Of a DNA stretch of 64,000 nucleotides, positions 1 through 64,000 are shown in pieces. Every line of letters begins with the position of its first letter. The first letter of the stretch is position 1. Source of the stretch: Phyllobates terribilis. Taxonomy: Eukaryota. The stretch lies in the NCBI RefSeq assembly GCF_046119375.1, contig NW_027362773.1, positions 212,040,001 to 212,104,000 on the forward strand, read 5' to 3'. The notes below the pieces were generated by a model. The model had not been told where the DNA came from. It was given only the letters and a program-made list of their open reading frames with translations, and searched no databases. A program made the translations under genes and the position numbers.

Positions 1-473
1 GCATCCGATGTCAGATATAATGGAAAAGTGGCAAGCCCAGTACTTGGCACTGTATAATTTTGAGCCATGGATGTAACTAAGAATGTTCCCAACTAACAAA
101 TTAAAGCTGCACCCTGAAACACTATATTATGTACACATTGAATATAAGAAATTGGACTAACATTACTGAACAGAAGTTAAAAAATGAAGGGACTTAGCAG
201 TAACTGGCTAATTCATGTGAGCCCAATAACCAGCCACAAGGCATACCCCTTTGTCGGGACCCTAAACCTAACATGATGCCTTTCCTGGGCTCAAAGCCTC
301 ACATTTTATTAAGTTAACAATTTAATTTTAAGGATGTTCCCATTCAAAAAGTTGCATAAACTCCTATTATGAGATCAATGACCTTTATTTAATTAAAATC
401 CCTTTAACGAGAACCCTTCCAGCACCTTTTTACAGGTATAGGTGCTTGCCACATGATGGAAATTATACTTTTT

Positions 474-632
474 TTGTAGAGATCTGATGTGACAGTCATG
501 AGAAATCTAATGTAGAAGTTATATTTAATCAGGCTAGAAGTGCACTGGAGGCATGGCAAAGCACTTAATGGACACGCCCCCAGTGTGCCTCCAGCTTGAT
601 TTGAATATGATTTTCTCATCAGATCTCTACAA
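474..632. repeat. Small fold-back (inverted-repeat) element
   Basis: GTAGAGATCTGATG (476-489) is the exact reverse complement of CATCAGATCTCTAC (617-630); inner pair CTGGAGGCA (545-553) / TGCCTCCAG (586-594). Confidence 0.6.
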
Positions 633-962
633 GCAAAAAAAAAAGAAAAGGTATCATTATTATTGGGGGTGAGCACCTATAGAGCCAGACCACCAGTGCC
701 TGGGGTAAGAACATGCGGACAGGTTCCATGCAATATACTCTTGGCTTGGTTTATTTTTAAGCAATCGCCATCTGTATCTGATGTCCCCCAGTGTCCTGCC
801 CCTTGCACATGGTGACCCCATATAATACACGTGTCTGCGTACAGGAGGGACAGACATGAGCTATATCCGCCTCATACACAGATACCTGTCACTACTGGTG
901 CAGAACAGACCTCCAGGCACCAACGCAGCAGCTCCAGCACTGACCCTGACACTCAGCCTCAC

Positions 963-1130
963 CTGTGCAGCGACCACACTGCTCTGCGGCGCACACGTTC
1001 TACGTCACCGCGCCGCGAAGCATGCCGGGAGATGTAGTTCTCTGCTGCCTCCAGTCTTCACCTTCGCATTTCCGGGATTATACGCCTACACCTGTGCATT
1101 CTCGCTTCCGTATTAATATGAAGGACTGTA
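963..1130 (-). promoter_or_regulatory. CpG-rich putative promoter/first exon of an unidentified minus-strand gene continuing off the left edge
   Basis: Local CpG cluster; ACTACATCTCCCGGCATG (1038-1021) resembles the extended ZNF143/THAP11 motif ACTACAnnTCCCAGCATG; consensus donor CAG|GTGAGG at 963/962. Confidence 0.4.
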
Positions 1131-4097
1131 TATTTCCTGTATAGGGACTTGTGTGCACATATCAACCCTCCTAATAATAGATTGCGCGTTTGCCCGTTAG
1201 CAATCAGCTTCCATTTTTGCAGCGCAGGGTTTGCAATGAGAGGAAGGATCTGATTGGCTTTTACAGCTTCTCTAGTGTAGGAGGCGGCCATTTTTGTTTT
1301 GGGTTAGGCCTATACGGGGAAGGCTTATATGTGCTGTTATTGTAGTGCAGCAGCAGTAAAGCTTGTGCTATGTAACATTAAAAAGGGATAAGGCATAGGT
1401 GACCCCCCAAAACAGGTCAAGGCTGCAAGTCCTGGCCTGTCTGGTAATGTGAGGGAGTGAGGCTCATAGATGGAGTCGTTTTGCGCAGTTTGTTGTGCAG
1501 AAAAAGCTTTGATTGTAGAGTTTCTGCTCCAAAAACTCTGTTAAAAAATCAATGTGAACATAGTCTTAAAAACTGTGGTCATATTACACAACTAAACCCG
1601 TCCTCCGCACTCCCACGGACACAGGTGTATTGGACTATAAACACATACATTTTTGGGGGTTTTCATGTTAATAGGGCCTGTAAAGAACAATCCATGCACA
1701 AACTGTCGTCACAACTCCTCTTTAGGCCGCATTCACACATCCATGCGTCACGTCATAGTCCCGTCTGTTATTTTTCTCGGACAGCGCACTGACTCATGGA
1801 GTTTCATTGATCCATACGTACATCGGTTTTAAAAACGGATCCTATTGTCATCAGTTTTGCAGATCAGACTCGGCCGTTAAAGTCTATGTGGATCTATATA
1901 AAATGGATGAAACATAGAAGACAGACTGTGATCTTCAGAATTCCAGTACTTTAATATCGATGATTAGAGATGAGCGAACCCAAACTGTAAAGTTTGAGGT
2001 TTGTGACGGATACCTAGTGTCCGGTGCTGAATTCCAAACACAGACTTTTCCCAGAAGTGTTTGGATGCAGAGAGAGATATTCTGTGGGGATAGTCTGCTT
2101 CCTTTGGCCTTACTACAGCACCAAAGTTCGAGTCCCCATTGACTTCTATGGGGTTTGGGTTCAAGTTCGGGTAGAGTTATGGTACCCGAACCGAACTTTG
2201 GTCAAACCTGACCATCAACAGGTCCTCTCATCCCGACTGATGGTCAATTCTTAGGATAGGTCATCAATGCCAGATTAGCTGCAAAGCATAGCTCCACCAA
2301 CTGCATAGTGGCTGCAGAGGGGTACTGCAAATGGATCTGTAGTACGTGGTCACGGCTTCTATACAGTCGACAGAGCAGTTCTGGAACAGCTGATCGGTGG
2401 ACCTGCAGGGTGATGCTCCCCCACCAATCTTGTACGGATGACCTATGCTAAGGATAGGCCATCAACATTAAAAGTACAAGACAACCCCATTAACCAATCC
2501 ATATAGTCAAAGAATAAAAACAAACAAAAAAAAACACAAATACATTCATAGTCTATTTGCTTCAGTGGGAAAAAAAGATGCAACTACGATAACTCCAGAG
2601 GGGAAAAAAAAAAAAAAAAAAACAGTCTATTTCTCTCGGATGGTGACACTCACAGATTTCTAATGCAGCCTTAGGCGCAGTCACTTTTGCAACAAATCTG
2701 CAATGTGAATGTACCCCTATAGCTCCATTTTGTATGCAGCCATAATAATGCTGCCAAACCGTTGCATATTGCCTTTATTGTACTGCTATAGGCCACTGAT
2801 ATCATACAGAAGCTTAGTGTGTTTTTTTCTGTTCGATTCCTCATAAATTCCTTGCTGCCTAGCAACCTAAAACATTGTGTAGACTCCTATCTGGATTGTG
2901 CGATCGATCTCAAAGGGTTTTTTTTTTTGCTGCTTTGCAGAGTCTAAAGTTAACTTAAGAGTGCACAATTACAGCAAGATTGTTACAATAATTATCCCAT
3001 TTATTAATTACTAACTTATACCAGAATTTATCCCAGCAGCTGAAATGCATCAAGTATGTGCGCACGTATCCCCGAAACCCATTTTTCAGGCGGGCAAAAA
3101 AAAGGTTTAAGCTGAAACGCTCTTCAGGAAGCCCCATTTTTTTTTATCCTGAAGAGGTTTTTTGTTAGCCTTTTCATTACCTTTTTCTGAGGCGGTTATC
3201 ATTGTTTTCTTGGCGTTCTCAAATGTTTTTTTGCATGTTTTTCAGGTGCTTATTTAGCAATGATTGAAATTAAATAAAATTTTTTATGGCAGAACCAAAA
3301 GATGCCCTTCCTGGCTATCTTTTAGGCTTTCCATTGACTTTTATTGTACAATATGGAACATCTTCGAAGCAGGAAACGCCTGAAGAATGGACCAGTCATT
3401 TCTTTTAACCACTTGGCATCTTTGCAAAACTAAAGCGAATCGTTTTTTTACATAGAAATGAATAAGATTTCTTTGGCGTGTTTTCTTGGATATTTTTCAG
3501 AGCAACCCACTCCAAACCTTCCTGAAAAAAAAAACGGTGTATGAACATAATCCCTCGTCACTCCAGAGCTTTTAGTTTAAAGTCATGTTGATTCATGTGA
3601 CCGCTGCAGTCAATCACTGGTCACAGCAGTCACACCACAGTAAAAAACACTTAAGGCCATATAATCCAAGATAAAGGTACCACCAAACACACCAGACCAC
3701 AGAAACCCAAAGGCAGAAATAATAAAAAGGTAACTTTTTTTTTTTTTTTTTTTTTATTATAAATACATATCCCCTATGAATGGGGGATACCTTAAAGTCA
3801 CGGTACAACCCTTTTAAAATTAAAAAATATACTCCTGGCACCCAGATGACTGCTCTCATTTCTGTACTGCAGCTCTGAGAACACCCCACCTATGACTGGT
3901 CGCCAGGGCTCGGGCAAGTACCCAAAAGTGCAAGTACTGAATAATCAATAATTTACAGAATTTTGATGTAAATATTGGAGTCATTGTGGCTACAGGTAAT
4001 GGCTGAAGTCTGTGCAAGCCTCACATAACATTAAATAACTGATTGACAGCAGACAAATCCCTCTCCCGAATGTAGAGTTCATTCACAATCATTTCAG

Positions 4098-4330
4098 TCA
4101 CGGGGCAACCTCTGCCAGAGGCTCAGACACTGCGGCCACGATTGGTGTGTCCTCCTTTATGTTCACTTCTGCATTCTCTATGGATGGTTGAGATCTCTTA
4201 GGTTCAGCCTCAGGTATGGGAAGCATTTCGGGCTCCTTCTGAGGTAATATCCCCTCCAAGGCTTCATGCAGTGGAATCACATTGATAGCACCCAGACTGC
4301 CGTAACGGGAAAGGTGAGTGGGGGCAACAC
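4098..4330 (-). CDS. COG8: COG8 exon 5 (GVAPTHLSRYGSLG...EVAP*)
   Basis: Acceptor CCCTCTCAG, phase matches exon 4, TGA at 4098-4100. Confidence 0.88.
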
Positions 4331-7300
4331 CTGAGAGGGTAAAAAAGGAGCAAAATTAAAATATCACACTACATAGTTATATAGTCTATGTAAATATACT
4401 GACGCAGAGTTACATCCTGTATTATACTCCAGAGCTGCACTCACAGTTCTGCTGGTGCAGTCAGTGTACATACATTACGCATCTTGCACTGAATCGGTTT
4501 TCTAAACTGTATTATGCTCTAGTGCTAAAGCCAAACTCTTGCTGGTTTCTATTGGAAACAGTCAGCAAGCTTGTTGATGACATTTAACTCAGCTCAGCTC
4601 TAAAGTTTACCATGCTACCTGCTTTGTGGCAGAATTAATTTTCTTATACTCAATTAGATGAAAACAATTCTTCTCACTACATCCATAACTGTATTGACAC
4701 TGAACTGGTAATGCAGGCAGAGATCAGCTCATCTCCCTACAGAATTGTGAATACTGCTCTGCAGGAAAATGGGACAGAACCCAAGTTGTACTATACAATC
4801 AACACCTATTATAACAAATAATTTTTTTTACCAAGTATCTGTGCTCTTTGTGCTGGAGGAAAGAGGACCTGCAAGCAGCGGTTCAGGTACGGGGTCAGGT
4901 CCTCCAAGAAAACAGTGCAGAATTGGATAAAGAGTTCACGTTCCTGGGGGCTGAACGCAGCTTCCTCGGCTCGGTGGAACGTCAGGATGGATTTAACGAC
5001 CTATGAAGGAGACCGAGAAAAAAAACAATACATAAAAGGATCCTGCATAACTACAACCACCAGGATGGAACAATTGCTGAAAAATAGTAGTTTTACAACA
5101 GCTGTAGTTGGACAGTTTCTCCTGACATCATGTTGTCCTAGTGACTCACTGACATGATCTCTGACTTTTCATGGCTGTTCACAGATCCAACCAATTCCCA
5201 CAAGATCAGGAAACAGTCAGTATGTTTATGGGAAAATCCATACAGTCAGGAACGATCGCTTCTGCAAACAAAATCACTGTATGTACCTTTTCCAACGCGT
5301 CCTGCAATGTGTTGGTCACTTCTTCAGTTAGAGCCACAGGACAGCAAAGCCGCAAGTCATTAAAGGCCACCAGGATGTTGTTAAGAAAGCAGGCCAAGGG
5401 CGGGAAGTCCAGGAGAACCATAGGGGGCTGCAGGGTCCCCGGCTGGGCAGGTGGTGTTGGCACCGGTGGGATGCTGGACCCGAGAACTGCAGTGGTGGAG
5501 ATCAGCGTATACATGTTCATCTCCTCCTGAAACTTCTCCACTGCCTCCTTTGCTCCCCGTGCAAAGTTCTCGGCAGCAACCCTCTGGAATATGGGCGCCA
5601 GCTGCCCACGGAAATCTGCACCCACGCGGCTGAAGGAGAGTCCAAAATACATGCACTGCCCTAAGAGAGAGTCCAAACGACTGCCTACCCCTCTCTGAAG
5701 GTCGCTTTCTAGCACCTGCAGGAACTCGCTCACTTTCTGTAACACCCATCCGTGGAATATAGCGCCTTCGCTGACGGGCAAGGAGCCTACAGGAAGAGGA
5801 GGGAGGAGAAGGGGGTCTTCATCGGAGAAGATGGCGCGATACTGGGTGATGACATCGAACAGGTGCACGCGGCAGCTCTCAATGGTCTTGGTGAGATGGA
5901 AATAAGGGTCGTCTTGAGGGATGGAGCTTTGCATGGAGCGGAGCCAGGCGTCCCGGGCCTGCAGGAACTTTATCCGTAACTCTGCTTCCGTGAAGACGTC
6001 CATCCTGCGCAGGAAGCCGATCACCCGCAGGCAGGCGGGCAGCTGGATGTTACTGCGCAGCTGCTGGAGGAGCTGGGTCAGCATCAACTGGGCAGACTGG
6101 CGGACCTCATGCACTATGCCCTGAAGAGAAGGAGCACACACCGCATAAGAGGCAGGATGATATATTCTGTCTACAAGATGTCTACTGACAACACAATTTA
6201 CTAGTGAACCGACAGGATACATGTGTGAGGTCAGCGCTCACACCTGTATGACAGGGATCGCTGAGAACTTCTTCTCCAGCCGCTTCACGTAGGCCGCCAG
6301 CTCCAGCGCCTCCTCGTAGTACCCGTTCCGGACACACGTGTCCATCAGCTGCGGGATCTCCAGGATTTCTAGGATCTCGGTGTGCCGGTTCAGAGTCAGC
6401 GTGTTCATCCGCCGGCTGGAGCTGATATCCTCCGCCTGCTTCATAAACCCCCTGCAGAGAAGAGAGAGATCATGTAAAGGTACAAAGGCGGAGACGCGGG
6501 CGACGGCAGCAGGGCCACGGGAGCAGTAGGGTGATGGGAGTAGTGGTGACATGGGTGGCATGAGGGAGGAATAGTGATAGAATAATGAAAGTAGTAGTAG
6601 TGACCAGCGACGGCGGGACCACAGGCGTAGCAGCGACGGCGGGACCACAGGCGTAGCAGCGACGGCGGGACCACAGGCGTAGCAGCGACGGCGGGACCAC
6701 AGGCGTAGCAGCGACGGCGGGACCACAGGCGTAGCAGCGACGGCGGGACCACAGGCGTAGCAGCGACGGCGGGACCACAGGCGTAGCAGCGACGGCGGGA
6801 CCACAGGCGTAGCAGCGACGGCGGGACCACAGGCGTAGCAGCGACGGCGGGACCACAGGCGTAGCAGCGACGGCGGGACCACAGGCGTAGCAGCGACGGC
6901 GGGACCACAGGCGTAGCAGCGACGGCGGGACCACAGGCGTAGCAGCGACGGCGGGACCACAGGCGTAGCAGCGACGGTGGGACCACAGGCGTAGCAGCGA
7001 CGGCGGGACCACAGGCGTAGCAGCGACGGCGGGACCACAGGCGTAGCAGCGACGGCAGGCTGATGGGAGTAGCAGGCGCCGGGTGACCTGCAGCTCTCCT
7101 GGAGGCCGGGCAGTTTGCTCAGTAGCCGGGACACGTTGTCCTCCACTTGGCTGAAGTCCCGGTAGATGAGCTCGGTGCACTCCGCTGTGCGGATGAAGGT
7201 CTTGTAGTGAGTGAACGCCAGGTCCCGGGTCTGCTGCAGGATCTGCGCCCGCTCCTCCGCCAGCCTCTCCGGCTCCCTCCGCAGCTTCTCCACCCCGAAG

Positions 7301-7419
7301 GAGCTGAGCTCCAGCAGATAAGAGGCAAAATCCGGGTTGTCCCTCCAGCTCTCCGGGAAACTGTTCCTGAACACCGAGGCCAGGAGGCTCTCATCTTCCT
7401 CCACGTCCACCGCCGCCAT
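4098..7419 (-). CDS. COG8: Conserved oligomeric Golgi complex subunit 8, 5 coding exons, 591 aa
   Basis: join complement(7088..7419,6244..6451,5287..6120,4832..5000,4098..4330) = 1776 nt, all GT-AG and in phase. Recognisable COG8 peptides: EPERLAEERAQILQQTRDLAF, LEILEIPQLMDTCVRNGYYEEALEL, QCMYFGLSFSRVGADFR, PPMVLLDFPPLA. Confidence 0.96.
4832..5000 (-). CDS. COG8: COG8 exon 4 (VVKSILTFHRAEEAAF...AQILG)
   Basis: Acceptor TCCTTCATAG, donor TTG|GTAAAA; 169 nt, open frame. Confidence 0.92.
5287..6120 (-). CDS. COG8: COG8 exon 3 (GIVHEVRQ...QDALEK)
   Basis: Acceptor TTCTCTTCAG, donor AAG|GTACAT; 834 nt within ORF 5206..6222. Confidence 0.95.
6244..6451 (-). CDS. COG8: COG8 exon 2 (GFMKQAEDIS...AIPVIQ)
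   Basis: Acceptor TCTCTGCAG, donor CAG|GTGTGA; 208 nt. Confidence 0.93.
6605..7056. repeat. 26-bp GC-rich minisatellite, 17.4 copies, in COG8 intron 1
   Basis: Unit CAGCGACGGCGGGACCACAGGCGTAG repeated from 6605; only one substitution seen (near 6977). Confidence 0.97.
7088..7419 (-). CDS. COG8: COG8 exon 1 (MAAVDVEED...GLQESCR)
   Basis: ATG in AAGATGGCG context at 7419; donor CAG|GTCACC; 332 nt. Confidence 0.93.
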
Positions 7420-7668
7420 CTTACTGCAGGTAGACGGAATATGCCTCAACAAAACTTTATCAAATGTGACGTCCACATTTATCGCTGGCAAGAAGAAAAA
7501 CGCACTGATTGGTTGGCTGCACCGTGACGTTAAAAAAGGTCGCCATGTTGGTGGAGGCATGAATCTCGTCAACAAACTTTATTGACAATGAACAGTGTTC
7601 ACCCAGTCCTTTCCCAGAGTGCAGTACGAGGCTTCGCTCAGTATCCGCCAGGGTCACACGTGGGAAGG
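7420..7668. promoter_or_regulatory. Bidirectional promoter between COG8 and NIP7
   Basis: 249 nt between divergent ATGs; CRE-like TGACGT at 7467 and 7525, ATTGG (CCAAT box) 7508-7512, YY1-like CGCCATGTT 7541-7549, E-box CACGTG 7657-7662. Confidence 0.8.
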
Positions 7669-7724
7669 ATGAGGCCGCTGACTGACGAGGAGACCAAGAC
7701 CTTGTTCGAGAAGCTCTCCAAATA
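7669..7724 (+). CDS. NIP7: NIP7 exon 1
   Basis: [19 protein letters not shown]; donor TA|GTGAGT. Confidence 0.95.
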
Positions 7725-10191
7725 GTGAGTGAAGGGTTAAACGCCGCTGTCCGTTCTGGGTCCTTTCTACATACACCTCTGCTTGCTGTCAGCGATCAGA
7801 AACCGTAATTTTCCATTCGGTGACAGCAAGCAGAGATTTTGTGAAAGAGGAACCGCGGCAGTAAATAGATTACAGGGTCATTTCCATTTTATGGCGTAAC
7901 TTTAGGATTAGAGGGGGTCTGACCGCCAGGACCACCCATCCTAAGAATTAACTGCTTTCCCCAAAAAACTAGGACCCGCAGCCTCATCTGATTGGAGCGG
8001 AGGGCTCGGCCTCCTCTAATTCATTTTTTCTTGATACCAAATTCTTCAAAAAGTTTCAAATATTTTGCGCTGAATCGACTTTGCTCTTTATTTATTTTTT
8101 CTACTTTTCTCTTTTTTTTTCTAGCAGAAAGTTGCATGTGCTGCTAAAATATTGCAAAATTGACACTCAAACAAAGTTTCAGGCTTATCTTAAAATCACT
8201 CCGGGGGAAGGAGGGACTGGGGCGGTACAGCTGCCAAAAATGTAGCTTTTTTTTTTTATTATTAATATTTTTAAAGTCACAATTGAAGGGAGAAAATATG
8301 TAGAAAACAAAAACCATGACCACAATGAGAAATGTAAAAAAAATAAAATAAACATTTAAAATAGAGTTAAAGATGCAAATTTAAAGGGATTTGTCGCAGA
8401 TTAAAAACTAGAAAAAAAGGTAATAATATCTGGGCTAAAGTCTATGGGACTGGGGGAGAAAGTGGAGCTCTGTACTGGGCTATTTCTACCCATCCCATAG
8501 GGAGGTCGAGCGTTTGCACCTCTACTTTATTCAAGATGGGGGCGCTGTAGAGCGCCGTTTTTGGTATTGTTGGTCTGACCTCTTATGGTCAGTAAGTTAT
8601 CCCTCATCCTTTGGATAGGGGATAACTTTTTTTTTTTATTAAATAACCCTTTAAGGCACGGTTGATGGCTGAAAAACACTGAGCGGCAGCAGCACTGTAG
8701 CCCCTTTGTTTTTGGGCTTGGTGGAGACCCCCGGCAGTCATAAGGTGATGGCATATCCTAATGGTGGGAATACCCCTTAGTTTTAAATGCAGCAAAAAAA
8801 AAAAAAAAAGCTCTTTCCTCTATGACAGGTCACATATGTTAGCAATGGGATGATAGTGGTTGTAGTTGTGATGATCTTGATGTCTTTGCAAACAAAATCA
8901 TCCTCATCCTCTTACTTGATCCTTAGCATTGGAGAAAATATCAAGCTTCTCGTGGACCGACCTGACGGGACGTACTGCTTCCGGCTACACAATGACCGTG
9001 TGTATTATGTAAGGTGAGGCAACAGGGGGTTACAACAGACTTTAACTTTAAGGGGTTGATTGCTCTAGTTGCTGTTATGGGGGAGCCTCACATTACATGA
9101 TTAGCCAGCACACAGGGATGTTTCTCATCTGCAGCCATTGCTACGAGAGGAGCTGTGAACACAAAACGGTACAATTTGTAAAGTCCCTTTGATTATCGAA
9201 TAAATGCAATATTTTTTTTTCCAGCGAAAGAATGCTGAAACTGGCCACAAATGTCGCCCGAGATAAACTGGTCTCTCTTGGAACCTGTTTTGGAAAGTTC
9301 ACCAAGACTCAGAAGTTTCGTCTTCACGTTACAGCTCTGGATTACCTGGCTCCATATGCAAAGGTGATTAGAACATTTTTATTAATCCGCTAAAAGGATA
9401 CTTAAAAAAAAAAAAAAAAAAAAAAAGGGGTATGTACGCTCATCATCCTGCAACACTGCCAGTACCTGACGCCTGTCACTTTACCTCGTAGTACAAGGTG
9501 TGGGTGAAGCCTGGGTCCGAACAGTCTTTCTTATATGGCAACCACGTTCTGAAATCCGGACTGGGGAGAATAACTGAGAACACCACACAGTACCAGGGGG
9601 TGATAGTCTACTCCATGGCCGACGTTCCCTTGGTGAGTACTGCTGCTGCTTCCTGGTTATTTTAAAATCTAATATTGTGATTATTATATTGCTTGGGCCA
9701 AATTCCGACATCTCTGTATCTGGGTCCGTGACATATGGAGTGGCTATGGGTCTCATGACCCAAACTTTACAGCCTCATATATACCTATGGGGCTCTCGAG
9801 TTCAGGTCAGTCTGTGCATAGTGGTCTCGGATTGTGGCTTTAGGATATACATTCACTTTATAATCCTTTCAGGGTCTGACCTCTGGGGGACCATCCTCAG
9901 TTCTGAGGATGAAGGGCCCTGCAAAACTGATATATGAATTAATTATGCAGCCCCCTTCCTTCTCAGGATCGGTGACGGTCGAAAACACTAGGAAAAAAAA
10001 AAAAAGGTTGATTTAATCCCAGCTTTGTCCTATATCAGATGGGCTTATTCTCTATTTCCGTTCCTTTGCAGGGTTTTGGTGTAGCTGCAAAGTCCACACA
10101 AGAATGTAGGAAACTGGACCCCATGCAGATTGTCGTTTTCCACCAAGCCGACGTTGGAGAATACATCAGACATGAGGACACTCTTACCTAA
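7669..10191 (+). CDS. NIP7: 60S ribosome subunit biogenesis protein NIP7, 5 exons, 180 aa
   Basis: join(7669..7724,8927..9013,9225..9363,9492..9632,10072..10191) = 543 nt: [47 protein letters not shown]...[30 protein letters not shown]...[16 protein letters not shown]. Missed by the ORF track because exons are short. Confidence 0.97.
8927..9013 (+). CDS. NIP7: NIP7 exon 2
   Basis: [28 protein letters not shown]; CCTTAG acceptor, AG|GTGAGG donor. Confidence 0.95.
9225..9363 (+). CDS. NIP7: NIP7 exon 3
   Basis: [46 protein letters not shown]; TTCCAG acceptor, AAG|GTGATT donor. Confidence 0.95.
9492..9632 (+). CDS. NIP7: NIP7 exon 4
   Basis: [47 protein letters not shown]; TTG|GTGAGT donor. 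Confidence 0.95.
10072..10191 (+). CDS. NIP7: NIP7 exon 5
   Basis: [39 protein letters not shown]; TTTGCAG acceptor. Confidence 0.95.
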
Positions 10192-11056
10192 ATCACACAA
10201 CGGGAGAAAGACTTTACAAGCCAAAAATAATCTACCGCCTTAAGGACCGGACTGGGGAGAACGTTATGCACAGGACTGAGGAAGACCCCCTTTCTGTAGC
10301 CGGACCTATAACCTTTAATTACCATTATATTAAACAGACTGTTTGTATCAATTGATCACGTGAAGTTTTCCTTCCATCACACTGATTTTTGCCATTTACT
10401 GGAGTGAAAAACAAGACAAGACACCGAGGATTTTCCATTCTCCCTTTATTATGAGCACTTTGTATAAAAGCTTTTCACCTACTGTTCATATAAGAATTAT
10501 TCTACCTAAGGGTTAATTCACAACCACGATATTTACTGGTCGGTATTCTGGCCAATCAATGGCTCTCCTGACCCTGACTAACTGCCTCTTAGGTGTATAT
10601 GATGTTGTTTGCTTGGGTCAGGAATTACCACTAAATTAGCCAGAAAAAGATTGGATTTTTAGTCTGTTTATACTCCTGAGCTGCATTCACAATTCTGCTG
10701 GTTGGTATCTGATAGTGATCAGGCTCTTGCCAGGTGGTCTTATAAAGTAGTGGGATAGTCTGTTCTACATCATTTTACTGATGCAAAGACAATTTCTATG
10801 CCTGCACCGAGCAAGCAGGGAGTGCTAGAAGATTTCAGCTCTGAAGGCAGCACATATGAATGCATAAAATGTAGCTTTTATAAGGGGGAACCCTGCAAAT
10901 ATTTGCCTTTTTTTTTTGTTTTGCTTTCGCATATAAAGGTGTGGGAAGGACAAACTTAGCCGTATATAAAACGTTACAAAATTACTGAATCTTGCTCCCT
11001 CCATTAATATGTGAAGTTTCCTCCTTGAGATGCATCTTTCCAGGTGCGGCACGTCC

Positions 11057-13825
<2,769 letters not shown>

Positions 13826-15413
13826 GATGTGAGCGGCCGGGGCAGCATCTGAGCGTGGGGATTAGGTACAGCTCAGCAATCATTAACCCGTCCTGCCCAC
13901 AGCCCCAGCCACGATAAGGGATGGAGGCCAATAGCCCAGGAGGAGAAATCAGCTCGAGGGTCCACACAAAAAACTGCTCTTACATCATTGCTATACTCTA
14001 GTCACATCCAAAGCTGCATTCACATTAGGCTTTTCAGTTTTTTTGCATAATTTTGCACCCGAAGGAAAAGCAAAAAATATAAACCCACAAATGAGTGACT
14101 CCTGGACAATAAACTGGAGGTTTATTCATCAACACAAAACTATTAAATATTTTGAACACAACTATCAAGAGTGAAAAGATAAAACTTCTGAGTGTTGAGT
14201 GAGGGGAAACGGAGGGCGATCAATCACAGCTTTATATATCCAGGGGGCTCAGGGGTAGATGCTTAAAGGGGTTGTCTGGATACACCATATTAATGATCGG
14301 TGGGAGTCTGACACCCTCAGCGTGGGTAGCAGAGCTACAATTCAGTGAGTAGTGGTCGCTGACAGGTGCTGCAGAGCGGCTCCTATTCTTTCTTCAGCTG
14401 TTCTGCAGAACCTGGACCGCTTAGTAGATCCATTCAAAGTGTTTTCATCCAGCAGCCACCAGAGCTTGCAGCAGCTGATCGCTGGACGTGCTGGGTGTCA
14501 AATCCCCACCACTATTCTATGCATAGATCATCAATATGGGTGTAAGCAGATCACCCTTTTAAAGGGTAGAATTATCATCAATCCTTTTTTACTTAAATGG
14601 CTAAAAAAAATGCACAGTTTGTCTTTCATGATCTCCATATTGCACTGTTTGTTGATGGCTATGGGATGAGTTAACTTAGAAACTGTTAGTGAGCTCTTTC
14701 GGATAGGAGAGTTTAACTCCTTATCTTCCTCCTTTCAGCTGATTTCTGACCATAAGGTTCAGATCAACTTTCATCTTGTGATCATAAATAGGCTGAAAAG
14801 AGCTCAAAAGGAGGAAGAGGAGTCTAGGTAGACATTGTGTCTGTGCACGTAGCCCACAGTATACATCAGGAGCTTTCTCCATTTACCAAGCATTCTTACT
14901 GCCACTGTCTGGTAGATTTGTGCTTGTACACTGTTTGCTTTAGTGCACAAGACTGTGCCATCCGATACAGAGGACCACAGCAAAAAGACATAAAACATGT
15001 GGTATACTTTGGTTTTTTTAGCGCGGTCCCCATGATGGACATCCACTCAAGATTGTGGACACAGTCTGGCACATACCTGCTGACAGTTGGCACAGACCTA
15101 GCTTAAGCGCAAAGAGCTCACTGATGGATTCTCAGTTCACTCATTCTGCAGTCAGCAATGAACCAATTGCAAAAATTATTTTTAGCCAAAACTACTTGCA
15201 CTTATGTGTTAAAAAAACGTCTCCAAAGATGGACATATCCTTTAATTCTGCCTTGGAAACATTTCACCTGGAGGAGCAGAATGAGGCTTTACAGCATTAT
15301 TGGAGAGGGGAGCAGGGTATAACAAAACATGGTATGGACAGAGCGACACGGCCAACGGTGACCCCTCAGACGGACAGGGTGGAGAAGAATCAGTCCTGGG
15401 ATTTGTACGGCTC

Positions 15414-15439
15414 CATCATCATCATCATCATCATCATCA
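15414..15439. repeat. (CAT)n microsatellite in probable TERF2 3' UTR
   Basis: Eight perfect CAT units plus CA, about 190 nt beyond the TERF2 stop. Confidence 0.9.
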
Positions 15440-15622
15440 CTGACTACGGCACGTAACGTGGATCTCCAGTGGACGGTGGCTCCGCCGCTCCGGATGATAC
15501 AGACATGTGTCCTGCACACAAAGACCAAAGTCTCCCAGAGACGATATATACTGTGGATATTTACAGGAGACGGCTCAGAGAGGTGAAGATGGTGCCAATC
15601 ACGTCCCCCCCGGCGTCGGCCT

Positions 15623-15781
15623 TCACACCAGAGCCAGCTTCTTCATCGTCCTCCACCGGTCCTTTATCATGATGGACGTGCGGTTCTTGAAAGGATATTT
15701 ATTCAGAATTTTCATCCAGTTGCCCTCCCCATACATTTCTACGCCCAACTTGATCCATTCGGTTTCTTCTTTTGACCATTT
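15623..15781 (-). CDS. TERF2: TERF2 coding exon 10 (Myb/telobox)
   Basis: [52 protein letters not shown]; acceptor TTATTGCAG. Confidence 0.95.
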
Positions 15782-18700
15782 CTGCAATAACACAAAAAAA
15801 AAAGTGCATGCTGGGAGTTGTAGTGCTGCAGGAGGCCGACCCCTGCTGTAGGGGATTCAGCTCGCACCATGTGCTGACCCTGAGCAATAACCAACCTGTA
15901 ATATGGGAGTCGGCACATGGCCGCCCGCTCGCTCGCTCTGGCAATCTATGACAATCCTGACTGCGTGCACATTGCACACAGTCAGGATTTTCCAATCTGC
16001 AGTTACACACAGCGACTGCACAGATTTTTCTCCCACCCAAAAAACCCTTTACCCATTTCATGTTTTCCTCCCCTTCTTCCAAGAGCCATAACCTTTTTAT
16101 TTTCCCATCCACATAGCCGTATGAGGGCTTGTTTTTTGCGGAACGAGTTGTACTTTTGAATTACACCGTTCATTTTATCATGTGAAGCACTGGAAAGTGG
16201 GGAAAAAAATCCAAACTACATTGAAATTGCAAAAAAAAAGTGCAATTTTACAATAGTTTTTAGGGTTTTTATTTACCATGTTCACTATATGGTAAAACTG
16301 ACCATGGAATATGATTCCCCAGGTCAATATGAGTTCGCAGACACCAAACATGCATTGTTTATATATTTTTAATTTAAATGGTGAAAACAAAAAAATTCAG
16401 AAATTTGAAAAAAAAAAAAAAAAAAAAAAAAAACACAACTTTGCGTTAACATTTTCCGGGACCTGTAACGTTTTCCTTTTTCAGGATCTGGGGCTGGGTG
16501 AGGGCTCATTTTCTGCGCCCCGAGCTGATGTTTTTACCGATACCAATTTGGGCTAGATAAGATTTCTTGGCGGCAAAAAAACCCCCAAAAAACGTAATTC
16601 TGGAATATAGATTTTTTTTCTCATCGATCGCATTAATTTTATTTAATATTTTGATAGATCAGACTTTTTAAGGACGCAGTGCTAAAAAAAATAATTAAAT
16701 GGCAAGTATTTGTATTTTATTTTTAATGGGGCAATTTGAACGGGTGTGTATTTTTAAAAACATTTTTTTCTCACTTTTCACTGTATTTAATAGTCCCCTT
16801 AGGGGACTTGAAGCTGTGATCGTCCGATCGCTTGTGCTATACATAACAGGGCATCAGCACTGCTATGTATAGAGAAAATCACCATCTTCTATGAACGTCG
16901 GCTACAGGCCAGCCTTCACAGGAGGATTGTAATGACAGGCACGGGAGTCATCAGCTGTCAGTAAGGAGCTAAAATATGAGCTGTCACTTTAAGTGGCCAT
17001 TAGTGCATGAATCTCTTTAATTGTTCTATATGCAATTTCCTATCATAAGTGTACACATCACATCTTCAGATTTTATATCCAGCGGCACCTTAGACATAAG
17101 GGAGGACCCCGCAGCGCGGCGGCCATCTTACCTTCTTTTTACTAAAGCCGATTGCACAGTTCACAGATCCTGCAAAAAAAAAAAAAAAAGTTTCTCACTA
17201 GTGACGGAGAGGATTTTTTCTGTCAAGTTTACTGGAACATCTACTTATTTAAAGGGGATGTCCAGATATGATATCAAGTTTATTAACCCCTTCATGACAC
17301 ATGTCCGTTTTTGCCTCCCCTTCTTCCCAGAGCCAAAACTTTTTTTTATTTTTCTGTCCACATAGACATATGAGGGCTTATTTTTTTGTGGGACGAGTTG
17401 TACCTTTGAATGACACCGTTCATTTTATCACATAGTCAACTGGAAAAAAATCAAGTGGGGAGAATATTGCGAAAAAAAAGCTACTTTTTTTCTGGGGGGT
17501 GGATTGTCTTTACGGTGTACATTGTGTGGTATAACTGACCTCGCAGTAGAATTCTCCTCATCAGTACGATTATGGAGATACCAAACATGTCCAATTTATT
17601 CAATTATTTTTGTGGTGCAAAAAATGTTTTGGGTTGTTTTGTGTCACCATCTTCCAAGACCTGTTACGTTTTTATTCTTCAGTCGATGGAGCTGTGTGAC
17701 GGCTTATTTTTGAGGGGCGAGACAACGTTTTTATTGATGTCATTTTGGGATGGATGTGACTTTTTGATCGCTTGTTACAGCATTATTTTGGTATTGCAAT
17801 GACAAAAAAAAACCACTATTTTTGCATTCTTTAATTTTTTAGCATTTACCGATAGATTTATGAAAATATAAAAATAACCCTGACTTTTCTGAATGCGGCG
17901 ATTCCACATATATGTATTTTTTTATTATTATCATTTTTAATGGGGGGAAAAAGGGCATGATTTCAACTTATGGGGGGGGGGGTCAGATTTTTTTTTTTAA
18001 AACTTATTTTTTTTTTTACTTTTCATTTTGCTTAGGGGACTTGAAGCTGCGAAGTTTACTCTGACTGAGGAGCAGACGGCACTTACTGCTCCTGAGAAAC
18101 AGCTCGTCCTCGTCGCTCCAGGTGTCCTGCTCTTCCGCTGGACTCACCTTGTCCGAGGCCTGATCGTCAGCTCTGCAGGGCAAACACAAGAGATCACTGG
18201 AGAGCCGGCCTCTAATGCTGCACTCATGTAGCTGAGAGCATGTATATGCCGAACTTAAAGGGGATGTCCAGTGAATTCGGAAGGGTGATAACATAATTGG
18301 TGGGGGTCCAGCCACTGGGAACAGGGCACTTTTATCCCCTTCACAATGTACATGTACGACCGCCATCGGTCTCTGCACACCCAGCCTCTAGCGTTAAAGC
18401 GTCAGCTCTTGTGACGGCTGCAGCTGGTGAGCAGTTATGTGCCATCATGGGGGCTAGGAGGGAGGACAGAGACCGGCGAGGGCAGCAGGAAAGCATTGCA
18501 CAACATGGGGTCCTGGAGGATAGAAACTGGCGGGGGAAGCAGGAAAGCATCGGCACAACATGGAGGCCGAGAGGACAGAAACTGGCGGGCGAAGCAGGAA
18601 AGCATCGGCACAGGAGCTCCAGGAGGATATTTGGAAAAAAAGAAAGGCTATTCCGCCAATACAGCGTTCAATGTGCGGGAACCTGATTTTTCAGAGCATA

Positions 18701-21700
18701 AAATAACTACGGTGATACCAAACTTGTAGTAAAAAAGATATATAAAAAATGTTTTCAATATGTATTTTAATAGTTTTAAAAATTCAGAACTTTGTTAAAA
18801 AAAAAGTGAAATGATTGATCTCCTCTGAAGGAACATGATGGAGGCGACGTGGGCCTTCAGTGGCCGGCTCCATACCCACGCAGGTCCTGACGTACCGTCC
18901 ATATGTGGAATGGGGTTTTCTGGTAAAAACTAGTTCTGGGGTCCGACCGCTGGGTCATGAGGATCGGAAGGTCAGACCCATCCGCTTTCTATGGTTCTGC
19001 GGGAAAAAGCAGAGCGCAGCACTCAGCAGCCCTATAGGGAACGGATGACGCGGCAGTCGAGTGCGTGCTCTGCCGCTCTAATATAGCGGGGGATAAAAGT
19101 GCCCCGTTCTGCAAAGCTTTCTTTTAGCCCCCAGACTGGTCAGGTTCTCTGTAAATCTACCAGGCCCGGCAGGTAATAAGTCGTGTTAAGTGCTTACAAG
19201 ATTTTCCTCCTCTTGCTTGTGACAGTCGGGCTGAATAGTCTGCGGACAGACTCGTTGCTGCGCTTCGGCCGCTGGGGCTCCTCCTCGCTGACGGTCTCCC
19301 CTTTATCTTCCTCTTCTTCGTTTTCCTGCTGACTGTCCTGTTCCATCACCAACTGGTGGAGAGACACCAAAGACCCCCTTTGTCCCATCTCCCACGTGAT
19401 GGACGCCTCCTCTCTGGGGGAGCAAGCACGGGGGCTCTTACTGGTTTTAGCAGAGACCCTTTGTAGACAGGCATCTTCCCTACAGAAGTCTGTCTCACAC
19501 AGGTCTCCGAATATTACATCGGGATTGTCATCTTGACAGAGTAATAAGAACTTAGATCTTATGGCAGACAGGCTGCACGAGGGACCACGGTCTACTTCTG
19601 ACCTGGAGGGACGAGAAGGACATAGATCTCATCAATCCCCATTTCTGTGTGGAGTCCGCCTCATTACAGAAGGAGAGGACCTCAACCAAACCTGGCTGCT
19701 TTCTTCTGTCCATCAGTTAAGGGGCTGCAATACCACGCACCACCTGTAGACAAGGGTGGCGCTGTCTATTATAGAAAGCAGCCATGTTTTTCAACCCCCT
19801 TAACTATATAGGAACTCACTGAGAAGAGCTCACCCTTGATCTTAAAGGCTTTGAGGGAGATTAACCCATTCCTACACATTATGTGCTTCAGGGTTATTCC
19901 AGCAGTGTACGTACCCCGCTCCTTTTTCTTGACTCATGCCTTCTTTGCTCTGTGATGCTGCAGTCAGACCTTCGGGTGCGGGGGTCTTCTCGTCCTCAGG
20001 AGACGTGTTTCCCAAGCTCAGCTCTCGCTGCGACTCCGGGTTGGGGGCTTCTTTGGACTCTTCATTCAGCTCTGCAAAATCTTTTTGTGCAAGCTTTAAA
20101 AAAAAAAAAAAAAAAAAAACAAGAACAGATTAGGTAGGAGAAGTCGGGATAATTCTATCTGTAGGTTGGTGGTCAGAACGACCTCCAGTACCCCCACAAG
20201 TCCTGAGAAATAAAGGGCCGGAGCAGCTAAAGGGCCGGAGCAGCTAAAGGGCCGGAGCAGCTACAAAAAACCTGAAGGCGGCACGGTGTTAAATGGGCGA
20301 TCCTGCTTAGTCGTTCTCAGGATCGGTGGGATTCAGGAGGATTAACCTCTCGCTGATCACAAAGTGACGACCCGCCGACAATCAGCCATTACTTACGGTC
20401 AGTAAGAAGGAGGGGATGCTCTGAATCTTGCTCTTGAACATATCATAAACCTTCTCTTTGATTGTAGACAAGGAATAATTTGCAATCAGTGGATGCTTCA
20501 CGTTCCTCTCCTGGATGATGTGCAGCAGATCTGCCTGCAGTTGCTGGAAGGAGACAGAGATTATCCTAAAATCTGCGCAACCGAGATGTCGAAAAGTGAC
20601 TGATGCCAGAAGCAACACTCGGTCAATTTATGTACATGGCCCTTAAAGAGGCGGCTCCAGACAGATCCCCTCCTGAAGCCTCGGGGTAAGGGGCGCGGGT
20701 TGACGGCTGATACTCACTCTGGTATTTTTGCTGTTACTAATGTACTTCTTCAAGATGTTCCTGGCTCTGCCAAACCGCTGCTTCTGTATACAGACGACCA
20801 CTGCCTGGAAGAGAAAGGACGATGCAACAACACTGAGCTACAGGACATGTGTCCATCCTTTGCGGGTCCGGAGCCTTTAGGGGCCAAAACTTTCTAGGTC
20901 CTACAACCGAGCAGGAGGTCGGTGCTGTAAGAAGTAGAAGACAGAAGCTGTTTATAAATGCTCCCGTCTTCTCTGACTAAGGCCTTGTGCACACGACCGA
21001 TTTTCTAGAACAAGTGCTAGGCTCCCCCCTGCGGGCCAGGCTCGGTAAATAGGTGATAAAGGGGTTCTCCAAAGAAAACAAGTTAAGTCACTGTAAGACA
21101 ATACCCCTTACCGCCTCTTTCAGCATTTGCTTGTTGGCATTGATGAGATCCGCAGGGAACCACCTGTTTATCGTGTCTATGACTTCAACAGCTGATTCCA
21201 GCGGCGAATCCTTTTTGTCTTCATCAAACGTACAGTCTGAGGATACAGAAATAATCATTGCTTTATAGAAGGAGGATGGCGAGCGATTCTCACCAGAACG
21301 TACCGGGTCCGCGGCAAATCAAAGCTGCAGAAAGTTATCTCCTGCGCGGAGAAAGAAAGGTAAGGGACAAGGAAAGTGGGAGACTGAAAGGTGAGGAGCG
21401 GCGGCCGCCTTATATTCCCGCTCTACTTACCGAGATCATCCCCTTCCTCCACACAGGAGAGGAGCTGCATGATACGTAGAAGTTGGGAGTTCTTCTCCGC
21501 ACATTTTAAACGTCGCTGGATTAAAACTATAAAAAAAAAAAAGGGATGAAATAAGGAGACAGGAATGGCCGACAGCTGCAATTCTGGGACAGAAGTGCGA
21601 TCGACGACATTTATGGGATTTGGCAATAGTGCAACAGCTGATCGCAAAGAGGACGCAGGCGACAGAGCGAAGCAAACGGTGCGAAAGTTGTAATGAAACC

Positions 21701-23181
21701 CAAGAGCAAAAATTATTTTTAGCCCCAACTACATGCACTTAAGAAAAAACAAAAATGGCCCCAAAAGGAACAACCCCTTTAATTATAGTGGCGGAAAAAG
21801 GGAGCAAAGCATTATTGGAAATGTAGTTCAGAGCAGATAAATCAGTCACTGTAAATATATTCTCTATATCAGTTCTTGGAAAAACTGATGGCTGCATAGT
21901 AGGTGCCGATACCCGGGCAAGTACCAGGGCCCGTTATGCCCAGATTTGTAACATCCGTCATTCCAGTGCATAACATACGCGCTGCATGTATGGAGCAGCG
22001 TCATACAGACGGCGCCCGAGGCTAACCGCAGCAATCGGAGAACTGTAACCCCTTAGGTGCCACAGTGAAACAACACCAGCGCACTTAAGGGGTTGGAAAC
22101 AGAGGAAAGTGTCTATCGACTTCCTCGCAACATGATTCAGGGAAGCCAATTATCGTTACTGCCAGTGGTTTAATGAAAACCACATGGGTCTGCCATGTTT
22201 GTACACCTAAGATTGGTAATTTTACAATACTCTGATAAAAAAAATATTTATTTTTGAAGTCTAAAAAAAAAAAATTTCACACCTCTCACCATCGGTTCCA
22301 AGAACATAAAAATAGTTGTGTCAACTGCTGGCGTTTTCAGTAAATAACATTGGTAACACAACTGTGTAAAGTGCGCCACCTGCTGGCGTTTTCAGTAAAT
22401 AACATTGGTAACACAACTGTGTAAGGTGCACCACCTGCTGGCGTTTTCAGTAAATAACATTGGTAACACAACTGTGTAAGGTGCGCCACCTGCTGGCGGT
22501 TTCCAGTAAATAACATTGGTAACACAACTGTGTAAGGTGCGCCACCTGCTGGCGTTTTCAGTAAATAACATTGGTAACACAACTGTGTAAAGTGCGCCAC
22601 CTGCTGGCGGTTTCCAGTAAATAACATTGGTAACACAACTGTGTAAAGTGTGCCACCTGCTGGCGTTTTCCAGTAAATAACATTGGTAAAACAACCGTGT
22701 AAAGTGCGCCACCTGCTGGCGTTTTCCAGTAAATAACATTGGTAAAACAACCGTGTAAAGTGCGCCACCTTGCTGGCATTTTCCAGTAAATAACATTGGT
22801 AAAACAACCGTGTAAAGTGCGCCACCTGCTGGCGTTTTTCTGTAAATAACATTGGTAAAACAATCCTGTAAAGTGCGCCACCTGCTGGCATTTTTCAGTA
22901 AATAACCGATTGATAAAACAATCCATTAAACAGTGCGCCACCTGCTGGCACCTTTCAGTAAATAAATAACATATCCTGTAATAGTGCGCCACCTGCTGGG
23001 CGCCTTCCTGTACAGCTGTCAACCGCTCCTTACTCGACACGATGTCCCGGATCTGGGCGAAGTCCTCCTTTCGGCAGTTTTTGAAGGCGTCCACGTAAAG
23101 ATGGAAAAAGTATTCCAGCACCCACTGGTTAACCAGGGGCTCCAGCTTCAGAAGGCTGCCGTCCTCGGCGCTCAACTCCAT
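15623..23181 (-). CDS. TERF2: Telomeric repeat-binding factor 2, 10 coding exons, 489 aa
   Basis: join complement(23034..23181,21431..21526,21112..21236,20718..20804,20397..20543,19915..20093,19198..19602,18087..18172,17132..17169,15623..15781) = 1470 nt, all in phase. TRFH domain ([39 protein letters not shown]), RAP1-binding-like [15 protein letters not shown]2-binding-like [20 protein letters not shown], telobox Myb domain [22 protein letters not shown]...[17 protein letters not shown]. Confidence 0.95.
16068..16816 (+). mobile_element. Non-autonomous TTAA-type (piggyBac-like) repeat, copy A, in TERF2 intron 9
   Basis: Aligns by eye with 17316-18049 (CTCCCCTTCTTCC...ATGAGGGCTT...GACGAGTTGTAC...TTAGGGGACTTGAAGCTG). 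Ends not resolved. Confidence 0.6.
17132..17169 (-). CDS. TERF2: TERF2 coding exon 9 (38 nt)
   Basis: [12 protein letters not shown]; poly-T GCAG acceptor, AAG|GTAAGA donor; restores frame between exons 8 and 10. Confidence 0.85.
17287..18049 (+). mobile_element. Same repeat family, copy B, in TERF2 intron 8, truncated at right
   Basis: Begins TTAA|CCCCTTCATGAC; homology to copy A stops about 35 nt from the exon 8 donor. Confidence 0.6.
18087..18172 (-). CDS. TERF2: TERF2 coding exon 8
   Basis: [28 protein letters not shown]; 86 nt; A|GTAAGT donor. Confidence 0.87.
18462..18614. repeat. About 55-bp degenerate tandem repeat, 3 copies, TERF2 intron 7
   Basis: GAGGA(C/T)AGA(G/A)AC(C/T)GGCG...AGCAGGAAAGCAT repeated three times. 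Confidence 0.75.
19198..19602 (-). CDS. TERF2: TERF2 coding exon 7 (RAP1- and TIN2-binding-like motifs)
   Basis: [39 protein letters not shown]...[12 protein letters not shown]...SKRRKI; acceptor CCCTCCAG, donor TT|GTAAGC; 405 nt open. Confidence 0.88.
19915..20093 (-). CDS. TERF2: TERF2 coding exon 6 (hinge)
   Basis: [19 protein letters not shown]...QEKGA; poly-T AAAG acceptor; GG|GTACGT donor chosen because it matches the phase of exon 7; 179 nt. Confidence 0.8.
20211..20263. repeat. 17-bp tandem repeat, 3 copies, TERF2 intron 5
   Basis: TAAAGGGCCGGAGCAGC x3. Confidence 0.9.
20397..20543 (-). CDS. TERF2: TERF2 coding exon 5
   Basis: [24 protein letters not shown]...PSFLLT; 147 nt; ACC|GTAAGT donor. 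Confidence 0.9.
20718..20804 (-). CDS. TERF2: TERF2 coding exon 4
   Basis: [29 protein letters not shown]; 87 nt; AGA|GTGAGT donor. Confidence 0.9.
21112..21236 (-). CDS. TERF2: TERF2 coding exon 3
   Basis: [41 protein letters not shown]; 125 nt; GCG|GTAAGG donor. Confidence 0.9.
21431..21526 (-). CDS. TERF2: TERF2 coding exon 2
   Basis: [31 protein letters not shown]; poly-T ATAG acceptor, G|GTAAGT donor; 96 nt. Confidence 0.9.
22325..22999 (-). repeat. 55-56 bp minisatellite, 12 copies, each with a CTCF-core-like motif
   Basis: Unit CACCTGCTGGCGTTTTCAGTAAATAACATTGGTAACACAACTGTGTAAAGTGCGC; minus strand reads CCAGCAGGTGGCGC once per unit. Confidence 0.95.
23034..23181 (-). CDS. TERF2: TERF2 coding exon 1 (MELSAEDG...IRDIVS)
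   Basis: ATG 23181; donor A|GTAAGG; 148 nt. Confidence 0.9.
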
Positions 23182-23678
23182 ACTGCACCCGATTACAAAA
23201 AAAAATAAATAAATAATAATAATTCAGCCGCGAAATGGCCCCACTTCCGGTGATGCTGTCATGTGACCTGGAAGTTGACGACGGCCATGATGGAAAGGGC
23301 GGAAATAGACATTTATTTTTATTATTATTTTTTCTTTTTTTCTTAACATGTAGCGACCTTGCACATACTGAGGTGCAGACAGTATATATATTGGAGATAC
23401 ACTTTGACACAGGTTTCTGTGCCCACATCAAACATGGCTACCGTGAGCTCCACGCTTTTTTTTTCTAGTTTATACGCATATTTTAATTGGTTGGTAGGCT
23501 GAAGGAACCGGCGCTAGTGATAGGATAGTTGTTTTGCAAGTGTCCCGCCTTCTTGAAGGTGATTGGTTGTCACCTTGGAGACCTCACCTGTGTCCACGAG
23601 CCGAGTGTGAGGCGTCGCTGTTACGGAAGCCGGGAGCAGTCATAGCACCAGTTACGTAACGCGTTTTACACACCGGCG
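23182..23678. promoter_or_regulatory. Bidirectional promoter region TERF2/CYB5B
   Basis: 497 nt between divergent ATGs; ETS/GABPA-type ACTTCCGG 23243-23250, GGAAGT 23270-23275, ATTGG 23486-23490 and 23562-23566, perfect palindrome GTTACGTAAC 23651-23660, CpG-rich. Confidence 0.8.
23588..23643 (-). CDS. TERF2: Candidate upstream TERF2 exon (MTAPGFRNSDASHSARGHS), or non-coding first exon
   Basis: Donor CAG|GTGAGG at 23588/23587; acceptor T-rich...GTGCAG|T ATG at 23183/23182; splicing puts ATG 23643 in frame with ATG 23181. No transcript evidence. Confidence 0.45.
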
Positions 23679-23822
23679 ATGGCGAACGGTGAAGGCGGCT
23701 CCAGCCAGGAGTCTGAGGTGACTTACTACAGCCTGGAAGATGTGAGGAAAAGGAACAGCGCGAAGGAGCTGTGGCTGGTGATCCACGGCCGGGTGTACGA
23801 TATCACACGCTTTGTGGAAGAG
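23679..23822 (+). CDS. CYB5B: CYB5B exon 1
   Basis: MANGEGG...[33 protein letters not shown]; GAG|GTGGGT donor. Confidence 0.95.
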
Positions 23823-26800
23823 GTGGGTACCATCAGGCGGCTGTCACTGAGGCTGGGTGTGCGGCTTCTACAGGTGGGAATGAAGAGTGACCGTGATGTG
23901 CGACAATATCTGCAGCAGAGGAGGGCGGCCATCCACAGCTGTAAGTTATAGGGTATAATGGGGTCCCGGTATATGGCCGCTCTCCTGGCTGCCCCTGATA
24001 CTCAATTGTCAGGGTCTCCCAAAAGTGACCCAGGTAGGTAAGGACATCCGATGACCAAGTCAGGGATGGTTAACAGGTATTCCCATCTCCAAGATCCTAT
24101 CCCAATACATATTAGGTGTAACAATAAGAATATTAGCAAACACCTCCAATTAGCAATGTAGTCCAGTTCTTCTGATTAGCTATGCCACTTGTGCAGGGCA
24201 TTGTAGTAGATTGGGTTATGACCACTCATATAGTGACAGTTGCTAGTGGTCATAACCATGGATACCCAATGCCCTGCACATGGTGTAAGTGACATGGCTA
24301 ACCAGAAGAACTATACTACATTTCTAATTGGAGGTATTTGCTAATATTCTTATTATTACACCTACTTCATATTGAGATGGGAGTACCCCTTTAAGGCTCA
24401 TAGTGTCTGATCACACAAAAGTTATTGTAAAGCAAATTGCTGAAATATTTCCTGCTGTCTATGGACCTAGAAAGGTGTCAGATCCCACCGAGCGTCTCCC
24501 CTGTGTAGTGACAGATCGCTCAGAGTGCTCATACTGACCCCTATCCATCACCAGAAATGGGCACGTGATCATCATCCCTGGAGCATGGAGGACGGCGGCC
24601 GGGTCTGAGGAATCGTGAACGGCCGTCACTATCTAAGGAAGAGATGGCAGCAGGATGCGCTATGGGAAAAGAAGACGATCCGGTGGAGGCAGAGTGATGG
24701 CCGATGTCCTGCTGGGAACCTTGTGTCCTGGAATCATGTGGATGTGACACGTACCTCCTACCACATTGTACAGACCCAGGACCCCAGTGAAGGCATTCCC
24801 TAATGGCAGAGCAGCTTTCTTCAGGGTAATGGTTCTTCAGAAAAGGAGGAACAAACCAAAGAGATGAATGTGATGACTCGTCTCCAAATTCCGTCACGTG
24901 CTGGAAAATGAGTCCAATCCATGGAGGCCTCACCAAGACATGGATAGGATTTGGTGTGAATGTCTGGATGCCAGATACTACAGGACACCTTCAGAGACTA
25001 TGAGGCAGGTCAAGAGGAACCTGCACAATATGAGGCAGGTCAAGAGGAACCTGCACAATATGAGGCAGGACAAGAGGAACCTGCACAATATGAGACAGGA
25101 CAAGAGGAACCTGCACAATAGGAGGCAGGACAAGAGGAACCTGCACAATAGGAGGCAGGACAAGAGGAACCTGCACAATAGGAGGCAGGACAAGAGGAAC
25201 CTGCACAATAGGAGGCAGGACAAGAGGAACCTGCACAATAGGAGGCAGGACAAGAGGAACCTGCACAATAGGAGGCAGGACAAGAGGAACCTGCACAATA
25301 GGAGGCAGGACAAGAGGAACCTGCACAATAGGAGGCAGGACAAGAGGAACCTGCACAATAGGAGGCAGGACAAGAGGAACCTGCACAATAGGAGGCAGGA
25401 CAAGAGGAACCCGCACAATAGGAGGCAGGACAAGAGGAACCCGCACAATAGGAGGCAGGACAAGAGGAACCCGCACAATAGGAGGCAGGACAAGAGGAAC
25501 CCGCACAATAGGAGGCAGGACAAGAGGAACCCGCACAATAGGAGGCAGGACAAGAGGAACCCGCACAATAGGAGGCAGGACGAGAGGAACCTGCATTGTA
25601 TGAGGCAGGTGGGGTTATTGTTAAGGCTGATCACTGTATACTAATCTCCATTGTAGCCTCCTATGCAGGGAGAATGTTGCATTATGTGGTGCCACATTTT
25701 CCAGTTTCATGAATAGCAATGCACAGCAGCATTTTAGGAATTGGGGATGGAAGTCAATTTGTGTTAAAGGTCTTGAAAACAAATGTCCAATTCTTAAGAA
25801 ACATCAGAAGACGCTTAAAGGGATAGCACATGATTAGCTGCATGTGGAATGTATTAGTTCCACAGTGGATTGAGAATTGCGGACGTCGTCCCGGCTCGTT
25901 ATCTGAATAAGTTCTGTGGTTCCCTCTTTTACCAGGGGTCTAATTTCTGGGAGCCCACCAGTTCTGAAAATGCAGCACTGAGTCCTCTGCAGTTTTTCTG
26001 TGTTAGGCATCGCTCGGCTGTGCAGGAATCTGCAGGAGTCCACGTTCACTTGGATGGAGTCACACTGCAGCAGGTGGTCATATATGCCCACGTGCAGAGT
26101 AAAAAACTGTTAAAGGGAAGCAGCGCTGCAACCCCTTTATTCTCAGCGTCAATGAAGGGGTGGGAGTCCCAGTGATGGCATACCCCTAGACTTCTGAGGA
26201 CCATTGACGCCAGTAGATTGCGGCACCAGACATGGTTGGCAGCCTCTCGTCTTCTTATTCTGTAGAAATAACATGTACTTGGCTGTCGCCCAATGTGCCT
26301 GGTATTGAGTCATCACTTATAAGCTGAACCTTGGTCCTCTGCTCACTGGCCATCTTAGAGTCCTGAGTGATAAGAAAGGTGCTGCGATCCTGCTAGGACT
26401 TCAGTTTTGTCATAAAACACAGGCACAACACAGAGTACCTATAAGATTTATTTAAGGAATTAAACTATGGGGTGATCAAAGATCAGAAGAAGACTGAGTG
26501 GCTGTATACTGTGTCTGGCATCCAACTGAAAAGCACATATGGGAGGAACACTGACTTAAGGCTCCTTTAGCTGGATGCCAGGCATAGTATGAGCTTTCGT
26601 TCTCTGCATTTTAGAGGATCCCACCTCCCCCAATTTATCTAAAGTAGCAGTGTGTCCTGACAAGAGGGCAGTAGTGTCTGAAAGTGGAGAAGAAATGCAA
26701 TGCTGCCATTGTAATAACTTGTCAGATTTCTAGACTTGGAGGACCACAGATCCTATAGGCAAAGGCGATAAATTATTAAACAGGTTAAGTATGGCTGATG

Positions 26801-29800
26801 GACGAAATGTGACAGTACAGTCCTATTGTGGTAATCTGACCGGAATGTGATCCTAAGAGAAGCGGCTTATATCCAAAATGGATTTAGATTCTCACAATCC
26901 TGTAGGACACAACGACCCCTGAAATTCCTGTGCAGAGCTTTGTGCGCAAAAGAGGATCTGTTACCAGAAAGGACCTAGGTGCATGTATGGGGAAGACTAT
27001 TAAATCTGTCACCAGGAAGGCACATGGCTGTGAGAACATCTATAGGATCTGTCACCAGGAAAGTACATAGTTGGGAACGTATGTAGGATCTGTCACCAGG
27101 AAGGCACATGACTGTGGTAACATATGTAGAATCCGTCACCAGGAAGGCACATGACCGTGGGAACGTATGTAGGATCTGTCACCAGGAAGGCACATGACTG
27201 TGGGAACGTATGTAGGATCTGTCACCAGGAAGGCACATGACTGTGGGAACGTATGTAGGATCTGTCACCAGGAAGCCACATGACTGTGGGAACGTACGTA
27301 GGATCTGTCACCAGGAAGGCACATGATTGTAGGAACGTACGTAGGATCTGTCACCAGGAAGGCACATGATTGTGGGAACGTACGTAGGATCTGTCACCAG
27401 GAAGGCACATGATTGTGGGAACGTACGTAGGATCTGTCACCAGGAAGGCACATCAATGGCGACATCTATAGGACCTGCCATGATGGGTCATCCACACAGC
27501 AGCCCTGCACACTGACTAGTGGCGGCTGGCGAGTACTGCAGTTTATCTCCCATTCAAGTGAATAGGACTGAGACACAACCAGAACTAAAAGTGCAGAGTT
27601 GTGCCTGGCAAACAATAAAGGTGGCAGCCCCTTCAATCTACTGAGTGCCTGTTGAGATTAGATCCCCACCCACTGATCCAACATTAATGATCTTTACGAA
27701 TGGTGGGCTATTCATTTTTAAAGCAGAACACATGGTGGCTATTTGGCCCTGGGCGGCTACTGACAGGATGTTCCTGCGTGTTTGCTGAGTACATGGTACT
27801 CTTGTGGCTTTTTGGCTACTCCTGCCCGTTTGACTGGAGGTAAGAAAAATTTCTTGTGTCCGGGTGTTGGTATATGATCATATTTAGGTCTCTATCTCAT
27901 AGGTGAAGCTTACTTCCTATTTATTTCCTCTGCTTCGGTGACTGCTGTTTGGCTAGAATTCTCCTCCATGCTTTACACTGCAGCTCCTGTACCCATCAGA
28001 ACGAACATAATGGGTAGAAATAGATTTATCCAACTCCTCCAGTTTATGCAAAGTCAGATGTCATGTGACCTGTTTCTGATCTGCTGATTGACAGGTAAGG
28101 CTGACGGAAGGACATCTGTTCAGGCCATATTCACATGGATATGAATCCTGGACCCCCTATTGATCTGATCCCCCAGGGCTAGCTGAACTGTAGGTCTGGG
28201 AGGATCAGATCAGCAATCTGCCCGTGTTATGACACTTTGGCCACATCTGCAGCTTTTCTGTTACCAGTTAGTAACTTGAAGGATCAAAGGTTGCTGCTCC
28301 ATGTATTATCACTATTGTGGGCTGCTGCCAAGTTTCAGCCTCTTGGCTCATGATAAAAGCTGTGTGCCTGACGAGTGGACCGGCAGCCGTGCTCACTGGT
28401 GTCCGGTGCCCTGACTTGTTGATTAAATGATCAAAGAGATTTTGTTCTTTATTGCTTTTACGGAGGGTGTAAATATCATACCAATCAAAATTTACTTAAA
28501 GGGCAGCTATGCATTTTGCACGCTACTTAAAGAAGCACTCTTCCTCCCATCAATATTTGTGTCACCTTTATATATTGCAAACATATTATATGGCACTGTG
28601 CACTTACAATTGCTCATTTTGCCTTTCTACCCAGCTAATTCTGTTTTCTCTGCTCTATGTAGAAACAGGAAGTGTCTTGTCCTTGCAGAATTCATTCCCC
28701 TCTTCAACTCCTGACCCAGCTGCTCCATCCTCCCCCCTGCCATTGACTTTTGCAGTAACTTATGAGTCATACAGTGTAATCTGACCTCCTTTTTCCACAT
28801 GGAGCTTATGATTCATATAGTCCATTTTTTAAAGGGAACCTGTCACCAGAAATAACGCTGTTAACCAGCCCGGCGCCTTCACGTAGCCGAATACAGCAGG
28901 GAGAAAATGAACTTTATTCTTCCCACCAGCATTTGGTTTCAGTCAGGGGGTCAGGGGCTGCACTTGTTTAATGAGAATACAGAGCGTTGGCTGTAACCGC
29001 ACCCCCGGCCCTGATGGCAGCCGGCCCCAATGCAGAGTGAGTGTCAGTCAGGGCCGGGGCCGCGGTTACAGCTGCGCTCTGTATTCTCAGAGCGGTGACT
29101 GCACCAGAGCAGCAGCCGGGTAGCACAATAACGCTATTAACCTACAGATTAACCGCATATCTGCAGGTTAATAGCGTTGAACCTCTGTTGACAGGTTCTC
29201 TTTAATCACGTGATGTCATAAAGCTAATGGAAAAGAGAAGAATTAGCTGGGTAGAAAGGCAAAATGAGCATTTGTAAGTACACAGTGCTATATAATATAA
29301 TGATTGCAATATATTAAGAGAATAAAAAATTTGATGGCAGAGCTTCTCCAATATTAGTTATTCATTGCTCCATTTCCAAAGCCACAATTTTCTTACTTTT
29401 CCAGTGTGAAATCTCTGAGGGCTTGTTTTCTTTCTGGTTTCTCTTGTGCTCACCCTTACTCTCTCTTGGCTTTCCCTGCGCTTGACCTCCCTCTCTCGCT
29501 TCTCCTGCCCCTTGTCCCCCTCCCTCCATCTCAGTCTCTCCTGCGCTTGACCCTCCCCCTTTGACCACCATCACCCTCTTGGCCTCCTCTGCCCCTTTTT
29601 TTTTTTTTTTTTTTTTACCTTGGTCTCTCCTGTGCTATGACTCCTCTGCCCCTTTTTTCCTCCTCCTCTGCCCCTTTTTTCCTCCTCCTCTGCCCCTTTT
29701 TTCCTCCTCCTCTGCCCCTTTTTTCCTCCTCCTCTGCCCCTTTTTTTCCTCCTCCTCTGCCCCTTTTTTTCCTCCTCCTCTGCCCCTTTTTTTCCTCCTC

Positions 29801-32800
29801 CTCTGCCCCTTTTTTCCTCCTCCTCTGCCCCTTTTTTCCTCCTCCTCTGCCCCTTTTTTCCTCCTCCTCTGCCCCTTTTTTCCTCCCCCTAATGGGCCAA
29901 CGCCCTCCTCCTCACTTGGCCTTACCTGCCTCGCAGCCTTTTCTGCGCCCTCGACTTTTCCTGTTCTCCACCACAAACAGCGCCACTCTCAATCGTACAG
30001 CTCTTGGAAGAACATAATACTCCACTTTAAGGTGTTCACAGACCTCCTATTATAATGGGCAAGGATCGGATCCCTTAGCTGAATATTGCCAATCTCACTG
30101 CTATATTCATTACACGTGGCATGCCGTTCTCAACTATCGCCACATGAGGGCGCTATGAGCCTGTCAACTCTTTAACAACTATTTTCCTCACTTGGCACCC
30201 GTTTTACCCATGGAATAGTAAACTGCCCAAAGGGAGGGTGGACTGCTACTTTCGACAGGGTGAAAAGTTCGTCATGCCATGCCCCGTATGTTGCGTTCAC
30301 ACAGCAGTAAATTGTGTGCGTGCGCAACAGATCTCTTATGACATCAATTATAGAGATGATTCTACTAAACAGAGTCCCACGCGCTCCGAGCTGCTTTATT
30401 CTGTTTCGACCTTGTCATTATGAACATATTATTGGGGTGTGGTACATCAGGTGGTTCTATTGTGCGCACAAATTGTTATTTATGTCTTTGTGTGTATTTT
30501 TAACTGCTTCAGGATCATTTCATGATGGGCAGTATTTCCGAATTGGACGCTGGTATAAAATACGTCCTATATTGCAATTTATCTAAAACCTTTAATATTT
30601 AAGGATTTGTCCGAGACTTAAAATAAATGTCATATCAGGTTGTAAAATAAAAGCCATTCTGACTTGTTAACCCCCCCATTCCAGCTCTGGCGGTCATGCT
30701 GATCCTTGACGTGTACTGCTGTTGTGGTGCGCTGTACATGCTTATGTGACCGCTGCAGCCAAAAACGTTGGAGGAGGCCAGATCTCAGGATCATGGGTGG
30801 TGATGGTCTGATAGACCGGACCTCCATCAGCCTTTAAAATTAGCAGTGATTCAGCTTGTCAGAAAGAGAGGAGCTGCAGGTGCCGGAATGTCCTGCAGCT
30901 TTCCTCCCTTCATCATCAGCACAAAATTTACCAATTTTTAAATGGAGAGAAAAAGTGGCTTCTCAATGTGTTAACTGCTTTCCAACCCCTGTCATTTACC
31001 CTGGATGGCGCCTGTATCATGTTGAAAGTTGCTGCCAAAAAATATGGTTTTCATACCTCTTCCCTTGCCAATTGTCACAATCGCTTCTGCTCTGAAAGCG
31101 AGCAATTTAAGTTGTAGAAGACATTAATTGGGGGGTGGAGAAGGTCAGATCACGTCAGATTTACTCGCCCTGGGCTTGGTCATGTGATCTCACATCCAGA
31201 ACAACTTCCAACTTTCACTGTAATTTTTCTTGCAACATTTCTTCCCTCCTTCAGGCATCGATACTCACGACCTGCAAAATATACCTTACATATGTGATGG
31301 CAATTTAGTGTCCCTACGGGAAAACATCAGATATTAGAGCAGGGTGATTTTCTCCTTTTTGCAACAGCAGCTCACATTTCACTTCTGTCTGATCTGTTGC
31401 AATGTATCAGTGTAGATGGCACTTCGGGTGTTTAGACTGGAGACGTTGCAGCAAACCATCAGCTGTGGCTATGAGGCTATGTTCACACGTTGCGTTTTTG
31501 CTGCGTGTTTTTTTTCTGCAGGCAAAACTTGCTCTCTTGGCAGTAAAGAAGCGGTTTACAAAAAGCAGGTTTTCCTACGTTTTTTGCTGTGTTTTTCAGG
31601 ATCCCAAAGTTCAGCTTTGCTTCCACCACAGAAGCATGAACAATTCAAGGTGTTAGGTCACCAATGCAAGATGTATATGTGAAACCATAAAACCATTTTT
31701 GGTAAAAAGAGCAATTTGATGAAATTATTTAGTTGAAAAAGATTTTTATGTCTGAAAAAAGTTCATATGAGTTCATGAAAAAAATACACAATTAGAAATG
31801 TAACAGTGGGAGGAGTTGAATTGGTCAGGAATAGTTTACCTAAGACATTGGCAGAGCATTGAGTTTGTAGGACACAGTTTACTATCACACTTTGGTGGGC
31901 CCTTGAGTTGGTCAGGTATTGTTCAATTTCACATCACACCTTGGTCAGCCAATGTTTACTTTAACACCTATCACTAATTTAAATAAACTACTAATCCTAA
32001 CAGCCATTCTTAGGTGAGGAGACCAAGACATTATGGTTTAAACTTGGGAAAATCACAAAAATAAATGGATTTCACATAGTGCTGTACATGCTTTTTTTCA
32101 TTAAAAATGCAGCAAAAACTGATAGCAAACTTTTTGCTGTTTTTTTTTCTTTTTTTTGCATTCTCTATGGGTGAAAAAATGCTGCAAAAACACTGAAAGT
32201 GACATTCAGCAGTTTTCCAATTCGGTCAGGAAAAAAAACTGTGTGCATGAGATTTCTGAAATCTCATAGCTTTTGCTGGTACTGTAAAACTCCCCTTTTA
32301 ATTAGCATAAAAAATGCAACGTGTGAACATAGCCTACATTGCTTTTTTGCTGCTTTTTTTTTCTGCAGCCAAAACCAAATCTATTGGTAGTGTAAAAAAA
32401 AAAAACTAAAAAAAACTGCACACAAAATTCAGGTTTTGCTGCTTTATTTGTTGAGTTTTTCAGGATCCCAAAGTTCAGCTTTGCTTCCACCTTGCAAGTA
32501 TGAACAATACAAGACCTATGTGAAGTCATAAAATATTTTTGGAAAAAAGGGTAGTTTGATCAAATTATGTAGTCGAAAAAGCTTTTTATGAAAAATAGTT
32601 ACTATTCTGAACAAAAAAGTTCATGAAAAAATACACAATTGCAAATGTAAAAACTGCAGGGGGAGTCAAATTGGTCGGGCATTGCTTACCTAGCACATTG
32701 TTGGTTGGGCATTGAGTTGGTTGGGCATTGAGTTGGTTGGGCTTTGTTTACTTTCACACATATCACTAATTTAATTAAACTGTACTAACACTAACATCCA

Positions 32801-35800
32801 TGTTCATGTGAGGACACCAAGACATTATGGTTTCAACTTGGGAAAATCACAAAAATAAATGGGTTTCATATCCTGCTGTACCTGCACTTTTTCACCAAAA
32901 ATGCTGCAACAACTGATGACAATGTTTTTGCTGCTTTTTTTTGCACTTACCCATTGCTTTCTATGTGTGAAAAAAAACACTGCAAAATCACTGAAAGAAT
33001 TGACCTGCTGCAGATTTCAAAAACGCAGCAGTTTTCCAATTCAGTCAGAGAAAAAAAGAGAACAAGCGAGCGCATGAGATCTCTGAAATTTCACAGCTTT
33101 TGCTGGTACTGTAAGAAGCAGCTTTTAATTTTGCAAAAAAAGCAGTAAAAAAAAGTAGCAAAAAACGCAAATTGTGAACATAGCATTATACCTGTACAGG
33201 TTTTTAGGACCTGGATGTCCAGAAGAATGTTTTCATTCACTGCTAGTAGGCCGAGACCTGTAAATTTAAACAGAGAAAAAGTTTTGAATTAGTTCATAGG
33301 AATGGCCTTTCATGCTTAATGGGTGGGGTGTCCAGTACTTGTGGGGGGTCAGACCTTCACAAAAGCGTGATCTCATGAGAGCAACCCCTATCCCAATGAT
33401 ATTTTACCCTGATGAGGCGCACTATATAGCCCCTTGGTGTTTACAGTATGGCATCACAATTGTATGTCTGATGCAATGTGTTGGCATACTGAGAAATACT
33501 TCACATCCCCCCCCCCCCTTGTTTAATTGTGGGTGATAATGGGAGTGGAAATGTAATGATTTCATATGTAGATGATTCACATCGTTGTGTTCAGATGGTA
33601 TAGGATCACACCGCGGGTACCGGCAGGCGAACACCGATTTCAGGAAATAACTTATCTGTGCTTCATTTACAGTAATGATGATGTGATCAGCTCCAAAAAA
33701 AATCTGATCTGCACCGTTCCACTTGTAGCTGTGGTATAGTGAATGATCTCCCTCTATATCCAAAGTGCTATAACCGCATGGCCAAATTCTGTATACTGCA
33801 TATAAAATCAAATCTACTAAGAATACTCTGTGAGCTAAGCTGTTGCAATTCATCAGGCTCATGTTACATCCTGTATTATATTCCAGAGCTGCACTCACTA
33901 TTCTGCTGGTGCAGTCACTGTGTACATACATTACATTACTGATCCTGAGTTACATCCTGTATTATACTCCAGAGCTGCACTCACTATTCTGCTGGTGCAG
34001 TCATTGTGTACATACATTACTGATCCTGAGTTACATCCTGTATTATACTCCAGAGCTGCACTCACTATTCTGCTGGTGCAGTCACTGTGTACATACATTA
34101 CAGTACTGATCCTGAGTTACGTCCTGTATTATACTCCAGAGCTGCACTCACTATTCTGCTGCTGCAGTCACTGTGTGCATACAATACATTACTGATCCTG
34201 AGTTACATCCTGTATTAAACTCCAGAGCTGCACTCACTATTCTGCTGGTGCAGTCACTGTGTACATACAATACATTACTGATCCTGAGTTACATCCTGTA
34301 TTATACTCCAGAGCTGCACTCACTATTCTGCTGGCATAGTCACGGTGTACAGTCATGTTCATCATTATTGGCACCCATGAAGTTTATGTACATAATGTGG
34401 AATATCTCCTGGAAAAAAATGAATCAAGTGAAACAGTTTTTTTGTATAGAGTACTCGTGTTAAATACAAAAGAGCAAATGAAAAATAATATTTAAAAACA
34501 AAAAACAATGGGAGGGAAAAATGGAAAAACCTAAAGCTTGCTGTGACACTGGTATTGGCACCCTTTAAATTAATTTAGTATGGAAACAGATTTTGACTCG
34601 CCTGTGGTAATTCTCAAGAGATTCACCTGTGATTAATTGTCGGTGCTCATGTGACTTGAATTAGCCAATGAATGATGACTTCAGTGTTTTAAAAAAGCCA
34701 CATGGTAGGCCCTGTTCCTTTGTCACAATGGTGAAGACAAAGGAGCTGTCTGAGGACATCGGAACTGCTATTATTAGCAAACACAAGACTTCCAAAGGGT
34801 ATGAGGCCATCTCCAAAGACCTTGGTATCCCAGTTTCAAAAGTGCACAATGTTATTAAGAAGTTTGTCAAGCATGGAACCGTCAAGAGATGTCTTTAAAG
34901 GATGGTGCGAATGGTGGAAAAAACACCACGTCAAACATCTGAAGGCCAGCCTGGAACAGTCTGGGGTCATGGTTTCAACAAGTACCATACGCCGCACACT
35001 AAACCAAGCAGAGCTTTATGGGCGAAGGCCAAAGAAGAAATCATTGCTGAAGATATGACATAAAAAGGAACAACTGATCTTTGCCAAAGAGTACCTTGGC
35101 AAACCATAATCCTTCTGGACACCTGAAACAAAAATAGAGCTTTTTGGCAATGCACAACAACATTTTGTTTACAGACAGAGCAATGAAGCTTATAAGGAAA
35201 AGAACACGTTACCAACAGGTAAACATGGTGGAGGATGCATAATGCTGCGGGGTTGCTTTGCTGCCCATTGTCCTGGAGGCCTTGACCTTATCACAGGAAT
35301 CATGAAATCAGAGAATTATCAAGAGATTTCAGAGCGAAATGTCCTACCGAGTGTAAGAAAACTTGGTTTGAGCTGAAGATCATGGGTCCTCCAGCAAGAC
35401 AATGACCCAAAGCACACATCCAAAAGTACACAGGAATGGTTGAAAAAGAAAAAAATGGTCTGTTTTAGAATGCCCAGCAATGAGTCCTGGCCTCAATCCC
35501 ATTGAAAATCTTTGGGGTGAGCTGAAATTTGCCATTGGGAAAAAGAACCCTGCAAACATTCAAGAGCTTGAACCAACTGCAAGGGAAGAGTGGGAGAAAA
35601 TTCCAGCTGAGAAGTGCAAGAAGCTTATAGATGGCTACAAGAAACGTCTGGAGGCTGTCAGCAATGACAAAGGGTGGGCAACCAAGTATTGATTAGGGGG
35701 GCCTTTATTGCTGCACATGCTGTTTCTTTGTTGAAATTGCAAAATAGAAGTTGAAAAACAATGTTTTATTGTTGTATTACTTTGGACCACTAATTAAAAA

Positions 35801-38800
35801 ATCCTGAGGATATAACTTTGGTACATTTCCATTTATTTCTGAAGATATTGTACAGTCTATGAAAAAAATTAAGGGGTGACAATAATGGTGAGCAGCACTG
35901 TACATACATTACATTACTGATCCTGAGTTAAATCCTGTATTATACTCCAGAGCTGCACTCAATATTACTTTTACATGGGCAGCAGGCTCATCCATATCGT
36001 TCCCTTGTGCCGTATGGGGCTACATTTGCACAACTTGTAACCATTATGTTCTAATTGAACAGATACTAACAAGAAGCCTCATTAAGGTCCACAATTAACT
36101 TTGGGAAAGTAATGGGGAAGGGGGGACTGGTAGAACCTGATGCTGGAGCCTAAGGGAACGTGTAAAGAATGCTTTCTGTTCCTGGCAGACCTGTATCCTG
36201 TGCGGTGTTGAAATATCTCAATGAATGGATTATTATGGATGGGTTTATATTCTGTAAACGTGATTATTAATTATCCCTGTAATTATTAGATCTACAACCT
36301 ATGATTAAATAACCGTAGAAAAGCCATAGTAACAATCAAAGATTCTAAGATTTAATAAAGATTAAAAAAACATACTTTTTTTTTTTTTTTTTTTTACTTT
36401 TTTCAACAGCTCCCCTCTCGTACATGGGCTGTTTGAATTAATGGACCTGGTGGGGTCTTCAAGTGATCTTAAATTGCGGTTTATCCCTCCACCCTGTGCA
36501 CCAGGCTTCTTGGAGAGACTTCATTATGGTCCTTCTTGTTTCCGCAGCATCCAGGAGGAGAGGAGGTCCTGTTCGAACAGGCCGGAGCCGATGCTACGGA
36601 GAGCTTTGAAGATGTCGGCCATTCTGTTGATGCACGGGAGATGCTGAAGCAATATTACGTAGGAGATCTGCATCCGGTAAGATCGTTATAACATATTATA
36701 CAGGGGTTTTTTTTTTCACCCGATCACAAACGCCACTTATGGCTTGGGCACTTCCAATCTATAAACAATGACCACTCGGATGATCGACACCCCCCCCCCC
36801 CCCAAAAAAAAAAAAGCAGAACAATCACATCGTGTGAGCATACCCTAATAGTACAAGACCAAGAAGAAGCCGCTAAAGACTCTTTGGAAAACCGCTCCTG
36901 TCATTTACCTGCACACAACTGGCGGTGTTCATGGTCCATCATTGCCGGTTTCACACAAAGTATGGATCGCAAAATATACAGGGTGGGCCATTTATATGGA
37001 TACACCTAAATTAAATGGAAATGGTTGGTGATATCAACTTCCTGTTTGTGGCACATTAGTATATGGGAGGGGGAAAACTTTTCCAGATGGGTGGTGACCA
37101 TGGCGGCCATTTTGAAGTTGGCCATTTTGTATCCAACTTTATTTTTTTCAATGGGAAGAGGGCCATGTGACACATCAAACTTATTGAGAATTTCATAAGA
37201 AAAACAGTGGTGTGCTTGGTTTTAACGTAACTTTATTCTTTCATGAGTTTTTTACAAGTTTATGACCACTTATAAAATGTGTTCAAAGTGCTGCCCATTG
37301 TTTTGGATTGTCAATGCAACCCTCTTCTCCCACTCTTGACACACTGATAGCAACACTGCAGAAGAAATGCCAGCACAGGCTTCCAGTATCCGTTGTTTCA
37401 GATGCTGCACATCTCGTATCTTGATGGTATGGTGTAGTATATGGGGTACAAAGATAGTGGGGCCATTCTTCATCAATGGAAACCTCAATGCCACTGGATA
37501 TCTGAAATTGCTACATGTGTTGCCCTCTTTATGCACTGAAGATGGCACGTTCCCTGAGTTTTTCCAACAAAATGGTGCACCACCACATTATGGGTGTCAG
37601 GTCTGAGCATTCCTACATGATCAGTTTCCTGGAAAGTGGATTGGTTGTCGTGGGCCAGTTGAATGGCCACCAAGGTCTCCCCATCTGACCCCCTTAGACT
37701 TTTATCTTTGGGGTCATCTGAAGGCAATTGTCTATGCTGTGAAGATACGAGATGTGCAGCATCAGAAACAACGGATACTGGAAGCCTGTGCTAGCATTTC
37801 TTCTGCGGTGTTGCTATCAGTGTGTCAAGAGTGGGAGAAGAGGGTTGCATTGACAATTCAACACAATGGGCAGCACTTTGAACACATTTTATAAGTGGTC
37901 ATAAACTTGTAAAAAAGTCATGAAAGAATAAAGTTACGTTAAAACCAAGCACACCATTGTTTTTCTTATGAATTTCTCAATAAGTGCGATGTGTCACATG
38001 ACCCTCTTCCCATTGAAAAAAATAAAGTTGGATCCAAAATGGCCGACTTCAAAATGGCGGCCATGGTCACCACCCATCTGGAAAAGTTTTCCCCCTCCCA
38101 TATACTAATGTGCCACAAACAGGAAGTTGATATCACCAACCATTCCCATTTAATTTAGGTGTATCCATATAAATGGCCCACCCTGTAGATTGGCAAACTC
38201 GATAGCCTCATATTATGCCTATGGGGGATGCTGTGTTCGGGACCATACTTGTTAAACAGCCTAAAGCTGGCAGTAAAGGTACCAGGTAGCTTGTGCGTAA
38301 TTGGTGGCTATGTACAGGCAAGTATGGCCATTTGTGAAAGGTTTGTTCGCGATAACCACATGGCTAATTGCCGTAATATCAATAGGATATCCCATCATTT
38401 TGACTGTTGGGGGTCTGTCCTCAGGAATTACCGTACATTAAAGGGCCCACACTCCTACGTCAGCTCTTTTTTTCCCTTCCATGGTGCGTTTTCCAGGCAC
38501 CGGTGTGCTGAGAAGTATTGAGAAGGGCCTCTCAGTTGAATTGGAGATCTGACCCTTTCCTTATCAGGATTTTGGGTGTCCCCAAGTTCAGACCCTTCCC
38601 AGTCATAGAGTGATGGCATATACTAGTCTATGCCCTGATGTACTGTATGTATTGTATTGACCGAGCCGGTGGCTTCAGCTTTGTGCATAATTTACTGTGC
38701 TATGTCTGAGAATTTACTTTTTATTATTATTAATTTACTATTATATTCTCCTTGAACAGGATGACTGCAAAAACAACAGTAAAAAGGTAAGAGTACCCCG

Positions 38801-41800
38801 TTAAACACTACATAAATGCTACATCACAATTTCATCCATTATCCGGCCTCCATGGACACTGTTATACATGGATTGAGATATATAATATTATATATTTTTG
38901 TACACCAGAGGGGCCATCTATACATGATGCTAAGTAATTACTCAATAGCACATCCGCCAGTGATGTTAGTTTTGGCTTATTAACTTCTGGAGAGCCATGG
39001 GCTACACTGTATATTCAGCTTTACCAATAAAGCTGCCTTGGGACTGGCTTGGTACCAGTAGCTTCAGACACACTTTTTTTTATACTCCAGGATTTATTTT
39101 ATTTTAATGCGCATCTATTTTTTTGTTTTTTGTGGGGGGTTTTTTATTAAGGTGATTTAGAAATGTTATCTTCTTTTTAGACAACATAAACTTAGACTAG
39201 ACAGTCTTACGATACACCAAATTTATCACACTGGTTCATCCTGGATGAAGAATTTGGTGCATTTTTTTGGAGCATCCAAGTTCGCAGTGTTCTGCCACAA
39301 TTCAGGACACTCCCATTTCCACAGGGCACCAGGCCTCTTATTGAGCAAGATATCAAGTTTTAAACAAAAAAAAAAAAAAAGTTTAGAAAAGTTGATAAAA
39401 CTAATCAAGCCATAATCATCGCGTTTCAACTTTTTTTTTTTTGCATTTTTCAGTCATGGTCTTGAATGATTCTTTTTAGATTCACATGATTTGCAATGTG
39501 GAACAACAAAAATGCCACACAAAAATAGAAAAAAAAAAGATTTTTTTTTTGCGCAATAAAAGTCTTTGGGAGAAATGCACTATTTAAATGTAATATTTCT
39601 CACTGACCGACTATCAGCAACTGGCCTCAGACACTTTTTTTTTTTTTCTGCAAATCGGTGTTTTGTTTTCCTCTGTCCCCAGAAAATCTGTGCGCCTTCA
39701 CTTGGCAGCGGTCCTTGTAAATCAGTGTTGCCTGCCCATCGGCCTTGTATACTCTTCACATCGCTGGCAGCCTGCCCTGCCCAGATTAAATATAATTTCC
39801 GATTTTTCTAATTACAACTTCTTGTAATTATTGTTTGTTTTCTTTAATGGTGTCTTGTGCCTCTTCCTCCTTCCCTCGCACCTTGTATTTCCTCCCTGGC
39901 TGTGTACATGCTCGGGGCTGCACTACTGATAATTATCACAATGCAGCTCACTATTCCACACCGCGGAATACTCTGGTATATAATTGAATCTTCTAACGCA
40001 CACGTGACGCTTCAACTTCATCACTTTACCTGCAGTTAGTTAGACGATTGCCAAAAAAAAGAACGTGGGGCTTCTCGGTAACCTTTTAGACAGGGAAGGC
40101 AACAACGTAATGATTAAGGGATCAGACTACGCAATGTTTGTTTGTAGTCTGTTACCATGGAGACACATAGGCGTTCAAAGGAGCTGTAGTACTAAACTAA
40201 TTTTTTTTTTTTTTGTGCAAAATTGCTTTCTTTTTTACTTTTTGATATCTACTTGCAAAATTGGTCTTTAGACTAAGGGCTACAAGGTGGCTTTGGCATG
40301 CTGAGTATGATACAAAAGTGTCAGAAACCAGAGCGTTGAGGCTCCCTGTGGAGTCAGACGGGTCAAAAATAAACCTGTAGTGAGAATGGGAGCTGAATTT
40401 TGAAGGAAGGCAGCCTGATCTGGTGAATCAGGATCCCTGGAGGCCGCACCGAGCAACACACAAGACTTTAAGGATCACCATGAGAAGTGGAGTCCGTGCA
40501 TCGATGGGTCATTGCTGGCACAATGGAGACTATGGTTCTAATATTATGGCTGCTCGGTGTGACCCGACTGCCCAATTCCCAGCAATTTGTCCCTTCTAGT
40601 ATGTAGACATGATGTTCTGATCATGCATTAACATAGGGTAAGATATATTCACACTGGATAATGTTATTTTATCTTTTATTCTTCCAGGATGTCTTCATAT
40701 CAACATCATCCAATTCATCCAGGTAATGGCCTCTTGTATAACTTTTTTTATTTTATTTTTTTACACCTAAGGGTGAATATGTCACCTTATGGAGCACTCT
40801 GAATTACTATAACGTGTGGATCGCTGAAGAGACAGGAGGATGTAACTCTGATCTCTGCCCTCGCTTTCACTCCCCTGCAGTAAGCCGGATAAATGACACA
40901 CGCTCTGTAAGCTTATAAGCCATTTAGGAGTCCGCTGTGCAGTTTGGCAGAGTTTAGGAGTCCATATTTGCTGCCTTTCATAAACCTCTAGTCATTGGGT
41001 GATAATTCCAGTGAAAACTGGGGCCGGCCCTATATTTTCCGTGTAGTATTATATGCTGGCCGTTCAATTGGACGGACAACATAGTCTTCTATGACACTTT
41101 TAAACTTGGTATACATTTTAGTCCAAACTTTTACCTTACAGGGTGACACGTCATATTACATGGGCAAAACAAAGACACCAGAACTTAACCGGAATCAAAG
41201 AAGTGCAATGAGAAAAAAAATTGATATATAAAATCACTCTTTATTAATATTCATGAGTAAAAAACTATTTAAAACAAGGTGCCTCAAAACACAAAAGAAA
41301 CGTAGTAATACGTAAATATAATGAAGGCTTAGATATAATACAAGTACAATCAATCGCACGCTGTGCTGGTAATTAAATAATTAAAGTAACATTGCAAGAC
41401 ACAAATATTATCCATAATAATTGACAGATATTCATGTCATATATGGTAGTGATTTATATAGGGTAATCAGTGCATAAAGCCCACAAATGGGGATAATCAA
41501 CCATATGTAATAACGTACATATAAATCTGCTGGATAGCTGTAAGTATAGTGCCAATGTCTTGCCTTAATGAAAGTTCTAGTTCATAGTACAGTTTAATCT
41601 ATGATGAGTAAGCCAAAATTAATTTCACTACATACAAGTCCACAAAGTAACCATAAAATGGTAAAAGACTTTACCTACACAGTGGTACATTAGACAGGAT
41701 GCTGGCTGCGTCCTTCACCCCGACGCGCGTTTTGCATATCTTCTTCAACAACCCCTTTAAGTATGACTAATTTACATCCACTTAAGAAAATGTTGTCCTG

Positions 41801-42520
41801 AAGCTGAGACTTTGGGCGTTGCACCCTTATGGTTATGCCTCTCCATTCACATGAGGGACAGATGTGAGACCTCTGTTTTTTAGGTCTGATCAAACATTGG
41901 TCCTCTACCATGTGGATGTTGGTGGGATAACCCCTTTTAAAGGGCTATTCCCACTTTTATAGATATATATTGTCTGATAGTGCTTGTGAAAAGTAGCACA
42001 CTTGCATTTTAATGCTTCTGAAAATTTGCAGCTGTTCCTGAGATTAACACTTTTTTTTTTTCCTTTTGTTTACAGCTCGTTTCCTAGAAGACCGACCACT
42101 ACTGCTGTCTTGTTTGTAAGCTGTGCGCTGAAGCTGGCCGGGATTACGAGATAACGGTGCTCTCCAGTGATCTTGGTCCGCTTAAAAGCGGCACTTACAA
42201 GTTCTTTTTTTTATTATGCTTGTAAGCTCTGCACAGGTTCTGCTGTATAGCAGTAGTGGTCAGTTTCCTTGCCAACAAGCAGTAAACAACAGGGTAATAT
42301 CTCAAGAATGACTTTAAAAAAAAAAAAATGTCTTACATTTGCAATCGATTTCCGACAATACCGATCTATGAGCATGTGATTAACCCCTTAAGGTGCTACG
42401 ATTATGCCTTTCTTCTGTTCTCCACACAGTTCATGGAGCAATTGGCTGATCCCCGCCGTGGCTGTGTTGCTTCTGGGCTTGATGTATCGTTTTTACTCGG
42501 TGGACAGCCGCTCGTCGTGA
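23679..42520 (+). CDS. CYB5B: Cytochrome b5 type B (outer mitochondrial membrane), 5 exons, 141 aa
   Basis: join(23679..23822,36548..36676,38760..38786,40688..40722,42430..42520) = 426 nt; heme motif [19 protein letters not shown]-terminal anchor [28 protein letters not shown]; synteny with TERF2. Confidence 0.95.
24074..24390. mobile_element. T2/Kolobok-type fold-back MITE
   Basis: TTAA on both sides (24070-73, 24391-94); arms GGTATTCCCATCTC / GAGATGGGAGTACC and long internal complementarity around GGTTATGACCAC / GTGGTCATAACC. Confidence 0.7.
25001..25610. repeat. 30-bp minisatellite, 20 copies, CYB5B intron 1
   Basis: Unit GGAGGCAGGACAAGAGGAACCTGCACAATA with blocks of variants; explains ORFs 24898..25644, 24978..25634, 24991..25596. 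Confidence 0.97.
27003..27473. repeat. 43-bp minisatellite, about 11 copies, CYB5B intron 1
   Basis: Unit GATCTGTCACCAGGAAGGCACATGACTGTGGGAACGTATGTAG; end copies diverged. Confidence 0.92.
28833..29201. mobile_element. T2/Kolobok-type MITE
   Basis: TTAA|AGGGAACCTGTCA ... TGACAGGTTCTCT|TTAA. Confidence 0.8.
29583..29887. repeat. Pyrimidine-rich 21-23 bp repeat (CCTCCTCCTCTGCCCCTTTTTT), about 12 copies
   Basis: Nearly pure C/T plus strand with one G per unit; source of low-complexity ORFs 29561..30055 and 29635..29976. Confidence 0.92.
31475..32334. mobile_element. Harbinger/Tourist-like MITE
   Basis: TIR GGCTATGTTCACACGTTGC / GCAACGTGTGAACATAGCC; 3-bp TSD degenerate (TGA / TAC). Confidence 0.65.
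32336..33184. mobile_element. Diverged tandem second copy of the preceding MITE lacking an intact left TIR
   Basis: Shares CAGGATCCCAAAGTTCAGCTTTGCTTCCACC, CCAAGACATTATGGTTT.AACTTGGGAAAATCACAAAAATAAATGG and AGCTTTTGCTGGTACTGTAA in the same order; ends GTGAACATAGC. Confidence 0.6.
33863..35962 (+). repeat. 86-bp satellite array (7 copies) interrupted by a Tc1 element
   Basis: Unit TACTGATCCTGAGTTACATCCTGTATTATACTCCAGAGCTGCACTCACTATTCTGCTGGTGCAGTCACTGTGTACATACATTACAT; six copies before 34349, resumes in register at 35901. Confidence 0.9.
34350..35900 (+). mobile_element. Tc1-family DNA transposon, defective transposase
   Basis: TA TSD; TIR CAGTCATGTTCATCATTATTGGCACCC vs CAGTGCTGCTCACCATTATTGTCACCC (22/27); [11 protein letters not shown]...[10 protein letters not shown] from 34728; [47 protein letters not shown] at 35692; stops, frameshifts and a deletion. 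Confidence 0.93.
36548..36676 (+). CDS. CYB5B: CYB5B exon 2
   Basis: [43 protein letters not shown]; TTTCCGCAG acceptor, CCG|GTAAGA donor. Confidence 0.96.
36979..38185. mobile_element. Tc1/mariner-derived fold-back element with 444-bp inverted arms
   Basis: TA|CAGGGTGGGCCATTTATATGG ... CCATATAAATGGCCCACCCTG|TA; arms 36979-37422 and 37742-38185; spacer encodes [44 protein letters not shown] on plus strand. Confidence 0.92.
38760..38786 (+). CDS. CYB5B: CYB5B exon 3 (27 nt)
   Basis: DDCKNNSKK; CTTGAACAG acceptor, AAG|GTAAGA donor. Confidence 0.82.
40688..40722 (+). CDS. CYB5B: CYB5B exon 4 (35 nt)
   Basis: [11 protein letters not shown]; TTCTTCCAG acceptor, AG|GTAATG donor; phase fits exon 5. 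Confidence 0.82.
41170..41910 (-). mobile_element. Possible Penelope-like element relic with degenerate hammerhead motif
   Basis: A-rich plus strand; minus strand 41748-41718 reads TTGAAGA AGATATGC AAAA CGCGCG TC GGGG, resembling minimal hammerheads of Penelope repeats. Confidence 0.35.
42430..42520 (+). CDS. CYB5B: CYB5B exon 5 (transmembrane anchor, stop)
   Basis: [29 protein letters not shown]; CTCCACACAG acceptor. Confidence 0.93.
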
Positions 42521-45500
42521 GCGTTACAATAACCTGAACCTACCATAAGCTGCCGGTGACTTCACGCACAAGAAAATGAGCAGGATCCGAAGCACAGAGA
42601 AGAAACGTCCCACATCTCTGCCAGATCCAAAATTCAAAACTTGAGCAGAAACTTCTCATTTTATGTCGGTGACCAAGACCTTATCGTCCATACCGTGTGC
42701 CTGTGTCGTCATTTTAGCCCAATCGAAACTCTGGATATTCTTACGGGACCTTTTTATCTTGGAGCATGCCTCATACCCTGTTTCCCTTCAAGCTTAATTC
42801 CACAAATTTGAAACTTTGTACCTATGTAAAAAGATTGGTAACTTTGCCGAAAGTTTATTTTATTGTTTTGTGCTGCATTCAAACTTCTGCTGGTTGCCAT
42901 TGCAAACAGACTACACGGTCCACCCTGTTGTCAGACACGTGACTCCTGAGACCCCATACTGGAAGCCGGCAGAATTCTGAAAGGGGAAAAAAAAAGTACA
43001 GTAACGCAAAGTTCCCACACTTGTTCTTTGCTATAAGTATGGAAGTGGAACTCCCATTTACTTATCTACACTTTGAGGTATCGGTGGTCTTCTGGGTTGC
43101 TGGGATGGTGCTTCGTATGCATGTTGGGGACCACATAATTGTTTCAGACCCTTAATCGCTGTGTGTGAATGACTCTCTGTTTTTTCAATAATGAAAATGG
43201 TTGTCATAATTGTCATCTGTGCACTAAAAGCCATAACTAAAGATCTTCAGACATCACTAATTTTAATAAACTCCTTCGGCTCATTTGTGGGTCACTTGTT
43301 GCACATTGCATTTTTTTTTTTACTTTTTGGCATAGGATATGTTCACACTGAGCTTTTCTGCACTAAAATCCACATGAAAAACCCCTGCAAAGTGTGAAAA
43401 ATGCATTGCTATTCATGCAGCTGTGTTTCTTTTCCCGCACAGTTTCTAAAAGCGCAAGTCCACAACAGGTGCCCAAATTTCAGTCATAGGTAACAGTACA
43501 AATTTTCATCAGATTTGTTTTTACGCCGTGTGAATGGTACTCTTGCAAACTTGCCGGTGCTCAATTAAACTGAGTTTGCCAACTTTTTATGTGTAATACA
43601 TCACATATTAGATCTTCAATCCCACTGTCAGTGAGGTGAGTATTGCTTCTTTTATTTTTTTTTTAACCAATTCACGACCTCTTTAAAAAAAAAAAAACTC
43701 TAAATCACCAGATTAAACAATACAAACTGTATACATTATTAAATAGGTCTTAGACCTGACGAGGCTGTTATGTTTACTTTTAAAATCTGTTTAAAAAAAG
43801 GATTATGCAGCCATTTTTAAAGTTGTGGGTTTTTTCTGCCTTAATGTCATAATAAGCATTTTAGGAGTCTACTAAAATGCTCATTTTAATATTAGGATTT
43901 TATAGGTGCTCTGACAAAGATTTTCAAGCCTCATCAGGTGTAAGAGATCTATTTATAAAATGGAGTTCTTATCTTTTTTTTTTTTATCAGAAGGGAAACT
44001 CCCCCCAGCCACCCCCTGGCATGATGCTTGTCGGGATGGCGGTGTGCTGCTGATGATTGACAGTCCAGGGTAGCAGCGTTGTTGCGTGACAGGTGCACTC
44101 TCTGATGCTGGTAGCAGAGACCTCATCGGAGGGGGGTGCACTGATTTAGTGATCCGGCCATCTTCAGAGCAGGGCTTGCAAGTGCACGCTCTTTTTCTAG
44201 GAGACCGGCCACCTGTGAAACTGCAGAGGTGGCTGATGAGCAGTAAAACATTTTTCAGAAGAAGTAAATTGCGAAGTATTTTGTTTTGTTTTTTGTTTTT
44301 TTTACCTTTTAATATACTGAGCTTGTTTTCTGCAATCTGGTGAAACATGCATGTTATAGCCCCAGGCCTTTATTTGTGATCGAACCAGTGGATATCTAGG
44401 ATATATACACTGCTCTCCCATATTAACATACTAGATCCTCTAGTTTCGGGCATTGCTCCCTATGGTGGACAGTCTGGTATGGCATATGCACGCTGCTTGT
44501 TTCTTCAAGTCTTCTCCATCTTGCTTGCCTGCATTCTTCTTGCCCGATATGTCAGCTTGGAGCAGTATGTTGCCCCCCAAGTCTTCCGCCTACTCATTCA
44601 TAAAAGGTTTGTTTACCATTTTCTTGCGTTTTTCTTCCCCCTCCTCCCGTTGCGTTCTCTCGTGAGACAGAGCTCCTTGTGTGTGGCCAAGTCTCACACA
44701 GTAAATGTTTGTTTGGTCGGTCACTGCTCACACAATGAGGCTCTGTAAAGTGTGTAAGTTTGTCAGTACAATTGTCTCCGTGCCATCCGAGTGACAATGA
44801 TGGGGCATGTGCTGAATGCTGTGCCTACATAGAAAGTATTCATCGCACTCACCGTACTGCATTCTCAGTCGTCTTAAAGTGGCTGTCTTCCAATGCTGGT
44901 GGACCAAGTCCATCTACGTACACAATGGAGATCTATACACTCATTTCTTTGGCGTTATTCTCTTTTAGGGCTGATATTAATGTTTGGCATCATCACACAG
45001 ACTTTTGCCATACTGGCTGTATCTTTTTTTCTCAGTAATTGATGTCAGATTCTAAAAAAGTTACGAATGAAAGTTTGACGAGAGGTGCCAAACACTCACA
45101 GCCAATATGGCAGTGGATCGTCCTGACACATAAACAATGCTAATCACACAGGAATATGCAAAATGCCATAATCTTCATATTGCTACCAGTCAGTGGTCAT
45201 GCTGAGGTGGATTGTATGACACCACTCAATGATTGGCGGCAGCGTTCAAGGGTCTTGACATCACCGCTGCAGACGTGTCCATAAAGACTGCCTGGGGACA
45301 GGAGAGAGCAAGTGCTGAAGTGGCAAGGTGTAAGTAATAATGATTTTGATATTTTTAACAAGAAAACATATTTGAACTATTAAAGCTTAAAAACAGAGCA
45401 CCCCTAGCAGGAGGACAGCAGATCACTTACTGGTCACTTGGGGTCCAACTGTTGGACCAATGCACAGATATTTTAACCATATATTCACTTTAAATCTTCA

Positions 45501-45869
45501 ATCACAATCTTGATTGTGACAATAAATTATTTTGGGCACCATCATGTGATAGTATAAGTATCCTTCATACATAGAAAGCATGGGACCCCATAGCAAAAAT
45601 CCTAATTGGGCCCCCTCTATCCACACTACCCAAAAAATATTTGGCAGAGTAGGTGGCACACACAGCTCATAGGCACATACACAAAAGGGCATACCTCCCA
45701 ATAAGACCGGCAGAGGGACATGTAGTGCTGCACGAGCACAGTAATTGTGCCACTACTGAAGCCCCTTAGTGTTCTCACCCACTACGATATTCCTTTCATG
45801 GCCCCTATAGAGTGCTGGCCACCAAAAATATCCCTCCCCACACCCAGGTTAACGCATGATGCTGTCACA

Positions 45870-46290
45870 ATGATGCCAACACAGTATAATGTCCTCAGCG
45901 ACTCCCAGTACACAGTATGAAGTCCCCACAGTCTGATACCCTCACACTGTATGATGGCTCCAAAGCCCTCCACACACAGTATGATGCCCCCTCACAAATT
46001 ATAATGGTCCCTACAATCTCACACACAATATATTAACTCCCACAGTCTTGCACACATAATATCGTCACCCACACACAGTACCATGGCCCCAACAGCCCTC
46101 CTACACAGTATTATGACCCACTCCGCCACCTACACACAGTATGAGGTCCCTCACAAAGTACAAGGCCCCCACAGTCTCCAACACACAGCAACATGGCCAT
46201 CACAGTCTCCCACACATAGTATCATGCCCTCCACACAGTATCCTGGTTCTCAGAGCCCCCCACACACTATAATATTCCTAGAGTTCCCCC
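45870..46290. repeat. Degenerate CACACAGTAT(G/A)ATG-type minisatellite
   Basis: Recurring CCCACACAGTAT motif about every 30 nt; related to arrays at 56200-58560. Confidence 0.65.
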
Positions 46291-46789
46291 ACCCCCCCCC
46301 ACAATAAAAAAAAAAATCACTTCGCCCCGTTCCCCCTCTATGTGCACTGCGCTGATTGGTCACCATTGAAATCAACTGCGTCTGTATCGGAGATGCAGTT
46401 GCCCCCCCAATTTTCAAGGCCCCATTGCAGCCACATGGTCTGTAATTAGAGGTACTCCACTGCCTCTGGTGTGAGTTAACCCGATTCTGTGGATGTAACA
46501 TGGCGACACAGATCTGAAACCTTAGAGGAACACAAGAAATTAAGGATATATGAAATAAAAGGTGCACGAAATTCCCCGCGGAATTCATGCTCATCAAGGA
46601 TATAATCCTTTCCTGAGTTGCAGGATATACAGTCTGTATCCTGGACTTATTAACCTTCTTTATACTTCCACCCACCAATCAAGAAGAAAAAAAAAAATAT
46701 GAAGTTTATTTAAGGTAGTACTCCTGTCTCAAATGAAAATCTGTACGGGTAACCAGTCCTCCCTAGTACCTGCCTGCCGCTGTACTGTC

Positions 46790-48900
46790 CTTTTTTATTC
46801 ATTTTTTTAAAAGGGTTTGGCCACTTTTGGAATACGATCTTAATAAAAATAGCCAACTTAGGTCTAAGGGGTAACGTCTCTCTTGTGGAGTCCTCGCTAA
46901 AGAAACTAATTAAATAGTCAACTTATTCAATTCTTTGTAGACGTTTTGCACCTCTTTCACTCCATAATTTGTCCACAGATGGAGAGACGTTCCTCCCCAA
47001 CCACTGTTGGATCCTAGTGGATTTTCTATCAATCTTTGGTCAAATTCTGAACACTGGTGTTGGGGTTGAAGAAGGAGAATTCACAATATTAAAAATGATC
47101 ACCTATCCTTTGGGTACGGATCGGTGGGAGTCGAATCATTGCAACCTTCAAAAATAGCACTATGAAAAGATATGTCAGAGTGGATCGGTAGACGCTTGTG
47201 CTCCATTCATTTTCTTTGAGACTGCTAGAGAACATCAAAGAAAATAGAGTGGTGGCACATTACGGGGCATTTTATAGCCCCTTCTTTGGGATCTACAAGT
47301 TACCTCCTATCCTTTGGATAGGTGATAACTTTTATTGTTGGAAATAACCCTTTAACACGCGTTTAGAAAAATGATGTTTAAAGTAGATGAGCCCTTTTAG
47401 GATTCCATCTGCTGTGTTCTATCACAAACTATGAAGGTCTTATGTGGCGACACAGTGAGTAAAGACCTACAGGTGTCCAAAAATGAGACTTGCGTTCTCA
47501 GGTGGTGGAGCTTGCACAAGTGGTGATGACGCCATGTGACACGTTGACTTACTGATGGATATGATGGAATATTTCCTGCTCCTTTCTCTATTCATCCCTG
47601 GGTTGATGTAAGACTTTAGGACACAAACCTTCCAGTCGCACCAGCGGAGCTGTTTTCCTTGGAGAGGATCCTCTTCCGTTTTGTGGTGGGTTCGGTGTGT
47701 AGTTAACACAGAGATCATCGGTTTGTTTAATGACACAGTTCTTGCTTCTTTCTCTTGCTGGGATTGAGCTGTAGGAATATGCACTTCTCAGACCCGGTTA
47801 CAGTGGATCCTTATTAGAGATGCCTTCTGCCCTTTCTTATTACTGTATGGTCAGTAGAGCATTATCTTTCCCATACTACTATTATGCATCGTTCTCGCAG
47901 CTTCCTGTAAGCTCCTTTGTTGTGGTGTCTTGTGCTACTTGTGACTGAGGTTAGAGCTCAGTCAGTATTCGTGTTCTCCGACAGACGTCTAATCCAAGAG
48001 CCCCCTACTAGTATCAGTCATTCTTCTATATTTTCTTTTCCTTCTGAATCCATTTTGGCTAAAAAAAAAAAAAAAAAACTGCGCAGATCCCTAAAGCCAA
48101 TTTCTTGCATCCGTGTTTCATGGTCTGAGTACAAATCGTGATGTATGGACTGCGCGCTGGTCTCCTAACCCGAACTCGACAGTCTACGCAGGTGTTGAGT
48201 TCAGGTTAGGGGACACTGAATTGTGAAACCGGTCTTGCAGTTGTGGCCCATACCCAGCAGCGTATGGAGAAGTAAGGAAGCAACACAGTAAAACTATGGA
48301 TGCTTCCTCCATTATGGTCTTGGGATTCAGAAGGTTTTGTGCCCCTTGACTCCATTAGACCAATTCCCCAACTTTACGAATGCAGATACTTTGGAAAGGG
48401 AATTCTGCTCGGGTTCTTGACACCTAGTGAAAAAGAGGATTGGACCAAGCGTCTCCCCTTTCTATGAGCCTGCTTGATCTGCCTTTATGGGCCACACTAA
48501 TCTTGGGTTGATAACCTACAGCTAAATTTGTTCTTGTAAAGGGGTTGTGCAATGCCTCTCGCTTCGGCATCTGACGTAGAGAGTCACTGATGATTTGACA
48601 ACCCTGCCGGTATCCAGTATCTTTCCCGATAATTAGAATAGGACACATGAACAATACCTACAGGGCGGCCGTAGGTCGCCTCCTCTACAGCGACTTTCCG
48701 TGCTAGATGTGGAAGTGAGAGGTGCTGCTCAATTGCCTTAACTGGCGCATTTTGTAAATAGGAATCTCTAAAGTCTCCCATACACCTTCGGTAGCTTTTG
48801 GCAGACAGCTGTCTCTCCCAAGACCCCATAGACGAGTGTTCAGCTCAACTTAATTTTTTTGGTATAGTAAAGATGTATTCCGGAAACAGAAGGAAAGAGC
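46790..48900 (-). mobile_element. Highly decayed L1-clade LINE ORF2 3' portion
   Basis: Minus-strand peptides DFRDSYLQNAPVKAIEQHL, ARKVAVEE and YQPKISVAHK...RLIERGDAWSNPLFH resemble, from memory, the post-RT region of L1 ORF2 in the right order; AATAAA plus A-run at about 46790-46808. Boundaries uncertain. Confidence 0.4.
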
Positions 48901-49171
48901 AAGATGGACAGATAAGCAATTTGTGTTTTAATGTAGTGCATTTTAAGAAGGGAGTTGGACAAGGGCGTAATTTGCAAGGGAAGGCAACTAGAGCATGTGC
49001 CCAACTGCAGTGTTAAGGAGGGTTGGGAGGAGAAAGATCACAAACAAGTCATTCTGACTGGGCCAGTTGATTTAGGGCTAGGGCAGCCAACTCAACCTTT
49101 GCCAAAGGGTTGTATTGTGACGTCTGGAGACAGATCTTCTTTGATGCCTACCTGCTGGTGCTGCATAGATA

Positions 49172-49535
49172 CAGTGGTGTGAAAAAGTGTTTGACCCCTA
49201 CCCAATTTATTATTCTTTTGTATGTTTGTCACACTTAAATGTTTCAGATCTCAAAACAAATTTAAATATAAGACAAAGATAATACAAGTAAACACAAAAT
49301 GCTGTTTATAAATAGTCTATATTATTAAGGGAATAAGAAATCCAAACCTACAGGGCCCTGTGTGAAAAAGTGATTGTCCCCTAAACCTAATAACTGGTCG
49401 GGTTACATTTTGTCTTTACTTGTATTATCTTTGTCTAATATTTAAATTTGTTTTGTGATCTGAAACATTTAAGTGTGACAAACATACAAACGAATAAGAA
49501 ATCATGAAGAGGGCAAACACTTTTTCACATCACTG
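49172..49535. mobile_element. Non-autonomous Tc1 MITE
   Basis: TA|CAGTGGTGTGAAAAAGTGTTTG ... CAAACACTTTTTCACATCACTG|TA; long internal arm complementarity; inner direct repeat TGTGAAAAAGTG. Confidence 0.85.
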
Positions 49536-49718
49536 TATACAGGGGTGGATTAAGAGTAGCAAGGGCCCCGGGCAGTTTAGAAGGCGCTCCCCCCCCCCAC
49601 ACACACACACACCTACCTGATGTATCACATGACATGTCACATGATCCCCTTTGATAGATCATGTGATAGCTCACGTGAAATTAATTTGGCACAATATTAA
49701 TTATAATAATTTTTTTTA

Positions 49719-50546
49719 GGCTGTGTGCCCACTATGCGTTTTTTAAGCGTTTCCGCAGCGGCAATTCCGCTGCAGAAATGCTTAAAAACGCTTGGTAGAA
49801 GGCCTGCCATGTTCCCCAATGATAATCCGCATGTGCTATGCACATGCTGCGGAAATTTCCATTGCGGATTATCATTGCGGAAAAATCCGCAGCACTACCA
49901 ATTATTTTGCGGAAGTGCGGCGCTTTCGCCGCCATTGACTTGCATTGGAACACATGGAATCCGCATCACTGCATCTGTACATGCAGAATCCATGCGTTTC
50001 AATGTGCGGATGGTACCCGGGTTGGGAGAAGAGGAGACTTTCCTCTGGACCCGGGTACCATAGAACCTGTAAAAAAAAGAATAAAATAAAAAATAAATAT
50101 TATACTTACCTTCTGATGGCCCCCGGTGTCTTTATCCGATGCGTCCTGGCTTGCCGGCAGCTCGCGATGGTCTGAAAAGGACCTGCCGTGACGTCATTTA
50201 GTCATGTGACGGGTCATCACGCGACCGCTGACGTCGGCAGGCCATCAGAAGGAAATTATATATTTATTTTTTTTTACCATTCTTTTACGGTTACACTATA
50301 TAAATCCATGCCGGTTGCATGGATTTATATAGTGTGACCAAGTTGTCAAGCACTTTCCAAGTGATGCTAAAATCGCTTGGAAAGCGCTTGACACCCGCAT
50401 GCGGAAATGCATGTGAAGAACGCTTCACATCAGCATGTCCCTGTCAGGAAAAACGCATGTACAATCCACATGCGTTTTTTCTGCCAGGGAGATGCAGAAA
50501 CGCTCAAAAAAAATCCGGAGCATTTCTGCATCGTGGGCACATAGCC
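49719..50546. mobile_element. Harbinger/Tourist-like MITE nested in the hAT element
   Basis: TTA|GGCTGTGTGCCCAC ... GTGGGCACATAGCC|TTA. Confidence 0.8.
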
Positions 50547-50581
50547 TTACATTAATTGAATGACTCAATATTGAGCACACG

Positions 50582-50880
50582 TAGCCATCTATACACGGCG
50601 GGAGGCCACACGTAGCCATCTATACACAGCGGGAGGCCGCACGTAACCATCTATACACAGCGGGAGGCCGCACGGCGCCATCTATACACAGCGGGAGGCC
50701 GCACAATGCCATCTATACACAGCGGGAGGCCGCACGGCGCCATCTATACACAACGGGAGGCCGCACGGCGCCATCTATACACAGCAGGGGGCTGCACGAT
50801 GCCATCTATACACAGCGGGAGGCGGCACGGCGCCGTCTGTACACAGCGGGAGGCCGCACGGCGCCATCTATACTCAGCAG
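50582..50880. repeat. 31-bp CpG-rich minisatellite, about 10 copies, inside the hAT element
   Basis: Unit GCCATCTATACACAGCGGGAGGCCGCACGGC; followed by (CA)n and (CACT)n microsatellites at about 50997-51045. Confidence 0.9.
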
Positions 50881-51474
50881 CAGGCCGCAATCAGTCACGC
50901 ACGCACACAAATATATACAGACATATACATACACACATAAACACATTTGAAATACAAAAATACATATAAACAGACATCACACAATGATATCAGCCTGCAC
51001 ACACACACAAACACACACACACACACTCACTCACTCACTCACTCACCATCCCCCGGCTCTGCTCCAGTGGTCCTGCTCCCGGCTCCAGTGGTCCTGCTCC
51101 TTTCCGATGCAGCACTGCAGGCCGGGTGCGCACTGCGTGACGTCACAGCTAGGAGACACGGCCGAGCACAGGGCCGTGTCTCCTAGCAGTGACGCGGCCG
51201 GGCCAGCACAGGGAAGTTAACTGCTGCAGTGCTGGCCCGGCCAAAGAAGAAGCAGCGGCCGTGCGCCGCTGCTGGGGGAGCTATCCGGGGGCCCCCCCGC
51301 CACTGTCTGCCGGACAATAATGAGGACAATCTGGCCATAGACACCCCGGAGCCCCGGACCCCTGGAGGTTCGGGGCCCCAGGCGGTAGCCCAGATCGTCC
51401 TCGTTATAATCCGCCTATGACTGTATATAACAGTTGGTATATGAAGTCTGACTGATGCTCTAGAATAAGAATGA

Positions 51475-51657
51475 GGCTACGATCACACATTCAGTATTTG
51501 GTCAGTATTTTACGTCAGTATTTGTAAGCCAAAACCAGGAGTGGGTGATAAATACAGAAGTGGTGACATTTTTCTATTATACTTTTCCTCTGATTGTTCC
51601 ACTCCTGGTTTTGGCTTACAAATACAGATGTAAAATACTGAACGTGTGAACATGGCC
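51475..51657. mobile_element. Short Harbinger-like fold-back MITE
   Basis: GGCTACGATCACAC / GTGTGAACATGGCC ends; inner arms TTTGTAAGCCAAAACCAGGAGTGG / CCACTCCTGGTTTTGGCTTACAAA. Confidence 0.75.
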
Positions 51658-52267
51658 TAAGTCAGAAAAACTAATTTCAGGTAACCTCTTACATGAAGAA
51701 GAGGGTCCTGCTTCCTTTTCCTCATAAGTCACCATCTGTGAGCTCTCCATTGCTCAAATTGATTTTTACTATTACTTTAGAAAGACATCTAAAAACTGCA
51801 ATATTAACAAAAATGCCATCCAAAGCTGCATTATTAGTACCCGAAAGACCCTTCTATCAGGGAGACGCACGGTAATCAGATCTGTAATTATTAATAAGAT
51901 GCTAAATATATTGGGCAGCAGGAAAAAACACAAACAAATCCCTGATCCGGTCGCTGTCGCTCCTTTGTGCCACCAGTCATGGGCGAAAGTCGGAATTCAG
52001 CAGGAATGTGGTGGGAGGCCGGAGACCGTGCCCTATGCACAGATCGCTACAGAAGCTATATACCAACCAAGTTAGTAATGAGAAATGGCGTTTAATCCGC
52101 TTTGTTAATTCAATTTGCTTCTATTGCAGCCTACCCTATACACTTATCGAAGAGGTTTGACCCAACCAATCGCGCATTAATAGCCTAGCCTAAGGGTGAC
52201 AATGCACACATGAGAAAAGTCTGCCAAACTTGAAAATTTGAGCAGAATCGGATGACTGTTTTATATA

Positions 52268-54316
52268 CAGTCATGACCGAAAGTGTTGGTGTCCTTGAAA
52301 TTGTTCCAGAAAATTATTGCAATTACACCTGTTTTGTTATGCAAATGTTTATTTCCTTTGTGAGTATTAGAACAACACAAAATAAACAGAGGAAAAAAAA
52401 GGTAAATTGGACATAATTTCACACAAAATGGGCTGGACAAAATTGTCAGCACCCTTAACTTAATATTTGGTTCCAGACCCTTTGGAATAAATAAATGCAA
52501 TCAATCGCTTCCTATAACCATCAAAAAACTTCTTCCACCTCTCAACTGGAATTTAGGACTCTTCTTTTGCAAACTGCTCCAGGTCTCTCATATGTGAAGG
52601 CGTCTTCTCTCAACTGCAATTTTAAGATCTTTCCACAGGTGTTCAATGGGGTTTAGATCCGGACTCATTGCTGTCACTTCAGAACTCTCTAACACTTGGT
52701 TTCCATCCATTTCTGGGGGCTTCTTGAAGTATGTTTGGGGTCATTGTTGTGACCAAGGACACAAACCCAACTTTTTAACACTGGGCACTACAACTGAGAC
52801 CCAAAATCCTTGGGTAATCTTCAGATTTCATGATGCTTTGCACACAGTCAAGGCACATAGTGCCAGAAGCAGCAAAACAACCCCATAACATATTTGAACC
52901 TAGAATCATGGAAAGGTAGAGTTGGAAGGGACCTCCAGGGTCCTCGTGTCCAACCCCCTGCTCAATGTAGGATTCATTAAACCATCTCAGATAGATGTCT
53001 GTCCAACCTTTGTTTGAAGACTTCCATTGAAGGAGAACTCACTACCTCTTGTGACAGCCTGTTCCACTCATTGATCACTCTGTCAAAAAGTTTTTTTCTA
53101 ATATCTAATCTGTATCTTCTCCCATTCAGTTTCATCCCATTGCTTCTAGTCTTTCTTTGAGCAAATGAGAATAAGGATGATCCCTCGACAGTGTAACAGT
53201 CCTTCAGATATTTGCAGACAGCTATTAAGTCTCCTCTCAGTCTTCTCTTTTGCAAGCTAAACATTCCCAAATCCTCTTATCGTTCCTCATAGGACATTGT
53301 TGGCAGACCGGTTACCATTCTGGTCGCTCTTCTCTGAACTTGCTCCAGTTTCTTCATGTTTTTTTTTTTTTTTTTTAACCTCCACCATATTTGACTGTAG
53401 GTACTGTGTTCTTTTCTTTGTAGGCCTCATTCCATTTTTGGTAAATAGTTGAATGATGTGCTTTACCGAAAAGCTTTATCTTGGTCTCATCTGTCCACCG
53501 GATGCTTTCCCAGAAGGATTTTGGCTTACTCACATACATTTTGGCAAACTGCAGTCTAGCTTTTTATGTCTCTGTCAGCAGTGGGGTCCTCCTGGTCTCC
53601 TGCCATAGTGTTTATTTCACTCAAATGTCAATGAATAGTTTGCGCTGACACTGATGCACCCTGAGACTGCAGGACAGCTTAAATTTCTTTGGAACTTGAT
53701 TGGGGCTGCTTATCCACCATCCAGACTATCCTGCGTTGCAACCTTTCATCAATTGTTCTCTGCCGTTTCTCTGCCGTCCATGTCCAGGGAGATTAGCTAT
53801 AATGCCATGGGTTGTAAACTTCTTGATTATGTTGCACACCGTGGACAAAAGAACATCAAGATCTCTGGAAATGGACTTGTAACCTTAAAATTGTTGATAT
53901 TGTTTAACAATTTTGGTTCTCAAGTCCTCAGACAGTTCTCTTCTCTTTCTGTTATCCATGCTTAGTGTGGCACACACAGACACACAATGCAAAAATTGAG
54001 TCAACTTCTCACCTTTCTATCTGGTTTCAGGTGTGATTTTCATTTTGCCCACACCTGTTACTTGCCACAGGTGAGTTTGAACAAGCATCACATGATGCAT
54101 AAAATAAAAAAAATTTCCAGTCCATTTTTTGGGTTTTGTTTGAAATTATATCCAATTTACCTTTTTTTTTCTCTGTTTTTTTTGTTGTTGTTTCAATACA
54201 CACAAAGGAAATAAGCATGTGTATAACAAAACAGGTGTCATTGCAATAGTTTTCTGGGAGAAATACTTCATTTTCTGAAACATTTTCAAAAATGCCAACA
54301 CTTTTGGTCATGACTG
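52268..54316 (-). mobile_element. Tc1-family (long IR/DR type) transposon, defective, interrupted by CR1
   Basis: TA TSD; ends CAGTCATGACC(G/A)AAAGTGTTGG with about 200-bp TIRs; minus-strand MDNRKRRELSEDLRTKIV from 53959, KNTVPTVKYGGG, ending TKY* at 52460. Confidence 0.92.
52902..53376 (-). mobile_element. 5'-truncated CR1 LINE 3' end
   Basis: MKKLEQVQRRATRM, LGMFSLQKRRLRGDLIAVCKYL, TRSNGMKL, RVINEWNRL, FKQRLDRHL typical of CR1 ORF2 C-terminus; 3' end CATGATTCT; AACCT duplicated at 52897-52901 and 53377-53381. Confidence 0.93.
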
Positions 54317-56509
54317 TAAATGTGCTAACTCCTCTCCAGCATCATATTAGGAAAAGGATTAGCCATGTTGAATGCATGTTGCATTTTTAACATGCCCAGT
54401 GCCAAGTATTCACTTGAGATGAGCTACACCCAGAAGAGGAAGTTGCCCGAACCTGCCAATTTTGGTGGGCACATCTGATGTGTATGGGGGCATCCTAATT
54501 CTCCCCCAACAAATGATGTCAAGGAAGAGAAGGATCGGATCAGTGGACTTTCAATTAGCATCTCCTCTTCATTGGAAACACATGCACTGTGAGTCGAACT
54601 GAGTGTGCATGTATATGGGGGAGTTGGGAGAAATACCGTTCCCCACCAAAGTTTTACTGAACTGAAGATCACCAGAGGCTTCTGTAAGATCTAAGTGAGG
54701 TTCAGATGGAGAATAGGGTCCAGGAGTTATGTCTGTAATTGAGATATTAAAGTATGGCTTTATTTTGGCCAACTAAAAGTGACCTAAAGTTGCAAGAAAA
54801 AAAAACACCATCTCCTCCCAACTGCCCCAGAAGACAATGATCTAGATAGATTGCAATAATTGAATTCTATATCCAAAAGGCCCATGTAGACCTCCTGATA
54901 TTTGTACCTCGGCTACTGGAACGGATCAGGATATTGCCAACAAAGAAGACTACAATAGTCGCTAAACAGAAGTGTTCATAAACTTATTTTCATCAATAAC
55001 TTTCATTGTTTAAGCCATTCTTTAAAGAAAAAAAAAACACCTGGCACTGTAAGATCTACGATGCGTGCCGAATAATAGTGCCTTTATTCATGATGATGAC
55101 TTGGATGAAGATAACATCAATTTTCAGGAGCCCGTCATCCAGGGATGCACATCATTCCTATGAAATCCACAAGTATGACAGCGGTGCAAACGTCATTAGA
55201 CGTCAGGCGGCCTCTGTGGATTCAGAATTATCTCTCCTCAGCCTTGTGTAAGACATGGAAGAGCCAATTGCACGTGCAATGCTGGAGGTTATGAAGCGCG
55301 ACGTCACCGCTGTATCTGTATACTCACCTATATGTATGGTAACGTCTCTTCTTGCAAACTAAAGAGTCTGTCACCCCCAAAACTCAAATTAAACCACTTA
55401 CATGGTCATATAGGGGACTTAGCCCTCTATGAACTTCATACTTGTAGTACAGATTTCACTAATTTAGTTTTACATTTAAAAAAAGTTCATTACGTATGTA
55501 AATAAGGGGTCCCCAGCAGAGGCATAGCTAGGGTTTTGCTTCGGGGTGGGTGTGGGGGGAGTGAAACTCCTGAGTGGGCCCTTAACCAGGTAACCCTGAT
55601 TACAACTATGGTGGCGCACCCTAATAGTGGACGTAGGAGAACCTCAGCAGATGACCGCGCTGTTATAAAAAAACATCTCTATACAAAGACCAACACTGAT
55701 GATATTACTGCCATATGGTGACCATATAGTGGAAGATAACAGTCCTGCAGAACACTAAAGAGATTACAGTACAGGTATATATTGTACCTTACAGCTGACG
55801 TTCTTTGTGATGGAGTCGTTCACTTTTCCCGTCTTTCCCGTCTGGCCCAGACCGACACGACAACTTCTTCCAGCCAGGACTCGTCTACAGAGATTACAAC
55901 AAAGACACACATTTGACTCCTTACATTTCAGGCACTGTCCCCATCTATTCTCAACCTGTACAAACTCGTCACCCTGCTGATTCCCCAATACTGAGCAGCT
56001 GCTGCCATGTCCCTATTACTGCACCTGCTGTGTGCCCTCTAGATGGTAAAAGAACCCTCTAGACTATAGAAATACCCTAGAAAACAAAGCCCACATTTTG
56101 CCCCCCTAGAAAGTAATAGTGCCCTCTGTTTGCCCCTTTGACAGTCACAATAACCTGAGTTCCCCTAGAACAATAAGTGCCCACTTAACATTTAATGTCC
56201 TGAGTCTCCCCCCATGTACAGCTCCCCTCTACACAGTATGATGCTCTCCTATACATAGTATAATGCCCCCTCACTGTATAGTACCCCCCCACACAGTATA
56301 CTGACCCCTTGGAGCCATCAGTTTGGAGGCTACTAACACTGTATGATGGCCCCCACACTATATAAAGACCCCACATTATCTCCCACACTGTATGATGGCC
56401 CCCTAAATAGCCTACATATAGTATAATGTACCAGATAGTCCCCTACATAGTATAATGCACCCCCAAAGGCCTCCATACAGTATAATGTACTCCCCATAGG
56501 CAGACTCTA

Positions 56510-57542
56510 CAGTTGTGCTCAAAAGTTTACATATCCCGGCAGAATTTTTCCTTTCTTGGCAAATTCAGGACTCTCTGAAAACTAGCGGTGTGGCTGTTTC
56601 AAGATGCACATAAGGAGGCACTTGAAGAAAAATGGTCTGCATAGTCGAGTCGCCAGAAGAAAGCCATTACTGCGCAAATGCCACTAAGTATCTCGCCTAC
56701 AATACGCCAAACAGCACAGAGACAAGCCTCAAAACCTCTGGAACAAGGTAATTTGGAGTGATGAGACCAAAATTGAACTTTTTGGCCACAACCATACACG
56801 TTACATTTGGAGAGAGGTCAACAAGGCCTATGATGAAAGGAACACCATTCCTACAGTAAAGCACAGAGGTGGATCGCTGATGTTTTGGGGATGTATGAGC
56901 TACAAAGGCACAGGAAACTTGGTAAAAGTTGAAGGAAAGATGAATGCAGCACTTTATCAGCAAATACTGGAGGTAAATTGGCACTCATCAGCCCGGAAGC
57001 TGCATATGGGACGTACTTGGACATTCCAACATAAAAATCCAAAACACAAGGCCAAGTCGACCTGTCATTGGCTACAGCAGAACAAAGTGAAGGTTCTTGA
57101 GTGGCCATCTTAGTCTCCTGATCTCAATATCATTAAGCCACTCTGGGGAGATCTCAAGCGCGCAATTCATGCTAGACAGCCCAGGAATTTACAGGAACTG
57201 GAGGCTTTTTGCCAAGAAGAATGGGCAGCTTTACCATCTGAGAAATGAAAGAACCTCATCCACAACTTCCACAAAAGACTTCAAGCTGTTATTGATGTTA
57301 GAGGGGGCAATACACGGTATTAAGAACTGGGGTATGTGAACTTTTGATCAGGGTCATTTGGATGTTTTTGGTTGTCATTAAGATTTAAAAAGATAAAACA
57401 CAGTAGTTTGACAATAAATGGCTTCACCCAACCAATAACCATGAGTGGGAGAAAAAGTTTTTTTGTTATCATTCATATTCTCTGAAACAACACCAAGAAA
57501 GGAAAAATTCTGTCGGGGTATGTAAACTTTTGAGCACAACTG
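56510..57542 (+). mobile_element. Tc1 (Sleeping Beauty-like ends) transposon with 5' internal deletion
   Basis: TA|CAGTTGTGCTCAAAAGTTTACATA ... TATGTAAACTTTTGAGCACAACTG|TA; PTVKHRGGSLMFWGC, WPS*SPDLNII, GGNTRY* at 57323. Confidence 0.93.
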
Positions 57543-57691
57543 TATATAGTAAAATGCACCCCATAGGCCTCTATTGTATAATGCACCCCCATAGGCAGTC
57601 TATATAGTATAATGTACCCCCATAAGCAGAGTCTATTGTAAAATATACCCCCATTGGCAGAATATATAGTATAATGCACCCCCATAGGCAG

Positions 57692-58126
57692 TGTTATGAT
57701 CTGCAACATGTACTAAGGAAAGATAGGGGAAAGCTGTCCCTACAGTAAGACTAAGCTGAATCCCTACGATGTAGCGGGCAGCCTGTTCCTAGTGAACAGA
57801 CCCGCCTTAGTCCTCGGCTAGTCTGAACGAAGACCTATAGAATTAAGGGAGGGGTCCGTAAAAGAACTAAGGACTGGGACAAAAATGGGACACCTCCTAA
57901 ACAGAGAAGTTGTTGCAGAACACAAAAAGACAAACTGACAAAAATGTACTAGAGGTCCCAGAGGACCAAGCGAACTTGACAGAGAAAGGAACCGAAGCAC
58001 CAGGCTAGAGAAACAGTCAAACACTGAAGTCCAGCACAGCCACAAGGGCGGAGCTGGAATATAAAGGCAGATGGTCACGTGACTGCAAAACACAAGATGG
58101 AAAAAACAAACAGGATGGTCCTAACA
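57692..58126. mobile_element. Solo LTR, 435 bp
   Basis: TGTTA...TAACA termini; GGCAG duplicated at 57687-57691 and 58127-58131 inside a minisatellite unit that normally has one GGCAG. Confidence 0.8.
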
Positions 58127-58560
58127 GGCAGCATATATAGTATGATGCACCCCCATAGGCAGAGTATATAGAATGATGCACCCCCATAGGCAGAGTATAT
58201 AGTATGATGCACCCCCATAGGCAGAGTATATAGAATGATTTACCCCCATAGGCAGAGTATATAGTATGAGGCACCCCCATAGGCAGAGTATATAGTATGA
58301 TACACGGCCATAGGCAGAGTATATAGTATGATGCACCCCCATAGGCAGAGTATATAGTATGATGCTCCCCCATAGGCAGAGTATATAGTAAGATGCACCC
58401 CCATAGGCAAAGTATATAGTATAACGTACCCCCATAGGCAGAGTATATAGTATGATGCACTCCCATAGGCAGAGTATATAGTATGATGCACCCCCATAGG
58501 CAGAGTATATAGTATGATGCACCCCCATAGGCAGAGTATATAGTATGATGCACCCCCATA
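58127..58560. repeat. 31-bp minisatellite, about 14 copies
   Basis: Unit GCAGAGTATATAGTATGATGCACCCCCATAG; more degenerate copies at 56200-56509 and 57543-57691. Confidence 0.93.
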
Positions 58561-59924
58561 AAAAATAAATAAATACAATACTCACCTCTCCTCCTCGTTC
58601 CCCGCGCTGCTCCGAGCGCCCGCACATCTCAGAACAGTAGGCGCCAAATCATGACTTCATCGCGCCCGGTCAGTGTCTGCGTCTGATGGGAGACAGAGCG
58701 TCGCACTCCCTCTCTCATCATTGAACTTGCCCCAGAGTGTAACTGTATCAGCATACTGCGCACGCCCATACAGCTGCACTAGTGTAGCTCCGGTTGGGCC
58801 CCTGAGAGCGCGGTGCCCGGGGTCACAGCCCCCTCTGCCCCCCAGTAGCAATTCTACTAGTCCTCAGTGCACCCTTGGTGTGGCCAAGAGCTCAGTGCAT
58901 CGGTTTGCCCACTCAATTACAATCCTACGGACTGCCTCTTATGTTGATTGACAGAAAGGACTGCCTGATTTAAATCTCGAGCCCTACACACACTGACACT
59001 GCAGGAGCTGAAAGCACACAGTGTCAGTGCAGGCTACTCTCATCTCTCTCTCCTGTCTGCAGCAGCTACTCAGTGAGTGTGCGTTCTCATGTCCCTCTCC
59101 TGTCAGCAAAGGACATCCACTACTGTGTGCTCATGTGTGCAAATAAGAGAGGTGGATCAGAGAACGCCTGCAGTGACACTGTATGTGCTCCCTGCTCCTG
59201 CATTGTCAGTGCGTGAATCGCTGGTTATTTAATTCAGGCAGCGATCCGAAGCGGGAGCCGTCAATCAACATAAGGAAGTTGTGTAAGATTGTAAATGAGG
59301 GGGCAGAACCGAGCACTGAGCCCTTGGCCACACCAAGGGTGCCCTGGGGCAATAAAGCAAAATTTGTGAAATCTCTACTATAGGTATGATTTTTAGAAGG
59401 GATAGGTCCTCTATATTGAATTTTGGGGGAGACAAACTCTCGTGTCCCAACGTAGCAAATTATAACTTGTCCTTGCTGATAGCTGGGACCCTCACTGATC
59501 TTGAGAACGGGGATCTGAAGTGCCCCGTTTGAATGGAGCGATGACTGTGCACCCTACCACTCCATTCATTGTCTATGGGACAACTGGAAATGCAGTAGCA
59601 AAGTACAGCACTCGGCTATCTCCAGCAGTCCTATAGATAATTTATGGTGTGCTCATCGCTCAATGCAAAGATGGTGCTTCAGAACCAAGATCTCTGGATC
59701 GTTGGGACCTCAGGGGATCCACAAGTTATCGCCTATCCCCAAGTCTTCCAGTGCTGCCAGTGGAACACCGGACTGGAGGAACTGGAACACTGGGTGACTG
59801 CATTGGGTCAGTCACATTATCTGTCTATATCTCATTCAATTACTGTATCCACACATCCAAAATTAACAATAATGTCCATTTATCTAAGTAGTTCTCACAT
59901 CCTAATATCAGCCCAGCACTACAG

Positions 59925-60508
59925 GACCATGATGGACCAGGCGCTCTGCCAACGACGTGGTACCCGCTATCGGCAGTCCAGTGCTCGGCACGTCTTGCAA
60001 AAGACAATGTTGCGCAAGGGGTTAATTTTTTAGCTAAGACAAAAAGGAGAAGGATCAACCTGTTAACTTGGAAGGACACAGCCAGAGAGCTGCCAGACAG
60101 GTTTAGGCAGAGAAGCAAGGAGGAATACTCTTTACTGATCACAGCTCCTGACTGATAAGCTGCAGTGCGCTCCTGTGTGACCTGGGGGGACACAAAGAAC
60201 TGACCCTGTCCATATAGAGAGGGCAGTGCGGGTCTAACACAGTGCTACTGTGCCCATGCCAAAATAGCCGAACCGATCAGGACTCTTCGTGAGAAGCTGA
60301 AGGGGCTGCTGTTCTTGGATTTCAAGGAAAACATAAAGAGTCTTATTGATTCCTATAAGCTTTACTCTCACCTAGAGAGGCTGACAAGCGGCAGGCGGTC
60401 CGAGACGCAGCAGCGTTATGCGCTCCCTCTCTGAGGACATCTTTACTGCTCCGCGGCTGGCAAGTCGATGGCGACACGGTGGTTTTGTTCCCGGAGCGAG
60501 AAAGAGAG
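59925..60508 (+). pseudogene. Unassigned coding-like segment, possibly a decayed exon
   Basis: CTACAG acceptor-like site at 59924, GAG|GTAAGA donor at 60508, three successive long open frames with ordinary protein-like composition; no family recognised. Confidence 0.25.
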
Positions 60509-61525
60509 GTAAGAAAAAAGTAAATTAAATGTAACATTTTGGCCAAAACTTGAAGAACAATGCAAAAAGCATCAGATCCATTTAAAGGTTGCAAAAAATG
60601 TACTGATCTAATTTATTATGTATTGCTTCTAAGGGTATGTGCACACACAGTTTTTTTATCATAAGCGGGTTATATTAAAAAAAAATGCTTAAAAAACTCT
60701 TCCTATACAATCTTATTGTAAAAACTGGTCATATTTGGACATTTTTTTTAAGCTGTCATTTTTGAAAAACACCCAGTGGAAAAAGAAAAGAAAGTGCATG
60801 TCCCATCTTTGAAGCGGATTCAAAAAGCTTCAGAAAAAAAAAAGTATTAAAAACTCGCTGGGAAAAAAACACCTCCAAAAAAATCCCTTTAAATAATTAT
60901 TTATTTATAGTCCTCATTGACTTAATTTGTCAACTAGTTACATCAATATTGTAAAAGTTTAATAAACAGAGGAAGTGAGTCCGGGTTCAGACGTCCATAT
61001 GAAATATCATGACTGGCTCCGTGCACTCATCACAGGGTAGACAAGGGCAGGAGCCACCTACTATCACGAGCGCTATTAAAGTGTACCGCAATAGTGCACG
61101 CTGCGAATTGGCACATTGGTAACAGTCCGGTCCGCTGACTCACATGGACGGCACACGGACTGAAAACACGCTCGTCTGAACGAGCCCTAATAAAAATCCC
61201 AAAAATAAAAGCATCTGCAGATTTTTGTATTTTGAAGATTAAAGTTCTTATAAACAAGGCTGGCTATACATGGCCCAGTAGCTGCTCTGATGCAGGGAGC
61301 GGACCAGAACCAGAGTACAAGGATGGATATAGAGAATATCTGTCATATTACAGTACATTATATTAAGGGCATTGATGTTTTAATTGGAGGGCTCAATGAT
61401 TCCCTACTCCATATGCATCGGTCTATATTCACTGATGATTACCATTTTGCAATTAATATACAACATGTAGATATAATTTACATAAAAGTTAATTTGTAGA
61501 TACATTACATTATTTACATTGTACT

Positions 61526-62590
61526 TGAGTTACATCTTGCATTATACTCCAGAGCTGCACTCATTATTCTGCTGGTGCAGTCACTGTGTACATACATTAC
61601 ATTACTGATCCTGAGTTACATCCTGTATTATTTATACTCCAGAGCTGCACTCACTATTCTGCTGGTGCAGTCACTGTGTACATACATTACATTACTGATC
61701 CTGTACTGATCCTAAATTAGATCCTGTATTATACTCCAGAGCTGCACTCACTATTCTGCTGGTGCAGTCACTCTGTACATACATTACATTACTGATCCTG
61801 TACTGATCCTGAGTTACATCCTGTATTATACCCCAGAGCTGCACTCACTATTCTCCTGGTGCAGTCACTGTGTACATACATTACATTACTGATCCTGTAC
61901 TGATCCTGAGTTACATCCTGTATTATATTCCAGAGCTGCACTCACTATTCTCCTGGTGCAGTCACTGTGTACATACATTACATTACTGATCCTGAGTTAC
62001 ATCATGTATTATACCCCAGAGCTGCTCTCACTATTCTGCTGGTGCAGTCACTGTGTACATACATTACATTACTTATCCTGTACTGATCCTGAGTTACATC
62101 CTGTATTATACTCCAGAGCTGCACTCACTATTCTGCTGGTGCAGTCACTGTGTACATACATTACATTACTGATCCTGTACTGATCCTGAGTTACCTCCTG
62201 TGTTATACTCCAGAGCTGCACTCACTATTCTGCTGGTGCAGTCACTGTGTACATACATTACATTACTGATCCTGAGTTACATCCTGTATTATATTCCAGA
62301 GCTGCACTCACTATTCTCCTGGTGCAGTCACTGTGTACATACATTACATTACTGATCCTGAGTTACATCCTGTATTATTTATACTCCAGAGCTGCACTCA
62401 CTATTCTGCTGGTACAGTCACTGTGTACATACATAACATTACTGATCCTGTACTGATCCTTAGTTACATCCTGTATTATACTCCAGAGCTGCACTCACTA
62501 TTCTGCTGGTGCAGTCACTGTGTACATACATAACATTACTGATCCTGTACTGATCCTTAGTTACATCCTGTATTTTACTTCAGAGCGGCT
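61526..62590 (+). repeat. 86-97 bp satellite array, about 12 copies, left arm of a large inversion
   Basis: Same unit as 33863-34349; many units carry an extra TACTGATCCTG. Confidence 0.95.
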
Positions 62591-62606
62591 CTGACTAATA
62601 TATCTA

Positions 62607-63333
62607 CACAGTGACTCCACCAGAAGAATAGTTAATGTAGCTCTGGAGTATAATACAGGATGTAACTCAGGATCAGTAATGTAATGTATGTACACAGTGA
62701 CTGCACCAGCAGAATAGTGAGTGCAGCTCTGGAGTATAATACAGGATGTAACTCAGGATCAGTACAGGATAAGTAATGTAATGTATGTACACAGTGACTC
62801 CACCAGCAGAATAGTGAGTGCAGCTCTGGAGTATAATACAGGATGTAACTCAGGATCAGTACAGGATCAGTAATGTATGTACACAGTGACTGCACCAGCA
62901 GAATACTGAGTGCAGCTCTGGAGTATAATACAGGATGTAACTCAGAATCAGTACAGGATCAGTAATGTAATGTATGAACACAGTGACTGCACCAGCAGAA
63001 TAGTGAGTGCAGCTCTGGAGTATAATACAGGATGTAACTCAGAATCAGTACAGGATCAGTAATGTAATGTATGTACACAGTGACTGCACCAGCAGAATAG
63101 TAAGTGCAGCTCTGGAGTATAATACAGGATGTAACTCAGGATCAGTACAGGATCAGTAATGTATGTACACAGTGACTGCACCAGCAGAATACTGAGTGCA
63201 GCTCTGGAGTATAATACAGGATGTAACTCAGAATCAGTACAGGATCAGTAATGTAATGTATGTACACAGTGACTGCACCAGCAGAATAGTGAGTGCAGCT
63301 CTGGAGTATAATACAGGATGCAACTCAGGATCA
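62607..63333 (-). repeat. Same satellite, about 8 copies, inverted, right arm
   Basis: GCTCTGGAGTATAATACAGGATGTAACTCAGGATCAGTA is the reverse complement of the left-arm unit. Confidence 0.95.
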
Positions 63334-64000
63334 TATAATTGGATCATTAGTATTTTCAGGAGTCTCCCCATTAGAAAAAGTTTGTTAGTCACTGACTCAA
63401 GGTCAAATACAGAACGAACTGTAATAACAAGACCAGTGATATACTCTGATTTCAGGATGTACAGTACCAGGAAACTGGACCAACAGGTTGTTATTCCTGG
63501 AAGAGCTGCAATTAATTACCTGCTATTAGCTAAGTATACAACACCCCATAATATGAGAACGAGACTGACCCACTGCTGGAGACTGCACCTGTATAATGTC
63601 CTGTATCCCCTGACATATGTCTGCTTGTGAAATGTTCAGACCAGTAGATGAGATCTGTACAGGGCTATAGCTTGTGACTAAAGGGGTTATCCACCTAAAT
63701 CATTTTTGCAACTGGGTTCAATTAAAATTTTTGCATTATTTGGCATTTAAAGGTTCTTTGTTTCCCTGCACATTCCACCTTTGATCTGGTCTGTGGTCAT
63801 AAATCAGCTGAGAGGAGCTCAGAAATAGACAGATAAAAGAGCTATAAACTCTCCAAACAAAATGAGCTCACTGATCGATTCTCATTTAACTCATTCTGCA
63901 GCCAGCAATGCAACTCAGAGACTATAAAAAGCAAACAGTGCAAAATTTTTAATGAAACCTAATTGCAAAAATGACTTTTACCCTCAAATATAAGCATTTA

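What the first reader, a model, noticed from the sequence alone, without database searches (positions are those of the whole stretch)
22325..22999. Twelve co-oriented CTCF core motifs built from a minisatellite, in the TERF2 intron beside the TERF2/CYB5B promoter
Seen: each 55-56 bp unit contains GCGCCACCTGCTGG (minus strand CCAGCAGGTGGCGC) starting at 22373, 22428, 22483, 22539, 22594, 22650, 22706, 22762, 22819, 22875, 22935 and 22986. Nine are exact, two have one substitution (22428, 22650) and one has a 1-nt insertion (22762). In the three copies nearest the exon the spacer degenerates heavily (spacing 56, 60, 51 nt) while AGTGCGCCACCTGCTGG stays perfect. Established: this 14-mer fits the CTCF zinc-finger 4-7 core consensus CC(A/G)(C/G)(C/T)AG(G/A)(G/T)GGC(G/A)C; CTCF site orientation sets loop direction; tandem CTCF-bearing repeats are known at DXZ4, Firre and human subtelomeres. 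Inference: one or a few ancestral intronic CTCF sites (the old diverged copies) were amplified into a copy-number-variable super-anchor that points toward the TERF2 body and the TMED6/NIP7/COG8 cluster and may insulate or tune the shared promoter. The motif has one CpG, so binding could be methylation-sensitive.
Basis: partly seen in the sequence, partly recalled or inferred. Interest (0 to 1): 0.85.

Follow-up and report, generated by a model that had tools for sequence, protein, structure and literature searches.

The report
CTCF-motif minisatellite in frog TERF2 intron
A 675-bp tandem repeat just inside the first intron of the telomere gene TERF2 of the golden poison frog carries a near-perfect binding motif for the genome-folding protein CTCF in 11 of its 12 units, all pointing the same way. 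It is a plausible but unproven young, lineage-specific multi-CTCF docking site of a kind already known from mammals.

Summary
Window 22325-22999 is a 12-unit, 51-60 bp minisatellite. Nine units carry the exact 14-mer, two carry one substitution (both CpG transitions that still fit the consensus), and one is broken by a 1-nt insertion.

The window is Phyllobates terribilis. The array fills intron positions +35 to +709 of TERF2 intron 1. It ends 182 bp from the TERF2 ATG and 680 bp from the CYB5B ATG.

The motif block is the least variable part of the unit. It is intact in the three old, decayed exon-proximal units (permutation p about 0.001).

Of 32 minisatellites checked in this window and four other frog loci, only this one carries the motif throughout.

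The array and the motif at this position are absent from TERF2 intron 1 of Dendropsophus, Nanorana and Spea, so an old ancestral site is not supported. Dendrobatid DNA could not be fetched. The motif's only CpG sits at core position 12, where methylation barely affects binding in vitro.

Occupancy and function are untested.

First readers of this scan noted roughly ten other CTCF-like tandem arrays elsewhere in this genome. I saw only their titles and checked none of them.

Verdict: a new member of a known kind (DXPas34-like), of moderate interest.

The parts
22325..22999 (-). Minisatellite of 12 units (51-60 bp) at positions +35 to +709 of TERF2 intron 1. CTCF cores read on the minus (TERF2-sense) strand. 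The youngest, most uniform units are at the low-coordinate end and the oldest lie next to exon 1.
22371..22389 (-). CTCF 19-mer match, unit 1, 19.9 bits
22426..22444 (-). CTCF match, unit 2, 16.1 bits. Core position 12 is C>T (a CpG transition).
22481..22499 (-). CTCF match, unit 3, 22.0 bits
22537..22555 (-). CTCF match, unit 4, 19.9 bits
22592..22610 (-). CTCF match, unit 5, 22.0 bits
22648..22666 (-). CTCF match, unit 6, 19.1 bits. Core position 13 is G>A (a CpG transition, still within consensus R).
22704..22722 (-). CTCF match, unit 7, 19.9 bits
22762..22776 (-). Unit 8 core broken by a 1-nt insertion (plus strand GCGCCACCTTGCTGG). Scores below 10 bits.
22817..22835 (-). CTCF match, unit 9, 19.9 bits
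22873..22891 (-). CTCF match, unit 10 (older unit), 19.9 bits
22933..22951 (-). CTCF match, unit 11 (decayed spacer, 60 bp), 20.0 bits
22984..23002 (-). CTCF match, unit 12 (most decayed spacer, 51 bp), 20.3 bits. The core starts 35 nt into the intron.
23034..23181 (-). TERF2 exon 1 coding part (49 codons plus 1 nt). The splice donor is TCGA|GTAAGG.
21431..21526 (-). TERF2 exon 2. Intron 1 is therefore 21527-23033 (1507 nt), and the array makes up 45% of it.
23679..23825 (+). CYB5B exon 1 coding part, 498 bp ATG-to-ATG from TERF2 (head-to-head pair).
30137..30155 (+). The only other strong CTCF match in the window (17.4 bits). It is on the opposite strand, so it is divergent with respect to the array.

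Best explanation
A young, lineage-restricted minisatellite grew outward from the exon-proximal end of TERF2 intron 1 in Phyllobates terribilis or its recent ancestors. Each 55-56 bp unit carries a near-optimal CTCF core (core only, with no upstream or downstream module) in the TERF2-sense orientation. The array most likely binds several CTCF molecules where the region is accessible. It would then form a one-directional cohesin-stalling platform about 0.2-0.9 kb inside TERF2 and 0.7-1.35 kb upstream of the CYB5B ATG. Such a platform would face loop extrusion arriving from the TERF2 body/TMED6/NIP7/COG8 side. It could also act locally on the shared promoter, for example as a roadblock just downstream of the TERF2 start. 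Shown here: the array, motif strength, co-orientation, position, age gradient, and preferential retention of the motif. Inferred: CTCF occupancy, loop anchoring, and any effect on TERF2 or CYB5B expression.
For: Eleven of 12 units score 16-22 bits. The per-position chance of 19.8 bits or more is about 1.3e-7, or about 1.4e-5 per 55-bp unit on both strands. All are on one strand. None of the 10 other minisatellites in the window, and none of the 21 in four other frog loci, carries a systematic match; the best elsewhere is a single 12.4-bit variant unit. The 17-mer block is the least variable 17-column window of the unit (rank 1-2 of 56). The three decayed units share an 18-column invariant run; permuting the column differences gives p about 0.001. 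Both substitutions inside cores are changes the consensus tolerates. The motif CpG is kept in all three old units, while the flanking GGCG CpG is lost in two of them. CpG observed/expected is 0.6-1.07 across 21400-23800, against 0.50 for the window and 0-0.1 just downstream, which fits a hypomethylated promoter zone. Frogs use the vertebrate CTCF motif with convergent orientation at domain borders, and CTCF and Rad21 are needed for domains in Xenopus tropicalis (PMC8270788). The 55-56 bp spacing exceeds the roughly 36 bp spanned by all 11 fingers (PMC10484683), so neighbouring sites could be filled together.
Against: There are no occupancy or contact data for this species. The array is absent from the orthologous intron of Dendropsophus, Nanorana and Spea, so there is no deep conservation. 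Units 1-9 are 93-100% alike, so their motif identity mostly reflects recent copying rather than selection. The retention test rests on three related units and on non-independent column differences. A second block (TTTCAGTAAATAA) is also retained. Minisatellites are very common here, 11 per 64 kb, so genome-wide some will carry the motif by chance.
Confidence: 0.45

Rival explanations
1. Passenger repeat. An ordinary, neutrally evolving frog minisatellite happened to start on, or next to, a sequence resembling a CTCF core and copied it by slippage or unequal exchange. CTCF may or may not sit on it, but nothing has been selected and it has no consistent effect on TERF2 or CYB5B.
For: Minisatellites are abundant in this window and in the same locus of other frogs. 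The array is young and lineage-specific. With roughly one array per 6 kb, a genome of several Gb would hold some strong-motif arrays by chance. Both motif substitutions are CpG transitions, as expected if the region is methylated in the germline at least sometimes.
Against: The chance of a 19.8-bit motif in one given 55-bp unit is about 1e-5 to 1e-4. The motif is the best-kept part of the three decayed units, despite holding a mutable CpG. None of 31 other arrays examined has it.
Confidence: 0.35
2. The array is a cluster of sites for a different DNA-binding protein. The core contains the E2-box CACCTG/CAGGTG (E-proteins, Snail, ZEB). It also contains CCTGCTG, which resembles ZIC-family motifs (recalled from memory). 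The second conserved block holds GTAAATA, a Forkhead-type RYAAAYA site.
For: CACCTG and CCTGCTG are present in 11 of 12 units, and GTAAATA in all 12.
Against: The invariant run in the old units is 18 nt, extending 7 nt and 5 nt beyond the hexamer, which fits a long zinc-finger footprint better than a 6-8 bp site. A short degenerate motif such as RYAAAYA is expected by chance in about 5% of 55-bp units (my estimate). No matrices for these factors were available to test.
Confidence: 0.1
3. RNA-level role. On the TERF2 pre-mRNA each unit presents CAG|GUGGCG, a weak splice-donor-like U1 site, twelve times just after the true donor. These could act as decoy donors or as an intronic splicing modulator.
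For: The array starts 35 nt after the exon 1 donor and is transcribed in the sense orientation. The read-through frame from exon 1 stays open for 207 codons.
Against: The donor-like sequence mismatches the consensus at +4, +5 and +6 (direct reading). The annotated TERF2 protein uses the upstream GTAAGG donor. No Rfam family matches. The strands show no unusual folding, with z-scores of -0.13 and +0.49. The open frames are explained by loss of the unit's single TGA in variant units.
Confidence: 0.05

Closest known systems
DXPas34 minisatellite downstream of the mouse Tsix promoter
   Same: A minisatellite with tens-of-bp units (34, 31 and 30 bp), each monomer holding a CTCF site. It lies just downstream of a promoter, is lineage-restricted (rodents), and was proposed to have arisen by amplification. 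CTCF-site number varies between related species (PMC3149622).
   Different: DXPas34 is CpG-rich and tied to X-inactivation, with experimental CTCF binding. The frog array is AT-rich outside the core and sits in an autosomal-type housekeeping gene pair. Its units are 55-56 bp with a full canonical 14-mer, and there are no binding data.
Tandem arrays of CTCF sites in imprinting control regions, and tandem CTCF sites at Pcdh/beta-globin
   Same: Several same-type CTCF sites are clustered in poorly conserved sequence (PMC2665242). Tandem CTCF sites act as directional insulators (PMC7087399).
   Different: Those clusters have 3-4 to about 10 sites spread over kilobases and are mostly not built from a short repeat unit. 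Here 11 sites are packed into 675 bp.
CTCF-bearing macrosatellites and satellites (DXZ4, gamma satellites, rDNA spacers)
   Same: A repeat unit carrying a CTCF motif is multiplied in tandem (PMC3491370, listed; bioRxiv 10.64898/2026.07.18.739380).
   Different: Those units are 215 bp to 3 kb and the arrays span tens to hundreds of kb, in heterochromatin-border or X-linked settings rather than inside a first intron next to a promoter.
Promoter-proximal CTCF sites with position- and orientation-dependent effects
   Same: CTCF bound just downstream of a transcription start can block sense transcription, and sites further upstream can repress upstream antisense transcription (PMC12695661). The array is downstream of the TERF2 start and upstream of CYB5B.
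   Different: Those are single sites within about 400 bp of the start in mouse cells. Nothing is known for a 12-copy array, or for frogs.

Membership tests
Vertebrate CTCF binding site | Match to the 14-15 bp core recognised by zinc fingers 3-7 (CCASYAGRKGGCRS) | tested here: met
   CCAGCAGGTGGCGC fits every consensus position (direct reading).
Vertebrate CTCF binding site | Physical occupancy by CTCF (ChIP, footprint, gel shift) | not testable with these tools
   No data for Phyllobates. The frog precedent comes only from Xenopus tropicalis (PMC8270788).
Vertebrate CTCF binding site | Optional upstream (ZF9-11) or downstream (ZF1, GAG) modules of high-affinity sites | tested here: not met
   The core is followed by ACT, not GAG. 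The 20 nt upstream do not resemble the upstream module as I recall it. These modules are optional and do not define the family.
CTCF-bearing tandem repeat (DXPas34 / ICR / DXZ4 type) | Each repeat unit carries a CTCF motif, in one orientation | tested here: met
   11 of 12 units, all on the minus strand.
CTCF-bearing tandem repeat (DXPas34 / ICR / DXZ4 type) | Motif kept better than the rest of the unit, within or between species | tested here: inconclusive
   Within the array the motif is kept better: lowest-variation window, p about 0.001 on three old units. Between species the array is absent in three distant frogs, and dendrobatid DNA was not retrievable.
Domain boundary / insulator | Insulation in contact maps, cohesin accumulation, enhancer blocking | not testable with these tools
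   The only hint is a divergent arrangement with the plus-strand site at 30137.
Transposon-borne CTCF site expansion (SINE B2 type) | The unit is a dispersed repeat found at many loci | tested here: inconclusive
   No other copy of the core or spacer exists in the 64 kb. Public protein sets hold no related repeat-derived ORFs. The flanks show no significant unit similarity. The rest of the genome could not be searched.
E-box cluster | Repeated CANNTG hexamer as the conserved element | tested here: inconclusive
   CACCTG is present in 11 of 12 units, but the invariant block is 18 nt, well beyond the hexamer.

The most novel reading that the evidence does not exclude
This array is one instance of a genome-wide class in the very large, minisatellite-rich Phyllobates terribilis genome: short tandem arrays that multiply CTCF cores next to promoters and first exons. 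Two origins are possible. CTCF-occupied sites may be prone to breakage or replication stalling and so seed tandem duplication. Or selection may favour repeat-built, redundant anchors, as an amphibian counterpart to the transposon-borne CTCF expansions of mammals. First-stage notes of this scan list about ten further CTCF-like tandem arrays in about 770 windows of this genome, several of them at divergent promoters or first exons. I saw only their titles and verified none. Depending on how strong those motifs are, chance could supply from under 1 to about 20 such arrays among roughly 9,000 minisatellites.
Probability: 0.2. Interest if true: 0.75.

Novelty: new member of a known kind. Interest (0 to 1): 0.42.

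Why it matters
If CTCF fills this array, a housekeeping telomere gene and its head-to-head neighbour in a poison frog would have gained a dense, one-directional architectural element within a short evolutionary time, simply by repeat growth. That would be a natural experiment on how many tandem CTCF sites matter. Copy number probably varies between individuals. It would also be the first example of repeat-built CTCF clusters outside mammals that my literature searches turned up. If it is only a passenger repeat, it is a caution: in minisatellite-rich amphibian genomes, strong motif clusters can arise without function.

Tried and rejected
1. Orthologous dendrobatid introns. Ranitomeya imitator, R. 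variabilis and Dendrobates tinctorius loci were found, but no DNA was returned because the files were too large. Anomaloglossus and Engystomops proteins were not on record. Gene tables show only that the TERF2-CYB5B head-to-head gap of 419-491 bp is shared.

2. Alignment of the intron 1 start with Dendropsophus, Nanorana and Spea. Nothing significant lies over the motif. The best local score against Dendropsophus (p = 0.018) sits downstream of the motif. A CTCF-like remnant, CACCAAAGGGGGCGCC, at Dendropsophus intron +48 scores below 9 bits and is not statistically supported.

3. Dispersed-family test through translated repeat ORFs. The word-indexed search returned only TERF2 proteins. The exhaustive HMMER search returned 11 weak hits, and the seven I inspected were unrelated repeat proteins.

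4. The scan's index by sequence returned nothing.

5. Flank-to-unit similarity as a way to reconstruct the founding duplication was not significant (p = 0.22 and 0.86).

6. Hairpin- or cruciform-driven expansion: DNA folding of two units gave z-scores of -0.13 and +0.49.

7. Known RNA families in 21000-24000: none at E of 1 or below.

8. Coding potential of the long minus-strand ORFs through the array was rejected. The annotated TERF2 protein splices at 23034, and the unit length is not a multiple of three.
Full report
**What is there**

The region 22325-22999 is a tandem array. The tandem-repeat tool reports period 55-56, 11.4 copies, 93% matches and score 969, with an equally good 111-bp two-unit period. 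Splitting on the CTGCTGG anchor gives 12 complete units of 55, 55, 55, 56, 55, 56, 56, 56, 57, 56, 60 and 51 bp.

The 14-mer GCGCCACCTGCTGG occurs nine times exactly and twice with one mismatch. It occurs nowhere else in the 64 kb, and 0.02 hits are expected by chance. The twelfth copy (22762) has a T inserted.

**Where it is**

The window comes from Phyllobates terribilis.
- The CYB5B exon 1 translation is 100% identical to that species' annotated protein.
- The ORF starting at 23181 (-) matches its TERF2 isoform X3.
- The annotated protein reads ...IRDIVS|ILIQRRL.... TERF2 exon 1 therefore ends at 23034, with donor TCGA|GTAAGG.
- Exon 2 is 21431-21526, so intron 1 is 21527-23033 (1507 nt).

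The array occupies intron positions +35 to +709, which is 45% of the intron. CYB5B starts at 23679 on the other strand, 498 bp ATG-to-ATG from TERF2.

**Is it a CTCF motif, and is that more than chance?**

Read on the minus strand, the core CCAGCAGGTGGCGC satisfies every position of the consensus CCASYAGRKGGCRS.

The insertion copy falls below 10 bits. The only other site above 14 bits in the window is at 30137 on the plus strand, at 17.4 bits.

An exact score distribution puts 19.8 bits or more at about 1.3e-7 per position. That is about 1.4e-5 for a 55-bp unit on both strands at the window's GC content, and about 1.3e-4 at 60% GC.

As a local control I scored every minisatellite (period at least 10, at least 4 copies) in the window (11 arrays) and in four orthologous frog loci (21 arrays). 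None of the other 31 carries a systematic match; the best is a single 12.4-bit variant unit. The repeat form is therefore ordinary for these genomes, at one array per about 6 kb. The motif content is not.

**Internal evolution**

A unit alignment shows a clear gradient of differences from the consensus:

| Units | Differences from consensus |
|---|---|
| 1-6 | 1-3 |
| 7-9 | 3-4 |
| 10 | 5 |
| 11 | 12 |
| 12 | 17 |

The exon-proximal units are thus the oldest, and the array has grown, or is being homogenised, at the distal end.

Counting variant runs per column, the 17-mer AGTGCGCCACCTGCTGG is the least variable 17-column window of the unit (rank 1-2 of 56). In the three old units the longest invariant run is 18 columns, namely this block plus the next C. 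Permuting the column differences gives p about 0.001.

This is real but modest evidence. It rests on three related units, and the column differences include indels that are not independent. A second block, TTTCAGTAAATAA, is also nearly intact in the old units. It contains a Forkhead-type GTAAATA.

The two substitutions inside cores are both CpG transitions, and both leave a consensus-compatible core: position 12 C>T scores 16.1 bits and position 13 G>A scores 19.1 bits. The motif CpG survives in all three old units, whereas the neighbouring GGCG CpG is lost in two of them.

CpG observed/expected is 0.6-1.07 across 21400-23800. The window average is 0.50, and the value is 0-0.1 just downstream of CYB5B exon 1. 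This fits a hypomethylated promoter zone.

**Comparison with other frogs**

Through CYB5B proteins I fetched the head-to-head locus from four species: Spea bombifrons (L001), Nanorana parkeri (L002), Leptodactylus fuscus (L003) and Dendropsophus ebraccatus (L004). TERF2 exons 1 and 2 were located by tblastn.

| Species | Result for TERF2 intron 1 |
|---|---|
| Dendropsophus | 2.65 kb; no minisatellite like this; no site of 12 bits or more (best 10.8) |
| Nanorana | 2.0 kb; no minisatellite like this; one 17.9-bit sense-oriented site 1.4 kb from exon 1 |
| Spea | 1.0 kb; no minisatellite like this; no site of 12 bits or more (best 6.4) |
| Leptodactylus | No TERF2 exon 1 within 10 kb of CYB5B |

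The first 150 nt of the introns do not align significantly over the motif. The array is therefore lineage-restricted, and an old ancestral CTCF site at this position is not supported.

The informative comparison would be with other dendrobatids, but it failed.

**Dispersed repeat?**

No other copy of the core or the spacer exists in the window. The flanks are not significantly unit-like. Translated repeat ORFs have no relatives in the public protein sets. The rest of the genome could not be searched, so a transposon origin remains open.

**Leads from this scan**

First-stage notes on the same genome include 19 that mention CTCF. About ten of them describe tandem arrays of CTCF-like motifs, several at divergent promoters or first exons, and two with a 56-bp unit. 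I saw only their titles and verified none.

A base-rate estimate shows why they cannot be counted as support. About 770 windows times about 12 arrays gives about 9,000 arrays. Chance would then supply:
- about 0.1-1 arrays at 19.8 bits or more;
- a few at 16 bits or more;
- 15-30 at 12 bits or more.

Whether the class is enriched depends on motif strengths that I could not see.

**Mechanism**

Established knowledge supplies the frame.
- The core is read by zinc fingers 3-7, and all 11 fingers span about 36 bp (PMC10484683). Sites 55-56 bp apart could therefore be filled together.
- Frogs show convergent CTCF motifs at domain borders and need CTCF and Rad21 for domains (PMC8270788).
- Tandem CTCF sites act as directional insulators (PMC7087399).
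- At promoters, CTCF bound just downstream of a start can block sense transcription, and sites further upstream can repress upstream antisense transcription (PMC12695661).

On the minus strand the cores face lower coordinates. They would therefore stall cohesin arriving from the TERF2 body/TMED6/NIP7/COG8 side. Together with the plus-strand site at 30137 they form a divergent pair around the CYB5B 5' end, which is the arrangement typical of boundaries. All of this is inference.

The only in-core CpG is at core position 12, where methylation has a marginal effect in vitro, unlike position 2 (PMC6222495). Differential methylation at both positions does correlate with variable binding in vivo (PMC10484683).

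**Rivals**

- Passenger repeat with no selected role: 0.35.
- Array of sites for another factor (E2-box CACCTG, ZIC-like CCTGCTG, Forkhead GTAAATA): 0.10.
- RNA-level role of twelve weak donor-like CAG|GUGGCG sites just after the true donor: 0.05.

No known RNA family matches. The strands show no unusual folding. The long minus-strand ORFs through the array are a by-product of a stop-poor unit.

**Comparison with known systems**

The closest analogue is mouse DXPas34. It is a rodent-restricted minisatellite just downstream of the Tsix promoter in which each monomer holds a CTCF site, and site number varies between species (PMC3149622). Other analogues are the tandem CTCF arrays of imprinting control regions (PMC2665242) and CTCF-rich satellites.

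The frog array meets the sequence-level criteria of this kind: a motif in each unit, in one orientation. Occupancy and cross-species retention remain untested or inconclusive. My literature searches found no amphibian example.

**Verdict**

The array is a new member of a known kind and of moderate interest. It would become more interesting only if a genome-wide census showed that such arrays are an enriched, promoter-associated class in this genome.

Noticed in passing
window 30137-30155 (+): The only other strong CTCF match in the window (17.4 bits, TCGCCACATGAGGGCGCTA). It is on the opposite strand, so with the array it forms a divergent pair flanking the CYB5B 5' region.
   Followed up: partly
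window 22338-22350 and the same place in every unit: A second conserved block, TTTCAGTAAATAA, is kept in all units (one A>T change in unit 10), including units 11-12. It holds a Forkhead-type GTAAATA and lies 4-16 nt upstream of the next CTCF core on the sense strand.
   Followed up: partly
window 6605-7056, 25002-25609, 27004-27453, 29641-29890, 50584-50889, 58126-58560: The window is very rich in unrelated minisatellites: 11 arrays of at least 4 copies in 64 kb, with periods of 22-97 bp. Several appear to lie within the COG8 and CYB5B gene regions; their intronic placement was not checked. None carries a systematic CTCF match.
   Followed up: yes
window 61526-62597 (+) and 62668-63333 (reverse complement); also 33863-34351: The same 86-97 bp unit forms two adjacent arrays in opposite orientation, a satellite-scale inverted repeat. 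A third array lies 28 kb away, so this looks like a dispersed frog repeat family.
   Followed up: no
window 22337-23181 (-): Three long ORFs (207, 184 and 134 aa) run through the array on the TERF2-sense strand, one continuing from the TERF2 ATG. They arise because variant units lost the unit's single TGA. The annotated protein does not use them.
   Followed up: yes
L002:5093-5111 (-), Nanorana parkeri TERF2 intron 1: A single 17.9-bit CTCF match in the TERF2-sense orientation lies 1.4 kb into intron 1. It is the only hint of a sense-oriented intron 1 site outside Phyllobates, and its position is not comparable.
   Followed up: partly
L004:3873-3888 (-) approx., Dendropsophus ebraccatus intron 1 +48 to +63: CACCAAAGGGGGCGCC resembles a CTCF core with its 5' half out of register. 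It scores below 9 bits, and the alignment to the Phyllobates motif is not significant.
   Followed up: yes
L001-L004 and gene tables: The TERF2-CYB5B head-to-head distance varies widely: 498 bp ATG-to-ATG here, about 0.76 kb in Spea, 3.4 kb in Nanorana and 5.9 kb in Dendropsophus. In Leptodactylus it exceeds 10 kb, and a 37-bp x 115 array fills part of the gap. Annotated gene ends are 419-491 bp apart in three other dendrobatids.
   Followed up: partly
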